From: Planctomycetota bacterium
GTDB taxonomy: Bacteria > Planctomycetota > PLA2 > JAEUHO01
NCBI GenBank assembly: GCA_020631815.1
Contig: JACKGW010000004.1
Coordinates: forward strand, 112,184 to 176,183
Length of the DNA stretch: 64,000 nucleotides
Direction: 5' to 3'
Shown: in pieces, positions 1-64,000 of the stretch
Numbering within the stretch: the stretch's first letter is position 1
Layout of the letters: each line of letters begins with the position of its first letter
Program-made: the position numbers and the translations under genes
Notes under the pieces: generated by a model
The model's database searches: none
Told to the model about the DNA's origin: nothing
Seen by the model: the letters and a program-made list of their open reading frames with translations, nothing else

Positions 1-862
1 GAGCTTCGACGGGCGGCGCGCGCAGGGCGACGGCGGCCGCGCAGAGCTCACGTGGGATGACCTGCGCCCACATCGCGTGCGACGCAGGTGAAGTGGCCAA
101 GAGCTCCAGGAGAGCGCTTGTCGCCTCCGTCGTGGGAATGCTCGCGATGCCCTCGACCCAGATCTCGGGGGGCCTTCTCGGGCGAGGGTCCTTCCGCAAG
201 CGAGCAAGCAGGGGCTCCACGTACGCCGCGTGCCTGAACAGCTTCGGGTCCGGGACGACGCCATCACCGGAGCCGTGGCGGGAGCTCTTGTCCAGGTGTC
301 CTTCCAGGACGTGCAACACGGCGTCGACGCGCTCAGGTGTCGGCTCCAGCAGCTCGATGGAGGTCTCCGTCCAACGCGGATCTTCGTCGGGTGGAAGCTC
401 GCGGGGGAGGCCCGAGTAGTCCTTGCCTCCCGGCCCCTTCCACCTCAGCGAGTGGAACAGTCGGACGCGGTAGCGTCCGGGTCGATCGAGAACGCCGTAG
501 CGGCCGAGCGACACGACCCGCACGAACGGGCGAGCTACCGTCACGGCCTGCGTCACGTGGGGCCACGAGACGGCCATGTTCCCCGAGCGCGGGAAGACGA
601 CTTGCTGGCCCGACGCGTCGAAGACCTGCAGGACCCACCAATCGTCGAAACCGGGTGGCGTGGCGGTCACCTCGAACTTCTGGTCGCCGACGTTCTCCAC
701 GACGTAGCGCACGGAGACGTTGTCGCCGACACACCATGTCGTACGAATGGGCTCGAGACGGATGCGCGCACCGTTCGGCGTCGCCTGCGTGGGCTCGCCG
801 TGGGCCGTGGACGTGGCGGCCAGGGCCGCCAGAAACAGGCCCAGCCCCGTCGTGCGACGCAT
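1..862 (-). CDS. Secreted hypothetical protein, partial (C-terminus lies beyond the window start)
   Basis: Manual minus-strand translation from ATG at about 862 gives MRRTTGLGLFLAALAATSTAHG (signal peptide), followed by an open frame with high GC3 that runs to position 1 without a stop. It is absent from the ORF track only because no stop falls inside the window. The plus-strand ORFs 230..997 and 337..1575 are R/G/D/H-rich antisense shadows of it. Confidence 0.5.
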   Translation of the reverse strand, partial: MRRTTGLGLFLAALAATSTAHGEPTQATPNGARIRLEPIRTTWCVGDNVSVRYVVENVGDQKFEVTATPPGFDDWWVLQVFDASGQQVVFPRSGNMAVSWPHVTQAVTVARPFVRVVSLGRYGVLDRPGRYRVRLFHSLRWKGPGGKDYSGLPRELPPDEDPRWTETSIELLEPTPERVDAVLHVLEGHLDKSSRHGSGDGVVPDPKLFRHAAYVEPLLARLRKDPRPRRPPEIWVEGIASIPTTEATSALLELLATSPASHAMWAQVIPRELCAAAVALRAPPVEA

Positions 863-981
863 CGACACCTCCTCGTCCAAGCGACGTTGCGCGATCAAAC
901 GCACTCCGTGGCGCGTGGTTCGAGACCCCGGGTGGTCGCGCTGCTGGCGTGCACTGGCGGTCAGCCCCTACGCGGCACGAA

Positions 982-1242
982 TCACCTGCCCAGATAGCCG
1001 ACGATCACGAAGAAGAACACGCTCATCAGCACGGCGAGGAGGGCCCTTGCCCGGTTCGCGTGCTCCCACTCCGGCGTCCGCTCGATCTGCGTGATGCCCT
1101 TGCGTCGCGTGGCCCAGACATGCCAGTTCCACGCCGTCGTGGGAAAGATCAACCCGACGAGCCCCGACCCGAGAAGGAGAAGCGCGCCGACGCGAGCGGC
1201 CACCACGGGGACATCCGAGCTGGCAGCCAGGTGGACGGGCAT
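982..1242 (-). CDS. Small membrane protein (86 aa, two predicted TM helices), hypothetical
   Basis: ORF with high GC3 and two hydrophobic stretches (VVAARVGALLLLGSGLVGLIF and ALLAVLMSVFFFVIVGYL). No recognisable motif. Confidence 0.4.
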   Translation of the reverse strand: MPVHLAASSDVPVVAARVGALLLLGSGLVGLIFPTTAWNWHVWATRRKGITQIERTPEWEHANRARALLAVLMSVFFFVIVGYLGR

Positions 1243-1365
1243 GACAGACCTCCGGAGGGACGTTGCAGGGCCGCGGCCCGATCTCCGTACCCAACCTACG
1301 TGAGGCGGACGCCCAAGAACCGCGTATGGAGCCGGCCCGTCCTGGACGGGCCCGATGGCACCACG

Positions 1366-1641
1366 CTAGCCCTCGGCCTCGACGAGGGCTCGCAGCCGCG
1401 TCGTCATCTCCTGCAGGATCATCACGACGTCGATCAGGTGGTCGGAGCTGACGCGCCCCCACGTCAGCGCTTGCATGCGGAGCGATGCGTGACGGCGGGC
1501 GAGGTCCTCGTCGGAGATGGCCTCGGGCGGGAGACCACCGAGGTCGATGCCCAGCATGCGCAGGTCGCCGCCTGAGGCCCGGGCGCGCTGCAGCGCCACC
1601 TCGTAGCGTTCGAGGGCGCGTCGGTTGTTGCTGGAAGTCAC
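1366..1641 (-). CDS. Hypothetical small protein (91 aa)
   Basis: Coherent ORF with high GC3 immediately downstream of tRNA-Cys on the same strand. No recognisable domain. Confidence 0.4.
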   Translation of the reverse strand: MTSSNNRRALERYEVALQRARASGGDLRMLGIDLGGLPPEAISDEDLARRHASLRMQALTWGRVSSDHLIDVVMILQEMTTRLRALVEAEG

Positions 1642-1698
1642 TTACCTCCTCGACGTCAAGGACCGGGCTCGATGGCGCGGGTGTCCAGACGGAGGAAG

Positions 1699-1772
1699 TG
1701 GAGGCACCGCCCGGAATCGAACCGGGATACACGGATTTGCAATCCGTTGCCTGACCACTCGGCCACGGTGCC
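1699..1772 (-). tRNA. tRNA-Cys (anticodon GCA)
   Basis: The reverse complement reads GGCACCGTGGCCGAGTGGTCAGGCAACGGATTGCAAATCCGTGTATCCCGGTTCGATTCCGGGCGGTGCCTCCA. It has a 7-bp acceptor stem (GGCACCG/CGGTGCC), an anticodon loop ATTGCAAATC with GCA, a T-loop GGTTCGATTCC and an encoded CCA end. Length is 74 nt. Confidence 0.85.
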
Positions 1773-1923
1773 TTGAAGGGCGCCTATCCAAGCCGGGGCG
1801 GGCCGGAACGCAAGCCTGGGCCGCCGCCAAATGGAGCGGCCCGCGCGGATCGGGTCCGCGCGGGCCTGCAAAGGGTCGGGCATCCCCAGGGGAGGCCCGG
1901 CAAGGGGGCGGGACTCGCCCTGC

Positions 1924-2583
1924 TCAGCGCATGCCGCCTTCGTCGGGGGCCTCGTCGCCGCCCTCGGGCGCCTCGGGCTCGTCCGTCTCCACGACGCGCG
2001 TGTAGATGATCTCCATGTCCTTCATCCAGGTGTTCTTCCCGGGAGGACTCTTCTCGCTGACCATCGTGTACTTGTCGTCGCTCTCGATCTTGAACGTCCA
2101 GCGCGCATCGAACGTACCGAAGGGCGTGGCTTCGCTGCCCGTGACGACGATCGTCTTGAGGTCGCTCGTGCTGGCGCCTTCCCACGTGCCCTGGTTGCTA
2201 CCGACGCTGTCGATCCAGCTCATCTGCCAGACCTTGCGGAAGTTGTCGTGGCTCAGGAGGCCACGACCCTCGAAGGGCATGCCCATCATCGAGCCGGAGT
2301 ACCAGGTCTCGAGGTGACGACCGCCGAGGATCATCGCGTTCTCGGAGCTGCCCTTGCCCTCGTCCATCATCTCGCCCGTCGGGCCGAAGAAGCGCGTGGT
2401 CGCGCTCCAGGCGCCCTCGAGCTTCTCGAGCTGCGCCTGGGCAGGGCCGGGCTCGTGCATCTTCATGTAGGCGGCCATCGGATCGGCGCCCCCGGCGGGC
2501 GGATCCTCGGCACGGCCGCGCGCAGCCAGCGCGCCCACGGCAAGGGTCGCGGCCAGCGCGATCCCGAAACGTCGCATCGTCAT
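1924..2583 (-). CDS. Secreted DUF1579-family protein
   Basis: 219 aa with an N-terminal signal peptide (MTMRRFGIALAATLAVGALAARGRA). The composition and motifs match what I recall of DUF1579 proteins. This is recognition by eye only. Confidence 0.6.
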   Translation of the reverse strand: MTMRRFGIALAATLAVGALAARGRAEDPPAGGADPMAAYMKMHEPGPAQAQLEKLEGAWSATTRFFGPTGEMMDEGKGSSENAMILGGRHLETWYSGSMMGMPFEGRGLLSHDNFRKVWQMSWIDSVGSNQGTWEGASTSDLKTIVVTGSEATPFGTFDARWTFKIESDDKYTMVSEKSPPGKNTWMKDMEIIYTRVVETDEPEAPEGGDEAPDEGGMR

Positions 2584-2666
2584 CGTGTCCTCCCGGGCCC
2601 CTGGCCCGTGTGCGCAGGAGGGGTGCGGGCCCCTCCTCGTGAAGGACGAGATGGTACGAAACGTGG

Positions 2667-5600
2667 CTAGGAGCGGCGCGGGAGGCGCGGGGGCGCCATG
2701 CTCGGCACCGGCCCGAAGGTCGGCAGGGCAGGCTTCTTCTCGCCCAGGAGCCGCTTCATCTCGGTCCAGGCCCGCTCCAGCTGCGGGTCGCGGCCCGCGG
2801 CGTGGTCGGCCGGCATGATGTCCACCGGGATGTCCGGGTCCGTCCCGTAGTTCTCGACGGCGTAGCCGACGTCCTGGAACCAGTAGGCGAACTCGGGCTG
2901 CGTGGTGACGGTGCCGTCGACCAGCGCGTGGCGCGGCCAGATGCCGACGACGCCACCCCAGGTCCGGCGGCCGATCAGGGGGCCGAGGCCGTAGATCTTC
3001 CAGCTGTGGCTGAAGATGTCGCCGTCGGAGCCCGCGTGCTCGTTGGTGAGCGCCACGAGGCAGCCGGTGGTGGCGTCCTGCGGGTAGGGCATCACCCCCA
3101 TCCAGCGCGTGCGGTCGTAGCCGATGCGCCGGCGCAGGAGCTTCTCCAGCAGCAGCTGGCTCACGTGGCCGCCGCCGTTGTAGCGGACGTCCACCACGAG
3201 GCCGTCGCGACGGGCTTCCCCGCGGTAGTAGCGGTGGAACTCGCTGAAGCCGCGCGGACCCATGTCGGGCACGTGGACGTAGCCCACCCGCCCCTTGCTG
3301 ACCTTGTGGATGTAGGCGCGGTTGCGCTCCACCCAGTCGCGGTAGCGCAGCTCGTGTTCGCTGCCGAGCGTGCGCACGACGACCGTGCGCGGCTTGGCCG
3401 CACCACGACGCACCGTGACGGCCACGTCGCTACGCGCGCGGTGCACGAGGGCCGCGGCCGGCGAGGTCTTGCGATCGAGCGCCTTCCCGTCGATCGCCGT
3501 GATGAGGTCGCCCTCCTGGATGCCCAGGCCAGGTGCCGCCAGCGGCGAGCGCCCGCCCGGCGACCACGTGTCGCCTTGCGGCAGGCGCGTGATGCGCCAC
3601 GCCGAGAGCCGACTGTCCCAAGCGATGTCGGCGCCAAGACGCCCCACCGGGTAGCTGCGACCGGGCGCGTACTCGCCGCCCATCTCGTAGCAGTGCGACG
3701 TGCCGAGCTCGCCCTGCATCTCCCACATGAGGTCGGAGAACTCGCTGCGCGTGCTGACGCGCGCCACGAGGGGGTGGTAGCGCTCGTGCACGGCTTGCCA
3801 GTCGACGCCGGCCATGTCGGCGGTCCAGAACTGGTCGCGCTGCAGGCGCCACGCCTCGTGGAACATCTGCTCCCACTCGAGCGCCGGGTTGACCTCGACC
3901 TTGAGACGACCCAGGTCGAGCCAGCCGGTCTTGCGCGACGGCTCGCTCTCGCCCGAGGCCTCCTTGGGCTTGGTGGTGCCCGCGAGCACGCGCAAGCGAT
4001 CGCCCACGCGCAGCAGCAGGTGACGGCCGTCCGCGGTGGCCTCGACATCGGTGATGCGCTCGCCGAACACCTGGCGTTCGCCGGCCTCGAGGTCGTACGC
4101 GGTGAGCTCGGCGCGCGGGGCGCTGGCCGGGGCGTCGTCAAGGCTGCCGGTAGGATCCACCGAGAGGAACAGGAAGCGGTTCTTCACCGCGACCAAGCCC
4201 TCGTAGCGCGCCTCGGGCACGGGGAACGCGAGCACGCGGCGCGCGATGTCCTTGAGGTCCACGCGCACGGGCTCGGGGCCCGGCTTCTTCTTCGCGTTGC
4301 CGGCACCCTTCTTCGTGGGCGCGGGCTTGGCGTCCCCACCGCCCGGCACCACGGGCTTGGCCTCCTTGCGGCCGGGCGCGAACGGATCCGCGGCATCCGC
4401 AGCGAGCGGCACGAGGCACGGCACGAAGCCACGCGGGAAGCCGAGGTCGAAGTAGTGGCTGTCGTAGACGGGGTCGAACACGCGGCCGGACAAGAACGCG
4501 AGGTACTTGCCGTCGGGATCGAAGGCCGGCGTGCCATCGAAGAAGTCGCCGTTGGTCACGTCGTGGAGCGCGGCGTCCTTCGTGTCGTACAGCTTGAGCG
4601 AGGAGCCCGAGTGGCTCTCGGCCAGGCCGAAGGCCAGCCAGCGACCGTCGGGCGACCACGCCAGACCCCCGATGCGGTGGAACGGGCTGGACGCGACCTT
4701 CTGGGCGCGGCCCGTCGCGAGATCCACGACCAGCACTTCCTGGCGGTGGTTGGCGACGGCCACGCGGTCGGCTCCCGCCGGCGCGACGGCCATGTCGAGG
4801 ACGCGGCCGATGTCGGCGCGCAGGCGCTTGGGACGCCCCTCGCCCGAGGCCTTGGCCACCACGAGGCGCTCCTCGCCGTCGGCATCACTGACCGTGACGA
4901 AGCGCTCGCCGTCGGGCAGCCACGCGGACATGCGCTGGCGTTCGGACGAGGTCTCGCCGTGGCGGCGCGGCGCGCCCTCCCACAGTGCCATCGTCCACGT
5001 GCCGCCGCGCGTGACGACGGCAACGGAGTGGCCCTGCGGATGAAGGGAGGCGCTCTCCATGTACTTGGCCGCGGGCACGTAGCGGCGCGTGCGCTGCGTA
5101 CGCGGGCTCGCGATGCGCACGTCGATCTTGCTGCTCGTGTCGCTGGCGAGATCGTGGACCCAGAGGTCGGCGCCGAGGTGGTAGACGATGCGCTGGCCGT
5201 CGGTGGCAGCCATGCGCGCGTACAGGCCTTCGTGGTCCGTGTGGCGCGTCAGCGAGCGGCCGGTGGGCGTGCACGAGTAGAGGTTGGCGTGGCCCTCGTG
5301 GTCGGAGAGGAACCAGATGCGCTTGCCGATCCACATCGGCGACGACAGGTTGCCGGGCGAATCGAGGAGCGGCTCGAAGGCCCCCTTGCCCTCACGGTCG
5401 ATCAGCAGGCGACCGCGCGTACCGCCGCGGTAGCGCTTCCAGCGCGCCGGGTCGCCGGTGTTGAGACCCAGCACGCGGCCCTTGCCGCCGGGCTCTTCCG
5501 CCAGCGCCCGCGCGGGGCCCAGCGGCAGCGGCTTGCTCGGCGAGCCGTCGAGCGGCACCTCGTGCAACCGGAAGTCGTTGGGGAAGGGCTGGTCGGCGTT

Positions 5601-5987
5601 GGAGATGACGAGCACCGACTTGCCATCGGCGCGCCAGCCCACCGTGCGCGTGATGCCACCCAGCCACGTGAGGCGACGCCACGTGCCGCCCTCGGCGGGC
5701 ATCACGTAGGCCTCGAAGCCACCGTCGTAGTCGGCCGTGAAGGCGAGCAGCTGCCCGTCGGGCGAGAGGCGCGGCGCCCCCACCTTGCCGTCCCCTGCCG
5801 TGAGTCGCGTCGCCAGGCCGCCTTCGCGGCCGACGGCCCACAGGTCGTCATCGCTGACGAAGACGATGCGGTCCCCGGCGATGGTGGGCTCGCGGTAGTA
5901 GCCCAGGGGGTGGGTCACGCCCTGGGGCGCACCCTTCGGGGCGGCTCGGCGCGTCGTGCGCCGGGCAGGCCGTCGCTTGGCTGCCAT
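2667..5987 (-). CDS. Tricorn protease homolog (beta-propeller, PDZ and S41-type peptidase domains)
   Basis: 1106 aa. The N-terminus carries WD40/TolB-like repeats (GDRIVFVSDDDLWAV, LSPDGQLLAFTADYDGGFEAY). The middle has a PDZ-like segment (GIQEGDLITAIDGKAL). The C-terminus has an S41 peptidase core (GRVGYVHVPDMG ... NEHAGSDGDIFSH). This length and domain order are typical of tricorn core protease. The 1218-aa plus-strand ORF 2802..6458 is its antisense shadow. Confidence 0.8.
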   Translation of the reverse strand: MAAKRRPARRTTRRAAPKGAPQGVTHPLGYYREPTIAGDRIVFVSDDDLWAVGREGGLATRLTAGDGKVGAPRLSPDGQLLAFTADYDGGFEAYVMPAEGGTWRRLTWLGGITRTVGWRADGKSVLVISNADQPFPNDFRLHEVPLDGSPSKPLPLGPARALAEEPGGKGRVLGLNTGDPARWKRYRGGTRGRLLIDREGKGAFEPLLDSPGNLSSPMWIGKRIWFLSDHEGHANLYSCTPTGRSLTRHTDHEGLYARMAATDGQRIVYHLGADLWVHDLASDTSSKIDVRIASPRTQRTRRYVPAAKYMESASLHPQGHSVAVVTRGGTWTMALWEGAPRRHGETSSERQRMSAWLPDGERFVTVSDADGEERLVVAKASGEGRPKRLRADIGRVLDMAVAPAGADRVAVANHRQEVLVVDLATGRAQKVASSPFHRIGGLAWSPDGRWLAFGLAESHSGSSLKLYDTKDAALHDVTNGDFFDGTPAFDPDGKYLAFLSGRVFDPVYDSHYFDLGFPRGFVPCLVPLAADAADPFAPGRKEAKPVVPGGGDAKPAPTKKGAGNAKKKPGPEPVRVDLKDIARRVLAFPVPEARYEGLVAVKNRFLFLSVDPTGSLDDAPASAPRAELTAYDLEAGERQVFGERITDVEATADGRHLLLRVGDRLRVLAGTTKPKEASGESEPSRKTGWLDLGRLKVEVNPALEWEQMFHEAWRLQRDQFWTADMAGVDWQAVHERYHPLVARVSTRSEFSDLMWEMQGELGTSHCYEMGGEYAPGRSYPVGRLGADIAWDSRLSAWRITRLPQGDTWSPGGRSPLAAPGLGIQEGDLITAIDGKALDRKTSPAAALVHRARSDVAVTVRRGAAKPRTVVVRTLGSEHELRYRDWVERNRAYIHKVSKGRVGYVHVPDMGPRGFSEFHRYYRGEARRDGLVVDVRYNGGGHVSQLLLEKLLRRRIGYDRTRWMGVMPYPQDATTGCLVALTNEHAGSDGDIFSHSWKIYGLGPLIGRRTWGGVVGIWPRHALVDGTVTTQPEFAYWFQDVGYAVENYGTDPDIPVDIMPADHAAGRDPQLERAWTEMKRLLGEKKPALPTFGPVPSMAPPRLPRRS

Positions 5988-6029
5988 GGATCCTCCGACG
6001 CCCGTCAGGCGCCGGGCGGGGGCGCAAGT

Positions 6030-6431
6030 CTACGGGCCCGCCGCGCGCGCGCCCTCCCGGGCACGACGGAGCAGCGCGGCGACCAAGAGCACCCCGGCCA
6101 GCCCCAAGGCCACGAGCCACAGGCGCCGTGCCGCAAGGGGGCGCGCGGCGTCCAGGTCGGCGCCCGCGGGCAAGACGAGCAGGGGCTGCTCGGGAGCCTC
6201 GGGGGGCACGACCAACCGCGAGCGGTCAAGCAGGAGCACGCGCTCCGGCCCGCCCGGCACCGGAGCCCCATGACGGCGGGCCGGGTCATCGCCGGGGACG
6301 AAGCCCGCCGCCGCGTCGGCGGCGTCGGCGGGCGCCAGCACGTAGCGCACGCCAACGCCCCACACCGCGTCCGCCGCAGCCGTGGCCACGAGCACGACGA
6401 GCGCGGCGAAGGCGAGGCGGCGCGAGCTCAC
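6030..6431 (-). CDS. Hypothetical membrane protein (133 aa)
   Basis: High GC3 with hydrophobic N- and C-terminal segments (LAFAALVVLVATAAA and LWLVALGLAGVLLVAALL). No recognisable domain. It could instead be an overprinted ORF. Confidence 0.35.
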   Translation of the reverse strand: MSSRRLAFAALVVLVATAAADAVWGVGVRYVLAPADAADAAAGFVPGDDPARRHGAPVPGGPERVLLLDRSRLVVPPEAPEQPLLVLPAGADLDAARPLAARRLWLVALGLAGVLLVAALLRRAREGARAAGP

Positions 6432-6441
6432 GACGTCGGGA

Positions 6442-7119
6442 TCACTTCTTCTGGATGACGCCCAGCAGGCCCACGTCGATGGTCCAGATCTGGGCCACGG
6501 CGCTGGTACCTACGGAGCCGTTGTCCATGCCGTACTGCTTGAGGTCGACGTCGAAGCGGCCGGTGATGCGGACCACGTCGTCGCCCACCCACTTCATCTC
6601 GCCGACCGAGCGGGCGTTCACCTGGAACGTCACGTCGTGGGTGACGCCGCGCATGGTCCACGCGCCCTCCACCTTCCAGACGGTCGGCTTCACGCGCGTC
6701 ATGCGCTTGATCTCGAGCCCCAGCGTGGGGTGGGTCTCCGCGTCGAGCCACGCGCCGCCCATCAGCTTGGTGTCGCGGTCGACGTGACCCGAGCGCAGGG
6801 CCTTCGCGGCCACGCTGAAGCTGCCCGTACCCACGCCCTTCTCGTCGATCGCCACCGTGCCGAGCATGTTCGACTCGTTGGCCTCGTTCGTCTCGCTGGT
6901 GAAGTCGACGAACGCGATCTGGCGCTCGACGCTGTCACCGACGCACATCACCGACTGCTTGCCCATCCAGGGGAACGAGACGGTCATCGCGCACTCGGCG
7001 AGCGGCGTGCCGCCCTCGGCGGCCGGGTGGTCCTGCGGGGCGGAGGGGCCGAGGTCGTCGCAGGCAGCAACGAGCGGCAGGAACGCGATCAGCGCTAGCA
7101 GGGGGAGGACGCGAGGCAT
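6442..7119 (-). CDS. YceI-like family lipoprotein
   Basis: The start is set at the internal Met (MPRVLPLLALIAFLPLVAAC), which gives a signal peptide with a lipobox-like VAAC. The rest is YceI-like (HPTLGLEIKRMTR ... GVTHDVTFQV ... FDVDLKQYGM). The upstream 25 codons in the track ORF 6442..7194 lack any signal peptide. Confidence 0.7.
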   Translation of the reverse strand: MPRVLPLLALIAFLPLVAACDDLGPSAPQDHPAAEGGTPLAECAMTVSFPWMGKQSVMCVGDSVERQIAFVDFTSETNEANESNMLGTVAIDEKGVGTGSFSVAAKALRSGHVDRDTKLMGGAWLDAETHPTLGLEIKRMTRVKPTVWKVEGAWTMRGVTHDVTFQVNARSVGEMKWVGDDVVRITGRFDVDLKQYGMDNGSVGTSAVAQIWTIDVGLLGVIQKK

Positions 7120-7215
7120 GGGAGTCTCCGTGGAGGTCGGGTTCGCGGAGCAAGGTCCGCACCGGGCCGGACGCCGGGCGCGCCAGGGTCGCATGAACCG
7201 TGCGGCGCGAGCCGA

Positions 7216-7737
7216 TCAGGCCGGACGTGCGGGATCGGCCGACGCGGCACACGGGGCCACGGCCCCAAGCTCGTCGATCCAGCGGCCGACGACGCTGCCC
7301 CGCGCGAGGTGGTGCGCGTAGTGCAGGTGCAGGCACTTGAGGCGCCGCCGGTCACGGATGCCGCCGATGCCGCGCTCGGCAAGACTCGCGGTGAGCCCCC
7401 GGGCCTCGAGCTCGGCACGCTCCTCGTCCGAGAGCAACGCCCCGCGCTCGAGCACGTAGGCGTCGTGGTCCGCCTCGTGCTGCGCACGCGCTTCGGCATC
7501 GGCGGCCAAGCGCTCTTCGAAGCGATGGATCCAGCCCGCGTGTTCGATGCGTGAGATGGCCTCCACGACCTGCGGGCAGACCAACCACCAAAGCGTCGGG
7601 AACGGCTCGAAGCGGCCATTCCCCGTTCGCACGGGATGGCACTTGAGCACGAGCGGATGACCCGCGGGACAGCGGACCTCGACATCGCTTCGCACGTCGT
7701 CGTGGACGAGGCGGATGCCGTGCTCGTGCGTGCTCAC
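7216..7737 (-). CDS. DUF501 domain protein
   Basis: 173 aa with the motifs VRCPAGHPLV and RRRLKCLHLHYAHHLARG, which are characteristic of DUF501. It overlaps ung by 4 nt. Confidence 0.55.
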   Translation of the reverse strand: MSTHEHGIRLVHDDVRSDVEVRCPAGHPLVLKCHPVRTGNGRFEPFPTLWWLVCPQVVEAISRIEHAGWIHRFEERLAADAEARAQHEADHDAYVLERGALLSDEERAELEARGLTASLAERGIGGIRDRRRLKCLHLHYAHHLARGSVVGRWIDELGAVAPCAASADPARPA

Positions 7738-8423
7738 TGCCGGGCCTTGGCGCGACCGATGGCGGTCCAGTCGATCGCCCGCGGACCGAGAATCGCATTC
7801 GCCGATGAGAAATGACCACAGCCTCGGAAATGGCGAACCGAAAGCGGCGAGGGGTGTCCGGCCTGCAGCGCGACGTGCGGCGCATGGATGCGGCGAGCGC
7901 GCCGCTTGGCGTCACTGCCCCACAGCAGGAACACGATCGGCTTCTCGCGCGCGACGAGCGCGTCGATCGTGGCGTCGACGAAGCGCTCCCAGCCGAAGCC
8001 GCGATGGCTACCGGCTTCGCCGGCGCGGACCGTGAGCGCCGTGTTGAGCAAGAGCACGCCTTGGTCGGCCCACGGCTTGAGGTCGCCGCGCACGCGTCCG
8101 AGCTCGACACCGAGGTCGCGCTGCACTTCGGCCACGATGTTGCGAAGCGACCCGGGCAGCGTGCCGCGACCGCGGTAGGAGAACGCCAGACCGTGCGCGT
8201 GCCCCGGCGTGGGGTACGGGTCCTGGCCCAGGATCACCACGCGCACGTCGTCGGGGTCCACGGCGGCGTACGCCGCGAACACCTGACGCGGCGAGGGCAG
8301 CACCTGCACACCGCGCTCACGCTCGGCGGCGATCGTCTCTTGCAGCTCGGCGAACCCCGGGTCGCGGATCGCGTCGGCCAGTACCCCCCGCCACGCGACG
8401 GGGAGCAAGCCCACCGCGCTCAA
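7734..8423 (-). CDS. ung: Uracil-DNA glycosylase (family 1)
   Basis: Carries the hallmark VVILGQDPYPTPGHAHGLAFS water-activating loop and the downstream LLLNTALTV and HPSPLS motifs. 229 aa. Confidence 0.85.
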   Translation of the reverse strand: MSAVGLLPVAWRGVLADAIRDPGFAELQETIAAERERGVQVLPSPRQVFAAYAAVDPDDVRVVILGQDPYPTPGHAHGLAFSYRGRGTLPGSLRNIVAEVQRDLGVELGRVRGDLKPWADQGVLLLNTALTVRAGEAGSHRGFGWERFVDATIDALVAREKPIVFLLWGSDAKRRARRIHAPHVALQAGHPSPLSVRHFRGCGHFSSANAILGPRAIDWTAIGRAKARQ

Positions 8424-9660
8424 CGAGAGGCCCCTTCACGCAGGCGGGCCACGGCCTTCTCGCGAGTCGCCGCATCGGCGGCCGGGTCGACGTCGAACGA
8501 CGCGCCGAACGCACGACGTCCGACGACGGCGGCCGCACGGCGCATGGCGAGGTCGTCCACCAGGAGGGCACGCAGCGCGAGCTCGCCACTCCCCGGCGGC
8601 AGCGCACCCTCGCCTTGCCGGGCGATGGCCTCGATCAGCTCGATCGGCGTGTTCGCGTCGTACGGCGCGGGGCTCGTCGCGAGGGCGGCCGCGGCGTCCA
8701 AGCGCGCCAGCAGCCGGAGGTGGAACCAGGCCGAACCAGCCCAAGGGCCGTCGTAGGACGCAGATCCGGACACGGACTTGACCGCCTTCGTGCGCTCTTC
8801 GTCCGTCAGCGTGGCGGCGCGTCCCGCAACCCACGCCAACAACGTGGACGTCGCCGGCTCCTCGCCCCCCACCTGCAGGAACGTCATGGGCTCGAGCGCG
8901 GCATCGATGCCGATCGCATCGAGGAGCCCCGTGTCGCCCCCCACCACGGCAGCGTGGAGAGCCGGACCCGCCAGCTCGCTCGGGGCATCGTCGCCCTCGA
9001 ACAACGCGCGTGCTGCGCGACGGGCCATGGCGTCGTCGGCGAGCAAGGCGTCGCGCAAGGCCGCGCGCTCGGCCTCGTCCTCGCGCAGCGCCGTGCGTGC
9101 CGCGTCCTTCGCCTTGCCGTCCTTCGCGAGGAGGTCCTTCCACACAGGACCGCTGGCCTCGGCCAGCTGGGCCTCGAGCTCGCGCACGCGGGCCTGTGTC
9201 TCGGCGAGCTCGCCGGATGGGGCGGGCGTCGCTTCGATGGCGGCACCCGGCAGCGCGTCGGCGGCCGGCGTCTCCTGGGCTGCGGCCTCCGCGGCCGCAC
9301 GCCACGCGTCGCGCTCCACGGCCAAACGCAAGTTCTCCTGGCGCGCCTGGGCCAGCGCGCGCTGCTCGGCCTCCAGCGCTTCGCGGGTCTTGCGCAAGCC
9401 CTGGCTGGCGGCCATGAACTCCTCGTCGAGCACGAGCGCGTGGGCGAGATCCGCCTCCGCCGTGGCCGGCGTGGAGGTGCCCGCGGCAGCCGGGGCTGCG
9501 GAGTGCGCGGCGCTCTCGACGGGCGGCGCCGCGGGAGCATCGGTCTTGCCCCGCCCCCGCAGCTGGACCAGCGAGAAGATGGCCAAGAGCACCACCGCGA
9601 GCCAGGGCACCCACGAGACCGCGGCGCGGCCGGAACAGGAACGACGAGAGCTGTGCATCC
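8420..9660 (-). CDS. Membrane-anchored coiled-coil protein, hypothetical
   Basis: The start is set at internal ATG (MHSSRRSCSGRAAVSWVPWLAVVLLAIFSLV), which gives one TM anchor followed by Ala/Glu/Arg-rich heptad-like segments. The 270 N-terminal codons of track ORF 8420..10498 are antisense to tatD and are rejected. Confidence 0.55.
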
Positions 9661-9736
9661 GGATCCTCCTCGGGCGAGGCGGGGGGCAGTCTAGCCCCCA
9701 CACCCCGGATCCCCCCCTCACCGGTAGGCTCCCCCG

Positions 9737-10534
9737 ATGCCCGCGGCCCCGCTCGTCGACTCGCACTGCCATCTGACGTGGCCCGATTTCGAGGGCGACG
9801 TCCCCGCCGTGGTCGAGCGGATGGCGGCGGCCCACGTGGCGCGAGCCGTGGTCGTGGCGACCTCCGTGGAGGACGCACGGCGCACCAAGGCGCTGGCCGC
9901 AACCTCGCCGCTGCTGGTCCCCACGGCCGGCATCCACCCCAACGACCTGCCCGAGGGCCTCGACGACGCGCTGGCCGAGCTGCGATCGCTGGTGGCCGAG
10001 GGCGGGTACGTGGCTGTCGGCGAGACGGGCCTGGACTACTACCGCGACTCGACGGAGCCCGACGTCCAGCGCCGCGCCTTCCACGCGCAGTGCGAGCTCG
10101 CGGTGGCCCACGACCTGCCCGTGATCGTGCACATCCGTGATCGCGACGGGCGCACCGCGGCCTACGACGACGTGGACGCGGTCATCGGCAGCCACGAGGG
10201 CTTGCGCGGCGTCATCCACTGCTACACGGGCGGCCCCGACCATGCGCGGCGCTACCTGGACCGCGGCTTCGTGGTGTCCTTCGCGGGCATCCTGACCTTC
10301 CCCAAGGGCGAGAACGTCCGCGAGGCCGCGCGCGTGGTGCCGCTGGACCGCACGATGGTCGAGACCGACGCGCCGTTCCTGGCCCCGGTCCCCTACCGCG
10401 GCAAGCGCAACGAGCCCGCGTACGTGGCCCACACCGCGGCCGCCCTCGCCGCGCTGCACGGCCTCGAGCCCGACGAGATCGCCCGCCGCACGAGCCAAGT
10501 GGCGGCAGACCTGTTCCGCTTCGCCGTAGAGTGA
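9737..10534 (+). CDS. tatD: TatD-family metal-dependent DNase/hydrolase
   Basis: The sequence LVDSHCHL begins the HxH motif. GIHPND, ETGLDYY, IVHIRD, VIHCY and VETDAPFL are canonical TatD blocks. Confidence 0.85.
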   Translation: MPAAPLVDSHCHLTWPDFEGDVPAVVERMAAAHVARAVVVATSVEDARRTKALAATSPLLVPTAGIHPNDLPEGLDDALAELRSLVAEGGYVAVGETGLDYYRDSTEPDVQRRAFHAQCELAVAHDLPVIVHIRDRDGRTAAYDDVDAVIGSHEGLRGVIHCYTGGPDHARRYLDRGFVVSFAGILTFPKGENVREAARVVPLDRTMVETDAPFLAPVPYRGKRNEPAYVAHTAAALAALHGLEPDEIARRTSQVAADLFRFAVE

Positions 10535-11556
10535 GCCCCAGCCGGGAGGACGCCTTGGCCGAGACGTTGGACGTGCCCGATGCCGCCGCTGCGGTAGCCG
10601 CCTACGCGCGCGACGTGCAGGCGCTCCGCGACGAGATCGGCCGCGTCATCGTGGGGCAGGCGCCCGTCGTGGACGCCGCCATCTTGGCCCTCTTCGCGGG
10701 CGGCCACCTGTTGCTCGAAGGTGCGCCAGGTACCGGCAAGACGCTGCTCGTGCGCACGCTGGCGGCCGCTCTCGACCTCGACCTCGGCCGCATCCAGTGC
10801 ACGCCCGACCTGATGCCGGCGGACGTCGTGGGCACGTACTTGGTCGAAGAGCGCGATGGGCGCCGCGAGTTCACGTTCCGCCAGGGCCCCGTCTTCGCCC
10901 ATCTCGTCCTGGCCGACGAAGTGAACCGCGCCACGCCCAAGACGCAGAGTGCCCTGCTCGAGGCCATGCAGGAGCACCAGGTCACCGCCGGCGGGAAGAC
11001 CTTCCCCCTGCCCGACCCGTTCGTGGTGCTGGCCACCATCAACCCGATCGAGATGGAGGGCACGTACCCGTTGCCCGAAGCCCAACTCGACCGCTTCCTG
11101 CTGAAGGTGCTGGTGCCGGGCCCCAGCCCAGCCGAGATCGAGGCCATCCTGGATCGCACGACGGGCGCGGCGGTCCCCCAGGCGCGTCGCGTGCTCGACG
11201 GCGAACGCGTTCGCGCCATGCGCGCGCTGGCCCGCGAGGTACCGCTCGGTAGCCGCGTGCGCGCCTGGATCGCGCGCCTCGTCGCGGCCACGCGGCCGGA
11301 CGCCAAGGAGGCCGGGCCCCTGGTGAAGCGCTACGTGCGCTACGGGGCCTCGGCTCGCGCAGCCCAGGCGCTGGCGCTGGGTGGCAAGCACCTCGCGCTG
11401 GCGGCCGGGCGGGCGGCCGTGGCCCGCGACGACGTCCGCACGCTGGCCCACGCCGCGCTGCGCCACCGCATCGTGCTGTCCTTCGAGGCCGAGGCCGAGG
11501 GGATCGCCCCCGACGCCCTCGTCGACGAGGCCCTGGACCGGGCCGGCAAGGGCTAG
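10531..11556 (+). CDS. MoxR-family AAA+ ATPase
   Basis: Walker A GAPGTGKT, Walker B/sensor LADEVNRA and the typical MoxR N-terminus (IGRVIVGQ). The GTG start overlaps the tatD stop (GTGA). Confidence 0.85.
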   Translation: MSPSREDALAETLDVPDAAAAVAAYARDVQALRDEIGRVIVGQAPVVDAAILALFAGGHLLLEGAPGTGKTLLVRTLAAALDLDLGRIQCTPDLMPADVVGTYLVEERDGRREFTFRQGPVFAHLVLADEVNRATPKTQSALLEAMQEHQVTAGGKTFPLPDPFVVLATINPIEMEGTYPLPEAQLDRFLLKVLVPGPSPAEIEAILDRTTGAAVPQARRVLDGERVRAMRALAREVPLGSRVRAWIARLVAATRPDAKEAGPLVKRYVRYGASARAAQALALGGKHLALAAGRAAVARDDVRTLAHAALRHRIVLSFEAEAEGIAPDALVDEALDRAGKG

Positions 11557-11681
11557 AAGGCGCCCCCGGGCCGCTTCGGCGGCCTCCAGGCCCCGATCGG
11601 AGGCGCGAGGACGGCGCGTCGCGGGTAGCATGCCGCGACCCCGGGGACCGCCCGGGGGGCTCGCGATCGGGAGGGAGCAGC

Positions 11682-12455
11682 ATGAAGCTCGAGAAGCGCC
11701 GCTACGAAGACGTCCTCATCCTCAGGTTCGTCGGGGAGTTCGACTCCTTCAACCTGCCCGGCTTCAGCGAGCACATCGACAAGATGATCGAAGGGGGCGA
11801 TCGGAAGCTCATCCTCGATTGCCATCTCCTGAAGTTCATCAACTCGGCCGCGCTCGGCTACCTGATCAAGACGCGCAAGCGCCTCACCGCCGAGGGCGGC
11901 GACATGCTCTTGGCCCGTCCGAGCAAGTTCGTGAAGAAGACGCTCGGCACGCTGGGCCTGGACGCGCTCTTCCGCATCTTCGACTCGGTCGAGTCCGCGC
12001 TCATGCACTTCAAGCAGGGCCTGGACGTGGGCAAGCTCAACCTCGAGGCCGGTGAGCAGGACGAGTCCCTCACGGGCAGCGTCCCGATCCTCTTCCGCCC
12101 CGCCGGCAGCGACGCCGACGAGGAGGCCCCCAACCAGGTGGGCCGCATCGTCACGCTGTACGAGGACGGGCTCTTGTTCCGCTACACGGCCGAGGGCGCC
12201 CTGGCCGGCGACCCGGTGCACGGCTTCCTGAAGGCCGGCGCGGACCTCAAGATGAAGTTCCGTCAGCCCTTCGCCGTGAAGGACCACTACTTCGAGATGC
12301 TCGGCAACGTGGTCGAGGTCAGCGAACAGACCGACGACGACGGCAGCAGCCTCACGGCGCGCGTCCACTACGGCGACATCTCCGACGAAGACCGCATGCA
12401 CCTGCAGCAGTTCGTTCGGGATCAAGACGCCTGGCGCCGCGAGCTCGGGCAGTAG
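11682..12455 (+). CDS. STAS-domain protein (anti-sigma-factor-antagonist-like) with a roughly 140 aa C-terminal extension
   Basis: The N-terminus (YEDVLILRFVGEFDSFNLPGFSEHIDKMIEGGDRKLILDCHLLKFINSAALGYL) is SpoIIAA/STAS-like. The C-terminal half (RIVTLYEDGLLFRY ... MKFRQPFAVKDHYFEML) may be a PilZ-like beta-barrel. That is a guess from composition, not a motif match. Confidence 0.6.
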   Translation: MKLEKRRYEDVLILRFVGEFDSFNLPGFSEHIDKMIEGGDRKLILDCHLLKFINSAALGYLIKTRKRLTAEGGDMLLARPSKFVKKTLGTLGLDALFRIFDSVESALMHFKQGLDVGKLNLEAGEQDESLTGSVPILFRPAGSDADEEAPNQVGRIVTLYEDGLLFRYTAEGALAGDPVHGFLKAGADLKMKFRQPFAVKDHYFEMLGNVVEVSEQTDDDGSSLTARVHYGDISDEDRMHLQQFVRDQDAWRRELGQ

Positions 12456-12543
12456 GTAGGGGCGTCGCCTGGCGTACGTACGGGCGGCTCGCCAGATGCT
12501 CGGCGTAGGCGACCTGAGCAGGCTTGCGGACGTCGCTGGAGGT

Positions 12544-12626
12544 GGCGGGGAATTCTTCCGCAGCTTGCCGCCCTGCTTGTCCGGATGGGGAGGGTCGATC
12601 GGCAAGCTGCGGAAGGAATCCCCGCC
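12544..12626. repeat. Long imperfect inverted repeat (about 27-bp arms, 25/27 complementary) with a 29-nt loop between convergent genes
   Basis: Left arm GGCGGGGAATTCTTCCGCAGCTTGCCG (12544-12570). Right arm CGGCAAGCTGCGGAAGGAATCCCCGCC (12600-12626). It lies between the STAS gene stop (12455) and the aroB stop (12682). Confidence 0.7.
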
Positions 12627-12681
12627 TCCGTACAGCCTTTGGCGAGTCGCGGCTGCCCTTCGCGACTCCGTAGCCGCGCGA

Positions 12682-13740
12682 TCAGGGCGAAATCGCCGCC
12701 AGAGCTTTCGTGATCTCGTCGTTGGTGACGTCGTCGACGATGCGGACGTCGTCGGCGGCGATGGGGAGCACGAAGGTGTGACGCTGGTCGTCGGTGCGCT
12801 TCTTGTCCTCGCCGAGTGCGGCCAGGATCTCGGCGGCCGGCACGGTGGCCGGTAGCCGCACGGGCAGGCCCAGCCGCACCAGGTCGTCGCGCTGATGGGT
12901 GGCGTCGGCGGCGGGGATCAAGCCACGCCGCACGGCAAGGGCAGCGGCCACGACCATGCCCAGCGCCACGGCCTCACCGTGGCGCACGACCTCGGGACCC
13001 AGCACGCGCTCCAACGCATGGCCGACCGTGTGCCCGTAGTTCAAGCGTCGCCGCACGCCGAAGTCCCGCTCGTCCTGCGCCACCACCTCGGCCTTCAGGC
13101 GGGCGGAGGCCTCGAGGACGGCAACCCACGCCTGCGCGTCACGCGGCACGCCCGCAGCCAGGAGGCGATGCAACCCAGGCGCCCCCAGCCGCGCGCACTT
13201 GTAGACCTCGGCGAGACCCGCGTGCACCTCGCGCTCGGGCAACGTCGAGAGGTGGTCCACGTCGGCAATCACGTGCGCGGGCGGATGGAACACGCCCAAC
13301 AGGTTCTTGCCGCGCGGGTGGTTGACCGCCGTCTTGCCGCCGAGCGCCGCGTCCGCCATGGCCACGACCGTGGTGGGCACGGCGATCCAGGCGAGGCCGC
13401 GGCGCACGGTGGCCGCGGCAAAGCCCCCCACGTCCAGGGCGGCCCCTCCGCCGCGCACGATCACGGGCTCGTCGCGACGCAGCTCGAGCAGTGCATCTTG
13501 GACCGTGGCCAGCACGTCGCGCTGCTTGGCCGCCTCACCCGCAGGCAGCTTCACGACGACGGGCTCGAGGTCCTCCGGCCACGTGGGCGCAGGCCAGAGC
13601 GCGTCGACGTGCTCGTCCACGACGTAACCGACGCGCCGTGCGCGCGGGCCCAGCTCGCGGGCACGGGGGACGACGTCGCGCACCACGCCAACGCCCACGA
13701 CCATCTGCGTCGTGCCCAGCGGCGTGTCGAGGCGGATCAT
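12682..13740 (-). CDS. aroB: 3-dehydroquinate synthase
   Basis: Carries the NYGHTVGHALE metal-binding block, GGGAALDVGGFAAA and LPTTVVAMADAALGGKTAVN, which is the NAD/substrate region typical of AroB. 352 aa. Confidence 0.85.
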   Translation of the reverse strand: MIRLDTPLGTTQMVVGVGVVRDVVPRARELGPRARRVGYVVDEHVDALWPAPTWPEDLEPVVVKLPAGEAAKQRDVLATVQDALLELRRDEPVIVRGGGAALDVGGFAAATVRRGLAWIAVPTTVVAMADAALGGKTAVNHPRGKNLLGVFHPPAHVIADVDHLSTLPEREVHAGLAEVYKCARLGAPGLHRLLAAGVPRDAQAWVAVLEASARLKAEVVAQDERDFGVRRRLNYGHTVGHALERVLGPEVVRHGEAVALGMVVAAALAVRRGLIPAADATHQRDDLVRLGLPVRLPATVPAAEILAALGEDKKRTDDQRHTFVLPIAADDVRIVDDVTNDEITKALAAISP

Positions 13741-15272
13741 CCGCTCGCGCCGCCTTCGTCGTCGGCGTCCGCCCCGCCCTCGTCGCCATGGCGACGACGC
13801 TGGCGCAGCTTGGCGCGGTGTTCTTCCTGCCGGTGCTCGGCACGGCGTCCGGCGCGCACCACGACGAGGTAGAACAACAACGCCAAGAGCACCATGCCGC
13901 CCGCGACCCAGCGCATGGCCACGGGGAGGTCGCTGTCGGCGCCCTCGGGATGCGGCTCGGCGTAGAGCACCAAGAAGGTGGGCACGCTGACCTGCCGCGG
14001 ACGTTTGCGCTCGCGATCGGGCAGCTTCAGCTCGTACGTCCAGTTCTTCACGAACACGCCGAACAGGCGTACGTGTTCCTTGCGCTTGCCCTCCACGGGC
14101 GGGAACGCGTTGGTGGCGAACGGGACGTAGGTGCGAATGACGACGTTGAAGTAGTCGTCGGCCATCACGTCCCAGACGACGAGATCGTCGATGCCCTCGC
14201 GGTTGGCGGGGATCTGGGCCCAGCTTTGGTGGATGACGTCGGCGATCAAGGCGTCGAGGCGGAACAAGCGTCCGCGAGCGCCGTCGGTGAACGGACGATC
14301 ACCTTCGGTGAATTCGACCTCCTTGCCCCAATGCTCGAAGGTGTCCTTGTCCCACTCGGTCCAGGGCATGCGTCCGTCGCGGATGCGCGCGGCGATCTCC
14401 TCGGCGCCCACGTTGCGCGCCCAGCGGACGGTCTGGAACAGCGCGGGTTCGTCCCAGCGACGCGTATCGACGAAGGTGCGGTCGCGGACGTCTTCCCAGT
14501 CGGCCTCGCGCGGGTCCTCGATGGCCGAGGGCCGCTCGTCGGGGGGGAAGTCGGAGCGAAAGCGCAGGGCGTAGAGCACGGGCGCGGGGCCGGCGACGGC
14601 CACGTCGTCGAACGTGCCCGTACGCGTCTGCACCATCACGCCGCGGGCACGGGCGCGGTCCCCCACCTGCAAGAACCGCGGGATGCCGCTGTCGCGCTCG
14701 TAGCGGAAAGGGCGGCCGGGCAGGACCTCGTCGCGCAGGATGGGGCGCACCATGACCACGTGGCCGCCCTCGTCGCCGCGCAGCACGGCGATCTGCAGGA
14801 TGCGCGTGGGCTCGTCGTTGGGTCCCACGGGGCGGCCGTCGAGGTGGAAGCCCTCCTGGGACAGGGCCACGACCTCGCCGCGCACCTGCACGACCTCGCC
14901 GCGCAGAGTCTCCACGGGACGCGCGAGCAGCGTGGACACGTCCACCGGACCCCCGTCGTCCGGCAGCTCGACCTTGCCCTTCACGGCGTCGTCGATGCGC
15001 CGCAGTGCCGCCGCGGACCAGCGGAAGGGCTCGTCGCCAGAGGCCTCCTGGGCCAAGGCCGCCTTGTCCACCACGAAGGGGCGCGGAGGCGTGGTGTCGC
15101 GCGTCTCGGAGTCGGCGCCGAGCGACTCGCGTCTCTCGTTGGTCTTGCTGCCCAGCATGGTCGCGGCGTAGATGCCGCCACCTGCGAGCAGACACAGTGC
15201 GACCACGATGGAGAGGCGGAATCGCTCGCGGGCGCTGCCGCCTGCCGCGGTCTTCTTGAGATCGTCGAGCAT
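13737..15272 (-). CDS. Hypothetical membrane protein (N- and C-terminal TM helices, large central domain)
   Basis: 511 aa. Has an N-terminal anchor (LSIVVALCLLAGGGIYAATML), a C-terminal TM (WVAGGMVLLALLFYLVVV), balanced composition (W/F/Y/K present) and high GC3. It overlaps the aroB start by 4 nt. No recognised domain. Confidence 0.5.
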   Translation of the reverse strand: MLDDLKKTAAGGSARERFRLSIVVALCLLAGGGIYAATMLGSKTNERRESLGADSETRDTTPPRPFVVDKAALAQEASGDEPFRWSAAALRRIDDAVKGKVELPDDGGPVDVSTLLARPVETLRGEVVQVRGEVVALSQEGFHLDGRPVGPNDEPTRILQIAVLRGDEGGHVVMVRPILRDEVLPGRPFRYERDSGIPRFLQVGDRARARGVMVQTRTGTFDDVAVAGPAPVLYALRFRSDFPPDERPSAIEDPREADWEDVRDRTFVDTRRWDEPALFQTVRWARNVGAEEIAARIRDGRMPWTEWDKDTFEHWGKEVEFTEGDRPFTDGARGRLFRLDALIADVIHQSWAQIPANREGIDDLVVWDVMADDYFNVVIRTYVPFATNAFPPVEGKRKEHVRLFGVFVKNWTYELKLPDRERKRPRQVSVPTFLVLYAEPHPEGADSDLPVAMRWVAGGMVLLALLFYLVVVRAGRRAEHRQEEHRAKLRQRRRHGDEGGADADDEGGASG

Positions 15273-15420
15273 GTTGGTCTCGAGTTCCGTTCGGGTCGGA
15301 ACCGGGCGGGTCGCGAGCGCCGTAGGCTACCACGCGGTCGCCCCGGAACGGGGCCGGGCCCCACTGCGGAAGCGACGAGGAGGCCTCCAAGCGGTAGCGT
15401 TCCCGGCCGTGCTGCCGCCC

Positions 15421-16749
15421 GTGCTCCGCTCCCGCGCCGACCTCGCCCGCATGCTGGCGGCCGCGACGAACTACGAGGAACGGATGCCGCTCCGCGGCGT
15501 TCGCGCCAGCTTCGACCTCGATCGCGTGCGCCGCTTGTTCGCCGACCTGGGCGAGCCGCAAGCGGCATCGGGGGACGTGCTCCACGTCGCGGGCTCCAAG
15601 GGCAAGGGCACGACCGTGCGCCTGGCGGCCCACGCCCTGAAGCGCGCGGGCCGAGGGCCGGTCGGGCTCTTCACCTCGCCGCACCTCGAGGACCTCGCGG
15701 AGCGCATCGCGATCGACGGCGTCCGCATCGACGACGAGACGCTCGTCGGAGTGGCCGAGACGCTGCGCCCCCACTTGGCCAAGCGGCTGGGCACGCGCGA
15801 AGCGGCGACCTTCTTCGAGGTCACCCTGGCCATGGCGTGGATCGCCTTCCGCCAGGCGGGCACGCGCTCGGTAGCGCTGGAGGTCGGCCTCGGCGGCCGC
15901 CTCGACGCGACGAACGTCGTGTCGCCCAAGGCCACCGTCATCACGCACATCGAGCTCGAGCACACACGTCTGCTGGGCAACACGGTCGAGGCCATTGCCC
16001 GCGAGAAGGCGGGCATCGTGAAGCCCGGCGTGCCCGTCGTCGTCGGCGCCCAGGGCGCGGCCGCCGACGTGATCGAGGCCATCGCCCGCGAGCGCGGCGC
16101 CCCGTGTCGACTGCGCGGTCGCGACTTCGCCGTGCTCCGCCACGAGGTGCTGCCCGGAGCACGCGGGCGCGCGTGGCTGCGCACGCGCGACGGCGAGGTG
16201 GTGATGGACCTGCCCGCCGCGGGTCGTCCGGTCGCCGAGAACGCCGTCCTCGCCTACGAGGCGCTCCGCGACATGGGCCTCACCGCAAGCGAGCTCGACG
16301 GTGCGTTCGCCGACGCGAAGCTGCCCGCCGTGCTCGAGACGATCGCTGGCGAGCCGCGCGTGGTCGTGGACGGCGCCCACACGACGTCCTCCGCCAGCGC
16401 CGTCGCCACGACGATGGCCGAAGCCTTCCCCGACGAGCAGCCGCGCGTCCTCGTGGTGGCCTTGCTGAAGGAGAAGGACGCGGCGGGGATCCTCGCGCCG
16501 CTGGCCGCTTGGGCCACGCACGTGATCACGACGCAGGTCGAGAGCCCACGCGCCCGCCCGGCCCGCGAGACGGCCGATGTCATCGAGCGCATCACGAACC
16601 GCGCCGTCGAGCGCGTGTCCGATCCCGCCACCGCTTACGCGCGCGCCCGCCGCCTCGCGGCGCCCGGCGGCGTCGTCCTCGTCACCGGCAGCCTCTACCT
16701 GGCCGGTGCGGTGCGTGCGCTGGCTCGCGTCACTCCCTCTCCAACCTGA
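15421..16749 (+). CDS. folC: Bifunctional folylpolyglutamate synthase / dihydrofolate synthase
   Basis: Mur-ligase-family blocks are present (HVAGSKGKGTT P-loop, GLFTSPHL, EVGLGGRLDATN, VDGAHT). The start was trimmed to an in-frame GTG (15421) or ATG (15451). The long N-terminal extension of track ORF 15172 looks spurious. Confidence 0.8.
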   Translation: MLRSRADLARMLAAATNYEERMPLRGVRASFDLDRVRRLFADLGEPQAASGDVLHVAGSKGKGTTVRLAAHALKRAGRGPVGLFTSPHLEDLAERIAIDGVRIDDETLVGVAETLRPHLAKRLGTREAATFFEVTLAMAWIAFRQAGTRSVALEVGLGGRLDATNVVSPKATVITHIELEHTRLLGNTVEAIAREKAGIVKPGVPVVVGAQGAAADVIEAIARERGAPCRLRGRDFAVLRHEVLPGARGRAWLRTRDGEVVMDLPAAGRPVAENAVLAYEALRDMGLTASELDGAFADAKLPAVLETIAGEPRVVVDGAHTTSSASAVATTMAEAFPDEQPRVLVVALLKEKDAAGILAPLAAWATHVITTQVESPRARPARETADVIERITNRAVERVSDPATAYARARRLAAPGGVVLVTGSLYLAGAVRALARVTPSPT

Positions 16750-19567
16750 CCTCGAGTGGGGACTTCGCATCCGGCGGGATGACGATCGCCTCGTCCATCG
16801 CTCGGTAGCCGGGCGGTACGGTCACGCGCAGCAGTCGCCTGGCTCCCGGCAGCGGGGGCGGAAGCACGGCGAGCCCGAAGCGGTCCGTAGCGACGCGCTC
16901 GAACGGCTTGCGCCTGTACATCCATCGGGTCCCGCTTCCGAAGTCGTAGTCGACTTCGATGCCAACGCCGCCCACCAAGCCCTTCGCATCTCGAACCGCG
17001 AGCGCCAGTCGAGGATCGCGTTGAAGCTGCACCGGCTCTGCGCCGTCGAGCGGGACGATCCGCGGAAGGAGGCGAATCTCGGTCCCGTCCGGCCGCTTGG
17101 CACGGACGACGACCAGGTCGTAGCTCTCGACGAGCGAAGAACCGCCGGGGGGCGGCTTCCCAGCTGTCATTCGCGCCATGCGCAGCGTGCGGTCCAGATC
17201 GAGAAGGCTGAGGCGACCAACGTGGACCATCCGAACGCCGTAGGGCTCGACCCACTCCCCCACACGCTGGATCTCGGACCCTTCCTCGCCGGGGCGTGGC
17301 AGCTTCCGCACGGTGGCGAGCACGAGCATCTCGGTGGGTACAAGCGGCAGCCCCTCGTCGTCTTCGAGCCGGAGGACGAACTCGTGGGGACGGCGCTCGT
17401 AGGGAGCAAGAGCCGGCGCTGGCTTGCGGGTGGTGAGCTCGAGCAGCGAGGCCCACAGCTGCCCGTCACGCTCGGCGAAGACACGGTGGCGAATCGGAAA
17501 GCCGTCCTCGGGTCGGAGCGTCGCGAGCTCGCCACCCGCAAGGCGGTACTCGCTCTGTTGGACCGGATACCACGTGCCATCCCGCTCGGAGACGACGACC
17601 ACGTCGGCCACTGGCCTGGCGGGTTCGGACGGCCTGAGAACGGGCAAGAGCTCGGATACTGCGTCAAGCTGCAGCTCGACACGTGTCTCGCGGCCGACGG
17701 TCACGTCGAACTCCACGCGGCGCACGGTTCCACGCGAGCCGGTAATCACCACGTAGTGCCGGCCCGGCCCGAGCCCGCGCATGCGGGCGAATCCGCGATC
17801 GTCGAACCGTGCGAGCTCATCGGGATCGGGGCCGTGGAGCTTGAACCAGTCGGTCCCACCGAAGCTGGTGATGTGGCGAGGCGCCCGGGCCAAAGCGCCC
17901 ACCGGCCGCACGTGCAGGCCGGCGAGGGGCATGCCGTCTGGCGACGTGGCATGGAGGAGGGCGCTGCCGCCCGGACGCAATGCGACGTGGATTTCGTCGG
18001 CGAGATCGTCGATGCGCGCCCAGTAGCGGCGATGCGCAGGCGAGGAGATCCACAGCTGGGCGCCGGGCTGGTCGATGGGGCCGACGTCCAGGCGGAACCG
18101 TCCCTGCTCGTCCGTCCGCGCCGCGCACATCGTGTCGCCGTCGAGACCCTGTACGAGCGCGTCGGGGATCGGGTCTCCTGCACCGTCCACGACGCGTCCC
18201 TCGATCACCCGGCCTGGTGCGTCCACTTCGGGCGCAGGCGGCCGCCCGCGTGGAACCTCCACGTCGCGGACCGGCGTGACCGCCACGCGCACCTCCACGC
18301 TTGGACCCTTCGGCGGCTCGTCGAGAAACTCGAGCCACCGCTTGTCCGCCTCGACTCGGAGGCGCGGTGCTGTCAGCCGCCACAGACCTGGCGGAAGCCA
18401 CGTCCGGAAGGAACCGTCTTCCTCGGCCAACACCCACCGGAGCCCAGGCCACAGTCCCAGGGCCCGCTCGATGCTCTCCCGGTCGGGGTCGAGGCCCGCC
18501 TCGACGCCGCGCGGCGGCGGGATCACTTCATGGACGACAAGCCACCGCGTGAGCTCCGGTTCTCCTGCGACGCCGGGTGCGTGGCCCTCGACGAGGGTGC
18601 CGCGTGTCAGCTCGATGGGTCCAGCGGTCACGAGCTCGCCGCGGCCGGAGGGCCGGATCTCGACCCGCGGCGTGGGTGCGAACCCCGGAGCCTGCACGTA
18701 CACGCTCGGGAAGGTCAGCTGGAACAGGATGTCGTCCGCGGACGCCGTAGGGGGAAGCCTCCACCGGAAGCTGCCGTCCGCCTCCACGTCAAAGGGCGCG
18801 CTCCAGGGCCCCGAGCGTCCAAGCCGCACGGTCGTGTCGGGCGGTAGCGGCTCGCCGTCGACCGCGCGAATCTGTCCCCAGACACGCACGTCGCGCGCCT
18901 TGGCGTTCAACGCGGCGGGATCCACGCGCGTTGCTCCGGGCACGGCGGCACCGACCCAACGGCCTGGTCCTCGCTCGGCGTCCATCCAGCGCGCGTGAAC
19001 CCGACTCGGCGGCAGACCGTCGAAGCGCAGCGTGCCGGGAACCGCTCCGTCCGGACCCGCAACAGACCAGACGGGGGCTTCGAGCACATCCAGCTGCGGC
19101 CCGAGCACGGTCAGCCGAGCCTCGCCGTCGGTCTCCAGCGGGCTCGTGCGGATGCGCGCAGGCTCGGAGACCAAGCTGAACCCGATCACGTCGCCTTGCA
19201 CGTAGCGTCCGCGCTCGACGACCCGGACCTGCACGTGCGGGGGATCCCCGACGCACACCAGGCAGCGCGGGGCAGTAGGCAGCTCGACGGACGCTGCCCC
19301 ACCCACATCCGTTCGAGCTACAGGGGCCCGATCGAGGGCCCGAACCTGGTCGTAGGCGTCAAGCCACGCGGCAGCATCCTGCCGGGTGGGACGCATGCCG
19401 GTCGACTCCAGCGGTACCCAACGCACGGCGGCCATCGGCATCGGCCGGCCGTCGATCTGCGCCTCGACCACGACGCGAAGCGGAGGCTGCTCACCCGTCG
19501 GTGCGCGACGAGCCGATGCCAGCACGACAAGGACGAAGAGGGCGCCGAATGCTGTCGTTCGGAGCAC
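16730..19567 (-). CDS. Large secreted protein with repeated CarboxypepD_reg-like / Ig-like beta-sandwich segments, hypothetical
   Basis: 945 aa with signal peptide MLRTTAFGALFVLVVLASA. Contains repeated GxVxDxxGxPxxxAxV...TDxxGxFRL-type segments (for example GRVVDGAGDPIPDALVQGLDGDTMCAARTDEQGRFRL). No catalytic motif seen. Confidence 0.6.
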   Translation of the reverse strand: MLRTTAFGALFVLVVLASARRAPTGEQPPLRVVVEAQIDGRPMPMAAVRWVPLESTGMRPTRQDAAAWLDAYDQVRALDRAPVARTDVGGAASVELPTAPRCLVCVGDPPHVQVRVVERGRYVQGDVIGFSLVSEPARIRTSPLETDGEARLTVLGPQLDVLEAPVWSVAGPDGAVPGTLRFDGLPPSRVHARWMDAERGPGRWVGAAVPGATRVDPAALNAKARDVRVWGQIRAVDGEPLPPDTTVRLGRSGPWSAPFDVEADGSFRWRLPPTASADDILFQLTFPSVYVQAPGFAPTPRVEIRPSGRGELVTAGPIELTRGTLVEGHAPGVAGEPELTRWLVVHEVIPPPRGVEAGLDPDRESIERALGLWPGLRWVLAEEDGSFRTWLPPGLWRLTAPRLRVEADKRWLEFLDEPPKGPSVEVRVAVTPVRDVEVPRGRPPAPEVDAPGRVIEGRVVDGAGDPIPDALVQGLDGDTMCAARTDEQGRFRLDVGPIDQPGAQLWISSPAHRRYWARIDDLADEIHVALRPGGSALLHATSPDGMPLAGLHVRPVGALARAPRHITSFGGTDWFKLHGPDPDELARFDDRGFARMRGLGPGRHYVVITGSRGTVRRVEFDVTVGRETRVELQLDAVSELLPVLRPSEPARPVADVVVVSERDGTWYPVQQSEYRLAGGELATLRPEDGFPIRHRVFAERDGQLWASLLELTTRKPAPALAPYERRPHEFVLRLEDDEGLPLVPTEMLVLATVRKLPRPGEEGSEIQRVGEWVEPYGVRMVHVGRLSLLDLDRTLRMARMTAGKPPPGGSSLVESYDLVVVRAKRPDGTEIRLLPRIVPLDGAEPVQLQRDPRLALAVRDAKGLVGGVGIEVDYDFGSGTRWMYRRKPFERVATDRFGLAVLPPPLPGARRLLRVTVPPGYRAMDEAIVIPPDAKSPLEVRLERE

Positions 19568-19811
19568 GAGTCATCTCCCAGCTGGTTCCGCCTGAGGACG
19601 AGGCTACAGCCGGGGCCGGCAGACGTGGCTTGTCGAGCTGCTTCGAGACGGAGCCAGGGGAATCCGCGCGTAGGACATCGACGCCAACATCGTCGCGGCA
19701 AGGGGGAGGTGGGATTGATGTAGCGGCGTGGGATGCGCGCGTCGGCGGCTTCGCCACGGGCCTCGGCCAGGACGGCGAGGGCATCCCCGCCCGGGTCACC
19801 GTGACGCAGCT

Positions 19812-21503
19812 TCAGCGGGCCAGGTACTGCCCCCCGTTCTCGGCGGCGAGTCGCTCGAGGAACGGCTTGTTGTGGTTCTTGCCGACGCCGATCGTGTGGA
19901 TCGTGATGCCGCGGGTCTGGTTGAGGCGGTTCACCTCCTGCAGGATCACGTCCGGGCGAACGAACTTGCCGCGCGAGGGCGCGCCGTCCGTCATGAGGAA
20001 CATCGTGTCCGCACCACTCTGGCGGTTCTTGCGGTCGCTGGAGCCGCTGATGACGTTGAAGGCCTGCTCGATGGCGTCGTAGATGTTGGTCTGCATCTGC
20101 GGCTGGACGTGCTCGTCGATCCACTTGAAGGCCTTGTCCTTGTTGGCTGCCGTGGCCACGACCATGCGGCCTTCCTTGAACACCAGCACGTCCGTCGAGA
20201 AGAGCACGATATTGAACGTCGCCGCACCGCGCTCGTCCTCGTCGACGGCGGACAGACCACGAAGCGCGCGCTTGAGCTCATCGCGGCAGACGTCGATCTT
20301 GGCCGGCTGGTCCGCCGGGTCGTCCTCCTGGCGAGCCATCGACCCGGAGACGTCGGCGACGAAGATGATGTGCTTGCTGTCCGTCTCGATGCCGTAGAAG
20401 GACGTGCCGCCGTCGTTGGACTCGGTCAGGATCGGCAGCTTGGGCGGATCGTCCCAGACCGGCCCGGGCTCGCGCGGCACACGCTCCCAGCGCGCCAGCA
20501 CGTCTGCCTTGTTCGCGGGCCACCACGACTGCCACGCCATGACGATGGCCTTGACGGGCTCGCTCACGATGCTGGACATCGTCTGGAAGATGCGCCGCCG
20601 AACGACGCCCTCCTCCTTCTCGGCCTGGGCCAGGAGGGCCTCGATCACCTCGGGATCCCTGTAGAAGATGAGACCGTCGAGCGAGGCCGAGCGCAGCTGC
20701 CAGTCCTCGTGGCCGAGGAACCCGAGCAGGATCTCCTTGCCACGCACGGTGTTTTGGCGACCGAGCGCCTCGAGCGCCGCCTCGACCAGGAGCGGATCGC
20801 GCTCCTGCGTCTGCTCCTCGAGCGCCTTCGTCACGGCCTCGCCGCGCACGAAGCCCAACGTCGCGATCATCTCGGCACGTTCGAGGCCTTTGCCCTTCTC
20901 GGCCGCGCGGACCAGCTCACCCACCGCCCGCTCGAACTCCTCGCCCTCGATGTCCTTCAGGATGCGGGCGGCCCCCATCCGCACCTGCCTCAGCAGGCGG
21001 CGCTCGGCATTGGCTTCGTCGTACTGACGCATCAGCTGCTCGTGGGCCGCCACCATCTGGCCGGGACGCTTGGGCGGCGCGCCCAGCCAGCGCCCCTCCT
21101 CGCTGGCCAGGTTCACGATGAACGGAGGCACCGGCTCGCCCTTCTTCTCGTAGCGCTCGCGGTGCTTGCGCATGGCCTCCTCGCGCTGGCTCTCCATGCG
21201 CGAGGTCTTCTCCTGCCACTCGGCCATGCCCTCTTCCCAGGCCTCGAAGAGGTCGTCCGTGTGCTTGCGCTGGGAGGTCACGGCAGACATCAAGAGCTTC
21301 ACGCCCCGCCCGTCCTTGGAGCGGGCCACCTGCTTGAGGGCGCCCTCCCGCTCGGCGCGGCCGGACTTGCCCGGACGGAAGCTCTTCTTGAACTGGCCCT
21401 CGATGTCGCTCCAGTCCGCGCTGGCCGCGGCGACCGGGCGCAGCGGCGTCCCACTCGTCAGGAGCGCGAGTAGGGCCGCAACGAGCACGAGGTTCCGCGT
21501 CAT
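19812..21503 (-). CDS. Secreted HEAT-repeat / von Willebrand factor A (VWA) domain protein
   Basis: The start is set at MTRNLVLVAALLALLTSGTPL (signal peptide), rejecting the 228-codon upstream extension of the track ORF. The middle has HEAT-like repeats (LVEAALEALGRQNT ... LRSASLDGLIF). The C-terminus has a VWA MIDAS motif (IIFVADVSGSM ... MTDGAPS ... IHTIGVG). Confidence 0.7.
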   Translation of the reverse strand: MTRNLVLVAALLALLTSGTPLRPVAAASADWSDIEGQFKKSFRPGKSGRAEREGALKQVARSKDGRGVKLLMSAVTSQRKHTDDLFEAWEEGMAEWQEKTSRMESQREEAMRKHRERYEKKGEPVPPFIVNLASEEGRWLGAPPKRPGQMVAAHEQLMRQYDEANAERRLLRQVRMGAARILKDIEGEEFERAVGELVRAAEKGKGLERAEMIATLGFVRGEAVTKALEEQTQERDPLLVEAALEALGRQNTVRGKEILLGFLGHEDWQLRSASLDGLIFYRDPEVIEALLAQAEKEEGVVRRRIFQTMSSIVSEPVKAIVMAWQSWWPANKADVLARWERVPREPGPVWDDPPKLPILTESNDGGTSFYGIETDSKHIIFVADVSGSMARQEDDPADQPAKIDVCRDELKRALRGLSAVDEDERGAATFNIVLFSTDVLVFKEGRMVVATAANKDKAFKWIDEHVQPQMQTNIYDAIEQAFNVISGSSDRKNRQSGADTMFLMTDGAPSRGKFVRPDVILQEVNRLNQTRGITIHTIGVGKNHNKPFLERLAAENGGQYLAR

Positions 21504-21874
21504 GGGCAGGGTCTCCTGAAGGACTCCCAGGGTCTGTCGGGGAGCACCCCGTCGCATGGGCTGGGGAGCCGAGGTAAGCCACAGGCACGACGTGAGTCCG
21601 GGCCCGAGGCGGTCTGCATGCCGCCGGGGAGCCGGTTTCCAGTCGGGCCGTGACGCCGCGAGAGACCTGGCTGCGACAGCAGCAGCGCTTCTCGGACGGG
21701 CCTCAGTGTGGCCGAGATGCACCCCGAATGCAGGCCCGCTCTTCGCCGCACGCCTGCATCGACCGTTCGGGGAGGCGCTCCGCCCCCCCGAGGCGCGTGG
21801 GGACCGGGTCCCGGCCCGGACGCACGCCGGCAGCGGGGCATCCACGCGCCCCACGGCCGGCTTGTAGGCGCGGA

Positions 21875-24133
21875 TCAGAAGCGGATGGCAAGCGAGAGGG
21901 ACCCGTAGAGCTCGCGCCCGGCCCCCGGCACGATCTGGTTGTCGCGGTGGACCAAGTAGACCTCCTCGTCGAGGGCGTTCTTCGCCGTGACGGCAGCATC
22001 GACTTCCAAGGTCAGGCAGGACACGCGCCAGCGCTTGCGCCACCCGGCCCGCACTTCGACGAGCCAGTCGGCAGGGCTGCGGATGGTGTTCTCCGCATCG
22101 GCCCAGCTCGCACCGTGGTGCAAGGCCTCGACGACACCGTAGAGACCCGAGCGGTGCTCGTAGCGCAGGCCGACGTTGCCAGTCCACTCGGGGACGTGGG
22201 TCGTCGAGCTCCCCTCGTTCTCACCGTCGACGAACTCGCTCTCCTGCCGGGTCATCGAACCGAACGCCGACCATCCGCAGAGAGCGCGGCTGCAGCGCCC
22301 GAGGTCGGCCTCCAAGGTCAGGTCCACACCCTGGCTCTCGAAGCCACCCAAGTTGGTGTAGATGTCCGTCAGCGGGTCGTAGTCGAGGAAGTCGCTGAAG
22401 TCGACGTGCCACAGGGCCAAGCTTCCGGACAGGCAGCCGCATCCCAGCAGGTTCTTGCTGTTCAGGCCGACCTCGACATTCGTCCCGTGCTCGAAGTCCA
22501 GCTCCTGATCGGGGTTGTTGAAGTCGTAGCCCCAGATCTGCGGCGCCCGGAACGAACGATGCCAGTTGCCGAACAGCGCCAGCTGGGGGGAGAGCTCGTA
22601 GCTCAGGGACACGCCTGGGAACACCTCCACGAAGTCGAAGTCGAGCGAGTTCCCCGTGATCTTGTCCGTTGCGCGGGAGTCGGGAATCCACTCCAGACGT
22701 GCGCCGGCGGTCAGCGTCAGGCAGCCCCACCGCATGGTGTCGTCCAGCCAGACGGCGATCGCGTCCGTTTCGGTTCGTGCATCCTGGGTCGTGTTGCGCG
22801 CGCCACCACCGATCGGATCCTCGAAGGTCGTGCGGTCACAGCGCTCGTAGTGATAGCGCATGCCGTAGTGCAGGACGTGGCTGCGGCCACCGCCTAGGGC
22901 CACTTCGCCCTCGACCCCGACTTCGGCCGTGATGTTGTCGCTGTCGGCGCTGCGCACGGACGTGAACGGCGGGCCGCTCGTAGGGCGCAGGCTGTCGAGC
23001 ATACGTCGAGCCAAGCGGTAGTGGGCATACACCTCGGTCCACGACCCGCAGCCCCACTCCCGGTGCATGCGTGCGGTTCCGCCATACGCCCAGCCTTCCC
23101 AGTCCGCCTCGGGGAGGGTGAAGTTCTGGGTGCGGTCGGCTCGGTACTGGTCCCACGTCAAGCGGCTCTGCAGCTCGTGCACGTCCCGCCAGTGGAAGCC
23201 CTCGACTTGGATCCACGTACGGCAGTCCAGATCGCGTCGCACCTTGAGCGCGACCTCGTTGACGTGGAAGTCGCTGTTCTGGCGGAAGGTCGCGCCGGAC
23301 TTGTGGACGCCTTGAACGAGCCAGCTCCAGGGACCGGAGCGATTCCCGGCTTCCGTCAGTGCGGCCACGTAGCCGTGGCCACCGAACGTGACGCGCGTGT
23401 CGAAGAAGCCACCGTCCGGGACCGGGCGCGTGAGGAAGTTGACCACGCCGCCGATCGTGTTGGGGCCGTAGCGCAGGGCATGCGCGCCACGATGGACTTC
23501 GGCGGCCCAGATGCGCTCGGGGGCAAAGGGGAAGATCGAGAGAGCGGTCCACCCGTAGGCGATCGTGCTCCAGTTGATCCCGTCAACGTGGACGGCCGTG
23601 TACTCGGTGAACCCGTTGTCGGGCATGCCGCGCACGCTGATGGACGGTCGCAAGTGCTCGTCGCCGCTGTAGAGCCGGCTGGAGACACCAGGGAGGCGAC
23701 GCGCCACCTCCTCCACGCTGATTGGCGTCGCTTCTTCGATGCGCCGCGGGGACAGCACCTCGTGCGTGCCCGTGCGACGAAGGACGGGCTGCGGCAGGGC
23801 CGCCAGCTCCGAGGCCGAGAGGCCGCCCGATCCCCCCCGTACCGCGCGTCGAGGGGTTCGCTGCAGATCCACGGGGCCCATGGCTTGCGGCCGACGTGCG
23901 ACGACGTCGACGGCGCCGACGTCCACGGAGCCCTCACGGTCCTCCATCGCGGAATCGGACGCGGACTCCTCCACGCCTGCCGTCGTTGCAGCCTCGTTCG
24001 CCACGCCATCGTCGTCGGCACGGGCCGCAGTCGGCCACGCGCTGATGGCGAGCAGGAACACGGCAAGCCCGCGGAGCAACCCCGACCAACGACCTCGAGC
24101 AGCCCGTAATCTCCAACCGAAACCGTACGACAT
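21875..24133 (-). CDS. TonB-dependent outer-membrane receptor
   Basis: Signal peptide (MSYGFGWRL ... LAISAWPTAARA), then a plug domain (VLSPRRIEEATPISVEEVARRLPGVS ... ISVRGM). This is followed by a long beta-barrel ending in the typical C-terminal aromatic (LSLAIRF). The start may alternatively be at MRGARKRR (24172). Confidence 0.75.
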   Translation of the reverse strand: MSYGFGWRLRAARGRWSGLLRGLAVFLLAISAWPTAARADDDGVANEAATTAGVEESASDSAMEDREGSVDVGAVDVVARRPQAMGPVDLQRTPRRAVRGGSGGLSASELAALPQPVLRRTGTHEVLSPRRIEEATPISVEEVARRLPGVSSRLYSGDEHLRPSISVRGMPDNGFTEYTAVHVDGINWSTIAYGWTALSIFPFAPERIWAAEVHRGAHALRYGPNTIGGVVNFLTRPVPDGGFFDTRVTFGGHGYVAALTEAGNRSGPWSWLVQGVHKSGATFRQNSDFHVNEVALKVRRDLDCRTWIQVEGFHWRDVHELQSRLTWDQYRADRTQNFTLPEADWEGWAYGGTARMHREWGCGSWTEVYAHYRLARRMLDSLRPTSGPPFTSVRSADSDNITAEVGVEGEVALGGGRSHVLHYGMRYHYERCDRTTFEDPIGGGARNTTQDARTETDAIAVWLDDTMRWGCLTLTAGARLEWIPDSRATDKITGNSLDFDFVEVFPGVSLSYELSPQLALFGNWHRSFRAPQIWGYDFNNPDQELDFEHGTNVEVGLNSKNLLGCGCLSGSLALWHVDFSDFLDYDPLTDIYTNLGGFESQGVDLTLEADLGRCSRALCGWSAFGSMTRQESEFVDGENEGSSTTHVPEWTGNVGLRYEHRSGLYGVVEALHHGASWADAENTIRSPADWLVEVRAGWRKRWRVSCLTLEVDAAVTAKNALDEEVYLVHRDNQIVPGAGRELYGSLSLAIRF

Positions 24134-24381
24134 GGTGCCTCCCGCTGCGCGTCGTTTCCGTGCGCCGCGCATCACTGTGTCGACGTCGCGTGGAGCAAGG
24201 CCCGGACCAGGGCCAAGTCGAATCGTTGGCGACACGCTACGGGCGTCGCGACGTGCAGGTATGTCCCGACTTGTTCCCAATGCGCCGTAGCAGGGGGAGA
24301 CCCGCGTGTGACGCGCACGTATCGATCGGGGCGCGCCGGGGCCATGTTGGGCGGTGGCATCGCGCTTGCACCTCGTGCTGC

Positions 24382-27195
24382 ATGTCCTCCATCGATGACA
24401 GCACACGCACTTCGTTCCGCGACGACGCGCCCTGGGCGGCTTGGCGAGCACGTCGCCTGCGAGCGCCGCTGGCCCTGGCCCTCGTCACCTGCTTGGTGGG
24501 CCTGCCGGGCACGAGAGGCCTGGCGCAGCCCGACGTGCGTGGATTGAGGGACGAGCTCCGCGTGGGCATCTCGGCGCGCCCCGGGCCACACAGCATCCTG
24601 ACCCCGCTCGTGTACTGGGGCGGCTTCGTCACGAAAACGGCCGTTTACGACGGTCTGACGCGGCCTGCCGCGGATGGCTCGATCGAGCCCGGCCTGGCGG
24701 CGAGCTGGGAGATCGGAGACGGCGGTCGGCGCATCGTCCTGCACGTGCGCGAAGGCGTCGTCGACCACGCGGGACACGCGTTGGTCGCCCAAGACGTGGT
24801 GGACCACTTGGAGCGATGGCGCGGCAATCCCGGAAGCCGCTGGATCGGGTCGACCGAGCGCATGACGGAGATTCGCGCCCTCGATCCCCGCACGGTCGAA
24901 GTCCGGCTGCGCGAACCGTGGCCCTTCCTCGAGGAGTGCGCCGCGGCGATCAACCCGGCCTACGTCGTGCCGCCCGACGCGTACGACAACGAAGGCACGT
25001 TCGTGGCCACGGTGGGTACGGGCCCCTTCCGTCTGCTCGAGCATCGACCCGGCAAGGACGGCGACACCTTCGTGCTGGAGGCCCATACCGCATGCTGGCG
25101 TGGCGCCCCGCACGTTGGACGTCTCGTGCTGCAGGCCCTGCCCTCGAGTCCTACGTGGTCGCAGGATGCCCTCGCCGCGATCCGCGCGGGGGAGCTGGAC
25201 ATGGTGGTCGACGGGAGCAGCCCGCGGTGGGATCGAAGCCTGCTGCCACGCCTGCTCGACGATCCCGACCTCGAGGTGCATGTCGGACCGGGCTCGGCCA
25301 CGACGTGTCTCGTGCTGAACACCGCGTCGGGGCCGTGTGCGAACCGTGCCCTGCGACTTCGACTCGCAGCCTCCATCGACCGCGCGCAGCTGGTTGCGGA
25401 CGTGGAGCGGGGCCTTGCGCGCCCCGCGACGACGCTGTTCGCGGCGCCGGGCGCCGGGTGGGCGCCGATCGAGGCGCCGCCCTCGTGGCCCTCCTCGGCC
25501 CCCGACGAGGTGGTGACGTTGCGGCTCCTCTTGGCCTCCCCCGGCGATGTCCGGTCCCGGCAGCTCGGGGAAGCGCTGGGACGCCAGCTCGAGCCGCACG
25601 GCTTCCGTGTCGTGCTCCAAGCGGCGAGCGACGCCTCCGAGGCCCGCAGACGGCTGGGAGACGGCGCGTTCGACATCTTGCTGCGCGACACGTACGGCGT
25701 CCCCTACGACCCCTGGGTCACGTTGCAGGCGTGGTTCCTGAAGCGACCGGAGGGTCGAACCGCATCCAGCTCCCCGCCGGTCTGGGACGACGCGACGCTT
25801 CGCGACCTGATCCTCGCGGCGTACACGGCGCCCACCGCGGAGGAGCGCACGCAAGGGCTGGGACGCGTCCAGGCGCGCATTCGCTCGGAGGCCGCGGTGG
25901 TGCCGCTGCTGGTACCGCAGCAGGTCATCGTCTCCCGTGCGGGTCTCGCCAGCGTGCACGCGGACACGAACGCCTACGACCTCGACCTCGCCTCCGTGCG
26001 CGTGCTTGCGGATCCGCCCACACGAGGCCGCCCCGTGACGGCCCGACCGTTGGAGGTGGCCGCAACACCTCCGGGGGCCGATCCGCGCAAGGCCGCCGTG
26101 CCCCTGCCCTGTGCTGACGACTGGGACGCCTGGCTGGTCCATGACAACGCAGGCGTTGGTGTCTGGACGGTGGGTTCCTTCCAGGTCTTCGGCCATCTCG
26201 GCGCCCACGAGATCGTCGGCTTGGACGACGCCGGCAGGATGCACGTGAGCTGGTCCTACAGCGGCAAGTGGACGCCGATCGACGTCGTCAACGACGGCGA
26301 GTGGCTGGGCGGACTGGCGCACGATGACCTGGATCCGCGCGTTCCCGGCACGGAGCTCTACACGGCCGGCAAGCGGGGTCACCTGTTCCAGGTGACGACG
26401 CCTACGAACGAGCGGATGCTCGATGCACGGCGCATCGGCGGGATCGAGGGGCGCGAGATCCACACGTTGGTCGCCGGCGATCTGGACGCCGCGCACCCCG
26501 GACACGAGCTGCTCCTGTTCACGAACCCCGGTGGCCTGTACATGGCGACGCCGACGGGGCCGGACGGCACCTTCGAGATCCGCAGGCTGGAGGAGCTCGT
26601 TGGCCTCGTGCGGCAGGCGCTCCTGTTGCCCACCTTGCCGGGCGACGACGCCCGGATCGCCACCGTGGGCCGCGATGGCGCGCTCTCGCTGCTGACGGTC
26701 CATGACGGAAAGGCCCAGTGGGAGCACGTCGCCCGGGCGAGCGCAGGGCGCGGGCGCGTGGCCCTGCAGCCAGGGGCCGCGCCGCTCGGCCCCTGGGTTC
26801 TCTACACGACGCTGGACGACGGCCGTGTCGAGCGCCACGAGCAGATGGCGCGCGGCGGCCCATGGGCCACGGAGCTGATCTACGCCGGTCCGGCAGGCCC
26901 GCGTGGTGTCGTTGCGGGCCGCTTCGACGCAGACCCCGCGATCGAGACCGTGGCCGTGTTCGGCTACAGCCACAAGCTGCAGCTGCTCACGCGCTCGCCA
27001 CGAGGGACGTGGTCCGTGCGGACCATCTTCCGCGACATCGACAAGGGCCACTGGCTGTGCGTGGCGGAGGTCGAGGGCCGCAACGACACGGACGAGATCG
27101 TCGCGAGCGGATACGGCGGGCGCGTCGTGCTCCTCGCGAGGCCTCCGGGGTACGGCCGTCACGACGTGGCGCTCGACCCGGAGGGCGACCGCTGA
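24382..27195 (+). CDS. Fusion protein: family-5 solute-binding protein (DppA/OppA/NikA-like) plus a C-terminal FG-GAP/VCBS-like beta-propeller
   Basis: The start is at ATG 24382 (MSSIDD ...) with a signal-like segment (LALALVTCLVGLPGTRGLAQP). Residues about 60-560 resemble SBP_bac_5 (YDGLTRPAADGSIEPGLAASWEI ... GTGPFRLLEHRPG). The C-terminal roughly 380 aa carry about 7 repeats of the LYTAGKRGHLFQV / LLLFTNPGGLYMA / VAVFGYSHKLQLL / IVASGYGGRVVLL type. Confidence 0.65.
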   Translation: MSSIDDSTRTSFRDDAPWAAWRARRLRAPLALALVTCLVGLPGTRGLAQPDVRGLRDELRVGISARPGPHSILTPLVYWGGFVTKTAVYDGLTRPAADGSIEPGLAASWEIGDGGRRIVLHVREGVVDHAGHALVAQDVVDHLERWRGNPGSRWIGSTERMTEIRALDPRTVEVRLREPWPFLEECAAAINPAYVVPPDAYDNEGTFVATVGTGPFRLLEHRPGKDGDTFVLEAHTACWRGAPHVGRLVLQALPSSPTWSQDALAAIRAGELDMVVDGSSPRWDRSLLPRLLDDPDLEVHVGPGSATTCLVLNTASGPCANRALRLRLAASIDRAQLVADVERGLARPATTLFAAPGAGWAPIEAPPSWPSSAPDEVVTLRLLLASPGDVRSRQLGEALGRQLEPHGFRVVLQAASDASEARRRLGDGAFDILLRDTYGVPYDPWVTLQAWFLKRPEGRTASSSPPVWDDATLRDLILAAYTAPTAEERTQGLGRVQARIRSEAAVVPLLVPQQVIVSRAGLASVHADTNAYDLDLASVRVLADPPTRGRPVTARPLEVAATPPGADPRKAAVPLPCADDWDAWLVHDNAGVGVWTVGSFQVFGHLGAHEIVGLDDAGRMHVSWSYSGKWTPIDVVNDGEWLGGLAHDDLDPRVPGTELYTAGKRGHLFQVTTPTNERMLDARRIGGIEGREIHTLVAGDLDAAHPGHELLLFTNPGGLYMATPTGPDGTFEIRRLEELVGLVRQALLLPTLPGDDARIATVGRDGALSLLTVHDGKAQWEHVARASAGRGRVALQPGAAPLGPWVLYTTLDDGRVERHEQMARGGPWATELIYAGPAGPRGVVAGRFDADPAIETVAVFGYSHKLQLLTRSPRGTWSVRTIFRDIDKGHWLCVAEVEGRNDTDEIVASGYGGRVVLLARPPGYGRHDVALDPEGDR

Positions 27196-27199
27196 GGCC

Positions 27200-28039
27200 A
27201 TGGTGCTTCCCCCGAGCACCACCACCGTGTGCGCCAGGCTCGCGACGGACTGCCCGCCGACGCCTCGCGGGTCGAGAGCGCGGCCTCGGTGGGCTCCTGC
27301 GCCTTGGGCCGTTTCGGCCGTCCTCCATGGGGCGGCCGTCGCCTTGCTCGTACCCGTCGCCTTGGAGATGCCCACGCGCCCCGTCGTCCAGGCGTTGCAC
27401 CTGACCTTCGAGGAGAGCTCCGTCCCCGATCTGTCAGCCGAGGACGCGCAGCCCGTGGACCCGGCGCTCCTCGAGGCGGGGCCCCAACCAACGGCCGCCG
27501 CGCCCGTTCCGTGGGAGCCACGTCTCGAGCCACGCGAGGACGACGCACCGGACGAGCTGCCCGAGGCGCCCGAGCCGCGCGATCCGGTCGCGCGGGACAT
27601 GGCTACGCCTGCGCTGGACGAGCTCACGTCGCCGCGGCGGCCTCGGCGTCGGACCCGCACATCCGTTACCGCGCCCGGACACCTACCGTCACCCCGAGAG
27701 ACCCCTCCGGCACTTCTCCCGCCGGCTCCCCGCCCCGCACCTGCCCCTGCGCCCACCCCGCAGCCGTCCCGGTCACGGAGCGTCCCACGTCAGGCCTGGG
27801 CCCCTTCGCCAACGTCGTACTACCCGGAGCCGGCTCGGCGCGAAGGCGTGGAGGGGACCGTGCGCATCGGCCTCGACATCGCCGCCAGCGGCGCGGTGCA
27901 ACGCGCGTGGGTCATCGTCTCCTCCGGCGACGCGCGCTTGGACGATGCCGCCCGCGACCTCGGACTGGCGGTCCGGTTTCACCCCATGAGCAGCGCTGCG
28001 ATTGGCGAGCTGACGGTCCGATTCCGATTGGAAGGATGA
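27200..28039 (+). CDS. tonB: Energy transducer TonB
   Basis: The start is at the internal ATG 5 nt after the SBP-fusion stop. It has a TM anchor (AVSAVLHGAAVALLVPVAL), a Pro-rich spacer and a TonB_C domain (YPEPARREGVEGTVRIGLDIAASGAVQRAWVIVSSGDARLDDAARDLGL). Confidence 0.7.
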   Translation: MVLPPSTTTVCARLATDCPPTPRGSRARPRWAPAPWAVSAVLHGAAVALLVPVALEMPTRPVVQALHLTFEESSVPDLSAEDAQPVDPALLEAGPQPTAAAPVPWEPRLEPREDDAPDELPEAPEPRDPVARDMATPALDELTSPRRPRRRTRTSVTAPGHLPSPRETPPALLPPAPRPAPAPAPTPQPSRSRSVPRQAWAPSPTSYYPEPARREGVEGTVRIGLDIAASGAVQRAWVIVSSGDARLDDAARDLGLAVRFHPMSSAAIGELTVRFRLEG

Positions 28040-28106
28040 GGGTGCCCGAACCTCGCGATCGGCGCACCCCTTGCGTAGGGGCCGCCGTCGTCGCCAGGAG
28101 ACAGCC

Positions 28107-28448
28107 ATGCAGAAGCGCTTCCCCGGGGTCCATCGCAACGGTCGGGCGTCGCGGGACCGGGCCGTGCTGGAGTGCCTGAGTGGCATCGAGTTCCGCCTGG
28201 CGTGCAGCATCCCGTACTTGGCGGACCTGCTGGACTCCGAGGTCGACGACGTGGTGCTGGGAACGCTGGCCTACATCCGCCGCTGGCAGCTGCGCGACAT
28301 GCGAAGCGATGTGCGCCGCCTGGCCGAGGGGCGGATGGCCTCGCGCGACGTGCAGCGCGCCGCGCGCAAGACGCTGGAGCGTCTTGACCAGCCCGCCGAC
28401 GACGTCGCTGCGACGAGGCCGCGGGAGCGCTCGCAGCGCGCGGGATGA
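28107..28448 (+). CDS. Hypothetical small protein (113 aa)
   Basis: Starts at ATG 28107 (MQKRFPGV ...). No recognisable motif. Called from codon usage and frame coherence only. Confidence 0.35.
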   Translation: MQKRFPGVHRNGRASRDRAVLECLSGIEFRLACSIPYLADLLDSEVDDVVLGTLAYIRRWQLRDMRSDVRRLAEGRMASRDVQRAARKTLERLDQPADDVAATRPRERSQRAG

Positions 28449-28454
28449 CGGACG

Positions 28455-29426
28455 CTACTGCGGCGCTTCGTCCAGGCTCTCGAGCAGCTTGAGGTAGGAG
28501 TCGAACCGGAAGTCCGCGAGGCGCCCGTCCTCGACGGCGATGAGGACGGCGCATCCGGGCTCGTGCGTGTGCGAGCAGTCCGGGTAGCGGCATTCGGGGG
28601 CGATCTTCGCGATGTCGCGGAAGAGCCAGGGCACCTCGCGCTTGGGGATGCCGAAGAGACCGAACTCGCGAATGCCGGCGGTGTCGATGACGGCCCCGCC
28701 GACGTCGAGATCCACCCACGTCGAGGCGGTCGTGGTGTGCGTGCCGCGCCCCGTGACTTCGTTCACGTCCCCCACCGCCAGGCCCAGTCCGCCCTGCACG
28801 GCGTTGAGGAGCGAGGACTTGCCGACGCCGCTGTGGCCCGTCACGACCGTCACGCGACCGGCGAGCTCGTCGCGCAGCGCCTCGATGCCACGCCCGTCGA
28901 CGACGCTGGTCGCGACCACGGCGTAGCCCAGCTCGCGGTAGACGTCGAGCTCCTCGGGTTCCTCGTCGACGAGGTCGAGCTTGTTCACGACGACGATCGC
29001 ATCCAAGTGCGAGAACTCGACGACGGCCAGGATGCGGTCGACCAGCGCCGGGTTGAAGATGGGATCGGCCGCCGCGCTCACGATGGCGACGCGGTCGGCG
29101 TTGGCCGCCATGACGTGCTCGACGCGCTCGCGGCGCGTGCTGGGGCGGGAGAGGGTCGTGCGACGCGGCTCGAGGTGATCGATGGCCCCGCGGTCCTCGC
29201 CGCTCCAGTGCACGACGACGCGATCACCCACGACGGCGGGCGTCTTCTGGCCGGGCCGAGCACCGCGGTAGTGCCGCCCGCGCACCGCGCACCACAGCTC
29301 GTTGCCGGCGCCGGGAAGCTCGTCGTGTGCCTCGTCCAGCCGCACGAGGCAGCCGCGCGCATCCAGGCGCACGACGCGTCCGGTCCACGCGGGCCCGTGC
29401 GGGTCCTGTCGTCGTGCTGCGCTCAC
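28455..29426 (-). CDS. rsgA: Ribosome small-subunit-dependent GTPase A
   Basis: Circularly permuted GTPase motifs are present (VVNKLDLV, then VVTGHSGVGKSSLLNAV), plus a C-terminal Zn-finger (CRYPDCSHTHEPGCAV). Confidence 0.85.
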   Translation of the reverse strand: MSAARRQDPHGPAWTGRVVRLDARGCLVRLDEAHDELPGAGNELWCAVRGRHYRGARPGQKTPAVVGDRVVVHWSGEDRGAIDHLEPRRTTLSRPSTRRERVEHVMAANADRVAIVSAAADPIFNPALVDRILAVVEFSHLDAIVVVNKLDLVDEEPEELDVYRELGYAVVATSVVDGRGIEALRDELAGRVTVVTGHSGVGKSSLLNAVQGGLGLAVGDVNEVTGRGTHTTTASTWVDLDVGGAVIDTAGIREFGLFGIPKREVPWLFRDIAKIAPECRYPDCSHTHEPGCAVLIAVEDGRLADFRFDSYLKLLESLDEAPQ

Positions 29427-30196
29427 GCGCGCCGGCTCCGGACGAGGACGGCGAACGCGACGCCCAGCGCAACCGCGGCGTTCAGCGACTCGGCACCGGG
29501 CTCGATGGGCACGCCCAGGCCCTCGGGGTCCAGCGAGTGCGCGTGCTCACCGGGCCCGCGCCCTTCGCTGCCCACGACGAGGACACCGGGCGTCTCGATC
29601 TCCTGGACGACCTCGAAGACGTCGCGACCGCCCGCTTCGAGCACCCACGCCGCGCGGCCGTCCAGACGCACGGCCGCGGCGAGTGCCGCCGACGGCCCCC
29701 GTGCGAACGGCACGGCCAACGCGAGACCGGCGGACGCACGCAACGCCTTGGCGCCCAGCGGATGCGCGCCGTCGTCGCTCACGAGCAACCCCGCGGCGCC
29801 GAAGGCCACGGCCACACGGAAGGCCGAGCCGACGTTGCCCGGGTCTTGAAGCCCATCCAGCCACAGCACCCAGCCCGGCTGGGCCAGCACCTCGTCCGGG
29901 CTGCGCTGCGGATCGCGCACGACCGCCACGATGCCCTGGGGCGTACGGACGCCGCCGACGCGATCGAGGTCCGCGGCCTTCGCCAGACCCACCTCGAGGC
30001 CCGCGTCGGCGCACGCGCGATCGAACGCGATGGCCGTGTCCGCCGCGAGGTTGTCGCGACGCCAGACCTCCACGACGTGACCGGTGGCCAGGGCGTCGTG
30101 CACGGCCTTCAGGCCTTCGAGCAAATGCAGGCCGGGGTCGCCCTTGCCACGGGCGATTTGGGCCAGACGCTTGCGACCGGCAATGCTCAGCTGCAT
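29423..30196 (-). CDS. SpoU/TrmH-family RNA 2'-O-methyltransferase
   Basis: The start is set at MQLSIAGRKRL, rejecting 76 upstream codons. SPOUT motifs are present (LDGLQDPGNVGSAFRVAVAFGA, then LVVGSEGRG ... SLNAAVA). The stop overlaps rsgA by 4 nt. Confidence 0.75.
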   Translation of the reverse strand: MQLSIAGRKRLAQIARGKGDPGLHLLEGLKAVHDALATGHVVEVWRRDNLAADTAIAFDRACADAGLEVGLAKAADLDRVGGVRTPQGIVAVVRDPQRSPDEVLAQPGWVLWLDGLQDPGNVGSAFRVAVAFGAAGLLVSDDGAHPLGAKALRASAGLALAVPFARGPSAALAAAVRLDGRAAWVLEAGGRDVFEVVQEIETPGVLVVGSEGRGPGEHAHSLDPEGLGVPIEPGAESLNAAVALGVAFAVLVRSRRA

Positions 30197-31248
30197 GCGA
30201 CACCTCCAGGGCGCAGGACGCGCAAGGAAGCCAGAGCCGCTTCCAGGTCGGAGGGTAGCGGGCTCGTGAGATCGAGCGTGCCGAGGCCGGCCGGATGCGG
30301 CATCACCAAGTGGTGGGCGTGCAGGCCGAGGCGCGCCAGCAAGACGCGATCCTCCGACGGCGCGAGATCCGGGCAGACCGTGCTGGCCAGCAGCGGACGG
30401 CAGTCGCCGTACAGGTGGTCGCACACGATGGGATGGCCGATGTGGGCCAGGTGCACGCGCAGCTGGTGCGTGCGCCCGGTGTGGAGATCCAGCTCCACCA
30501 GGGCGTGGCGGGCGAAGGTCTCGCGGACGCGGAAGGTGGTCCGCGCCGGCAGGCCGTCGGGGCGGATGCCCATGTGGATGTCGGTCTCGGCGCCCAGGGC
30601 GGGCCCGATCGGTGCGTCGATCTCGCCCTCGGCGGGCGGCCGTCCCTGCACGAGCGCAAGGTAGGTCTTCTGCACCGTGCGCCGTGTGAAGAGGTCGGTG
30701 ACCTGCGCGTCCGTGAAGCGATCCAAGACGGCCAGCACGATGCCGCTCGTGTCCATGTCGAGGCGGTGGCCCAGTCGCGGCACGCGGTCCTTGTCGGGGT
30801 CGTCGTCGCGGAACCGCGCGTGGAGCTTGTTGATGAGCGTGCCGTGGCGCAGACGCCCCGCGGGATGCACGGCCATGCCGCTGGGCTTGTCCACCGCGAT
30901 CACGTGGGCGTCCTCGTGGAGGATGACCAGGTCGCTGGCGTCTTCGCGCTCGGGCGCATCCGGCTCGGCAGGGACGTCGAGCGTGACCACGTCGCCCGCC
31001 TGCACGCGGGCCGCGGGCTTGGTCGGGCGTCCGGCCACGCGCACGGCGCCGTCGCGGACCATGCGCGCCAGCTGGGTGCGGCTACGCCACGTGACATGCT
31101 TGGCGAGGACGTGGTCCAGGCGCTCGCCTGCTTCCTCGGAGGGCACGACGAACGACTGCTCCCGCTGGGGGCGGGAGAGGTCGGTGTACGGGCGTTGGCG
31201 TGCACGCGGGGCCACGCACCCATGATGCCCTGGGGGCGCGTGGGCCAC
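30187..31248 (-). CDS. RluA-family 23S rRNA pseudouridine synthase (RluD-like, with an N-terminal S4 domain)
   Basis: S4-like region (GERLDHVLAKHV ... SRTQLARMVRDGAVRVAG). Catalytic block HRLDMDTSGIVLAV with the conserved Asp. The start may lie somewhat downstream of the track Met. Confidence 0.8.
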   Translation of the reverse strand: MAHAPPGHHGCVAPRARQRPYTDLSRPQREQSFVVPSEEAGERLDHVLAKHVTWRSRTQLARMVRDGAVRVAGRPTKPAARVQAGDVVTLDVPAEPDAPEREDASDLVILHEDAHVIAVDKPSGMAVHPAGRLRHGTLINKLHARFRDDDPDKDRVPRLGHRLDMDTSGIVLAVLDRFTDAQVTDLFTRRTVQKTYLALVQGRPPAEGEIDAPIGPALGAETDIHMGIRPDGLPARTTFRVRETFARHALVELDLHTGRTHQLRVHLAHIGHPIVCDHLYGDCRPLLASTVCPDLAPSEDRVLLARLGLHAHHLVMPHPAGLGTLDLTSPLPSDLEAALASLRVLRPGGVACS

Positions 31249-31278
31249 GGACGCCGCGCTGGAGCGACCCGCTGGACC

Positions 31279-32385
31279 TCAGCCGTCGAGGCCCACGAAC
31301 AGGGCAAGGCCGAGGCTGGCGAAGAGCACCGTGGGCAGCCACGCCATCACGACCGGGTTGAGGTCGCCGCCGGCGCCGAGGCCCGTGCAGACCTGCGTCG
31401 CACCGAAGAACAATGCACCCAGACCCAAGGCCGCGGACATGCCGGGCAGCGAGGACGAGCTGCGCCGACCGACGCGAAGCGCAAACGGCAGGACGAGCAG
31501 AAGCAAGACCACGGCGCTCACCGGCGTGGCGAGCAGCTGGTGGAACGACATCGTCAGGCGCGGGTCCTGCGGATGGGCCATCATCAGCTGCTTGGCTTCG
31601 CCGAACGACTGGCCCAGGCTGTCGGTGACGGTGAGCGAGACTTCCACGAGCGCGAGGCTGGCCTCGAGCGGGGCGTGGGAACCGGGCTCGATGGGCAGGC
31701 GCCGCGTGCCGGCACCGCTCCCGTCCACGGGGATGCGCTCGCCGCCGCGCGGCGCGATCCACCCCGCGTCTTCGGCGGACCACGCCAGCTCCGGGTACCA
31801 GCGCGTCTCGACCAGCCCCTCGGGTGCCCACAGGCTGACCCAAACCGACTCCATCCGCCGATCCAGCGGCAGGTAGGCGTCCATCGCCAGTCGTGCGCCG
31901 CTCGGATCGTGGAAGTGCGGCACCTTGGTGACGCGGTTGGGGCTGCGCTTCTCGAGCACGCGCTTCAGGAACGCGTGGCGCTGGCTGGCCGGTGACAAGA
32001 TCGCCGCCTGCGCGGCGGCCATGCTCCCCGCCACGACGAGACCCGCCACGAGGATCGGCAGCACGACCCGGCGCAGCGACACGCCTGTCAGTACAAGTGC
32101 CACGAGCTCGTGGTGCTTGGACAGCCGCGCCAGGCTGAAGGCCGCGGCGATGGCCACCACGAACGGCAGGATGCGCATCCAGATGAAGGGCAGCATCGTG
32201 GCGTAGTACTCGCCGAGGAGCACCCACGGTTGGTAGCCCGCCTCCTTTACGCTCCCCCACTGCCGGGCGAACTTCCCGGCGGCGTCAGCGAGATCGATCA
32301 CGACGACGATCAGGGTGAAGAAGAACAACACCGCGAAGAAGGTCGCGACGTAGGTCCAGAGGACATAGCGGTCGTGCTTGCGCAT
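31279..32385 (-). CDS. LptF/LptG-family (YjgP/YjgQ) LPS export permease
   Basis: The start is set at MRKHDRYVLWTYVATFFAVLFFFTLIVVVIDL, which is the typical family N-terminus. Six hydrophobic segments and a central periplasmic domain. Confidence 0.75.
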   Translation of the reverse strand: MRKHDRYVLWTYVATFFAVLFFFTLIVVVIDLADAAGKFARQWGSVKEAGYQPWVLLGEYYATMLPFIWMRILPFVVAIAAAFSLARLSKHHELVALVLTGVSLRRVVLPILVAGLVVAGSMAAAQAAILSPASQRHAFLKRVLEKRSPNRVTKVPHFHDPSGARLAMDAYLPLDRRMESVWVSLWAPEGLVETRWYPELAWSAEDAGWIAPRGGERIPVDGSGAGTRRLPIEPGSHAPLEASLALVEVSLTVTDSLGQSFGEAKQLMMAHPQDPRLTMSFHQLLATPVSAVVLLLLVLPFALRVGRRSSSSLPGMSAALGLGALFFGATQVCTGLGAGGDLNPVVMAWLPTVLFASLGLALFVGLDG

Positions 32386-32386
32386 G

Positions 32387-33595
32387 TCAGCGCCTTCGTC
32401 CGAGCACGAGCAGCACGAGGGCCGCGACGCCGAGCACGAGGTTGGACAACCACAGCGCCAGCCATGGCGGCCAGCCCTGGTCACGCGCCAGGGGCGCGCC
32501 CATCACGTAGAGCGGGAAGAACGTGAGGATGCAGGGCAGGAAGCAGAGGTTGAAGTCGCGCACGCGCCGGCTGCTGGGCGGCAGGAACAGCAGCATGGCG
32601 ACGGCGAAGAGCCCCATGAAGAAGGGGCTCGCTCCAAGGGCCAGCCGCCCGTGGAGCCGCGTCTTGGCCCGCAGCACGGCCGCGCGCTCCACGCCACCCC
32701 GCTCGATGACGTAGGTGAGCTCCGGCAGGGTCATGTCCTTGGCCCGGTACTGGAACGGCCTGGTGCCGAAGAGCTCGTTGAAGCCGGTGGAGGCGGCGAT
32801 CGAGCGCACGACGCCCATGGGCATCTGCACGGCGTCCTTGCGCTCGACCTGGGTGCCGCCGTCGTCCTCGGCCGTCATGACGACGGCGTCCTGCAGGTCG
32901 AACACGAGACCCACGGCTTCCTCGTCGCCCTGCTGGGGCGCCAGCACGAGGCGACGCGCCCAGGCCTTCTGCATGAGCTGGCCGTCGTCGCGACGACGGT
33001 CCAGCTCGACGTTCTGGAACGCGCCATCGGCCCAGCGCTCGAAGGAGAGGCGACCGTTGCTGAGGATCATGCTGCGATCGCTGCCGCGCAGCGAGCGGAG
33101 GAACTGCGGCACCATCTCGCGCATGCCCACCTTCACCTCGCGACTGGCGCGCGGCACGGTGTAGGCGTTGAAGTGCATGCCGGCGGCGGCCAGCACGGCC
33201 CCCGCCGCAACGACCGGCAAGGCGATCGCGCGGGCTCGCACGCCGGCGAACTGGAGCGCGGTCAGCTCGTGGTCCGACGTCCAGCGGCCGAGCACGATGC
33301 CGACGGCAGCCAGCCAGGAGAAGGGCAGGCTGAAGGAGAAGGCCAGCGGCAGCAGCTTGGGCAGGAGGTCCATCAGCAGCTCGGTGCCGACGGCGCCCGC
33401 ACCTTGGGCGAGCAGGTGGATCGTGGAGCCCAGGAACACGGCCGTCGTGACCACGGTCGTGATCAACACGAAGACCAGGGCCAGCTCGAGCAAGAGCGCG
33501 CGCTGGATCCGAAGCACCCGAGCCTCCTGCCGCGCCCACCGACCGAGCCGTCTGCTCGAGGCTCGGCGGGAGTATAGCGGGCCCGGCGCGGCCAC
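32387..33595 (-). CDS. LptF/LptG-family (YjgP/YjgQ) LPS export permease, paralogue of the downstream gene
   Basis: Family-typical N-terminus (RIQRALLLELALVFVLITTVVTTAVFL). The true start is probably an internal GTG near 33517. It ends 2 nt before the next permease starts. Confidence 0.7.
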   Translation of the reverse strand: MAAPGPLYSRRASSRRLGRWARQEARVLRIQRALLLELALVFVLITTVVTTAVFLGSTIHLLAQGAGAVGTELLMDLLPKLLPLAFSFSLPFSWLAAVGIVLGRWTSDHELTALQFAGVRARAIALPVVAAGAVLAAAGMHFNAYTVPRASREVKVGMREMVPQFLRSLRGSDRSMILSNGRLSFERWADGAFQNVELDRRRDDGQLMQKAWARRLVLAPQQGDEEAVGLVFDLQDAVVMTAEDDGGTQVERKDAVQMPMGVVRSIAASTGFNELFGTRPFQYRAKDMTLPELTYVIERGGVERAAVLRAKTRLHGRLALGASPFFMGLFAVAMLLFLPPSSRRVRDFNLCFLPCILTFFPLYVMGAPLARDQGWPPWLALWLSNLVLGVAALVLLVLGRRR

Positions 33596-33688
33596 CGACG
33601 CCGCCCCTCATGGTCTTGTCACGCGGATCCGTGCCATCGGCTTGTCTCCGGGGGATGCTGCACACGCCGCCAGCCCCCGGGAGAGCCC

Positions 33689-34606
33689 ATGGCCCGCCGT
33701 CGCGTCACCTCGATCCTCTCCGTCCACATCGACCTGGGTGCGGGCCGACGTGGCGTCGACATGGGCCCGTCGGCCATCCGCATCGCAGGCCTCACGCAGC
33801 GCTTGGCGGACCTCGGCTGGACGGTGCTGGAGCGCGGAAGCCTCTACGTCCGCGAGCCGGAGAGCGTCAAGGCGGGTCGAACGGATGCGCGCTACCTGAA
33901 GGAGGTGCTGGACGTCTGCACGCGCCTCAAGGAGGCCACCGAGCAGGCGCTGGCGCGCGGTGCGCTGCCCTTGGTTCTGGGTGGCGACCACAGCCTGGCG
34001 ATGGGCAGCATCGCGGGCGTGAGCAACCACTTCCATGCCAAGGGCAAGTCCGTCGGCGTCCTGTGGATGGACGCCCACACCGACATGAACACGCCGGAGA
34101 CGTCGCCGAGCGGCAACATCCACGGCATGCCGTTGGCCCACATGCTGGGCCACGGACTGCCGCAGTTCCGCAAGCTGGCAGCGCGCACCCCCGCGGTCCG
34201 CCCCGAGCGCACGGCGCTCATGGGCATCCGCAGCGTGGACCCCAACGAGGCCGACCTCGTACGCAAGACAGGGGTGCGCGTGTACACGATGTCGGAGATC
34301 GACGAGCGCGGGTTCTCGACGTGCTTGGCCGAAGCGCTGGATCGCGTCACGGACGGGACCGCGGGCGTGCACATGTCGTTCGACCTGGACGGCGTGGACC
34401 CGAAGGTGGCCCCCGGCGTGGGCACGCCCGTACCCGGCGGGCTCTCCTACCGCGAGGCCCACTGGGCCTGCGAAGCCGTGGCGCGCTCGGGCAGCCTCGT
34501 GTCGATGGACATGGTGGAGCTCAACCCCGTGCTCGACGAGCGCAACGAGACAGGTCGCCTGGCGGTGGAGCTGATCCTCAGCGCATTCGGAAAGACGATT
34601 CTGTAG
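33689..34606 (+). CDS. rocF: Arginase (ureohydrolase family)
   Basis: Mn-binding blocks are present (GGDHSLAMGS, WMDAHTDMNTP, SFDLDGVDP). 305 aa. The identity could also be agmatinase or formiminoglutamase. Arginase is favoured by the GGDHS context. Confidence 0.8.
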   Translation: MARRRVTSILSVHIDLGAGRRGVDMGPSAIRIAGLTQRLADLGWTVLERGSLYVREPESVKAGRTDARYLKEVLDVCTRLKEATEQALARGALPLVLGGDHSLAMGSIAGVSNHFHAKGKSVGVLWMDAHTDMNTPETSPSGNIHGMPLAHMLGHGLPQFRKLAARTPAVRPERTALMGIRSVDPNEADLVRKTGVRVYTMSEIDERGFSTCLAEALDRVTDGTAGVHMSFDLDGVDPKVAPGVGTPVPGGLSYREAHWACEAVARSGSLVSMDMVELNPVLDERNETGRLAVELILSAFGKTIL

Positions 34607-34608
34607 GG

Positions 34609-34804
34609 CAGGTGCCTGGCTCCTTGCGGGGGAGCGGCAGCGCCGCGACGCGCGCGAGGTGCCAGGCTCCCTTGGCAGGCTTGCGATACGCCGGTTGCCG
34701 CGCAGGGGCGATGGCACCGAGGCGTCCCCGCAGGCGAACGCAGCACGAAGGAGCCTGGCACGCGTTCCGCGCCGCAAGCGGCGCCAACGCGAGCCAGGCA
34801 CCTC
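34609..34804. repeat. Nested inverted and direct repeats of the 12-14 nt unit GTGCC(T/A)GGCTCC between convergent genes
   Basis: AGGTGCCTGGCTCC (34609-34622) pairs with GAGCCAGGCACCT (34791-34803). GAGGTGCCAGGCTCC (34656-34670) pairs with GGAGCCTGGCAC (34750-34761). The intervening GC-rich sequence is partly self-complementary. It lies between the arginase stop and the FHA gene stop. Confidence 0.65.
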
Positions 34805-34810
34805 TCCGCG

Positions 34811-36283
34811 CTAGCGGATCTTCTCGAGCATGTCGGGGGCGTCGGGGACGAGCTCGCGGGGGTAGCGGCGCAGGATCGTCTGCAGCTTGCGGATGGCGTC
34901 CTGGCGCTGGCCGCTGTCGATGAGGTCGCGGGCCGAGCGCATGTCGGTGTCGACCTCGGTACGCGCCTTGTTGAGGATGTCGCCCTTCCACGTGCGGATC
35001 GTCGACTCGAGGTCGGTCCACGCCTCGCGCGTCATGCGTAGGCGGGCGATGCCCTCCAGGTCGGTCAGGCGCTCGATGGCCTTGTGGTAGAAGCGCGTCC
35101 CCACGAGCGACTCGACCGCCGGCCGCACTTCCTCCTTGGCCCGGTACGCCGAGTACTCGGGATCCGGATGCTCGCGCAGCAGCTGGCGGTAGTGCTGCAT
35201 GGTCTCGTCCTCGCCGGCGACGAGGTTCTTGACGGCCAGCGTGCCCGCGTAGCGATCCATCCACTCGTGGATGCGCTGGACGGTCTGGGTGTCGGTCATG
35301 GCGTCGACCGGATGCAGCGTGGGGCTCCAGCTCTTGCGGAGGATCTGCTTGTCCCAGAACTCGCGGGACTCGTCCTCGAGGCGCTGCGTCTGCAGGCTCT
35401 GCATGTGCTGGCGCCACGAGTCCATCTCGTCGTGCAGCAGGTCGTAGTGCTTGCCGCCCGGGTCGCCCTGCTGCTCGGCCAAGCGCAACGCGCGCTCGTA
35501 GCGATCGGGCGCCTGGCTGCCGCGCACGATGTCGATGCCCTCATGCAGGATGTCGCGGTTGCTCGAGGCCGTGCCGCCGAAGATCAGGAAGATCAACGCG
35601 CCGAACACGATGGCGCCGCCGATCACGCCCATGACGATCCAGGAGTTGTTGTTCTTGCGGGCGACGCGACGACCGGGGCGCTCGTCGTCGTAGTAGTCGT
35701 CGTCGTAGTCGTCCTCGCGGGCGCGACGACGCGAGGGCGCGGTGCGCGCGGGTGCGCTGCGCACCGGAGCTGCGGGCGCGGCGGCGACGGCAGGCGCGGC
35801 CACGGCAGGCTTCGGCGTCACGACGGGCTTTGCGGGCGCGGCCGGCTGCGCCGGTGCGGCCGGCACGGGCTTCACGGCCACGGCCGCCGGCTTGGCAGGC
35901 ACGGCCTTCGGCGTGACGACCGGCTTGGCCGCCACGGCCGGCTTGGCACCGACGGACTTGGGCTTGGCCACCTTGGCCACCGGCGGCCCCTGCTCGGCGC
36001 CATCGGCGGCGTAGGTGAGCGTGGCTTCCCCGATGCGGATCGCGTCGCCGTCCATCAGCCAGCGCTGGTTCAGCACGCGCCCGTTGACCGCGGTGCCGTT
36101 CAAGCTCTCGAGGTCGACCAGCTTCATCCGGCCGCGCACGCGCCGCACGACGGCGTGGTGCTTGCTGACGCCGTTGGCCGTGAGCTGCACGGCGTTGGCC
36201 GCGCCACGTCCGATGGTGACCTCGGGGTCGAGGATGTCGTACTCGACGGGCTCGCCCGCCTCCTGGATCGTCAATCGGGGCAT
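34811..36283 (-). CDS. FHA-domain membrane protein (N-terminal FHA, KP-rich linker, acidic tract, one TM, C-terminal extracytoplasmic domain)
   Basis: The start is set at MPRLTIQEAG. The FHA motifs are ITIGRG, VSKHHAVV and LNGTAVNGRV. It has a Lys/Pro/Ala/Val repeat linker (AKPAVAAKPVVTPKAVPAKP ...), a DDYDDDYYDDE tract and a TM helice (WIVMGVIGGAIVFGALIFLIF). Confidence 0.7.
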   Translation of the reverse strand: MPRLTIQEAGEPVEYDILDPEVTIGRGAANAVQLTANGVSKHHAVVRRVRGRMKLVDLESLNGTAVNGRVLNQRWLMDGDAIRIGEATLTYAADGAEQGPPVAKVAKPKSVGAKPAVAAKPVVTPKAVPAKPAAVAVKPVPAAPAQPAAPAKPVVTPKPAVAAPAVAAAPAAPVRSAPARTAPSRRRAREDDYDDDYYDDERPGRRVARKNNNSWIVMGVIGGAIVFGALIFLIFGGTASSNRDILHEGIDIVRGSQAPDRYERALRLAEQQGDPGGKHYDLLHDEMDSWRQHMQSLQTQRLEDESREFWDKQILRKSWSPTLHPVDAMTDTQTVQRIHEWMDRYAGTLAVKNLVAGEDETMQHYRQLLREHPDPEYSAYRAKEEVRPAVESLVGTRFYHKAIERLTDLEGIARLRMTREAWTDLESTIRTWKGDILNKARTEVDTDMRSARDLIDSGQRQDAIRKLQTILRRYPRELVPDAPDMLEKIR

Positions 36284-36351
36284 CGTCGTCTCCGGGCTCG
36301 GCACTCTACGGCAACCGGGGCGCGACACCCCGGGTGGGCGAGATGGACGGG

Positions 36352-39303
36352 TCAGCGGCCGGTCGTGGGCGGCGTCCGGCCGCCCGGGGCCGCAATCTCG
36401 GTGGTGGGCGCGATCTTGGGGGGTGCGCCTCCCCCGCTACCGAAGTTCTGGGTCCAGCGCCGGGCCATGTAGCCGACGCCCAGGTCTTCCCAGGGGCTGA
36501 GGATGTTGCGGTGGTGGCCGCTGGAGGTGCACCACGCCTTGTGGGCGTTGAGCGCACTGTCGTTCATCGCGATGTTCTCGGACATCGCCCAGCCGCGGTA
36601 GCCCTTGGCGTTCATGCGCTCGTGCGGCGCCGTCGTACCCGCCCCCGTCTCCGGGTTGGGCGGTGCGAAGTGGCTGAAGTAGCCGCGCCGCATCATGTCC
36701 TCGCTGTGCCCACGCGCGGCGAGCACCAGACGGTTGTCGATCCGCACGGCCCGCAACGGAGCCATGCGCAAGACGGTCCCGCCGTCGAGGACGGCCTTGG
36801 CCGTGGCGTCGGTGATCTCCTCGTAGGCGCCGGCTCCCGGCTGGACGGCGGCCGTGAAGCCCATCATGCGGCGGTACGCGTTGGTGATGGCCACCTCCTC
36901 GCGCTCGACGGCCTCCGCGGTCTCGGTGCGCGCGGGGTTGTAGACGTCGCGGACCCACGTGTCGTAGGCGAAGCGCTCACGCTCGGCGTCGTCCAGGAAG
37001 AAGGACTGGACGGTCCACGTCTCCCCGCCCGCATACGCGAGGTAGGGCCAGGCCGCGGCTTCGCGCTCCGGGGTGAGCGCCTGTCCGGCCTTCAGCGCCG
37101 CCAAGATCGCCTCCAAGCGGTCCAGCTGCTTGGCCAGGGCGCCGGTACGCTGGACGCGCGCCTTCGTGGCGTCGCTCCAGATGGCCTCGACGGCGCCGAC
37201 GCGACGCGCAACCTCGGCCTGCACGGCTTGGTAGGGCTTGCTGCCCTTGTTGTACGGATAGGGATAGTGCGTCTCGTTGAAGATGGCGAGCAGCGCGTAC
37301 TTGCGCGCCTCGTCCAAGCGCGTGCGGACGTCGCGCACCTTCTGCAGCTTCTTGTAGGCCGACTCCTTGGCGAGATCCGCGAGGAGGTCGTCGAGCTCGC
37401 TCGAGAGGCTCGCCAAGCGCTCCTGCTCGACGGCCCGCTCGTAGGTCGGTGTGTCCAGCAGGTCGCCGGCATGCAGGCGGTAGCCACCCGGGGGCGGTGT
37501 CGCACGGCCGTAGAGGTGGCGGGCCACGATGCGATCGGCCAGCGCGCGGTCGCCGTTCTCGCACGTGTACACGGGCGCGAGCACCTCGACGGCGTCCTTG
37601 CGCCGGTCCAAGGCCGCTGCAAGCACGGCCACGTTCAGGCGCGACTCGAACGTGAGCGGCGTGGGCTCGAGCAGCGTGATGACGTCGTCGGCCGGGAGCG
37701 CGCCCCAGAGATGCGGGGCCGCTTCGCCATCGCCCACCCGCCACGTCACCGTGTCGCCGTCGGCAGCCGTCACCGTGATGCGGCCCAGCGAGATCTTGAA
37801 GGTCGGCGGCTTCTCCGCGGCGCGCGTCGACAGCGTCTCGGTCAGGGCCACGATGCGGCCGAGATCCTCGACCATGGCGCGCGCGTCGGCCGCCAGGTCG
37901 GGTCCCGCCGCGCCGTCGGCCAGCGAGGCAAACGCCGCACGGGCGGAGCCCCAGCGACGCTGCGTCATGTCCTCGCGCGCACCGCCAAGACGCGCCAGGG
38001 CCTCCGCGGGAACCGTCCCGCCGGTCGGGCGCGGGTTGGTCGGTCGATCCGGCCCGGCCGTCGGAGCCGTGGGCGTGGTGCCGGCGGGCGTCGGCGCCTC
38101 GGCGGAGCCGCTGCGCAACGTGCTGCGTACCTGCTCGGCCACGAGGCGCTCGAGCGAGGTACCGGCGAGATCGCGCGTGGCGTCAATCAAGAGACCGAGC
38201 CGTGCGTCGGGCGCCGCCTTGGCGATCGCCGCGCGCACCTCGTCGTAGCGGGCGCGCGAGGCGGCCTCGACCTGCTCCTTCAGGCGGCCGTAGCGCGTGA
38301 GGGCGCCGGAGGAGAGCCCCAGCCGTCGCTCGCCGAGCGCGCTCACCAGCGCCTCGGCCTGCCCGAACCTGCGCGCACTCAGCGCCGCCTCTACGCCGGC
38401 GGACACGGCGGCCAGGCGCGCGCCGTCGGCCTCCTCTTGCGTGCGATCGGCGACGAGCAGTGCATCGGCGACGCGGTCCGCGAGGATCTTGTCGCCTGCG
38501 ACTTCCGTACGCAGACGGACGAGGTCGATCCGGGCGTCGGCCAAGCTGTCCGGCCCGAGTCGGCCGAGCACGGCACCCAAGCGCCGCTCGGCCGCATCAT
38601 GCCGCTCGACCGCCGTGCGTGTGGCCGCTGCGTGTCGCGCCAACAAGGAGGCCTCGGGCGTGCCCTCGTGGCGGGCCACGAAGGCCTCGGCCTTCTCCAC
38701 GAACCCCTCGCCACTGGCGCGCTCGGCCAGGATGTCGAGGGCCTCTTGGCGGAGTGCCGCCCGCTCGGTCTGGCGACGCGCCGAGCCGCCGAACCAGTGG
38801 TCGGCCCCCCACCACAGCAGGGCGGCCAGCGCCACCAGGATGCCGCCCTTGACGAGGGCCGAGGCGTCGAGCCCGGCCGCCGCCGGAGCAGGCCGCTCGC
38901 GGCGCGGACGCGGCTCCTCCCGCGTTTCGGCCGGCGGCTCCGGGGCCGCGACGGCCGCCGGCTCGGCCGCCACGGTGCGCACGGACAGCAGCGTGGACGC
39001 AACGAGTGCCTCGGCCGGCCCCCCCAGGTCGATGCGCGTGGCGCCGATGCGAACGCTCTCGCCGTCGGCGAGGCGGCGGCGCGCGACGCGCTGATCGCCG
39101 ACCCACGTCCCGTTGGCCGAGGCAAGGTCCTCGACGATCCACCCGCCCCCCTCCAGCGGCGTCACGCGCGCATGGCGCCGCGAGGCGCGGGGCTCGGTGA
39201 TGAACGCCTCGGCGTCCTCGGCACGCCCGATGACGGCGCCCTCCGGACCCACCTCGAAGCTGCGGACGGGCTCGTCCGGGGCGTGGATGTCGATGCGCGG
39301 CAT
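36352..39303 (-). CDS. FHA-domain membrane protein with a C-terminal CAP/SCP (PR-1-like) domain
   Basis: The start is set at MPRIDIHAPDEP. It has an FHA region (VIGRAEDAEAFI ... ASRRHARV ... SANGTWV), a TM anchor (ILVALAALLWWGA), a roughly 650 aa helical region and a C-terminal CAP-like block (AARGHSEDMMRRGYFSH ... GYRGWAMSENIA ... WCTSSGHHRNIL). Confidence 0.7.
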   Translation of the reverse strand: MPRIDIHAPDEPVRSFEVGPEGAVIGRAEDAEAFITEPRASRRHARVTPLEGGGWIVEDLASANGTWVGDQRVARRRLADGESVRIGATRIDLGGPAEALVASTLLSVRTVAAEPAAVAAPEPPAETREEPRPRRERPAPAAAGLDASALVKGGILVALAALLWWGADHWFGGSARRQTERAALRQEALDILAERASGEGFVEKAEAFVARHEGTPEASLLARHAAATRTAVERHDAAERRLGAVLGRLGPDSLADARIDLVRLRTEVAGDKILADRVADALLVADRTQEEADGARLAAVSAGVEAALSARRFGQAEALVSALGERRLGLSSGALTRYGRLKEQVEAASRARYDEVRAAIAKAAPDARLGLLIDATRDLAGTSLERLVAEQVRSTLRSGSAEAPTPAGTTPTAPTAGPDRPTNPRPTGGTVPAEALARLGGAREDMTQRRWGSARAAFASLADGAAGPDLAADARAMVEDLGRIVALTETLSTRAAEKPPTFKISLGRITVTAADGDTVTWRVGDGEAAPHLWGALPADDVITLLEPTPLTFESRLNVAVLAAALDRRKDAVEVLAPVYTCENGDRALADRIVARHLYGRATPPPGGYRLHAGDLLDTPTYERAVEQERLASLSSELDDLLADLAKESAYKKLQKVRDVRTRLDEARKYALLAIFNETHYPYPYNKGSKPYQAVQAEVARRVGAVEAIWSDATKARVQRTGALAKQLDRLEAILAALKAGQALTPEREAAAWPYLAYAGGETWTVQSFFLDDAERERFAYDTWVRDVYNPARTETAEAVEREEVAITNAYRRMMGFTAAVQPGAGAYEEITDATAKAVLDGGTVLRMAPLRAVRIDNRLVLAARGHSEDMMRRGYFSHFAPPNPETGAGTTAPHERMNAKGYRGWAMSENIAMNDSALNAHKAWCTSSGHHRNILSPWEDLGVGYMARRWTQNFGSGGGAPPKIAPTTEIAAPGGRTPPTTGR

Positions 39304-39468
39304 GCGGCTCCTCCGGGAGGCAATTGGCAAGCGGCGTGCCGTCGCCGACGGGCAGACGCCGCGACGCGAAGCCCTTGAAACCGGGCCGGGCGGGGCCTTG
39401 GCAGATTCCGCCACACCGCGCCGGATGTGCGACGTCAACCGACCCGACGCCTCACGCGATGCCGCGCG

Positions 39469-41570
<2,102 letters not shown>

Positions 41571-41571
<1 letters not shown>

Positions 41572-43784
41572 CAGCGAATCCGTTCCAGCCGGGCATGGCG
41601 CAGCAAGAGCTGCCGTCGTCCATGGCCGACGAAGTCCACCGTGACGCGGGTGTCTTCCCCCCGCCCCCCCACGTCGAAGAGCACGCCTTCGCCGAAGTAG
41701 GGATGTTGCACGCGGTCGCCCACCGTCCAGGCGGAGCCGACCTCGCGCACGACCTCGCCCTCGACACCGGACACGGGCGGAGGCGCGACGGGCGTGGAGA
41801 ACGCCGGGCGCGGCCCCGGTGACCACGCACCCCCCCAGGAGGGGGCGCGGTCGTGCACCTCGATGTCCGCCGGCGGCAAGTCGCCGAGGAAGGGACTGGG
41901 CAAGCGACGCTCGAAGCCGCGGTAGGTCGCGCGCGACGAGGAGAACGTCAGCACGAGCTCGTCCTCGGCACGCGTCATGGCCACGTAGAACAAGCGGCGC
42001 TCTTCCTCGATGCCGCCGGGCTCGTCGACGCTGCGCACGTGCGGGAACCAACCGTCTTCTGCACCCGCCACCACGACGCACGGGAACTCGAGGCCCTTGG
42101 CCGCATGCGCGCTCATGAGCTGCACGCGCCCGCCGTCTTCCTCCACGTCGTCCTGCTCGCTGACCAGGGCCGCGCGCTCGAGGAACGTCGAAAGCTCCAC
42201 GTCGGGCTCGCGTTCGTCGAGCTGGCGGGCGAACGCCACGAGCTCGTCCACGTTCTCTACGCGACTGCGCTCGAGCTCATCGTGGCTGGTCTCCAGCATG
42301 GCCTTGTAGCCGCTGCCTTCGGCCAGCAGCGCGAGGATGGCCGCGACGGGACGGCGCGGCTGGGCGCGCGCGCGATCGAGGAGCTGGGAGAGCTCGCGCA
42401 GGCCCTTCAGCGCCTTGCCCGACACCCCGGCGGTCGCGGCCTCGCGCGCTGCTTCCGCAATGGGCACGCCCTGGTCGAAGGCCCGCTGGCGGATCTTGGC
42501 CAGGCTCGTGTCGCCGACGCCGCGACGTGGCACGTTGGCGATGCGCAGGAACGAGACGTCGTCGGCCGGGTTCTCGACGAGGCGGGCGTAGGCCAGGAGG
42601 TCCTTGACCTCGCGCCGCTGGAAGAACTCCGTGCCTGCGACGACGCGGTAGGGCAACGAGCGCTCGCGAAGCGCCAGCTCGATGGCGCGGGAGGCCGCGT
42701 TGACGCGGTAGATGACGGCGATGTCGTCGGGCCGACGGCCCGCTTCCACCCAGCGCCGGATGCGGGCGGCCACGAGACGACCCTCTTCGTCGGCGTCGCC
42801 CGCACGGTGGACCTCGACCGGCGTCCCCTCGTCCTTCGAGGTGACGAGGCGCTTGGCGTGGCGCTCGGTGTTCTTCGCGATGACCGCTTCCGCGCACGAC
42901 AGGATGCGGCCCGTCGAGCGGTAGTTGCGCTCCAGCACGACGGTGTTGCCGCCGCCCAGGTCTTCCTCGAACGCGAGAATGTTGCCGATCGTGGCGCCAC
43001 GCCAGCGGTAGATGCTCTGGTCCGGGTCGCCGACCACGGTGAGGCTGCCGCCCGGCGGCACGAGCTGCAACAGCAGGTCGCGCTGCACGCGGTTGGTGTC
43101 TTGGTACTCGTCCACGAGAACGTGGCGGAAGCGGTCGCGCAGCACATCGCCGACGCCCGCGCCTTCCACGAGCACGCGCACCGACTCGAGCAGCAAGTCG
43201 TCGAAGTCGAGCAGGCTGGCGGCACGCAGGCGCTCGGCGTAGCGCGTGGCGATCGCCTCGAACACGTCCTCCATGCCGGAGCGGTCCAAGGCCAACGGAG
43301 CACGCCCCGAGCTTCCGTTCTTGAGCCAGCTGAGCTGCGCAGCGACGGCCGGAACGCGCAGGCGCCCTTCGCCCGGCGCCAGCTCGTCGAGGATCAGCTT
43401 GAGCAGGCGGTGCTGGTCGTCGCGATCGAGGATGGTGAAGCGGGTGTCGATGCCGATCGTGTCGCCGTGGCGACGCAGCAACCAGGCCCCGAAGCCGTGG
43501 AACGTCCCCGCGTAGACCGACTCGCCGCCGGGTAGGGCCCCCAAGCGCTCCTTGAGTACCCGGGCGGCCTTGTTGGTGAACGTGATGGCCAGCACCGACC
43601 AGGGGGCGGCCCCCTGGTGGACCAGCCAAGCGACCCGGCGGGTCAGGACCCGGGTCTTCCCCGTGCCGGCACCCGCCACGACCCGGAGCGGCCCCGGGGG
43701 GGCCGTGACCGCCGCCCGCTGGGCTTCGTTGAGGTCCGCCACCAGCCCGGACGGGTTCCCGGGGGTGTAAGCCGCGCTCGCCAT
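41571..43784 (-). CDS. uvrD: ATP-dependent DNA helicase UvrD/PcrA (superfamily 1) with a C-terminal Tudor-like tail
   Basis: SF1 helicase motifs are present (AGAGTGKTRVLTRR, FTNKAA, VLVDEYQDTN, MSAHAAKGLEFPCV). Its stop overlaps the start of the downstream sigma-54 activator (TGATG). Confidence 0.85.
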
Positions 43785-43973
43785 CGGCCCTCGATTGTAA
43801 AGTCGGCCTTGCGTCCGCGACAGCCCCCGCCCGGTCTGTCCACCCCCCTCTGCCCAGGTTTTCGGTGCCTCGTGGGGCGGCCGCAGGCCCGCGGCGAAAG
43901 TGGGCGGCCGAGGGCGGCCCCCCTACCCTCTGTCCCCTTGTCGACCGGTGCGCCGGTCCCAGGAGGTCAGCCC

Positions 43974-44225
43974 ATGCCCCGTGTCTGTCAGTTCAGCGGC
44001 AAGCGCACGCGCTCCGGCCGCCAGTACACGACCCGCGGTCTGGCCAAGAGCAAGGGCGGCGTCGGCACCAAGATCACCGGCAAGACCAAGCGGATGTTCA
44101 AGCCCAACATCCAGAAGGTCCGCGCCGTCATTGACGGTCGCACGGTGCGCGTGAAGGTCACCGCGAAGCTCCTTCGCCGCGGCGTCATCACCAAGCCCGT
44201 CAAGCGCGTCCGCCCCGAGGCCTGA
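43974..44225 (+). CDS. rpmB: 50S ribosomal protein L28
   Basis: MPRVCQFSGKRTRSGRQYTTRGLAKSKGGVG ... is the classic L28 sequence. 83 aa. An AGGAGG Shine-Dalgarno lies 8 nt upstream. Confidence 0.9.
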   Translation: MPRVCQFSGKRTRSGRQYTTRGLAKSKGGVGTKITGKTKRMFKPNIQKVRAVIDGRTVRVKVTAKLLRRGVITKPVKRVRPEA

Positions 44226-44387
44226 TCGCGCCGCGCTGCCAGGGTCTGTCTGAAGACACTCCCTAGCGCGTCCCGCACACGCGGTCCAGGCGGCAGAAGT
44301 ACTCGAGCCTCAAGGCGGAGAACGTCGTCGCCGGGGTGAGCTGAGCAGGCAACGCCAGCTGCGCGGGCTTGACAGCAGGGTTCTTCG

Positions 44388-46100
44388 TCAGCGGCGGTCG
44401 GGTGAGGCGAACACGCGGCCGTGGCTCCAGAGAGCCGCCCCCGCCAGCGACGCCAGCGCGGTGGCCGTGGTCCTGCCTCCCGGCAAACGCATGCGCTTGG
44501 GTGGGTCGACCGATCCGAAGTGGCAGCAGGGATGTCCGTCGGTGCGCGACTTCGTGCCGAGGGCCCCACCGAACACCGCTTCCCGCAGACGCTCCCGCGT
44601 CGGGCCACTGCGCTCCCGGGATGCAAGGGCGACGAGCCATACGTGCAGGGGATCGGGTGCTGCTGCTTGGGTGACCAGGGCTTCGACCTGCGACGCCAGG
44701 GCGGCGCGCAGCTCGGTATCGGTGTCGCTGTCTGGATCCAGGGCCACGCGCGCCACCAGGCCACAGGCAGAACGAAGGTCTCCGCCGTCGAGCCGCCAGG
44801 AGCGAACCTCGCGCAGGACGCGTGCGACGAGATCGGCATCCACAGCGAGCGGTGCCGGACGCCCGTGCTCGAGTGCGTCGCGGTTGACGACACCGGCCGA
44901 ACCCAAGCACAGGGCAACCAGGGCTGTCGCAACCGGATCGTCGCCCGCCGCGTCGCATGTGGCGGCAAGGGCGTCGAGGGCTCGCTGGGCGGAGCCCTTG
45001 AAGATCGGGCTGCCCGTCATGCCATAGGCCTCGTTCATGGCCAGGGCCGCCAGGCCGTGGGACACACCGGCGGACCAGCCCGAGGCCGGTGGGTAGCGAC
45101 CGTCGGGCGTCTGCACGTCCTTCAGGTGCTTCAGCCCCCTGCTCACGCAGCGCGCGTACGGGTGGAGGCCGCGATTCGTGTAGCCGCCGGCGAGGAAGGC
45201 GAGCAAGCAGAGTCCCGTCTGCCCGGGGTTGGCGGTCGTCTCTGGTTCGGGAGGCAGCGTGCTCCCGCGCAGGGGCCGTCCCTGGCAGGTGATCGCCGCG
45301 AGGGCTTCGTCCCACGCACCGGACGGCGCCGCGTGCATGCTCAGCCACGTGAGTGCCCGGTCGTCGGCGTCGACGAACGGCTTGCGGTCGCGTGACACCC
45401 TCCCAAGGCGCACGGGTGGAAGCCCGGCTGCGTGGGCGACGGCCAGGAGGGGCAACACCGCTTCGGCAGGCAGATCGGGATCGGCACGCAGGTGGACGGC
45501 GTCCTCGTCCGCCTCCGCCGTCGTGCCAAGACTCGCCAGGGCCTCGCGCCAGAGCGCGATCGAGACCCCCCACTCGCTCCAGGCGACTCGCGCGTCACAG
45601 CCGCCCTCCGTGACCCAGGCGGCGCCCACGGCCTCAACACGCGTGCGCGTGGGCCTCCCGGCGATCTCGACCTCGATGCCGGTGGGATCTGTCACGCCGC
45701 GGCGTGATGCGAAGGTCCCGACGGCGGCGAGACCACATGCGTCAGGGAGCAGCACGTGGACGCACGCGCGCGGTTCGAGGCCCTCGCGCTCGCGAGCCCG
45801 CGCGGCAGCTTCGTCGACGGCTTCCAGGACCGAACCCCACGTCGCCTGGGCAGGGATCACGAGGCGGCCCGCGTCGTCCACGCTCGCGCGCGGGGGCGGG
45901 TCGGCCGGGTTTGGGCCTGCGTACCCGCGGAGCGGCGCGGGATACCCCACCAACCCGGGGCCGCGAGGCGCGACGTCACACGACTCGGCGCAGGGTTCGG
46001 TCAGGGAGAGTCCCTGCTGCTCGCGGCCGTGGTCGCTCCCGCTTGCCACTGCCACGACAAGCGAACCCGCGAGAACAGAGCCGAGCAGACGAGTTCCCAC
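44388..46100 (-). CDS. Secreted hypothetical protein (570 aa), possibly an alpha/alpha-toroid prenyltransferase/terpene-cyclase-like fold
   Basis: GTG start with signal peptide (GTRLLGSVLAGSLVVAVASG). Repeated Gly/Trp-containing helical hairpins (GLCLLAFLAGGYTNRGLHPYARCVSRGL ... DGRYPPASGWSAGVSHGLAALAM) suggest an alpha-toroid fold. The fold assignment is speculative. Confidence 0.5.
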   Translation of the reverse strand: MGTRLLGSVLAGSLVVAVASGSDHGREQQGLSLTEPCAESCDVAPRGPGLVGYPAPLRGYAGPNPADPPPRASVDDAGRLVIPAQATWGSVLEAVDEAAARAREREGLEPRACVHVLLPDACGLAAVGTFASRRGVTDPTGIEVEIAGRPTRTRVEAVGAAWVTEGGCDARVAWSEWGVSIALWREALASLGTTAEADEDAVHLRADPDLPAEAVLPLLAVAHAAGLPPVRLGRVSRDRKPFVDADDRALTWLSMHAAPSGAWDEALAAITCQGRPLRGSTLPPEPETTANPGQTGLCLLAFLAGGYTNRGLHPYARCVSRGLKHLKDVQTPDGRYPPASGWSAGVSHGLAALAMNEAYGMTGSPIFKGSAQRALDALAATCDAAGDDPVATALVALCLGSAGVVNRDALEHGRPAPLAVDADLVARVLREVRSWRLDGGDLRSACGLVARVALDPDSDTDTELRAALASQVEALVTQAAAPDPLHVWLVALASRERSGPTRERLREAVFGGALGTKSRTDGHPCCHFGSVDPPKRMRLPGGRTTATALASLAGAALWSHGRVFASPDRR

Positions 46101-46145
46101 GCGTGACGCAACGCTGCCGCGGTACGCCGGTTCGTGCCCCGAGCG

Positions 46146-47276
46146 CTAGCGACGGCGGCGACGACGGACGGGAGCGGGGGCCGCGGCCGAGGCGCCGGGC
46201 TTGCTGGCGGCGGCGCGAGAGACCACGCCGGCTCCGGGCATGGGCTCGGAGAGGCGGGCGGCCTGGAGCGCCTTGAGGACCTCCTCGATCTCCTCGGCCA
46301 GCTCCTTGGCGCGGCCGCGGGCGGCCGGGTCCTTGGAGAGCAGGCGCGAGACGAGTGCATCCGTGCGCGGGTCGATGGTGGGGTCTTCCTCGAGCACCGA
46401 CGGCACGGCGGCCGTGAGGTGCTGCGCGAGGACGGACGACGCATCGGGGCCCACGTAGGGCGGGCGGCCGGTGAGCATGTGGAACAGCGTGGCGCCGAGG
46501 CTGTAGAGGTCGGTGCGCTCGTCGACCTTGGCGTCGCCGCGGGCCTGCTCCGGGCTGATGTAGTCGGGCGTCCCCATGCGGCGCGCGTCGGCGTCGTCCA
46601 GCTCCAAGCGGGCGAGGCCGAAGTCGCTGAGCTTGGCCACGCCGTCCTTCGTGAGCAGGATGTTGGCGGGCTTCACGTCGCGGTGGATGAGATTGGCCTT
46701 GTGCGCGTGGTCCAGCGCGCGCGCCATCTGCTGCGCGACGTGCAGCACGCGCTCCTCGTCCATGGCGCCGCCGCGCTCGAGCAGGTCGGCCACCGTGAGA
46801 CCGTCGGCGTACTCCATGACGAGGTAGCGCACGCCACCCGAGTCACCCACGTCGATGCCGCTGATGATGTTGGTGTGGTTGAGGCGCGCGACGGCGCGGG
46901 CTTCCGTGAGGAAGCGCTGCACGTGCTCGTCGTCTTGCGCGAGGTCGGGTGACAGCACCTTGATGGCCACCTCGCGGTCGAGCGACAACTGGCGGGCCTT
47001 GTAGACGGCCCCCATCGCGCCCTCGCCCAGTCGATCGAGCAAGCGGTAGCCCGCGATCTGCTCGCCGCCCGACGCGCGCCGACGGCGACGCTCGAGGTCG
47101 TCGTAGGTGTCCTGGTCGATGGCGCCGCGCTCCTGCAGGAGCGAGAGCAGCGTGCGCGCCTTGAGACCCATCGAGGACAGGCGTCCCTGGATCTCGCGGA
47201 CTTCCTCGACCTGCTCGGCCGTGAGCTGACCGGCTTCCACGAGCTCGGCGATCAGGGCGTCCTCGCTGGCGTCCAC
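46146..47276 (-). CDS. Ser/Thr protein kinase (Hanks-type)
   Basis: Kinase subdomains are present (LGEGAMGAVYKA, AIKVL, HRDVKPANILL, DFGLAR, GTPDYISPE). The ATP-binding-loop context places the true start at GTG 47276. 376 aa with a basic C-terminal tail. Confidence 0.85.
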   Translation of the reverse strand: MDASEDALIAELVEAGQLTAEQVEEVREIQGRLSSMGLKARTLLSLLQERGAIDQDTYDDLERRRRRASGGEQIAGYRLLDRLGEGAMGAVYKARQLSLDREVAIKVLSPDLAQDDEHVQRFLTEARAVARLNHTNIISGIDVGDSGGVRYLVMEYADGLTVADLLERGGAMDEERVLHVAQQMARALDHAHKANLIHRDVKPANILLTKDGVAKLSDFGLARLELDDADARRMGTPDYISPEQARGDAKVDERTDLYSLGATLFHMLTGRPPYVGPDASSVLAQHLTAAVPSVLEEDPTIDPRTDALVSRLLSKDPAARGRAKELAEEIEEVLKALQAARLSEPMPGAGVVSRAAASKPGASAAAPAPVRRRRRR

Positions 47277-47362
47277 GCGGCGTCCTCCGGGCCCTTGGGT
47301 GCGGGCCGTCCCCCCTTATCCGGGGCCCGGGTTGGAGCCGCAACCCCTGCGCGGGCGGTGGG

Positions 47363-47872
47363 TCAGGACCGGCGCCCGAACACGGCCGGACGGCCCAGTC
47401 GCTCCAGCCAGCGCCGCTCCGCAGAGCGCATCCGGCGGCGGGCGGCCGGGTCGTGGTCGTCGTGCCCGAGCAGGTGCAGCACCCCGTGGACCGCGTACAG
47501 GGCCAGCTCGTCGGCCGGGTCGTGGCCCCGCTCGGCGGCCTCGCGACGGGCCGTCTCCACCGAGAGCATCAGCTCGGCTTCGAGCGCCGGGGCCTCGGCC
47601 CAGGGGAAGGTGATGACGTCCGTCGCCCAGTCGTGACCCAGCATCCGCGCGTTCACCTCGCGGATCGTGACGTCGTCCACCAAGACGAAGGCCAGGGCCA
47701 CGGGGCGCCCCAACGCGCGGGAGGCCTCGGCACCCAGCGCCCGCAGGAACGCGGTCAGGGCCGGGCGCCCACCGGGCACGCGGACGTCGCGTACATCGAC
47801 CTGGACCTCGACCGGCAGCGGCTCCGTCGGCGGAGGCTTCGGTCGCGACGTGCGCTTCTTGGCTCGGGTCAT
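47363..47872 (-). CDS. ybeY: rRNA maturation endoribonuclease YbeY
   Basis: Carries the conserved zinc-binding [11 protein letters not shown] motif. 169 aa. Overlaps phoH by 4 nt. Confidence 0.85.
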
Positions 47873-48936
47873 GTGCCGCGACGCGGAGGCGGCGGGCCCT
47901 CGGCCGCGCGTCGCTCGCCCTCGACTTCGTAGGCGTCCACGATGCGCTGCACGAGCGGATGGCGGAGGATGTCGCGCGGCGAGAAGCGCACGACCGACAA
48001 GCCCCGCACGCCTTCGAGGATGCGCACGGCCTCGACCAAGCCGCTGGGCGACCCGTCGGGCAAGTCGACCTGCGTGACGTCGCCGGTGACGACGATGCGC
48101 GAGCCCTCGCCCATGCGCGTGAGGAACATCTTCATCTGCGCGGGCGTGGTGTTCTGCGCCTCGTCCAAGATGATGAACGCCTGCTTCAGCGTGCGGCCGC
48201 GCATGTAGGCGAGCGGCACGATCTCGATGACGTCGGTGGCGAGTAGGCGCTGCACCTCGCCATAGGTCAGCAGGTCACCCAATGCGTCGTAGAGCGGACG
48301 CAAGTACGGGTTGATCTTGGCGTGGAAGTCCCCGGGCAAGAACCCGAGCTTCTCGCCGGCCTCGACGGCGGGGCGGGTGAGCACGATCTTGTGCGTGAGG
48401 CCGCTGCGCAGCGCCTCGACGGCCTGCACCACGGCGAGGAACGTCTTGCCGGTACCCGCCGGGCCCACGGCGAACACGACGTCATGCTCCTCCATGGCCC
48501 GCACGTAGACCTCTTGGCCTGGCGTACGCGGCCGCGGCGTGCCCGGCACGGGGGGCCCGCTGCGCGTGGGACGCGGCAGCGGCGCGGAGGTGGCCGGGCG
48601 GGGCGGCGTGGCGCTGCGGCCAGCGGCACGGGCGCGCGAGCCGGGACGCGCCGGACGGGCACCCGTCGCCTTCTGCGAGCTCGGCCCGAGCAGCAGCTCT
48701 TCGACCTCTTCCGTGGGCGGCTCGAAACCGGGACGGATGCGCTGCATCACGTCGCGGACGCGGCGAGCCACCTCTTCCACGGCTCCGGCGTCGTCGCCGT
48801 CGACGGTGAGCGTGCCCTGACGGGCGCTCACGCGCACGCCGTAGCGCTCGCGCAGCGCACGCAGGTGGCGGTCCATGGGCCCGAAGAGGACGCGCTGGGC
48901 AGCTTCGTCGGCGTCGTGGATGCGTTCACGGGGCAT
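47869..48936 (-). CDS. phoH: PhoH-like ATPase
   Basis: Walker [16 protein letters not shown]. PhoH blocks [20 protein letters not shown] and [11 protein letters not shown]-terminal KH-like domain. Confidence 0.85.
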
Positions 48937-48984
48937 GGCGGGAGGATACCCGCGGGGGCCCCGGGGCCGGGCCCGGGCGTGCCG

Positions 48985-49815
48985 TCAGGCCAGCCAGCGA
49001 TAGAACGCCCAGGCCACGGGTCCCGCCAGCAAGAGGCTGTCGGCCATGTCCAAGAGCCCGCCCATGTGCGGGATCAGGCGGCTCGAGTCCTTCACGCCCA
49101 CGCGGCGCTTCCAGCCGCTCTGGGTGACGCCCGCCAGGATCGAGGCCGCGGCGACGAGCACGCCGAAGCCCACGCGCATGAGCAACGACCAGGACTGCTC
49201 GGGCTCGAGAGAAAGCAGGCCCGGCAGGAACACGGCCACGAGCACGCTGGCGGTGACACCACCCGCCGTGCCCTCCCACGTCTTGCCCGGCGAGACGCTG
49301 GGAATCATGCGGTGGCGGCCGATGGCCTTGCCCACGACCCAGCCGCCGATGTCGCTGGCCTTGGCCACGAGCACGAACAGGATCAGGCGCCGCGCGCCGT
49401 CGGGCCCGTCGGCCAGCTCGCGCGTGAAGGAGAGCAGGAAGCCGATGTAGAGCCACGGGAGGTACGACGCGACGATCGCGCCCACGGCCTCGGGACGCAC
49501 GTCCTTCAGGCGCGTGACGAGCGGCAGCACGATGCCGATGGCGACCAGCAGCGTGCGCGCGAGGTGCCGGTCGGCCGCGCCATCCGGCGCGAGCAGCCCC
49601 ACGCCGGCCAAGGCCCCCGACAGCAGCGCCGCCGGCAGCACGGCCATCGGACGCTCGGCGGAACGGAGCAGGCGCACCAGCTCGACGGCGGCACCGGCAC
49701 CGAACAGGGCCAGGAGCGTGTCGGACCAGCGCGCATCGCCGCTGTGGTCATGGAGCCACAGGACCCCGAGCACCACCCCCAGCACGATCGGCGCCACGAG
49801 AAGGCGCACGGCCAC
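48985..49815 (-). CDS. cdsA: Phosphatidate cytidylyltransferase (CDP-diglyceride synthase)
   Basis: The C-terminal signature is SxxKRxxGxKDxxxLIPGHGGxxDRxDS-like (SGWKRRVGVKDSSRLIPHMGGLLDMADS). Multiple TM helices. The start is placed at in-frame GTG 49815, immediately downstream of uppS. The upstream part of track ORF 48985..50532 overlaps uppS and is rejected. Confidence 0.7.
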   Translation of the reverse strand: MAVRLLVAPIVLGVVLGVLWLHDHSGDARWSDTLLALFGAGAAVELVRLLRSAERPMAVLPAALLSGALAGVGLLAPDGAADRHLARTLLVAIGIVLPLVTRLKDVRPEAVGAIVASYLPWLYIGFLLSFTRELADGPDGARRLILFVLVAKASDIGGWVVGKAIGRHRMIPSVSPGKTWEGTAGGVTASVLVAVFLPGLLSLEPEQSWSLLMRVGFGVLVAAASILAGVTQSGWKRRVGVKDSSRLIPHMGGLLDMADSLLLAGPVAWAFYRWLA

Positions 49816-49859
49816 GTCCGAGCTCGCCCGCTTGGCGGGCGGGGGGGCGGGGGGCGAGC

Positions 49860-50744
49860 TCACCGCTGCAGCAGACCGCCGAAGCTGCGCGTGCGCGTGG
49901 CGTAGTCCTGCAGCGCTCGATCGAAGTCGTCCTCGCGGAACTCGGGCCACGCCACGTCCGTGACGTGCAGCTCGCCGTAGGACATCTGCCACAGCAGGAA
50001 GTTGCTCAGGCGCTGCTCGCCCGCGGTGCGCACGAGCAAGTCCACGTCGGGCATCTCGGGCTGGTACAGCCGGGCACCGAGCGCCGCCTCGAGGCCGGTG
50101 TCGTCGAGGGCGGCCAGGTCGATCCGCCCGGCGGCCGCGTCCTCGGCCAGGCGCTTGGCGGCGTCGGCCAGCTCGAGACGTGCGCCGTAGTTGAGCGCCA
50201 AGCACAGCGTGGTGCCGCGGTTCTCGGCGGTCATCTCCTGCGTGCGGGCGAGCGCGCGCTGCACGTCCTTGGGCAGGCCCTCGATGCGACCCACCGAGCG
50301 CAGGCGGATGTCGTTCTCCATCAGCTCCTTGCGCTCGTCGACGAGGAACTTGCGCAGCAGGTGCATGAGGAACGCGATCTCGCTCTTGGGTCGCTTCCAG
50401 TTTTCCGTGCTGAAGGCGAAGAGCGTGAGCTGACCGACGCCGAGGGCCGCCGCGCGGCGCGTGACCGCGCGAACGCTCTCGATGCCGTGCTCGTGGCCTC
50501 GGATGCGCGCGAGCCCGCGGGCCTGCGCCCAACGGCCGTTGCCGTCCATGATGATTGCCACGTGGCGGGGGACGACGGGGCCCGGCGCGGCGCCGGTCGC
50601 AGCGGGCTGCGTCAGGTCCGCGGCCTTGGGTGAGGTCGCACGAGCGGCTTGCTCGGCCGCACGATCGGCGGGGCGCTGCCCGGCCTCGCTCGCCCGGGAC
50701 GCGGCATCGGCGCTCCGCGAGGCGGCGGCTTCAGCGTCTCGCAT
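49860..50744 (-). CDS. uppS: Undecaprenyl diphosphate synthase (cis-prenyltransferase)
   Basis: Motifs VAIIMDGNGRWA, LTLFAFSTENWKRP and LLVRTAGEQRLSNFLLWQ. A low-complexity N-terminal extension makes the exact start uncertain (ATG 50744 or downstream). Confidence 0.8.
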   Translation of the reverse strand: MRDAEAAASRSADAASRASEAGQRPADRAAEQAARATSPKAADLTQPAATGAAPGPVVPRHVAIIMDGNGRWAQARGLARIRGHEHGIESVRAVTRRAAALGVGQLTLFAFSTENWKRPKSEIAFLMHLLRKFLVDERKELMENDIRLRSVGRIEGLPKDVQRALARTQEMTAENRGTTLCLALNYGARLELADAAKRLAEDAAAGRIDLAALDDTGLEAALGARLYQPEMPDVDLLVRTAGEQRLSNFLLWQMSYGELHVTDVAWPEFREDDFDRALQDYATRTRSFGGLLQR

Positions 50745-50839
50745 CGTGCGCCGGCCTCGCAAGCAGCTCCTCCCCGCGCCCGACGACCCAGGACGGTGCG
50801 CCGGGCGAAGCGTATCACCACCCTCTCCCGCGTCACCGC

Positions 50840-52135
50840 TCAGGAGACCCCGACGAGTCGACCCCCCATGGCGATGAAGCGGTCGCGCTGCGGACCGACG
50901 CTGATCATCTCGACGGGCGCGTCCATCAGCGCTTCGAGCGAACGCACGTAGCGCTGGGCGGCGACGGGCAGGTCCTCGAAGCGGCGCACGCCGGAGATGT
51001 CCTCGCTCCACCCGGGGTGGACCTCGTAGACGGGCGTGCAGCGCTCCCAGTCCGGCGCGTACGCCGGGGGGGCCGAGATCCGCTCCCCGTCCAGCTCGTA
51101 GGCGACGCAGACCTGGATCTCGTCCAAGCCCGACAGTACGTCCAGCTTGGTCAGCGCCACTCCGTCCACACCGGACGTCCGCGCCGCGCGGCGGGCCACG
51201 ACGCCGTCGAACCAGCCGCAATCGCGGCGGCGGCCCGTGGTGGCGCCGAACTCGTTGCCGAGCTTGCCCAGGTGCTGGCCGGCGGGGCCCGTGTCGCGCG
51301 TGGGGAACGGGCCGGCGCCGACGCGCGTGCTGTAGGCCTTGACGATGCCCACCACGCGGTCGAGCGACTTGGGGGGCATGCCCGTACCGGCGAACACGCC
51401 CGCGGGGATCGTGTTGCTGGAGGTGACGTACGGGTAGCTGCCGTGGTCCACGTCGAGGGCGAAGCCCTGCGCGCCCTCGAGCAGGATGTTGCGACCCGAC
51501 TGCCATGCCTCGATGAGGACGTCGGCCGTGTCCGCCACGTAGGGACGCAGACGCTCGGCCACCTCACCGACCTGGTCGACGGCCTCGGCCGGGTCGATGG
51601 CGGGCATGCCCGCGCGGTCGAGGATGGCGTTCCACGCCACGATGTTGGCTTCGAGCGAAGCCGCCACGTCGGACGGATGGAGGATGTCGGCCACGCGCAT
51701 GCCGGCGCGGCGCACCTTGTCGGCGTAGGTCGGGCCGATGCCGCGGCTGGTGGTTCCGAGCGGACGGTCGCCGCGCAGCGCCTCGAGCGCCTCGTCCATG
51801 CGCTTGTGGTGCGGCAGCACGACGTGCGCGCGGTCGGAGAGCAGCAGGCGTCCCGTGAGGTCGATGCCGCGGGCCTGGAGCCCGTCGATCTCGCGGACCA
51901 GCGTCCAGGGGTCCACGACCACGCCGTTGCCCACGACGTTGAGCGTGCCGTCCTGGACCACACCCGACGGCAAGAGGTGCAGGACGTACTTCTCGTCGCC
52001 CACAATCACGGTGTGGCCCGCGTTCGCGCCGCCCTGGAAGCGCACGACGATGTCGGAGGCGGAGGCAAGCAGGTCGACGACCCGGCCCTTGCCTTCGTCG
52101 CCCCACTGCATGCCGAACACGGCGGTGACGGGCAT
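50840..52135 (-). CDS. purA: Adenylosuccinate synthetase
   Basis: P-loop QWGDEGKGRVVD, GGANAGHT, GIGPTYADK and the GTP-binding KLDVL are canonical. 431 aa. Confidence 0.9.
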   Translation of the reverse strand: MPVTAVFGMQWGDEGKGRVVDLLASASDIVVRFQGGANAGHTVIVGDEKYVLHLLPSGVVQDGTLNVVGNGVVVDPWTLVREIDGLQARGIDLTGRLLLSDRAHVVLPHHKRMDEALEALRGDRPLGTTSRGIGPTYADKVRRAGMRVADILHPSDVAASLEANIVAWNAILDRAGMPAIDPAEAVDQVGEVAERLRPYVADTADVLIEAWQSGRNILLEGAQGFALDVDHGSYPYVTSSNTIPAGVFAGTGMPPKSLDRVVGIVKAYSTRVGAGPFPTRDTGPAGQHLGKLGNEFGATTGRRRDCGWFDGVVARRAARTSGVDGVALTKLDVLSGLDEIQVCVAYELDGERISAPPAYAPDWERCTPVYEVHPGWSEDISGVRRFEDLPVAAQRYVRSLEALMDAPVEMISVGPQRDRFIAMGGRLVGVS

Positions 52136-52216
52136 GGGAACTCCCGGAAACGGGAGAGGGTACCCCGGCGGGGCGCGCCGACCAGCCCCGAGAGCGGCTG
52201 CCGCGAGCGGCCTCGC

Positions 52217-53383
52217 CTAGGCGCTCAGCGTCGTGGCAGGAGCCCCTTGGATCAGGCGCCGGAAGCGGTGGAACAGGTGCTGGGCGTCGTGCGGCCCGGG
52301 GCAGGCCTCGGGGTGGTACTGCACCGCGAACGCCCGCCGATCGGCCGAGGCCATGCCGGCGTTCGTCATGTCGTTCAGGTTGGTGTGGCTGGGCAGGAAC
52401 CCGGTGCCTTCGAGCGAGCCTTCGTCGACCACGAAGCCGTGGTTCTGGCTGGTGATCTCGATCCGTCCGGAGGCGTGGTCACGCACGGGGTGGTTGGCGC
52501 CGCGGTGGCCGAACTTGAGCTTCCACGTCTCGGCGCCGGCGGCCAGCGCCAACAGCTGGTGGCCCAGGCAGATGCCGAAGATCGGCACCTTGTCGAGCAG
52601 CCCGCGGATGGTCTCGATGGCGTACGTGACGGCCGCCGGGTCGCCCGGGCCGTTGCTGAGGAACACGCCGTCGGGCTCGAGCGCGAGGATCTCCTCGGCC
52701 GACGTCGTGGCCGGCACGACGTGCGGGTCGAGACCGAACGTGACGAGCGAGCGGAGGATGTTCCGCTTGATCCCGAAGTCCATCGCGACCACGCGGTAGC
52801 GGCGGTCGGGATCGGGGTCGTCACCCAGGCCATCCGGTCGACGGTCGAACGGCGCGGGCCAGGGCTGATCCCAGCCGTAGGCCTCCTTGCACGTCACGCC
52901 GCTCACAAGGTCCATGCCCGCCATGGAGGGCAGCGCCTTGGCCTCGGCGACGAGCGCGTCCACGTCGTCGGTGTCCGTGGCGAGCACACCGTTGATCGCG
53001 CCCGCGATGCGCAGGCGCCGGGTGAGCCGACGCGTGTCCACGCCTTCGATGCCGATCACGCCCCGCTCGGCGAACCAGGCATCGAGGTCCATGGTGGATC
53101 GGTAGTTGGACGCGATCGGCGCGAGCTCGCGAACGACCATGCCCTCGATCCACGGACGCTCGGCCTCGACGTCGAGGTCGTTGACGCCGTAGTTGCCGAT
53201 GTGCGGATAGGTCATCGTGACGATCTGTCCGCGGTAGGACGGATCCGTCGCGATCTCCTGGTACCCGGTCATCGACGTGTTGAAGACGACCTCGCCGGAC
53301 CGGCGGCCGCGGGCGCCGAACGCACGGCCCCGGAACACGGTGCCGTCAGCCAAGACGAGGAGGGCAGGGGGGCGTTCCGACAT
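52217..53383 (-). CDS. carA: Carbamoyl-phosphate synthase small (glutaminase) subunit
   Basis: N-terminal CPSase_sm domain (LVLADGTVFRGRAFG ... VFNTSMTGYQE). The class-I GATase triad context is GICLGHQLL ... HGF. Confidence 0.9.
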   Translation of the reverse strand: MSERPPALLVLADGTVFRGRAFGARGRRSGEVVFNTSMTGYQEIATDPSYRGQIVTMTYPHIGNYGVNDLDVEAERPWIEGMVVRELAPIASNYRSTMDLDAWFAERGVIGIEGVDTRRLTRRLRIAGAINGVLATDTDDVDALVAEAKALPSMAGMDLVSGVTCKEAYGWDQPWPAPFDRRPDGLGDDPDPDRRYRVVAMDFGIKRNILRSLVTFGLDPHVVPATTSAEEILALEPDGVFLSNGPGDPAAVTYAIETIRGLLDKVPIFGICLGHQLLALAAGAETWKLKFGHRGANHPVRDHASGRIEITSQNHGFVVDEGSLEGTGFLPSHTNLNDMTNAGMASADRRAFAVQYHPEACPGPHDAQHLFHRFRRLIQGAPATTLSA

Positions 53384-53425
53384 GGCGCGGAAGGTAGCAG
53401 GGGGGCCCCCGCGGGTCGGCCTCGG

Positions 53426-54220
53426 TCAGGGAGCGGCGGGGCTCCCGACCGCGGCCCGATTCACCAGGGCCGCCAGGTAGCCCGCGCCGAACCCGTTGTC
53501 GACGTTGACGACCGAAACGCCCGGTGCGCAGGCGTTGAGCATGGTGAGGAGCGGAGCCACGCCCTCCAGCGAGAACCCGTAGCCGACGCTGGTGGGGACC
53601 GCGATCACCGGGACGCCCACGAGCCCCCCCACGACCGAGGGCAGGGCGCCGTCCATGCCCGCCGCGACGACGATCGCGCGGGCCCGGCGCAAGGTGTCGA
53701 CCTCGCCGAGGATGCGGTGGAGCCCGGCCACGCCCACGTCGTAGCGTGTCTCGACCTCCTCACCCATCGCCCAGGCCGTGACGCGGGCCTCTTCGGCCAC
53801 GGGGACGTCGCCGGTGCCCGCGCACAACACGAGCACGCCCGGGCGCCGCTCGGTCGGCGGTTCGCGCAGCACGGTCACGGCGCGCGCACGTTCGTGGTGC
53901 TCGGCCTCGGGGAACGCGGCCCGCAGCGCCTCGGCGCGCGGCGCGTCCACGCGGGTCACGAGCAGCGTCGGCGAGCGCGCCAGGATCGCGCCGGCGATGC
54001 GGACGAGGTCCTCGGGCGTCTTGCTGCTGCCGAGGACGACCTCGGGGAAGCCGCAGCGAAGCGCGCGGTGGTGGTCCAGGTGTGCCACGCCGGCGAGGTC
54101 CATGTCTCGGGAGGCCGCCTGCGTCGGCAGCACCGCACCGAGCCGCTCGGCGGCCTCGCTCACGGGGACGCGGCCGTGGCGGACCGCCTCCAGCAGGGCT
54201 TCCAGGGCGGCGCGCTCCAT
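53426..54220 (-). CDS. LarB-like PurE-fold protein (putative pyridinium-3,5-biscarboxylic acid mononucleotide synthase)
   Basis: The start is set at MERAALEALLEAVRHG, 264 aa. The C-terminal PurE/AIR-carboxylase-like fold (LVLCAGTGDVPVAEEA ... IVVAAGMDGALPSVVGGL ... PVIAVPTSVGYG) follows a roughly 100 aa N-terminal extension, as in LarB homologues. The upstream 413 codons of track ORF 53426..55459 are antisense to the lipase gene and are rejected. Confidence 0.6.
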   Translation of the reverse strand: MERAALEALLEAVRHGRVPVSEAAERLGAVLPTQAASRDMDLAGVAHLDHHRALRCGFPEVVLGSSKTPEDLVRIAGAILARSPTLLVTRVDAPRAEALRAAFPEAEHHERARAVTVLREPPTERRPGVLVLCAGTGDVPVAEEARVTAWAMGEEVETRYDVGVAGLHRILGEVDTLRRARAIVVAAGMDGALPSVVGGLVGVPVIAVPTSVGYGFSLEGVAPLLTMLNACAPGVSVVNVDNGFGAGYLAALVNRAAVGSPAAP

Positions 54221-54318
54221 GGCCAGCAGCCTAGCGCGGGCTCCCCTCGTGCTCCCGGGAAGTCGCGCCGCGCGCGAAGGTCGAGCGTCCGCGAACCCCC
54301 GAAGCGCGGCGTCGAGAG

Positions 54319-55239
54319 CTAGGGCAGGTCCTCGAGCGCGGCTTCGTAGCTGGCGATGTCGTGGGCAGCACCCAGCGAGCCGAGCCGCGCGGCACGCTCC
54401 AGCAGGAGGGCCAGGACTCCTTCCAGTCCCTTGGCGAGTGCGCTCAAGGCAGCCAGCGGGTCGTCCAGCTCGAGCTCGCGCAGGATGGACTGGATCAACG
54501 AAGCCGTTCCAAGCTGGGCGTCGGTGACGTCGTGAAGCCCGCCAGCACTCGGCCTCCGTACGCCTGGCACATGCTGGTACCCCCACTCCCCTAGCGGCAG
54601 GTGAGGTACCGGATCGTGCGCTGCGGCAAGGGCGAGGTAGCGATCCCCCAGGGCGTTGCGTGCGGATGTCGCCCAGGCCCCATCTCCCACGCGAGGCTGG
54701 CCGAAGGTCGCCACGCCCTGCAGGGGCACGTGCGTCGTACGCAGCAGATCGAGTGCGGCGAGGGTCGCGAGTGCACCGCCGAGGCTGTGCCCGGTGATCC
54801 ACAATCGCAGGGCAGGGTCCGCTGCCTGCTTTGCGACAAGCTCGGCCTTCAGGGCTTCCCAGTCGTAGCTCCCGCTTCCCGTGACGGTGAGCCCTCGATG
54901 GAACCCTGCATGGCGGCGCCCGCCACCTGTGTCGCTCAGGAGCACGGCCCGGGCATTGAGGACCCAGTCGTTCACCCTCATCTCGCTCCCGCGGAAGGCG
55001 AGGACGACCCAGCCATCCTGCTGCAGGACCAGCAGCTGGGTGTCGGGGTCCACCCGCGTACGGGGCGAGCACGATCGCAGGTCGACGGGAACCGTGCCCA
55101 GCGCCTCTTCGAGTGCTGCAGGTCCGAGGTAGGCGAGGTGACTTGCCCGCGCGAGGGCGCGCAGGACATCGCCGTGGCCCACGGGGAGCGGGCTCGCCAC
55201 CGCCATGCCGTGGGGATCCGTCCATCGAAGCTGGCTCAT
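54319..55239 (-). CDS. Class-3 (fungal-type) lipase family alpha/beta hydrolase
   Basis: The start is set at MSQLRWTD. Has the nucleophile elbow GHSLGGALA preceded by VVLAFRGS and followed by conserved Asp/His regions (FGQPRVGD ... HD). This is the Lipase_3 pattern. The start overlaps the stop of the upstream patatin-like gene. Confidence 0.7.
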   Translation of the reverse strand: MSQLRWTDPHGMAVASPLPVGHGDVLRALARASHLAYLGPAALEEALGTVPVDLRSCSPRTRVDPDTQLLVLQQDGWVVLAFRGSEMRVNDWVLNARAVLLSDTGGGRRHAGFHRGLTVTGSGSYDWEALKAELVAKQAADPALRLWITGHSLGGALATLAALDLLRTTHVPLQGVATFGQPRVGDGAWATSARNALGDRYLALAAAHDPVPHLPLGEWGYQHVPGVRRPSAGGLHDVTDAQLGTASLIQSILRELELDDPLAALSALAKGLEGVLALLLERAARLGSLGAAHDIASYEAALEDLP

Positions 55240-58001
55240 GGATGCGGGCTCCCTCCGACGACCGGAGTCGCAGGCTCGCCGCAATGGTCGACATCCGCTC
55301 CGGACCGCAGTCGCAACGCAAGGTACTCGCCGATGGCTCGATAGGCTTCGAACTGCTCTTCGTCGTAGGCGAGGTCATAGGTCGGTGTGTGGGGAAAGCG
55401 ATCGTCTGACCGTGACCTCGACGCAACCACGACGGGCTCACGGGACGGTCCGCCTTCACCCCCGTCGTCGTTCAGGGCGAGCTTGATGTAGATGAGCCGA
55501 CCCTCCTCGGGCCCCGGCGGGACCGCGCTTGACGTGGCAACAGGATAGCGGACTGTTCCCTCGACGATCTGGGTGCGCGTGCGCGACCCGGCACTGGCTA
55601 GAAGAGCGGGCAGTCCCAGCTGCACGTCCACGTTCTCGTCGACCAGGCACTGCCGAATGGCCGACGCGAGGGAACCGCAGCGCAGCCCTGGGTCATTCTC
55701 GGCATCCAAGACCACGATGAGCCGACAGCGCCGCTGCACCAAGGCCACCAACCCCAGGTTGTCGCCCGCATGGGCGCCGTCGGACAAGTTGACGAACGCC
55801 CCCTCGGCATGAGTCGTCCCAGTGCACTCAGCGAGCATGCGCCTCAGCCAGGGCAAGGGCCCAATTGACGGCTCGCCGTCTCGTGTAGCGCGCGCGGGGG
55901 CCGTTCCGGGTCGGCCTTCAACATCCGAGTGCATCGCCGGATTCGGCAGCCACATGCCAAGGCGGATGTTGAACAGCGTGAGGAAGAAGGCGCGGGAGGC
56001 CGTGTGGAACCAGCCGAGGACACTGCTCACCGCGGCACCCGATACGGCCATGGCCTGCGCCAAGGTCAGGCGGCCGTTCCAATACTCGCGGGTGCGAACG
56101 AATCCGGTCAGCGCGCTTCCACACCACAGCGGCGAGAAGAAGAAGGGGATGGCGCGACGCCGGCTTTGCGTGACATGGGAAGCCCCCGGGACATTGAGCG
56201 ATGCGCCGAGGATGTGGTACGGAGCAGGGGGGACTCGCCCGCCTCGCGCATGCCCTGCCGCACCTAGTGCCTTGCACAAGCGGAGTTCGCGGTGATCGCG
56301 CACTCGATCGCGGACTCGGGCGGCGCCGATCAAGCCCTCGGGGGGGAGTGCGCGATACGCAGGCGTCGGTCCTCCCCCCTCGTCAGGCCCGCCTGATGAC
56401 CTCTCGCCAGCATCCGTCGGCGGCGTCGACTCCGACGGCCCGTCCTCCCACTGGTCGAGTGTGAGGTAGGCCTCGGCCAAACGGTCTCTGTAGAAGCCAT
56501 GGGGACCGAGGGCGTCGTAGTTGACGTAGGAGAGAAGGCCGACAATCGAAATCGCACTGCCCAAGGTGACGTAGAGCACGCCGGAGCCATGGAGCATGAT
56601 CATGGACGCTAGAACGTGCAGAAGGAGGCCTGCACCGAGGAGCAGCGTGACTACGGCCAAGCTTGGCAGGAGGGCGCGGCGCGTGAGCTGCGTCTGCCAT
56701 GAAGGAGGGCCCCCGTCCCCTTGCTTGCCCAGCCATCGCGCAAGCCAGGGCGCCGTGACAAGCGTCGTAGCGAGAGTCCATGCGGACGAGAGCTCCATGG
56801 AGCCTAGCCAAGCCGCGAAGGGAAGTAGCGCCGCGGCTAGCAAGCAAGCTCCAAGTCCGACAAAGCCGAGCCCGAGGAGGGCGGCCGCGAAGCTGCGCTC
56901 CACCGCTGTTCGACGCCCGCCCCTTCGTGAAGCGAAAGCCTCGGCAAGCAGCCCGCCCAAGAGGGCGCCGAGGAAGATGCCGGTCGGCACCCACGCGACA
57001 GAGCGTGGGCCGTCCCCTTGCTCGCCCCCCGCGATCCAACTCATGGCCAACCCCGTCAGGATCACGAGGATCACGATCGAGAAGGCGTGGCGCTGCAGGA
57101 TCACCTTCTCGACGGCGTCCTCCGCGGTATCACTCGATCGCGGCTTCCGCCTCTGACGGCCAAGCAGGCTGGCGAGCTCACGCTTCCATACGGCGAAGCG
57201 AACGAGTGTGTAGACCATTCCAACTGCCATGGCGCGAACGAACGATCTGCCTGTTGGATCCCAGGCGCCCATCACGAGCGTCCATGTGCGACTTGCGTTG
57301 CCCTCAGCCAAGGGTTGGAACAACGCAGAGCCGACAAACACGTGCGTGAGCATCGCGAACAAGCTCATGACCACTGCGAGCACCGCAGCGAAGAACAGCA
57401 GCGAGCCGACGGTGCCGCGGATCACTGTCCCCAGGGCGCGGAGCGTGTCACGGCGGAACATCCCCAGCGAGCCGATGACCAGGTTCCCGTGCGCCCGCAG
57501 GTGGTGAAGCTGCCCGGCAGCAGCGTCCCCTAGTGGGAAGTTCCCGCCCATGTCAAGTCCGGACCACGACCAGCGCGACTGCCCCGCCCGGGTTGCGCTG
57601 GCGGCATCCGGTTCGTCGGAGAACAAGGACGTGAGGCAGCCCCCGATGTAGCCGCCACCTGAGATGGTGGACAGAAGATCGAAGCGCGCTAGCAGGCCAC
57701 GCCTGGCGAGCCCCTGCAGGAATCCCAGGGCGACGGTTGCTGCCCGCAACCCTCCCCCGGACAGCGCCAAGCCCGCGAGCGTGCTACTGACCCGCGAGAC
57801 GTCCTCGGTCGTGCCGGTCTGGATAGAGGCCCGACGCCTGACCAGGTAGTCCAACTCGGCCTTGATTACGGCATCCGGGAGGGTCCGGTGACCACGCCTT
57901 CGTTCCTGTTGCTCCTGCGCCCCCGGCTGAGGAGGCGCGCCTGCGGCAGACGCATCCACCACGGCGCGGGAGGTAGCCCTGGGCGGCTTCTCGGTTGCCA
58001 C
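55236..58001 (-). CDS. Polytopic membrane protein carrying split patatin-like phospholipase motifs
   Basis: GTG start 6 nt after the upstream gene's stop. Patatin blocks: oxyanion GGGLRAA (around aa 82), serine elbow STISGGGYIGG (around aa 125) and Asp block LSDGAHAGDNLG (around aa 735). Between the serine and Asp blocks lie about 600 aa with at least 8 strongly hydrophobic helices (for example LLFFAAVLAVVMSLFAML, FSIVILVILTGLAMSWIAG, LLGLGFVGLGACLLAAALLPFAAW, LLPSLAVVTLLLGAGLLLHVLASMIML). Confidence 0.65.
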   Translation of the reverse strand: MATEKPPRATSRAVVDASAAGAPPQPGAQEQQERRRGHRTLPDAVIKAELDYLVRRRASIQTGTTEDVSRVSSTLAGLALSGGGLRAATVALGFLQGLARRGLLARFDLLSTISGGGYIGGCLTSLFSDEPDAASATRAGQSRWSWSGLDMGGNFPLGDAAAGQLHHLRAHGNLVIGSLGMFRRDTLRALGTVIRGTVGSLLFFAAVLAVVMSLFAMLTHVFVGSALFQPLAEGNASRTWTLVMGAWDPTGRSFVRAMAVGMVYTLVRFAVWKRELASLLGRQRRKPRSSDTAEDAVEKVILQRHAFSIVILVILTGLAMSWIAGGEQGDGPRSVAWVPTGIFLGALLGGLLAEAFASRRGGRRTAVERSFAAALLGLGFVGLGACLLAAALLPFAAWLGSMELSSAWTLATTLVTAPWLARWLGKQGDGGPPSWQTQLTRRALLPSLAVVTLLLGAGLLLHVLASMIMLHGSGVLYVTLGSAISIVGLLSYVNYDALGPHGFYRDRLAEAYLTLDQWEDGPSESTPPTDAGERSSGGPDEGGGPTPAYRALPPEGLIGAARVRDRVRDHRELRLCKALGAAGHARGGRVPPAPYHILGASLNVPGASHVTQSRRRAIPFFFSPLWCGSALTGFVRTREYWNGRLTLAQAMAVSGAAVSSVLGWFHTASRAFFLTLFNIRLGMWLPNPAMHSDVEGRPGTAPARATRDGEPSIGPLPWLRRMLAECTGTTHAEGAFVNLSDGAHAGDNLGLVALVQRRCRLIVVLDAENDPGLRCGSLASAIRQCLVDENVDVQLGLPALLASAGSRTRTQIVEGTVRYPVATSSAVPPGPEEGRLIYIKLALNDDGGEGGPSREPVVVASRSRSDDRFPHTPTYDLAYDEEQFEAYRAIGEYLALRLRSGADVDHCGEPATPVVGGSPHP

Positions 58002-58007
58002 GAGCGC

Positions 58008-64000: not shown

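Follow-up and report, generated by a model that had tools for sequence, protein, structure and literature searches.

A β-propeller that the initial annotation had seen as an appendage of a solute-binding protein (SBP) is an autonomous, Planctomycetota-specific partner of TonB-dependent receptors (TBDRs), often standing alone as a predicted lipoprotein. In the 64,000-nucleotide stretch of a Planctomycetota MAG analyzed here (“the window”), the propeller is fused to a family-5 SBP, and the gene for this fusion protein is divergent from a TBDR gene and followed by tonB. The same three parts recur together across numerous planctomycete genomes, and this co-occurrence suggests a lineage-specific uptake module, probably for a metal chelate. 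The reading favored here, to which a probability of about 0.45 can be assigned, is that TonB drives the import of a metal chelate or organic anion and that the SBP-propeller protein captures this ligand in the periplasm. The features on which the argument draws are collected in Table 1.

Table 1. Genes, protein domains, and candidate control elements of the uptake locus, in window coordinates
Feature	Position	Strand	Extent	Basis or remarks
HEAT-repeat and VWA protein gene	19812-21503	-	563 aa, exported	HEAT_2 and VWA matches
TBDR gene	21875-24133	-	752 aa	Pfam Plug, E=7e-13; TonB_dep_Rec_b-barrel, E=4e-42
Divergent control region	24134-24381	.	248 nt	common to the TBDR gene and the SBP-propeller-tonB operon
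Candidate operator site A	24220-24235	+	GAATCGTTGGCGACAC	2 mismatches to GTATCG-N4-CGATAC
Candidate operator site B	24319-24334	+	GTATCGATCGGGGCGC	conserved GTATCG half-site
SBP-propeller fusion gene	24382-27195	+	937 aa	SBP_bac_5 on residues 101-455, E=4.5e-42
Export signal of the fusion protein	24382-24528	+	residues 1-49	read by eye from the translation
Family-5 (cluster C) SBP domain, NikA/CntA branch	24547-26016	+	residues ~56-545	
Flexible linker, Pro/Ala-rich	26017-26106	+	residues 546-575	pLDDT <50 at 546-571
Seven-bladed β-propeller	26107-27195 (stop codon included)	+	residues 576-937 (362 residues)	
tonB	27200-28039	+	279 aa	TonB_C, E=9e-10; TIGR01352 above cut-off

All three reading frames are backed by third-position GC (the GC content of the sequence is 71%), and the contig's public annotation (GCA_041398635.1, JAWKUF010000004.1) has the identical three genes. 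The layout proposed in the initial annotation, a receptor gene separated by 248 nt from a divergent SBP-propeller gene with tonB directly behind it, holds at every gene coordinate, as does its identification of the whole as a locus for TonB-dependent uptake that encodes a TonB of its own and an exported protein combining a family-5 SBP with a propeller; only the gap before tonB, given as 5 nt, is corrected to 4 nt. At this junction the TGA stop codon of the fusion gene (27193-27195) is followed by “ggcc” and the ATG at 27200, and a GGAGGG lies 15 nt upstream of that ATG. The short spacer and this element fit translational coupling, and tonB is probably coupled to the fusion gene in this way. 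The product has the features of a TonB, namely a transmembrane helix with the S-x3-H motif (SAVLH), a Pro-rich spacer, and a TonB_C domain (PF03544, 39 bits against a cut-off of 24.6; TIGR01352, 49 bits against 27.1). A TonB gene follows the fusion gene in loci L001-L003 and a TBDR-propeller pair in L017; the TonB gene of L004 is on the other strand and is paired with a further TBDR.

The receptor comprises a Plug (residues 122-230; PF07715, 49 bits with a cut-off of 23.9) and a barrel of the 22-strand type (PF00593, 146 bits with a cut-off of 27), the two Pfam domains that place it in the TBDR class. Its N terminus is signal-peptide-like and continues into an acidic stretch in which a TonB-box-like segment, VDVGAVDVVA, can be made out by eye. 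Among curated families and PDB entries it is closest to FecA (116 bits; 1e-27) and FoxA, both far under the equivalog cut-offs. With FecA- and siderophore-type transporters that have their own TonB, it shares Plug, barrel, a putative TonB-box-like segment, and a nearby tonB as well as its best similarity, but the locus differs from theirs in having no STN, FecIR, Fur box, or siderophore genes, and the receptor scores far under every curated substrate-specific model. A FecA-type signaling transducer was considered and rejected, as the score to NF041676 is 116 bits against a cut-off of 1100 and the Pfam search of the receptor found no STN signaling domain; there are likewise no sigma/anti-sigma genes of the fecI/fecR type near the receptor gene.

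No Pfam or NCBIfam model matches the C-terminal domain of the fusion protein (residues 576-937). AlphaFold2 predicts it as 28 strands forming seven blades of four (pLDDT 93.8, pTM 0.92), from which it follows that the initial annotation was correct in calling it a β-propeller; the whole-protein pTM of the full-length fusion is 0.63, so that the mutual orientation of the SBP and propeller domains is undefined in the model. Foldseek gives a probability of 1.0 to many seven-bladed propellers, all of generic type, with CRTAC1 showing the best TMq (0.69). As modeled, the domain has the seven-bladed fold of the FG-GAP/VCBS class (integrin-alpha-like propellers such as CRTAC1), and it shares with this class D-x-D-type loops and a distant phmmer relation, through FG-GAP_3-rich proteins such as P0186 and P0067 (E=1e-16 to 1e-23). 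The Pfam FG-GAP, FG-GAP_3, and VCBS models nevertheless miss it, and its family differs from the class in being a compact single propeller with motifs of its own (YSGKWTP, DKGHWL, and LDDGR). A search of 1.84 billion representative sequences found 350 relatives, which constitute a previously unnamed, Planctomycetota-restricted family with a distant relation to FG-GAP/VCBS repeats. Assignment of the propeller to BtuG or DUF4374 was rejected, as a profile search of the PDB gives generic propellers only and neither Pfam nor NCBIfam offers a match.

The pairing of a TBDR gene with an SBP-propeller gene is kept in six independent loci (L001-L005 and L010) at 46-78% protein identity, and the receptor orthologs adjoining the SBP-propeller gene in L002-L005 and L010 are 49-84% identical to that of the window. 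The arrangement is not a chance juxtaposition, and comparison of these loci bears out the evolutionary linkage of the TBDR, SBP-propeller, and TonB genes. Across the phylum the propeller occurs in four forms: the SBP-propeller fusion of the window, which is rare; a commoner fusion in the reverse order, propeller-SBP (P0058, P0061, P0062, P0066, and P0070, and about 12 loci); a separate gene adjoining an SBP gene (L006 and L007); and a stand-alone predicted lipoprotein whose gene comes immediately after that of a TBDR (about 19 loci). The order SBP, TBDR, propeller is found in L021, and SBP-TBDR pairs without a propeller exist (L034 and L069), so that the three parts can be regarded as a recurrent module. 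About a dozen propeller-SBP genes have no TBDR or TonB nearby, indicating that the SBP and propeller pair can work without a linked receptor, a point against the favored reading. The window propeller is 53-57% identical to stand-alone propellers linked to TBDRs versus 44-50% to those of propeller-SBP proteins, and the window SBP is 41-46% identical to unfused SBPs versus 33-37% to SBPs in the reverse fusions; judged by these identities, the two kinds of fusion look to have arisen independently.

The stand-alone form invites a different reading, in which the propeller, together with any fused SBP, would cap the TBDR from outside as a ligand-catching lid or would be secreted as a scavenger. The seven-bladed propellers BtuG and XusB work with TBDRs in Bacteroides, and the TBDR-propeller gene order mirrors btuB-btuG and xusA-xusB(-xusC) in that the gene for a seven-bladed propeller immediately adjoins that of a non-SusC TBDR, in a context of micronutrient or metal-chelate uptake. 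XusC is a PepSY protein, and a PepSY_TM gene is present in L007. Moreover, of the 18 TBDR-propeller loci examined, 11 had propeller N termini that were extracted, and in all 11 a Cys ends the signal peptide, as read by eye, with no Asp at +2. The fusion proteins have mostly SPase-I-type signals by the same reading: the window protein has a putative site at ...GLAQ|PD and no conserved lipobox, and its orthologs mostly have Ala-x-Ala or AQ-type sites with no conserved Cys. A lipid anchor and fusion to an SBP therefore look like alternatives. SBPs are periplasmic proteins, and the SBP domain retained in the fusions is of a fold that normally works there; this fusion and the missing anchor favor a periplasmic over a surface location. 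The window propeller differs further from BtuG and XusB (DUF4374) in phylum and in having no sequence relation to them, the stand-alone propellers lack a lipoprotein export signal of the Bacteroidota type after the Cys, and to our knowledge surface lipoprotein export has not been documented in Planctomycetota. Capture at the surface is on this evidence unlikely.

Another possibility is that the propeller acts in the periplasm as an enzyme or release factor, hydrolyzing, reducing, or stripping the incoming complex, with the SBP binding the product or substrate. Periplasmic siderophore-processing enzymes are an established theme, and numerous charged residues of the propeller are invariant (D40, D76, E83, R169, R243, R266, D323, R325, E330, and R345); in the fusion proteins, His819 and His890 are invariant as well. 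Several related loci have neighbors that encode multihaem cytochromes, a GCS2-type ligase, and an AstE/AspA-type deacylase, but these enzyme-like neighbors are limited to sub-lineages and absent from this window. No enzymatic propeller family was matched, the distant relatives are FG-GAP/VCBS binding modules, and the conserved D-x-D-P-x-x-x-G-x-E loops resemble structural motifs of FG-GAP in degenerate form, all of which makes a catalytic propeller rather improbable.

What the module carries can be approached through the SBP domain, for which PF00496 scores 145 bits (cut-off 32.4; E=4.5e-42) and AlphaFold2 gives a pLDDT of about 90 or more across most of the domain, with the two-lobe Venus-flytrap fold of the SBP_bac_5 class. 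Its best PDB relatives by both sequence and fold are 4wed from Sinorhizobium meliloti, NikA (Escherichia coli and Brucella), and CntA (Staphylococcus aureus), exported proteins of the same fold to which Foldseek gives TM scores, normalized to the target, of 0.78-0.80; DppA is also matched (TMt at most 0.80). These relatives make a metallophore or metal complex the most reasonable substrate class. Identity to NikA and CntA is, however, only about 20-24%, far under the equivalog cut-offs, and the window SBP has family-specific motifs (PLVYWGGFxTK, RWRGNPG, and RPxGRTASS), as well as differing from them in its fusion to a propeller, its linkage to a TBDR and TonB, and the lack of an adjacent ABC permease/ATPase. 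Pocket residues were mapped onto what we take to be the E. coli NikA sequence, which agreed at 12 numbered positions. In NikA, His416 coordinates Ni whereas Arg137 and Arg97 bind carboxylate (PMC11091072), and the title of PDB entry 3qim describes His416 as essential for nickel uptake. The aromatic residues Y22, W100, and Y402 of the NikA pocket are conserved (Y78, W154, and Y442), but H416 is replaced by G458, R137 by N191, and R97 is lost in an alignment gap; the Asn is invariant in 15/15 family members, and the Gly is also conserved. Family-invariant residues are enriched in the segments corresponding to the lining of the NikA pocket (21/90 versus 14% expected, p=0.013), suggesting that the SBP keeps a functional but re-tooled NikA-type pocket. 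As the metal-binding His and carboxylate-clamping Arg are absent, the case for a metal chelate is one of family relationship only.

These losses bear directly on the idea of canonical nickel (or cobalt) uptake, in which a true NikA would receive Ni-(His)2 or a nickelophore by way of a TBDR specific for Ni, a NikBCDE permease would be encoded elsewhere, and the propeller would be incidental. Nickel systems that combine a TBDR with TonB are known, e.g. Helicobacter FrpB4, NikA and CntA are the top structural neighbors of the SBP, and NikA is its best curated family (TIGR02294, E=1.6e-40), with CntA next. Yet with 139 bits the SBP falls far short of the NikA cut-off of 393, and to the CntA model, NF047575, it scores 107 bits against 800, so that assignment as either protein was rejected. 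A cognate ABC permease/ATPase, for which the initial annotation had suggested a search, was found neither among the ORFs scanned in the 64-kb window, the remainder of which are housekeeping genes, nor beside the orthologs: no Opp/Nik-type system and no nikBCDE in the window or the five orthologous loci, and no BPD_transp_1, OppC, or Nik-type ABC_tran match within ±10 kb here or in L002, L003, and L005. The only ABC system in L004 is of an unrelated NMT1 type, and no opine-synthase or Cnt permease genes (cntKLM/cntBCDF) occur in any locus examined. With the key NikA residues replaced, the scores far under both cut-offs, and no permease/ATPase nearby, this is not a canonical nickel system, and the propeller linkage is far too consistent for an incidental part; a nickel-specific version of the locus is accordingly quite improbable. 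Of the substrates that the initial annotation had offered, a metallophore or metal complex is thus retained through the NikA/CntA relationship, the nickel reading falls with the pocket residues and scores, and an oligopeptide finds no positive support. Uptake of oligopeptides or of an opine- or sugar-like compound by an Opp/Dpp-like SBP is very improbable, as, although family 5 includes many peptide, opine, and sugar binders, the SBP weakly matches OppA, DppA, GsiB, AgaA, and AccA, and peptidase genes (M3 and M28) adjoin two propeller-SBP genes, the peptide-binder matches are far weaker than that to NikA (E=1e-6 vs 1e-40), the peptidase neighbors are not conserved, Opp permease genes are absent nearby, and the TBDR resembles metal-chelate receptors rather than SusC/oligosaccharide types.

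In the favored reading, import of a metal chelate or other organic (poly)anion with periplasmic capture, the TBDR would bind its small ligand at the cell surface and move it into the periplasm, energized by the co-encoded TonB with ExbB/ExbD supplied from elsewhere. Metal-related neighbors are found at some loci, with an HMA-domain gene and DsbD beside the L004 ortholog, in addition to the PepSY_TM gene of L007. The SBP-propeller protein, probably soluble in the periplasm, would then catch the ligand and hold it in its NikA/CntA-like Venus-flytrap domain, while the propeller, on its linker, may associate with the receptor machinery, either the periplasmic face of the TBDR, TonB, or the inner leaflet of the outer membrane; alternatively, it may co-bind or process the ligand. 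Capture would thereby be directly coupled to translocation. Onward transport could be provided by an unlinked permease, or the cargo might be used in the periplasm. SBP-TonB contacts have been reported for FhuD and BtuF, which offers a precedent for an SBP docking on the force transducer. Likewise, TolB is a precedent for a periplasmic propeller that engages a TonB homolog, TolA, near the outer membrane, although TolB is six-bladed, has an N-terminal α/β domain, and serves envelope integrity rather than import, and no homology to the window propeller was detected.

The initial annotation had also expected a regulatory site in the shared intergenic region, naming Fur and Zur among the candidates. 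A scan of 24134-24381 found no Fur, Zur, NikR, IdeR, or Irr box that beats shuffled sequence, the NikR result counting also against nickel, and no sigma-70 consensus promoter, terminator, or Rfam family; what is conserved instead is an imperfect palindrome based on GTATCG. GTATCG/CGATAC is the only 6-mer present in all seven orthologous intergenic regions; related loci contain it 161 times in ~1.1 Mb, and given this background the joint chance is 2e-10. Alignment of these regions gives GTATCG-N4-nGnnAC. L004 has two full copies, one a perfect GTATCG-N4-CGATAC and one with a single mismatch. In the window, site B is 63 nt upstream of the start codon of the fusion gene; site A, which matches best within the region, lies another 99 nt further upstream. 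None of 300 shuffles gave a better match than site A, the shuffle minimum being also 2 mismatches and the displayed fraction with 2 or fewer 0.00; the whole window contains 6 such matches versus 1.0 expected. One dimeric regulator probably controls both transcription units through sites of this kind. A CCTCCC at 24138-24143, read on the minus strand, is the ribosome-binding site of the TBDR gene, and CCTCCC/GGGAGG is present in 6/7 of the orthologous regions.

On the far side of the receptor gene, 371 nt downstream and on the same strand, lies the HEAT-VWA gene, the product of which has a visible signal peptide and an intact MIDAS D-x-S-x-S motif (DVSGS). It is possibly, though uncertainly, accessory to the uptake module. 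In L002, L003, and L004 the TBDR likewise has exported proteins of the HEAT or HEAT-VWA kind at its flanks, and such proteins are also present in L007, L050, L051, and L059, but their mutual similarity is only weak.

The initial annotation described a TonB-dependent receptor (TBDR) gene divergent from a gene for a family-5 solute-binding protein (SBP) fused to a β-propeller, the latter followed by tonB, and every structural detail of this description was borne out by Pfam/NCBIfam searches and AlphaFold2 modeling. As long spurious ORFs are common at the ~71% GC of the window, reading frames were chosen by third-position GC; the resulting gene calls match the public calls for the same contig of a Planctomycetota MAG (GCA_041398635.1, JAWKUF010000004.1), in which the fusion protein has a 100% identical counterpart. 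Beyond its SBP domain, a further 360 residues of the fusion protein have no Pfam/NCBIfam match, and public records name the protein no more precisely than "ABC transporter substrate-binding protein" or "nickel transport system substrate-binding protein." The remaining genes of the window serve housekeeping functions (tricorn-type protease, STAS, sigma-54 activator, UvrD, PhoH, PurA, CarA, and Ppk). The cognate ABC permease and ATPase that the initial annotation had proposed to look for were absent from the ORFs scanned across the 64-kb window, as were ExbB and ExbD.

Features of the locus and of its surroundings, in window coordinates
Feature	Position	Strand	Remarks
CarboxypepD_reg protein			945 aa; upstream flank
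Exported HEAT-repeat/VWA protein	19812-21503	-	upstream flank
TBDR	21875-24133	-	752 aa; Plug and barrel domains (Pfam)
GAATCGTTGGCGACAC	24220-24235		second palindrome, 2 mismatches
GTATCGATCGGGGCGC	24319-24334		conserved GTATCG element, 63 nt before fusion gene
SBP-propeller fusion	24382-27195	+	937 aa; SBP_bac_5 over residues 101-455
TonB	27200-28039	+	TonB_C; start 4 nt past fusion-gene stop, GGAGGG ahead
Small ORF	28107-28448	+	113 aa, cytoplasmic-looking; 67 nt after tonB
Downstream flank			the small ORF of the row above, then RsgA, rRNA methylase, pseudouridine synthase, LptF/G
Two adjacent very large genes	55236-61547	-	923 aa and 1179 aa
GTATCGAAGTCGAACC	60658-60673		2-mismatch palindrome, ~15 nt upstream of stop-to-stop frame beginning 60688

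The C-terminal domain of the fusion protein is, as modeled, a seven-bladed propeller of an unnamed family. The AlphaFold2 model, built on an 18-sequence domain alignment (pLDDT 93.8, pTM 0.92), contains 28 strands arranged as seven four-stranded sheets. Foldseek comparison with the PDB returned only generic seven-bladed propellers (WD40 proteins, Sec13, ARPC1), with a best query-normalized TM-score of 0.69 to CRTAC1, an FG-GAP-type protein, and a sequence-profile search of the PDB gave nothing specific, only weak generic WD40 and Cake matches. In the full-length model (whole-protein pTM 0.63), the SBP domain is confident and a 30-residue Pro/Ala linker is disordered; with the mutual orientation of the domains also undefined, the predicted protein resembles two beads on a string.

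Exhaustive phmmer searching of 1.84 billion cluster representatives turned up 350 relatives of the propeller. Of these, 95 reach E<=1e-30, and FG-GAP_3/VCBS giants make up the distant end of the list. Scanning 185,579 species genomes for a pattern based on a full-length alignment gave 61 loci, nearly all titled Planctomycetota or subgroups of it and including the cultured Saltatorellus ferox Poly30; the exceptions are a few labeled just "bacterium" and one "Paracoccaceae." Some "short" members of the family are artefacts: the annotation of one SBP-propeller homologue (P0017, 661 aa) is out of frame after about residue 250 and ends in an Arg/Pro-rich nonsense tail that is probably due to an assembly frameshift.

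How receptor, binding protein, and propeller are combined was compared by tblastn with the window proteins and by clustering of all ORFs of 65 non-redundant loci. The divergent arrangement of the window (L001-L005 and L010, at 46-78% identity) has TonB downstream in L001-L003, and the fusion also occurs on a short contig (L009). At ~19 loci the TBDR gene is followed on one strand by a stand-alone propeller; here L017 adds TonB and L021 has the order SBP, TBDR, propeller. The propeller precedes the SBP at ~14 loci, either fused, as in P0058, P0061, P0062, P0066, and P0070, where Pfam places SBP_bac_5 C-terminal to the propeller, or as a separate gene directly upstream (L006, L007). Unfused SBP and TBDR genes, in that order and without a propeller, occur at L034 and L069, and at ~9 loci two unknown exported proteins directly upstream of the propeller replace the TBDR. 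Among library clusters at 50% identity, the window order accounts for ~3 and the reverse order for ~30, with stand-alone propellers similar to the latter. The window propeller is 53-57% identical to TBDR-linked stand-alone propellers as against 44-50% to those of reverse fusions, and the window SBP is 41-46% identical to unfused SBPs as against 33-37% to those of reverse fusions. As both domains are thus closer to unfused parts than to reverse fusions, the two fusion orders look, from these identities, like independent events. All pairwise linkages among TBDR, SBP, and propeller are found, in addition to the full triad, which argues for a functional and physical partnership about as strongly as genomic evidence can, although some dozen fusions of the reverse order have only unrelated genes around them (CitMHS, peptidases, GNAT).

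The reading favored here, with a probability of roughly 45%, combines TonB-energized import with capture in the periplasm: the receptor would bring in a ligand at the expense of TonB energy and the SBP-propeller protein would capture it immediately on the periplasmic side, the propeller providing association with the receptor, TonB, or the outer membrane, or else co-binding the ligand. From there an unlinked permease could carry the cargo onward, or the periplasm could be where it is used.

Location in the cell bears on this reading. According to signal-peptide and lipoprotein calls made by inspection, the fusion proteins mostly start with ordinary signal peptides with Ala-x-Ala/AQ-type ends. 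Two other assignments for the window protein were discarded: lipoprotein, as Cys37 (LVTC) lies inside the hydrophobic core, is not conserved, and has no counterpart at the true N-terminus of the closest relative (L002); and Tat substrate, as the RRLR motif is not conserved. The window protein is probably soluble and periplasmic because SBP domains work in the periplasm; that the whole propeller family acts on the periplasmic side seems likely, if less firmly so. From the 18 TBDR-propeller loci examined, N-termini were extracted for 11 of the stand-alone propellers; each of the 11 shows a Cys where the signal peptide ends, as do ~14 of 19 other stand-alone propellers. This Cys, with no Asp at +2, makes them predicted outer-membrane lipoproteins, so that the propeller would seem to be held in place either by a lipid anchor or by fusion to an SBP. 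Operons of a TBDR followed by a lipoprotein-propeller are also what would be expected of a surface lid like those of Bacteroides (BtuG, XusB), but the anchorless SBP fusions count against such a lid, which is unlikely here. A propeller with an enzymatic or release role, in place of association or ligand co-binding, appears rather unlikely.

Capture by the fusion protein would depend on its SBP domain, whose nearest relatives by sequence are 4wed of S. meliloti, the NikA proteins of Brucella and E. coli, and CntA of S. aureus; by fold they are 4wed, NikA, and CntA (TMt 0.78-0.80). Its scores are 139 bits against the NikA model TIGR02294 (cut-off 393) and 107 bits against the CntA model NF047575 (cut-off 800). 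The E. coli NikA pocket was mapped onto 15 family members using an E. coli NikA sequence that agrees at all 12 numbered positions. The pocket comprises Tyr22, Thr23, Met27, Arg97, Trp100, Arg137, Tyr382, Arg386, Trp398, Tyr402, Ser415, and His416 (PMC11091072). Across the 15 members the pocket retains Tyr22, Trp100, and Tyr402, has an invariant Asn in place of Arg137, lacks Arg97 through deletion, and shows Tyr, His, or Gln for Trp398. The position of His416, described as essential for nickel uptake in the title of PDB entry 3qim, is Gly in 10 of 10 aligned fusion proteins and in one of five unfused SBPs, the other four having Ser, Asp, or Pro and none His. The segments that line the pocket hold more family-invariant residues than expected (21/90 versus 14%, p=0.013), and motifs specific to the family occur (PLVYWGGFxTK, RWRGNPGxRW, INP, TYGxPYDP, RPxGRTASS). 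Taken with the replacements, these features suggest a pocket that is conserved but re-tooled.

A nickel complex, one of the substrates proposed in the initial annotation, accordingly loses ground where binding of the NikA type is meant, as the domain falls below the NikA and CntA cut-offs and the nickel ligands are lost; despite its relationship to NikA, a true nickel system served by a distal NikBCDE is improbable. The substrate would rather be a metal chelate or an organic anion, a class suggested by the family relationship, by the nearness of the TBDR to FecA and FoxA, and by scattered neighbors (an HMA protein and DsbD in L004, PepSY_TM in L007). Uptake of peptides or another nutrient is the least probable explanation.

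The shared intergenic region was expected to hold both promoters and any regulator site; a conserved candidate for the latter is present, but scans of the locus found no sigma-70 consensus promoter, nor an intrinsic terminator. No Rfam element matches within 19500-28700, which gives no sign of a riboswitch or leader RNA. Consensus boxes for Fur, Zur, NikR, IdeR, and Irr gave no match above shuffled sequence. Of the Fur, Zur, and Nur boxes named in the initial annotation, only a marginal, non-conserved Nur-like match with 3 mismatches was thus seen. A naive search for shared 10-mers in the intergenic regions was unsuccessful, and a 6-mer presence test then gave GTATCG/CGATAC, the sole hexamer common to all seven divergent intergenic regions of the window type. 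Its joint chance is 2e-10 (background 161 occurrences in ~1.1 Mb), or ~4e-7 after correction for 2080 hexamers; the runner-up, CCTCCC, is the TBDR ribosome-binding site. The aligned element, GTATCG-N4-nGnnAC, occurs in L004 as two copies 77 bp apart, of which one is a perfect GTATCG-N4-CGATAC and the other has one mismatch. It is a good candidate operator, judged by conservation, for a dimeric regulator of both transcription units, and would offer a handle on a planctomycetal regulator. The window as a whole has six two-mismatch matches to GTATCG-N4-CGATAC where ~1 is expected, most of them inside genes.

Much is understood about TonB-dependent uptake in Proteobacteria and Bacteroidota, but next to nothing in Planctomycetota, a phylum with an unusual envelope and periplasm. 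The single parts of the locus (TBDR, TonB, SBP5, propeller) are familiar, and accessory binding proteins of TBDRs are already known. Apparently undescribed are the propeller family and its restriction to Planctomycetota, the recurrence of fusions, in either order, with a NikA-like SBP that has lost the nickel ligands, the lack of a linked ABC transporter, and the conserved candidate operator; literature text searches found no paper on the propeller family or the module. Receptor, TonB, binding protein, and unannotated propeller together make up a compact, recurrent module, and the locus is a solid, testable lead in which substrate and propeller role are the interpreted elements. Confirmation would give the propeller family a function, indicate that TBDR accessory propellers arose independently of the BtuG/XusB lids, point to an ABC-type binding protein possibly operating without an ABC transporter, and warn against annotating nickel transporters from NikA similarity. 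A broader proposal, at present doubtful, is that the seven-bladed propellers, lipid-anchored or fused to a NikA-like SBP, are a TBDR accessory class of Planctomycetota's own and obligate partners of the receptor, the fused SBP acting as an ABC-transporter-free periplasmic trap or ratchet. This would make TonB-driven import of metal chelates irreversible and supply the enlarged planctomycetal periplasm directly. TBDR-propeller partnerships would then extend beyond Bacteroidota for the first time, and a binding protein of ABC type would have taken on a new function.

Several neighbors recur in related loci. The two exported proteins that replace the TBDR (L015, L023, L031-L033, L036, L039, L040, L064; e.g. 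L036:6496-9658), one of ~630 aa and one Gly-rich, of ~410 aa and beta-helix-like in look, have no Pfam/NCBIfam match and could form another partner system for this propeller family. Multiheme c-type cytochromes recur near propeller/SBP5 genes (L020, L021, L032, L033, L036, L044; e.g. L032:10521-14881; also L037:6931-9219), accompanied by an ABC importer of the PhnS/PotD class that has a fused double permease; the cytochrome of Saltatorellus ferox lies beside an MtrC-like protein. Their recurrence hints at a redox step in some lineages. An iron link through an "FbpABC-like" ABC system in L032/L033 was weakened by its nearest NCBIfam match, which is of PhnS/PotD rather than ferric-iron type, and methyltransferases near L006, L007, and L037 were rejected as partners for lack of conservation. 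The closest non-sister orthologous locus (L004:9573-13300) looks like a metal-related island: a heavy-metal-associated (HMA) domain protein directly follows the SBP-propeller gene, together with a second TonB and TBDR pair, an NMT1-type ABC system, and DsbD. In one sub-lineage (L038, L042, L043, L049, L055; e.g. L043:11196-14414) the genes downstream of TBDR and propeller are enzyme-like: one product is a carboxylate-amine ligase of the GCS2 family joined to CBS domains, another a deacylase of AstE/AspA type, and the two may form or cleave a small amide-linked ligand.

Genes for exported HEAT-repeat proteins are found repeatedly next to TBDR/SBP/propeller genes (the window, L002, L003, L004, L007, L050, L051, L059); many of the proteins carry a VWA domain at the C-terminus together with an intact MIDAS motif. 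Between window and L002 the HEAT-repeat protein is 92% identical, more conserved than the TBDR (84%) and the fusion protein (78%); inner membrane-tethered VWA "force transducers" have been described in PVC bacteria (2025; PMC12204202). The small ORF after tonB is kept in the closest relative only (L002, 81% identity) and has no family match. The two very large genes occupy the sole lower-GC stretch of the window (GC 0.66-0.67, GC3 ~0.77 versus ~0.9 elsewhere); the second has no Pfam match, the first has a weak patatin-like phospholipase match under the Pfam cut-off, and the pair may be foreign DNA or fast-evolving.

Follow-up and report, generated by a model that had tools for sequence, protein, structure and literature searches.

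We analyzed a 64,000-nucleotide stretch of planctomycetal DNA (hereafter the window) and found at 36352..39303 on its minus strand a gene whose product carries an FHA domain, a single transmembrane (TM) segment, a long helical region and a CAP/SCP (PR-1-like) domain, in that order from the N-terminus. This FHA-TM-CAP architecture is real, the domain matches not being due to chance, and it belongs to a populous family rather than to a one-off protein. The conserved core of the family is a new helical domain, here named M3, joined to the CAP domain. In the clade of the target the gene is placed between genes for an FHA-GAF-sigma54 activator and a second FHA-TM protein. The reading to which we give slightly better than even credence is that the target is an envelope protein controlled by sigma-54 and a Ser/Thr kinase, acting from the inside out.

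Gene structure and domain architecture

The ORF encodes 983 residues, from an ATG at 39303 to a stop codon at 36352-36354; the 984 aa of the preliminary description had included the stop codon. Four full-length homologues are 59-100% identical to the protein. The GC content at the three codon positions (0.73/0.57/0.90) is usual for genuine genes in this 72% GC window. An overlapping ORF of 1014 aa on the opposite strand (36334-39378, plus strand) was rejected as it fails the third-position GC filter applied to the target, and its translation is rich in Arg, Gly and Ala, as the antisense frames of high-GC DNA usually are. Three observations favor the ATG at 39303 as the start: a Shine-Dalgarno sequence, GGAGGAG, at 39308-39314, the aligned N-termini of the homologues and a promoter-like element upstream. 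That an N-terminal FHA domain, a single TM segment and a C-terminal CAP domain occur in one protein, as had been proposed earlier, was borne out by Pfam matches, by the one hydrophobic segment and by a model with the CAP fold.

The predicted cytoplasmic FHA domain occupies residues 1-95 (39019..39303, minus strand), and the Pfam FHA model (PF00498) matches residues 24-87 (E = 1.2e-13, 51.7 bits against a cutoff of 20.7). Its canonical pThr-binding residues are complete (G26-R27, S41-R-R-H44 for the S-x-x-H motif, and N64-G65-T66) and invariant across four close homologues. Among family representatives they are retained in 83-99% (G in 89/90, H in 88/90, S in 76/90, R and N in 75/90 each), with R27, S41 or N64 lost in about 15%. 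Among solved structures, its nearest relatives are the FHA domains of Rv1747, FhaA/TB39.8 and GarA, which bind pThr. Judged by its residues, the domain is a canonical pThr-reading domain with predicted pThr binding. It is followed by a predicted cytoplasmic juxtamembrane linker (residues 96-146; 38866..39018, minus strand), delimited from the sequence and the homologue alignment and rich in Pro, Ala, Arg and Glu, whose Ser/Thr residues (S103, T104, S108, T110 and T127) are possible phospho-acceptors.

The TM segment spans residues ~147-170 (ASALVKGGILVALAALLWWGADHW; 38794..38865, minus strand). Exactly one 19-residue interval exceeds 1.6 on the Kyte-Doolittle scale, with a peak of 1.88 within residues ~145-167 (...ASALVKGGILVALAALLWWGADHWF), and a helix begins at residue 148 in the structure model. 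Exactly one strong hydrophobic segment lies between FHA and CAP in 83/90 family representatives, while a further 6/90 have one strong and one marginal segment. The 15-residue flanks of the TM segment contain, across the family, 4.1 Lys and Arg on the N-terminal side versus 2.3 on the C-terminal side. In the target itself this bias is weak, with Arg on both sides, so the argument for topology leans on the family. No N-terminal signal peptide is present in the target, and two FHA-less M3-CAP homologues (P0171 and P0178) carry N-terminal Sec signal peptides. On the grounds of the single family-wide TM segment, the positive-inside bias and these two signal peptides, we predict an N-in/C-out topology. 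The extracytoplasmic CAP domain of the preliminary description is in keeping with this prediction, as every topology indicator puts FHA inside and CAP outside rather than both domains in the cytoplasm.

A new helical domain joined to a CAP fold

Between the TM segment and the CAP domain lies a region of ~630 aa that is mainly helical and has no Pfam match. It begins with M1 (residues 181-400; 38104..38763, minus strand), which is predicted to be periplasmic and was modeled as long helices at pLDDT 75-85. The M1 profile matches just the closest representatives; by this measure M1 is conserved only in the closer clade. A flexible Pro/Thr-rich linker (residues 401-430; 38014..38103, minus strand), with pLDDT below 35 and no modeled secondary structure, separates M1 from M2 (residues 431-615; 37459..38013, minus strand), a helical region with a small beta part that was delimited from the model and profiles. 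The C-terminal part of M2 packs against M3-CAP in the model. Neither M1 nor M2 matched any Pfam family.

M3 (residues 616-800; 36904..37458, minus strand) was delimited from its profile, conservation and model. Throughout the family it lies directly N-terminal to CAP, and of the best 150 representatives about 140 show the pairing of the two. Its motif core is LAIFNETHYPYPY (in fuller form, LDEAR..ALLAIFNETHYPYPYN...YQAVQ.EV..R....W.), and R667 (136/139), Y680 (132/139), P683 (125/139) and W709 (133/139) are strongly conserved. The AlphaFold2 model gives M3 a pLDDT above 94, and the domain matched nothing in the PDB by structure comparison or in Pfam.

The CAP domain itself spans residues 801-955 (36439..36903, minus strand), as placed by Pfam, NCBIfam, alignment, model and Foldseek. 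Pfam CAP (PF00188) matches residues 807-945 (E = 1.7e-8, 35.7 bits against a cutoff of 21.1). The two motif blocks by which the C-terminal region had been called CAP-like were located at 901-912 (GYRGWAMSENIA) and 924-935 (WCTSSGHHRNIL), and the assignment held up in this above-cutoff match as well as in the modeled fold. Residues 545-983, modeled with AlphaFold2 from an alignment of 29 sequences, gave a pLDDT of 93.8 and a pTM of 0.86, the latter suggesting that these residues form one rigid unit. The significant PDB matches of the model were solely bacterial SCP/CAP structures, namely 4IFA (Foldseek E = 3e-6, rmsd 2.2 Å), 4D53 (BB0689; E = 7e-4, target-normalized TM-score 0.68) and 4H0A. According to the model, the C-terminal domain has the CAP alpha-beta-alpha sandwich fold.

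The cavity residues H866, H878, E909 and H930 are each kept in 143-145 of 147 representatives, and the same holds for R896, W924 and the H931-R932-N933 run. H866 (in HSEDM), E909 (in SENIA) and H930 (in SGHHRNIL) align with GHSKDM, GENIA and GHRKNLL of 4IFA. In our reading of this alignment the three would occupy classical CAP tetrad positions (motifs CAP3, CAP4 and CAP1), and the invariant H878 apparently takes the place of the second acidic CAP residue. The protein ends in a Gly/Pro/Thr-rich tail (residues 956-983; 36355..36438, minus strand), which is partly conserved in the alignment (GGGAP...PTT...R.PP) and disordered in the model.

A populous planctomycetal family

A search with the family profile at E ≤ 1e-30, counted as clusters at 50% identity, returned 197 clusters. 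FHA and CAP occur together in at least 90 of the best 150 clusters, and when diverse members were scanned Pfam CAP matched 52/52 and FHA-type models 37/52. The architecture had been called unusual; this stands relative to the CAP proteins that have been studied, but not in sequence space, where it represents 197 clusters. All named members are from Planctomycetota MAGs, and the family appears, as seen so far, to be specific to this lineage. We found no paper on an FHA-TM-M3-CAP family in a literature search.

Relation to characterized proteins

The closest comparison for the CAP domain is with bacterial SCP/CAP proteins: the YkwD family (TIGR02909), 4IFA from B. anthracis, BB0689 from Borrelia (4D53) and SAV1118 from S. 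aureus (4H0A). These have the same fold, are extracytoplasmic, as predicted for the target head, and share with it the motifs HSxDM, YFSH, (G/S)ENIA, W..SxGHxxN(I/L)L and tQNF. However, they are short (about 130-340 aa) and either secreted or lipoproteins, whereas the target is TM-anchored behind a predicted cytoplasmic FHA domain and, compared with YkwD-type proteins, has a ~630-aa stalk and an obligatory M3 fused to CAP. Membership in TIGR02909 was rejected (55 bits against a cutoff of 171).

DalA (RSP_1200) of Rhodobacter sphaeroides is a divisome-associated outer-membrane lipoprotein that binds peptidoglycan non-covalently and has a role in cell division (PMC10470522). It was the sole bacterial CAP relative with a tested molecular activity found in our literature search. 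The DalA model NF052539 matches the CAP-type region of the target at residues 836-946. Orthology was rejected, as the match scored 29 bits against a cutoff of 200 and the target has no lipobox and begins with an FHA domain. DalA, in contrast, is small, without FHA, TM or M3, and comes from Rhodobacterales, not Planctomycetota.

For the FHA domain, the best matches are the mycobacterial regulators FhaB/FipA (Rv0019c), FhaA (TB39.8) and Rv1747 (NF049868, 63.1 bits; 6CAH, 3PO8 and 2LC1). Their logic resembles that proposed for the target in that an FHA domain reads phosphorylation by a Hanks-type kinase and is tied to the membrane or cell envelope. FipA is bitopic, as the target is predicted to be, but its FHA domain is C-terminal to the TM segment and it has no large periplasmic domain; none of these regulators has a CAP domain. 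Membership in the FhaB/FipA family was rejected, since the score of 63.1 bits falls short of the cutoff of 125 and only the FHA part is covered. YscD/PrgH of type III secretion, TagH/Fha of type VI secretion and Myxococcus GltG have the layout predicted for the target, with a cytoplasmic FHA-type domain, a single TM segment and a large periplasmic part. They differ in that their periplasmic part is unrelated, while the target keeps its pThr-binding residues and has no machine genes nearby. The models for YscD-type domains (PF16697, Yop-YscD_cpl; 29.9 bits against 33.2) and GltG (NF033760; 37.9 against 650) matched the FHA fold only, below their cutoffs.

Genomic context and a putative sigma-54 promoter

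Upstream of the target lies a gene for a 700-aa FHA-GAF-sigma54 AAA+ activator-HTH_8 protein (39469..41571, minus strand), identified by domain search and here called the EBP. Its Sigma54_activat match scores 235.9 bits, and the protein has a Walker A motif (GESGTGKE) as well as the loop that contacts sigma-54 (GSFTGA). Downstream, 68 nt past the target stop, a second gene (34811..36283, minus strand) encodes a protein with an FHA domain, an Ala/Pro/Lys-rich linker, one strong TM segment (Kyte-Doolittle 2.75) after RRRAR...RRVARK, and a predicted periplasmic helical domain of ~250 aa that has no Pfam family. The FHA domains of the EBP, the target and this FHA-TM neighbor are mutually 35-44% identical.

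The order FHA-EBP, target, FHA-TM is kept in the related loci L001-L003 (84% identity) and L013 (about 42%). Taken singly, the EBP gene is also upstream of the target homologue in L001, L002 and L013, and the FHA-TM gene downstream of it in L001-L003, L013 and L014; in L004 the FHA-TM gene is present, with inserted genes separating the two. L014 has no adjoining EBP, and the distant loci L031 and L033 (about 25% identity) have no adjoining EBP or second FHA-TM gene, so the three-gene module does not define the family. PADLOC anti-phage models gave no match for the target or the FHA-TM neighbor, and the EBP matched generic AAA+ activator models only.

Three genes upstream of the cluster, a soluble Hanks-type Ser/Thr kinase of 376 aa without a TM segment is encoded at 46146..47276 (minus strand). 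An orthologue (58% identity) occupies the equivalent place in L013, and none is syntenic at that place in L001. The kinase gene sits among housekeeping genes (UvrD, YbeY and PhoH), and its proximity may be mere synteny; the enzyme is a candidate writer for the FHA readers. Envelope or LPS genes also occur nearby, namely LptF/G here and a Kdo/WaaP kinase and PMT plus GT2 in relatives. No secretion, pilus or motility genes were found within the 64 kb or in the related loci examined, and rpoN was not identified among the ORFs scanned in the window.

The 165-nt gap after the EBP gene contains a sigma-54-type -24/-12 element, GGCACGCCGCTTGC (39327..39340, minus strand), 24 nt upstream of the target ATG. 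It is the single exact match to GGCAC-N5-TTGC in the 64 kb on both strands, where 0.73 would be expected. As this count alone is not significant, the argument for a sigma-54 promoter rests on position and conservation. The element is identical in L001 and reads GGCACGGCGCTTGC in L004, while flanking sequence diverges; in L009, L013 and L014 it is degenerate, and since L014 also lacks an adjacent EBP, sigma-54 control is at best clade-specific. The locus combines a correctly spaced -24 GG/-12 GC element with an EBP whose AAA+ domain and GAFTGA-type loop are intact, and we infer that the target gene is sigma-54-dependent. Planctomycetota have been reported to use sigma-54 systems (PMC12316311). 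About 65-110 nt further upstream is a conserved block, TTGACG-N19-TGGCGGAATC (39404..39438, minus strand), of which GGCGGAATC or a close variant is present in 6/6 aligned loci and duplicated in three. This block is a candidate activator-binding site or second promoter.

FHA-domain sigma-54 enhancer-binding proteins were reportedly described in Myxococcus xanthus by Jelsbak, Givskov and Kaiser in 2005. The FHA-(GAF)-AAA+-HTH arrangement of the upstream neighbor resembles them, a likeness that concerns the neighbor and not the target. Together with the -24/-12 element, the FHA-EBP may link Ser/Thr-kinase signaling to sigma-54 transcription. Our literature searches returned no description of an EBP whose apparent target operon encodes two further FHA proteins, one of them with a CAP head.

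Discussion

In the scheme that we favor, the target would be a bitopic inner-membrane protein with a cytoplasmic FHA domain, one TM helix, a periplasmic M1-linker-M2 stalk and an M3-CAP head at the far end. A sigma-54 promoter fired by the adjoining FHA-GAF EBP would drive the target and probably also the next gene. A Hanks-type Ser/Thr kinase, for which the soluble enzyme at 46146-47276 is the obvious candidate, would make pThr epitopes to be read by the three related FHA domains of the EBP, the target and the FHA-TM neighbor. Kinase activity would in this way both switch on the operon and dock or cluster the two membrane proteins from inside, and docking would position or activate the periplasmic head on an envelope ligand. 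For this ligand we would first guess a glycan such as peptidoglycan, by analogy with DalA, though the head might also act on a lipid or in a metal-dependent reaction; the peptidoglycan idea is an analogy only, because the DalA match is far below cutoff (29 versus 200 bits). The analysis establishes the identities of the domains, the CAP fold, conservation across the family, the gene order and the promoter-like element; sigma-54 dependence, kinase identity, inside-out direction, ligand and topology (a prediction) are all inferred here.

The "transmembrane coupling" of CAP to phospho-signaling proposed in the preliminary description is likewise putative and corresponds to a sensor working outside-in, with the kinase or the partner of the FHA-EBP as an example of what the FHA domain might capture. 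Binding of a ligand from the environment or from envelope damage to M3-CAP would alter the oligomeric state and hence the capture or release of the pThr partner, tuning sigma-54 transcription. The predicted layout is receptor-like, with a conserved extracytoplasmic pocket, a single TM segment and a cytoplasmic interaction domain, and the related FHA domain of the adjoining EBP could compete for the same epitope. However, FHA is a reader domain without catalytic output, and conformational transmission to the TM segment is unlikely through a flexible Pro/Thr linker and a ~630-residue stalk. Characterized membrane-associated FHA proteins (FhaA, FipA, T6SS Fha1 and the FHA domains of Rv1747) are kinase-controlled and are not known to act as sensors. 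With the promoter placed before it, the target gene itself looks like an output of the EBP, and distant members have no EBP neighbor. We consider such a sensor unlikely; kinase-dependent recruitment or control of an envelope protein fits the evidence at least as well. Highly improbable, in our estimate, is a phospho-independent scaffold in which the FHA-like fold is a ring-building or docking module, as in YscD/PrgH or GltG, and the target a strut of a trans-envelope machine. The long helical region predicted to span the periplasm, the second FHA-TM protein encoded next door and the weak matches to Yop-YscD_cpl (29.9 bits) and GltG (37.9 bits) would suit it, but these matches are below cutoff (33.2 and 650) and confined to the FHA fold. 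YscD-type domains have lost the pThr-contacting residues, whereas all are present and conserved in the target family, and the lack of secretion, pilus or motility genes in the 64 kb and related loci also argues against a machine.

It could also be speculated that M3-CAP is a metal-dependent hydrolase or remodeler of peptidoglycan, glycan or lipid, anchored in the inner membrane and merely localized by its FHA domain, for example to growth or budding sites. The His/His/Glu/His cluster, Arg896 and Asn910 are near-invariant down to about 23% identity, and conservation of this degree is seen more often at catalytic or metal sites than on a loosely binding surface. M3, which always accompanies CAP, adds invariant Arg, Tyr and Trp residues, and LPS or envelope genes (LptF/G and, in relatives, Kdo/WaaP kinase and PMT plus GT2) are nearby. 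On the other hand, we know of no CAP domain with a firmly established enzymatic activity, nor of any catalysis by the closest solved bacterial CAP proteins, 4IFA and BB0689, and the neighbors represent conserved housekeeping synteny rather than a dedicated pathway. A periplasmic enzyme of this kind therefore seems very unlikely to us. We give a little more weight, though still a low one, to the broader idea that M3-CAP is an unrecognized periplasmic catalytic or ligand-receptor module, with a His/His/Glu/His metal site and the Arg/Tyr/Trp of M3, that is switched or placed from the cytoplasm by Ser/Thr phosphorylation read through FHA. If true, a mechanistic function would for the first time be known for a bacterial CAP domain, and Planctomycetota would have a lineage-specific wiring of Hanks kinases to their unusually large periplasm, with an envelope polymer or lipid (peptidoglycan, glycan, sterol or hopanoid) as its target.

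CAP/PR-1 domains are ubiquitous yet functionally obscure in bacteria, peptidoglycan binding by DalA being the only tested activity that we found. With a CAP head hard-wired to a pThr reader that is predicted to be cytoplasmic, this large family gives experiments a concrete point of attack. In one clade the protein is linked besides with a sigma-54 activator and with another FHA membrane protein, and from all this a kinase, a promoter and pocket residues emerge as worth testing. M3, a conserved domain without a name and a constant companion of CAP, is absent from Pfam and is likewise defined by this family, which appears to be specific to Planctomycetota, a phylum whose envelope, periplasm and division are atypical and poorly understood.

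An FHA domain and a CAP domain in a single gene product

The minus-strand open reading frame 36352-39438 had codon-position GC values of 0.73/0.57/0.90, the signature of a real gene, in a window whose GC content is 70-75% throughout. Within it, the biologically sensible choice of predicted start is the ATG at 39303: it is preceded by a Shine-Dalgarno sequence (GGAGGAG) 5 nt upstream, and the same N-terminus (MPRI or MSRI) aligned in three of four homologues. The product of the gene at 36352-39303 (-) is therefore 983 aa long. The preliminary description had the coordinates exactly right but counted the stop codon in its 984 aa.

We also considered the antisense frame at 36334-39378 (+; 1014 aa) as a gene. 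It failed the codon-position GC filter, as third positions showed no GC signal, and it would encode a low-complexity string of Arg, Gly and Ala. On these two grounds we regard it as a high-GC artefact. Shadow ORFs of this kind overlap most genes of the window.

The assignments first made by eye for the two ends of the protein were both borne out. Pfam matched an FHA domain at residues 24-87 (E = 1.2e-13, 51.7 bits against a cutoff of 20.7) in which all the canonical phosphothreonine-contacting residues are present (G26-R27, S41-x-x-H44, N64-G65-T66), and a CAP domain at residues 807-945 (E = 1.7e-8, 35.7 bits against a cutoff of 21.1). By sequence, the nearest solved relatives of the FHA domain are the phosphothreonine-binding domains of Mycobacterium tuberculosis Rv1747, FhaA/TB39.8 and GarA, while that of the CAP domain is 4IFA, a Bacillus anthracis SCP-domain protein; the alignment with 4IFA contained the bacterial SCP motif set (GHSxDM, YFSH, (G/S)ENIA, W..S.GH..N.L and tQNF). 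Pfam scores thus place the protein in the FHA and CAP superfamilies. Its NCBIfam matches were all below threshold; the FHA domain accounted for those to FhaB/FipA and GltG, and the CAP domain for those to YkwD and DalA. By Pfam and NCBIfam scores, the protein is not a member of the YkwD, DalA, FipA, YscD or GltG families. The three regions between the transmembrane segment and the CAP domain, M1 (181-400), M2 (431-615) and M3 (616-800), gave no credible Pfam match when scanned separately at E<=10. A PADLOC search for defence-system membership returned no matches.

Predicted membrane topology

Only one 19-residue window of the protein exceeded a Kyte-Doolittle value of 1.6 (peak 1.88, residues ~145-167), and an N-terminal signal peptide is absent. 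Exactly one transmembrane-type segment lay between the two domains in 83 of 90 family representatives possessing both, and six more had one strong segment (2.3-2.7) and one marginal one; the median distance from the FHA domain to the segment was 48 residues. Across the 90 representatives, the 15-residue flanks carried 4.1 Lys and Arg on the N-terminal side compared to 2.3 on the C-terminal side. A Sec signal peptide was present at the start of P0171 and of P0178, two M3-CAP homologues that lack an FHA domain (the N-terminus of P0178 is MRDRILSAAVVLVLGLSAPALA/DK). The single segment, the charge bias of its flanks, the missing signal peptide and the Sec peptides of the FHA-less homologues all agree on a predicted topology with the FHA domain inside and the CAP domain outside, which is the arrangement originally proposed.

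M3 and CAP form the conserved head

An AlphaFold2 model of the full-length protein, built on four aligned sequences, had a mean pLDDT of 54, with the CAP region below 40, and we replaced it with a model of residues 545-983 based on 29 aligned homologues (pLDDT 93.8, pTM 0.86). A pTM this high across 439 residues points to a single rigid unit in the model, made up of the end of M2 together with M3 and CAP. Foldseek searches of the PDB with this model gave significant matches only to bacterial CAP/SCP structures (4IFA, BB0689 (4D53) and SAV1118 (4H0A)), and no meaningful match to the helical part N-terminal to CAP.

The region between the transmembrane segment and M3 is variable across the family (400-600 residues). 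M1 is recognizable in the closest clade only, two members have TPR repeats at this position, and in our protein the region is broken up by a disordered Pro/Thr-rich linker (residues 401-430). The invariant part of the family is M3 plus CAP. R667, Y680, Y682, P683 and W709 are near-invariant in M3. In CAP, 142-145 of 147 representatives, with overall identities as low as ~23%, keep H866, H878, R896, E909, N910, W924, S927, H930, H931, R932 and N933. Such conservation speaks for a pocket with a specific function, putatively catalysis or the binding of a metal or ligand, and against a generic surface.

An abundant family in Planctomycetota

A word-indexed search retrieved only four full-length relatives (59-100% identity). 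An exhaustive profile search returned 197 representatives of 50%-identity clusters at E<=1e-30. With our own segment profiles, at least 90 of the best 150 representatives had both FHA and CAP, many of the remaining members being contig fragments, and ~140 had the M3-CAP pair. A Pfam scan of 52 diverse members, a set deliberately enriched for those missed by our narrow FHA profile, found CAP in all 52 and FHA-type models in 37.

All named members come from Planctomycetota metagenome-assembled genomes and are annotated only as "FHA domain-containing protein", "CAP domain-containing protein" or "YkwD". A third word-indexed search with a diverse alignment, seeking named or cultured members, yielded only the four close homologues and unrelated FHA proteins, and literature searches combining FHA with CAP, or Planctomycetes with either, found no paper on the FHA-CAP architecture. 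On the basis of the profile counts, the names and the literature, this architecture is real, abundant and unstudied, and apparently restricted to the phylum. The preliminary description called it unusual; this is true in comparison with characterized CAP proteins, but the architecture is not rare.

The same type of CAP domain occurs in other Planctomycetota architectures (P0185, P0186, P0125, P0133 and P0053), including ~1380-aa proteins that combine CAP with HEAT repeats and proteins with two or three tandem CAP domains. One 914-aa protein has seven tandem FHA domains.

Neighboring genes

The local minus-strand order begins with a Ser/Thr kinase gene (46146-47276), followed by a 570-aa ORF (44388-46100), uvrD, a gene for an FHA-GAF-sigma54 AAA+ activator-HTH protein (EBP, 39469-41571) and the FHA-CAP gene. 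After a gap of 68 nt comes a gene for a second FHA membrane protein (FHA-TM, 34811-36283), and then an arginase gene on the opposite strand and LptF/G. The 570-aa protein belongs to no Pfam family and has only a faint squalene-cyclase-repeat match (E = 1e-4; 21 bits, cutoff 322). The Walker A motif of EBP is intact, and a GSFTGA loop is present. FHA-TM consists of an FHA domain, a low-complexity linker of ~110 residues (~105-215) rich in Ala, Pro, Lys and Val, an acidic run (DDYDDDYYDDE) immediately before its transmembrane segment, and a periplasmic helical domain of ~250 aa that matches no Pfam or NCBIfam family. The three FHA domains of the cluster are 35-44% identical pairwise; the proteins otherwise share nothing. 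Elsewhere in the window, at 55236-61418 (-), GC content falls to 0.66-0.67 in the region at 56-60 kb, compared to 0.70-0.75 in the remainder. Of two very long ORFs there, which encode 921 and 1136 aa, one has only a sub-threshold patatin match and the other no Pfam family.

The order EBP, FHA-CAP, FHA-TM recurs in the related loci L001-L003 (84% identity) and L013 (~42%), and the last two genes are paired in L014 and L004 as well. A kinase orthologue (58% identical) occupies the same relative position in L013 and is absent from the equivalent position in L001. We rejected the three-gene cluster as a family-wide trait: the distant loci L031 and L033 (~25% identity) have an unrelated downstream gene and no adjoining EBP gene. 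The module is therefore a feature of the clade and not of the family.

In L004, whose protein is 61% identical to ours, genes for a PMT-family (GT39/ArnT-like) glycosyltransferase and a GT2 enzyme are inserted at 3684-6037 between the FHA-CAP homologue and FHA-TM. PMT enzymes O-glycosylate Pro/Thr-rich sequences of the kind found in periplasmic stretches of our protein, at residues 401-430 and 956-983, and periplasmic O-glycosylation of our protein is thus a possibility.

A sigma-54-type element upstream of the FHA-CAP gene

The 165-nt gap between EBP and the FHA-CAP gene holds a sigma-54-type element, GGCACGCCGCTTGC (39327-39340 (-)), 24 nt before the ATG. It is the only exact match to GGCAC-N5-TTGC in the 64-kb window, both strands counted (0.73 expected by chance). 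Loose matches with up to two mismatches were not enriched in the window (49 compared to 60.7 expected); what carries weight is the exact match, where it lies and how it is conserved. It is identical in L001, reads GGCACGGCGCTTGC in L004 amid diverged intergenic sequence, and is degenerate in L009, L013 and L014, the last of which also has no adjoining EBP gene. Sigma-54 systems are reported to be in use by Planctomycetota (PMC12316311).

Some 65-110 nt upstream of the element, the same gap contains the conserved block TTGACG-N19-TGGCGGAATC (39404-39438 (-)), which is present in six of six aligned loci and duplicated in three. Its position suits a candidate activator-binding site. The window contains just one further copy of GGCGGAATC, at 15215-15223 (+), which falls in the overlap of two divergent ORFs (13737-15272 (-) and 15172-16749 (+)); two copies are not above chance (0.84 expected). 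Between 34.4 and 41.8 kb, a generic scan for sigma-70 promoters and for terminators was uninformative (no promoters, and three terminator-like sites compared to 1.7 expected).

A proposed model for control from the cytoplasm

The protein combines a phosphothreonine-reader fold with its binding residues intact, a single transmembrane segment, a long helical stalk with a flexible linker and a rigid M3-CAP head whose pocket is invariant; its gene adjoins two more FHA genes, one encoding a sigma-54 activator, and follows a conserved -24/-12 element. We propose that the three related FHA domains would read kinase activity, which would switch the operon on through EBP and would dock or cluster both bitopic proteins from the cytoplasmic side. 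Through this docking, the periplasmic head would be placed on a ligand of the envelope or activated there. Alternatively, and less probably, the CAP head may sense an external ligand and signal inward. However, the FHA domain has no catalytic output, conformational signals would pass poorly along a stalk that contains a disordered linker, and the characterized bacterial FHA-membrane systems (FhaA, FipA, Fha1 and Rv1747) are kinase-controlled. For these reasons we favor inside-out control over outside-in sensing.

As for the ligand, the one tested activity that we found for bacterial CAP-type proteins is that of DalA, which binds peptidoglycan non-covalently (PMC10470522); our protein scores only 29 bits with the DalA model, against the NCBIfam cutoff of 200. 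It is alike in kind to other FHA-anchored bitopic envelope proteins, while the M3-CAP periplasmic module, the apparent restriction to one phylum and the context of sigma-54, EBP and three FHA domains are new. These data overturn nothing; the protein offers a tractable entry into the function of bacterial CAP domains and into envelope signalling in planctomycetes.
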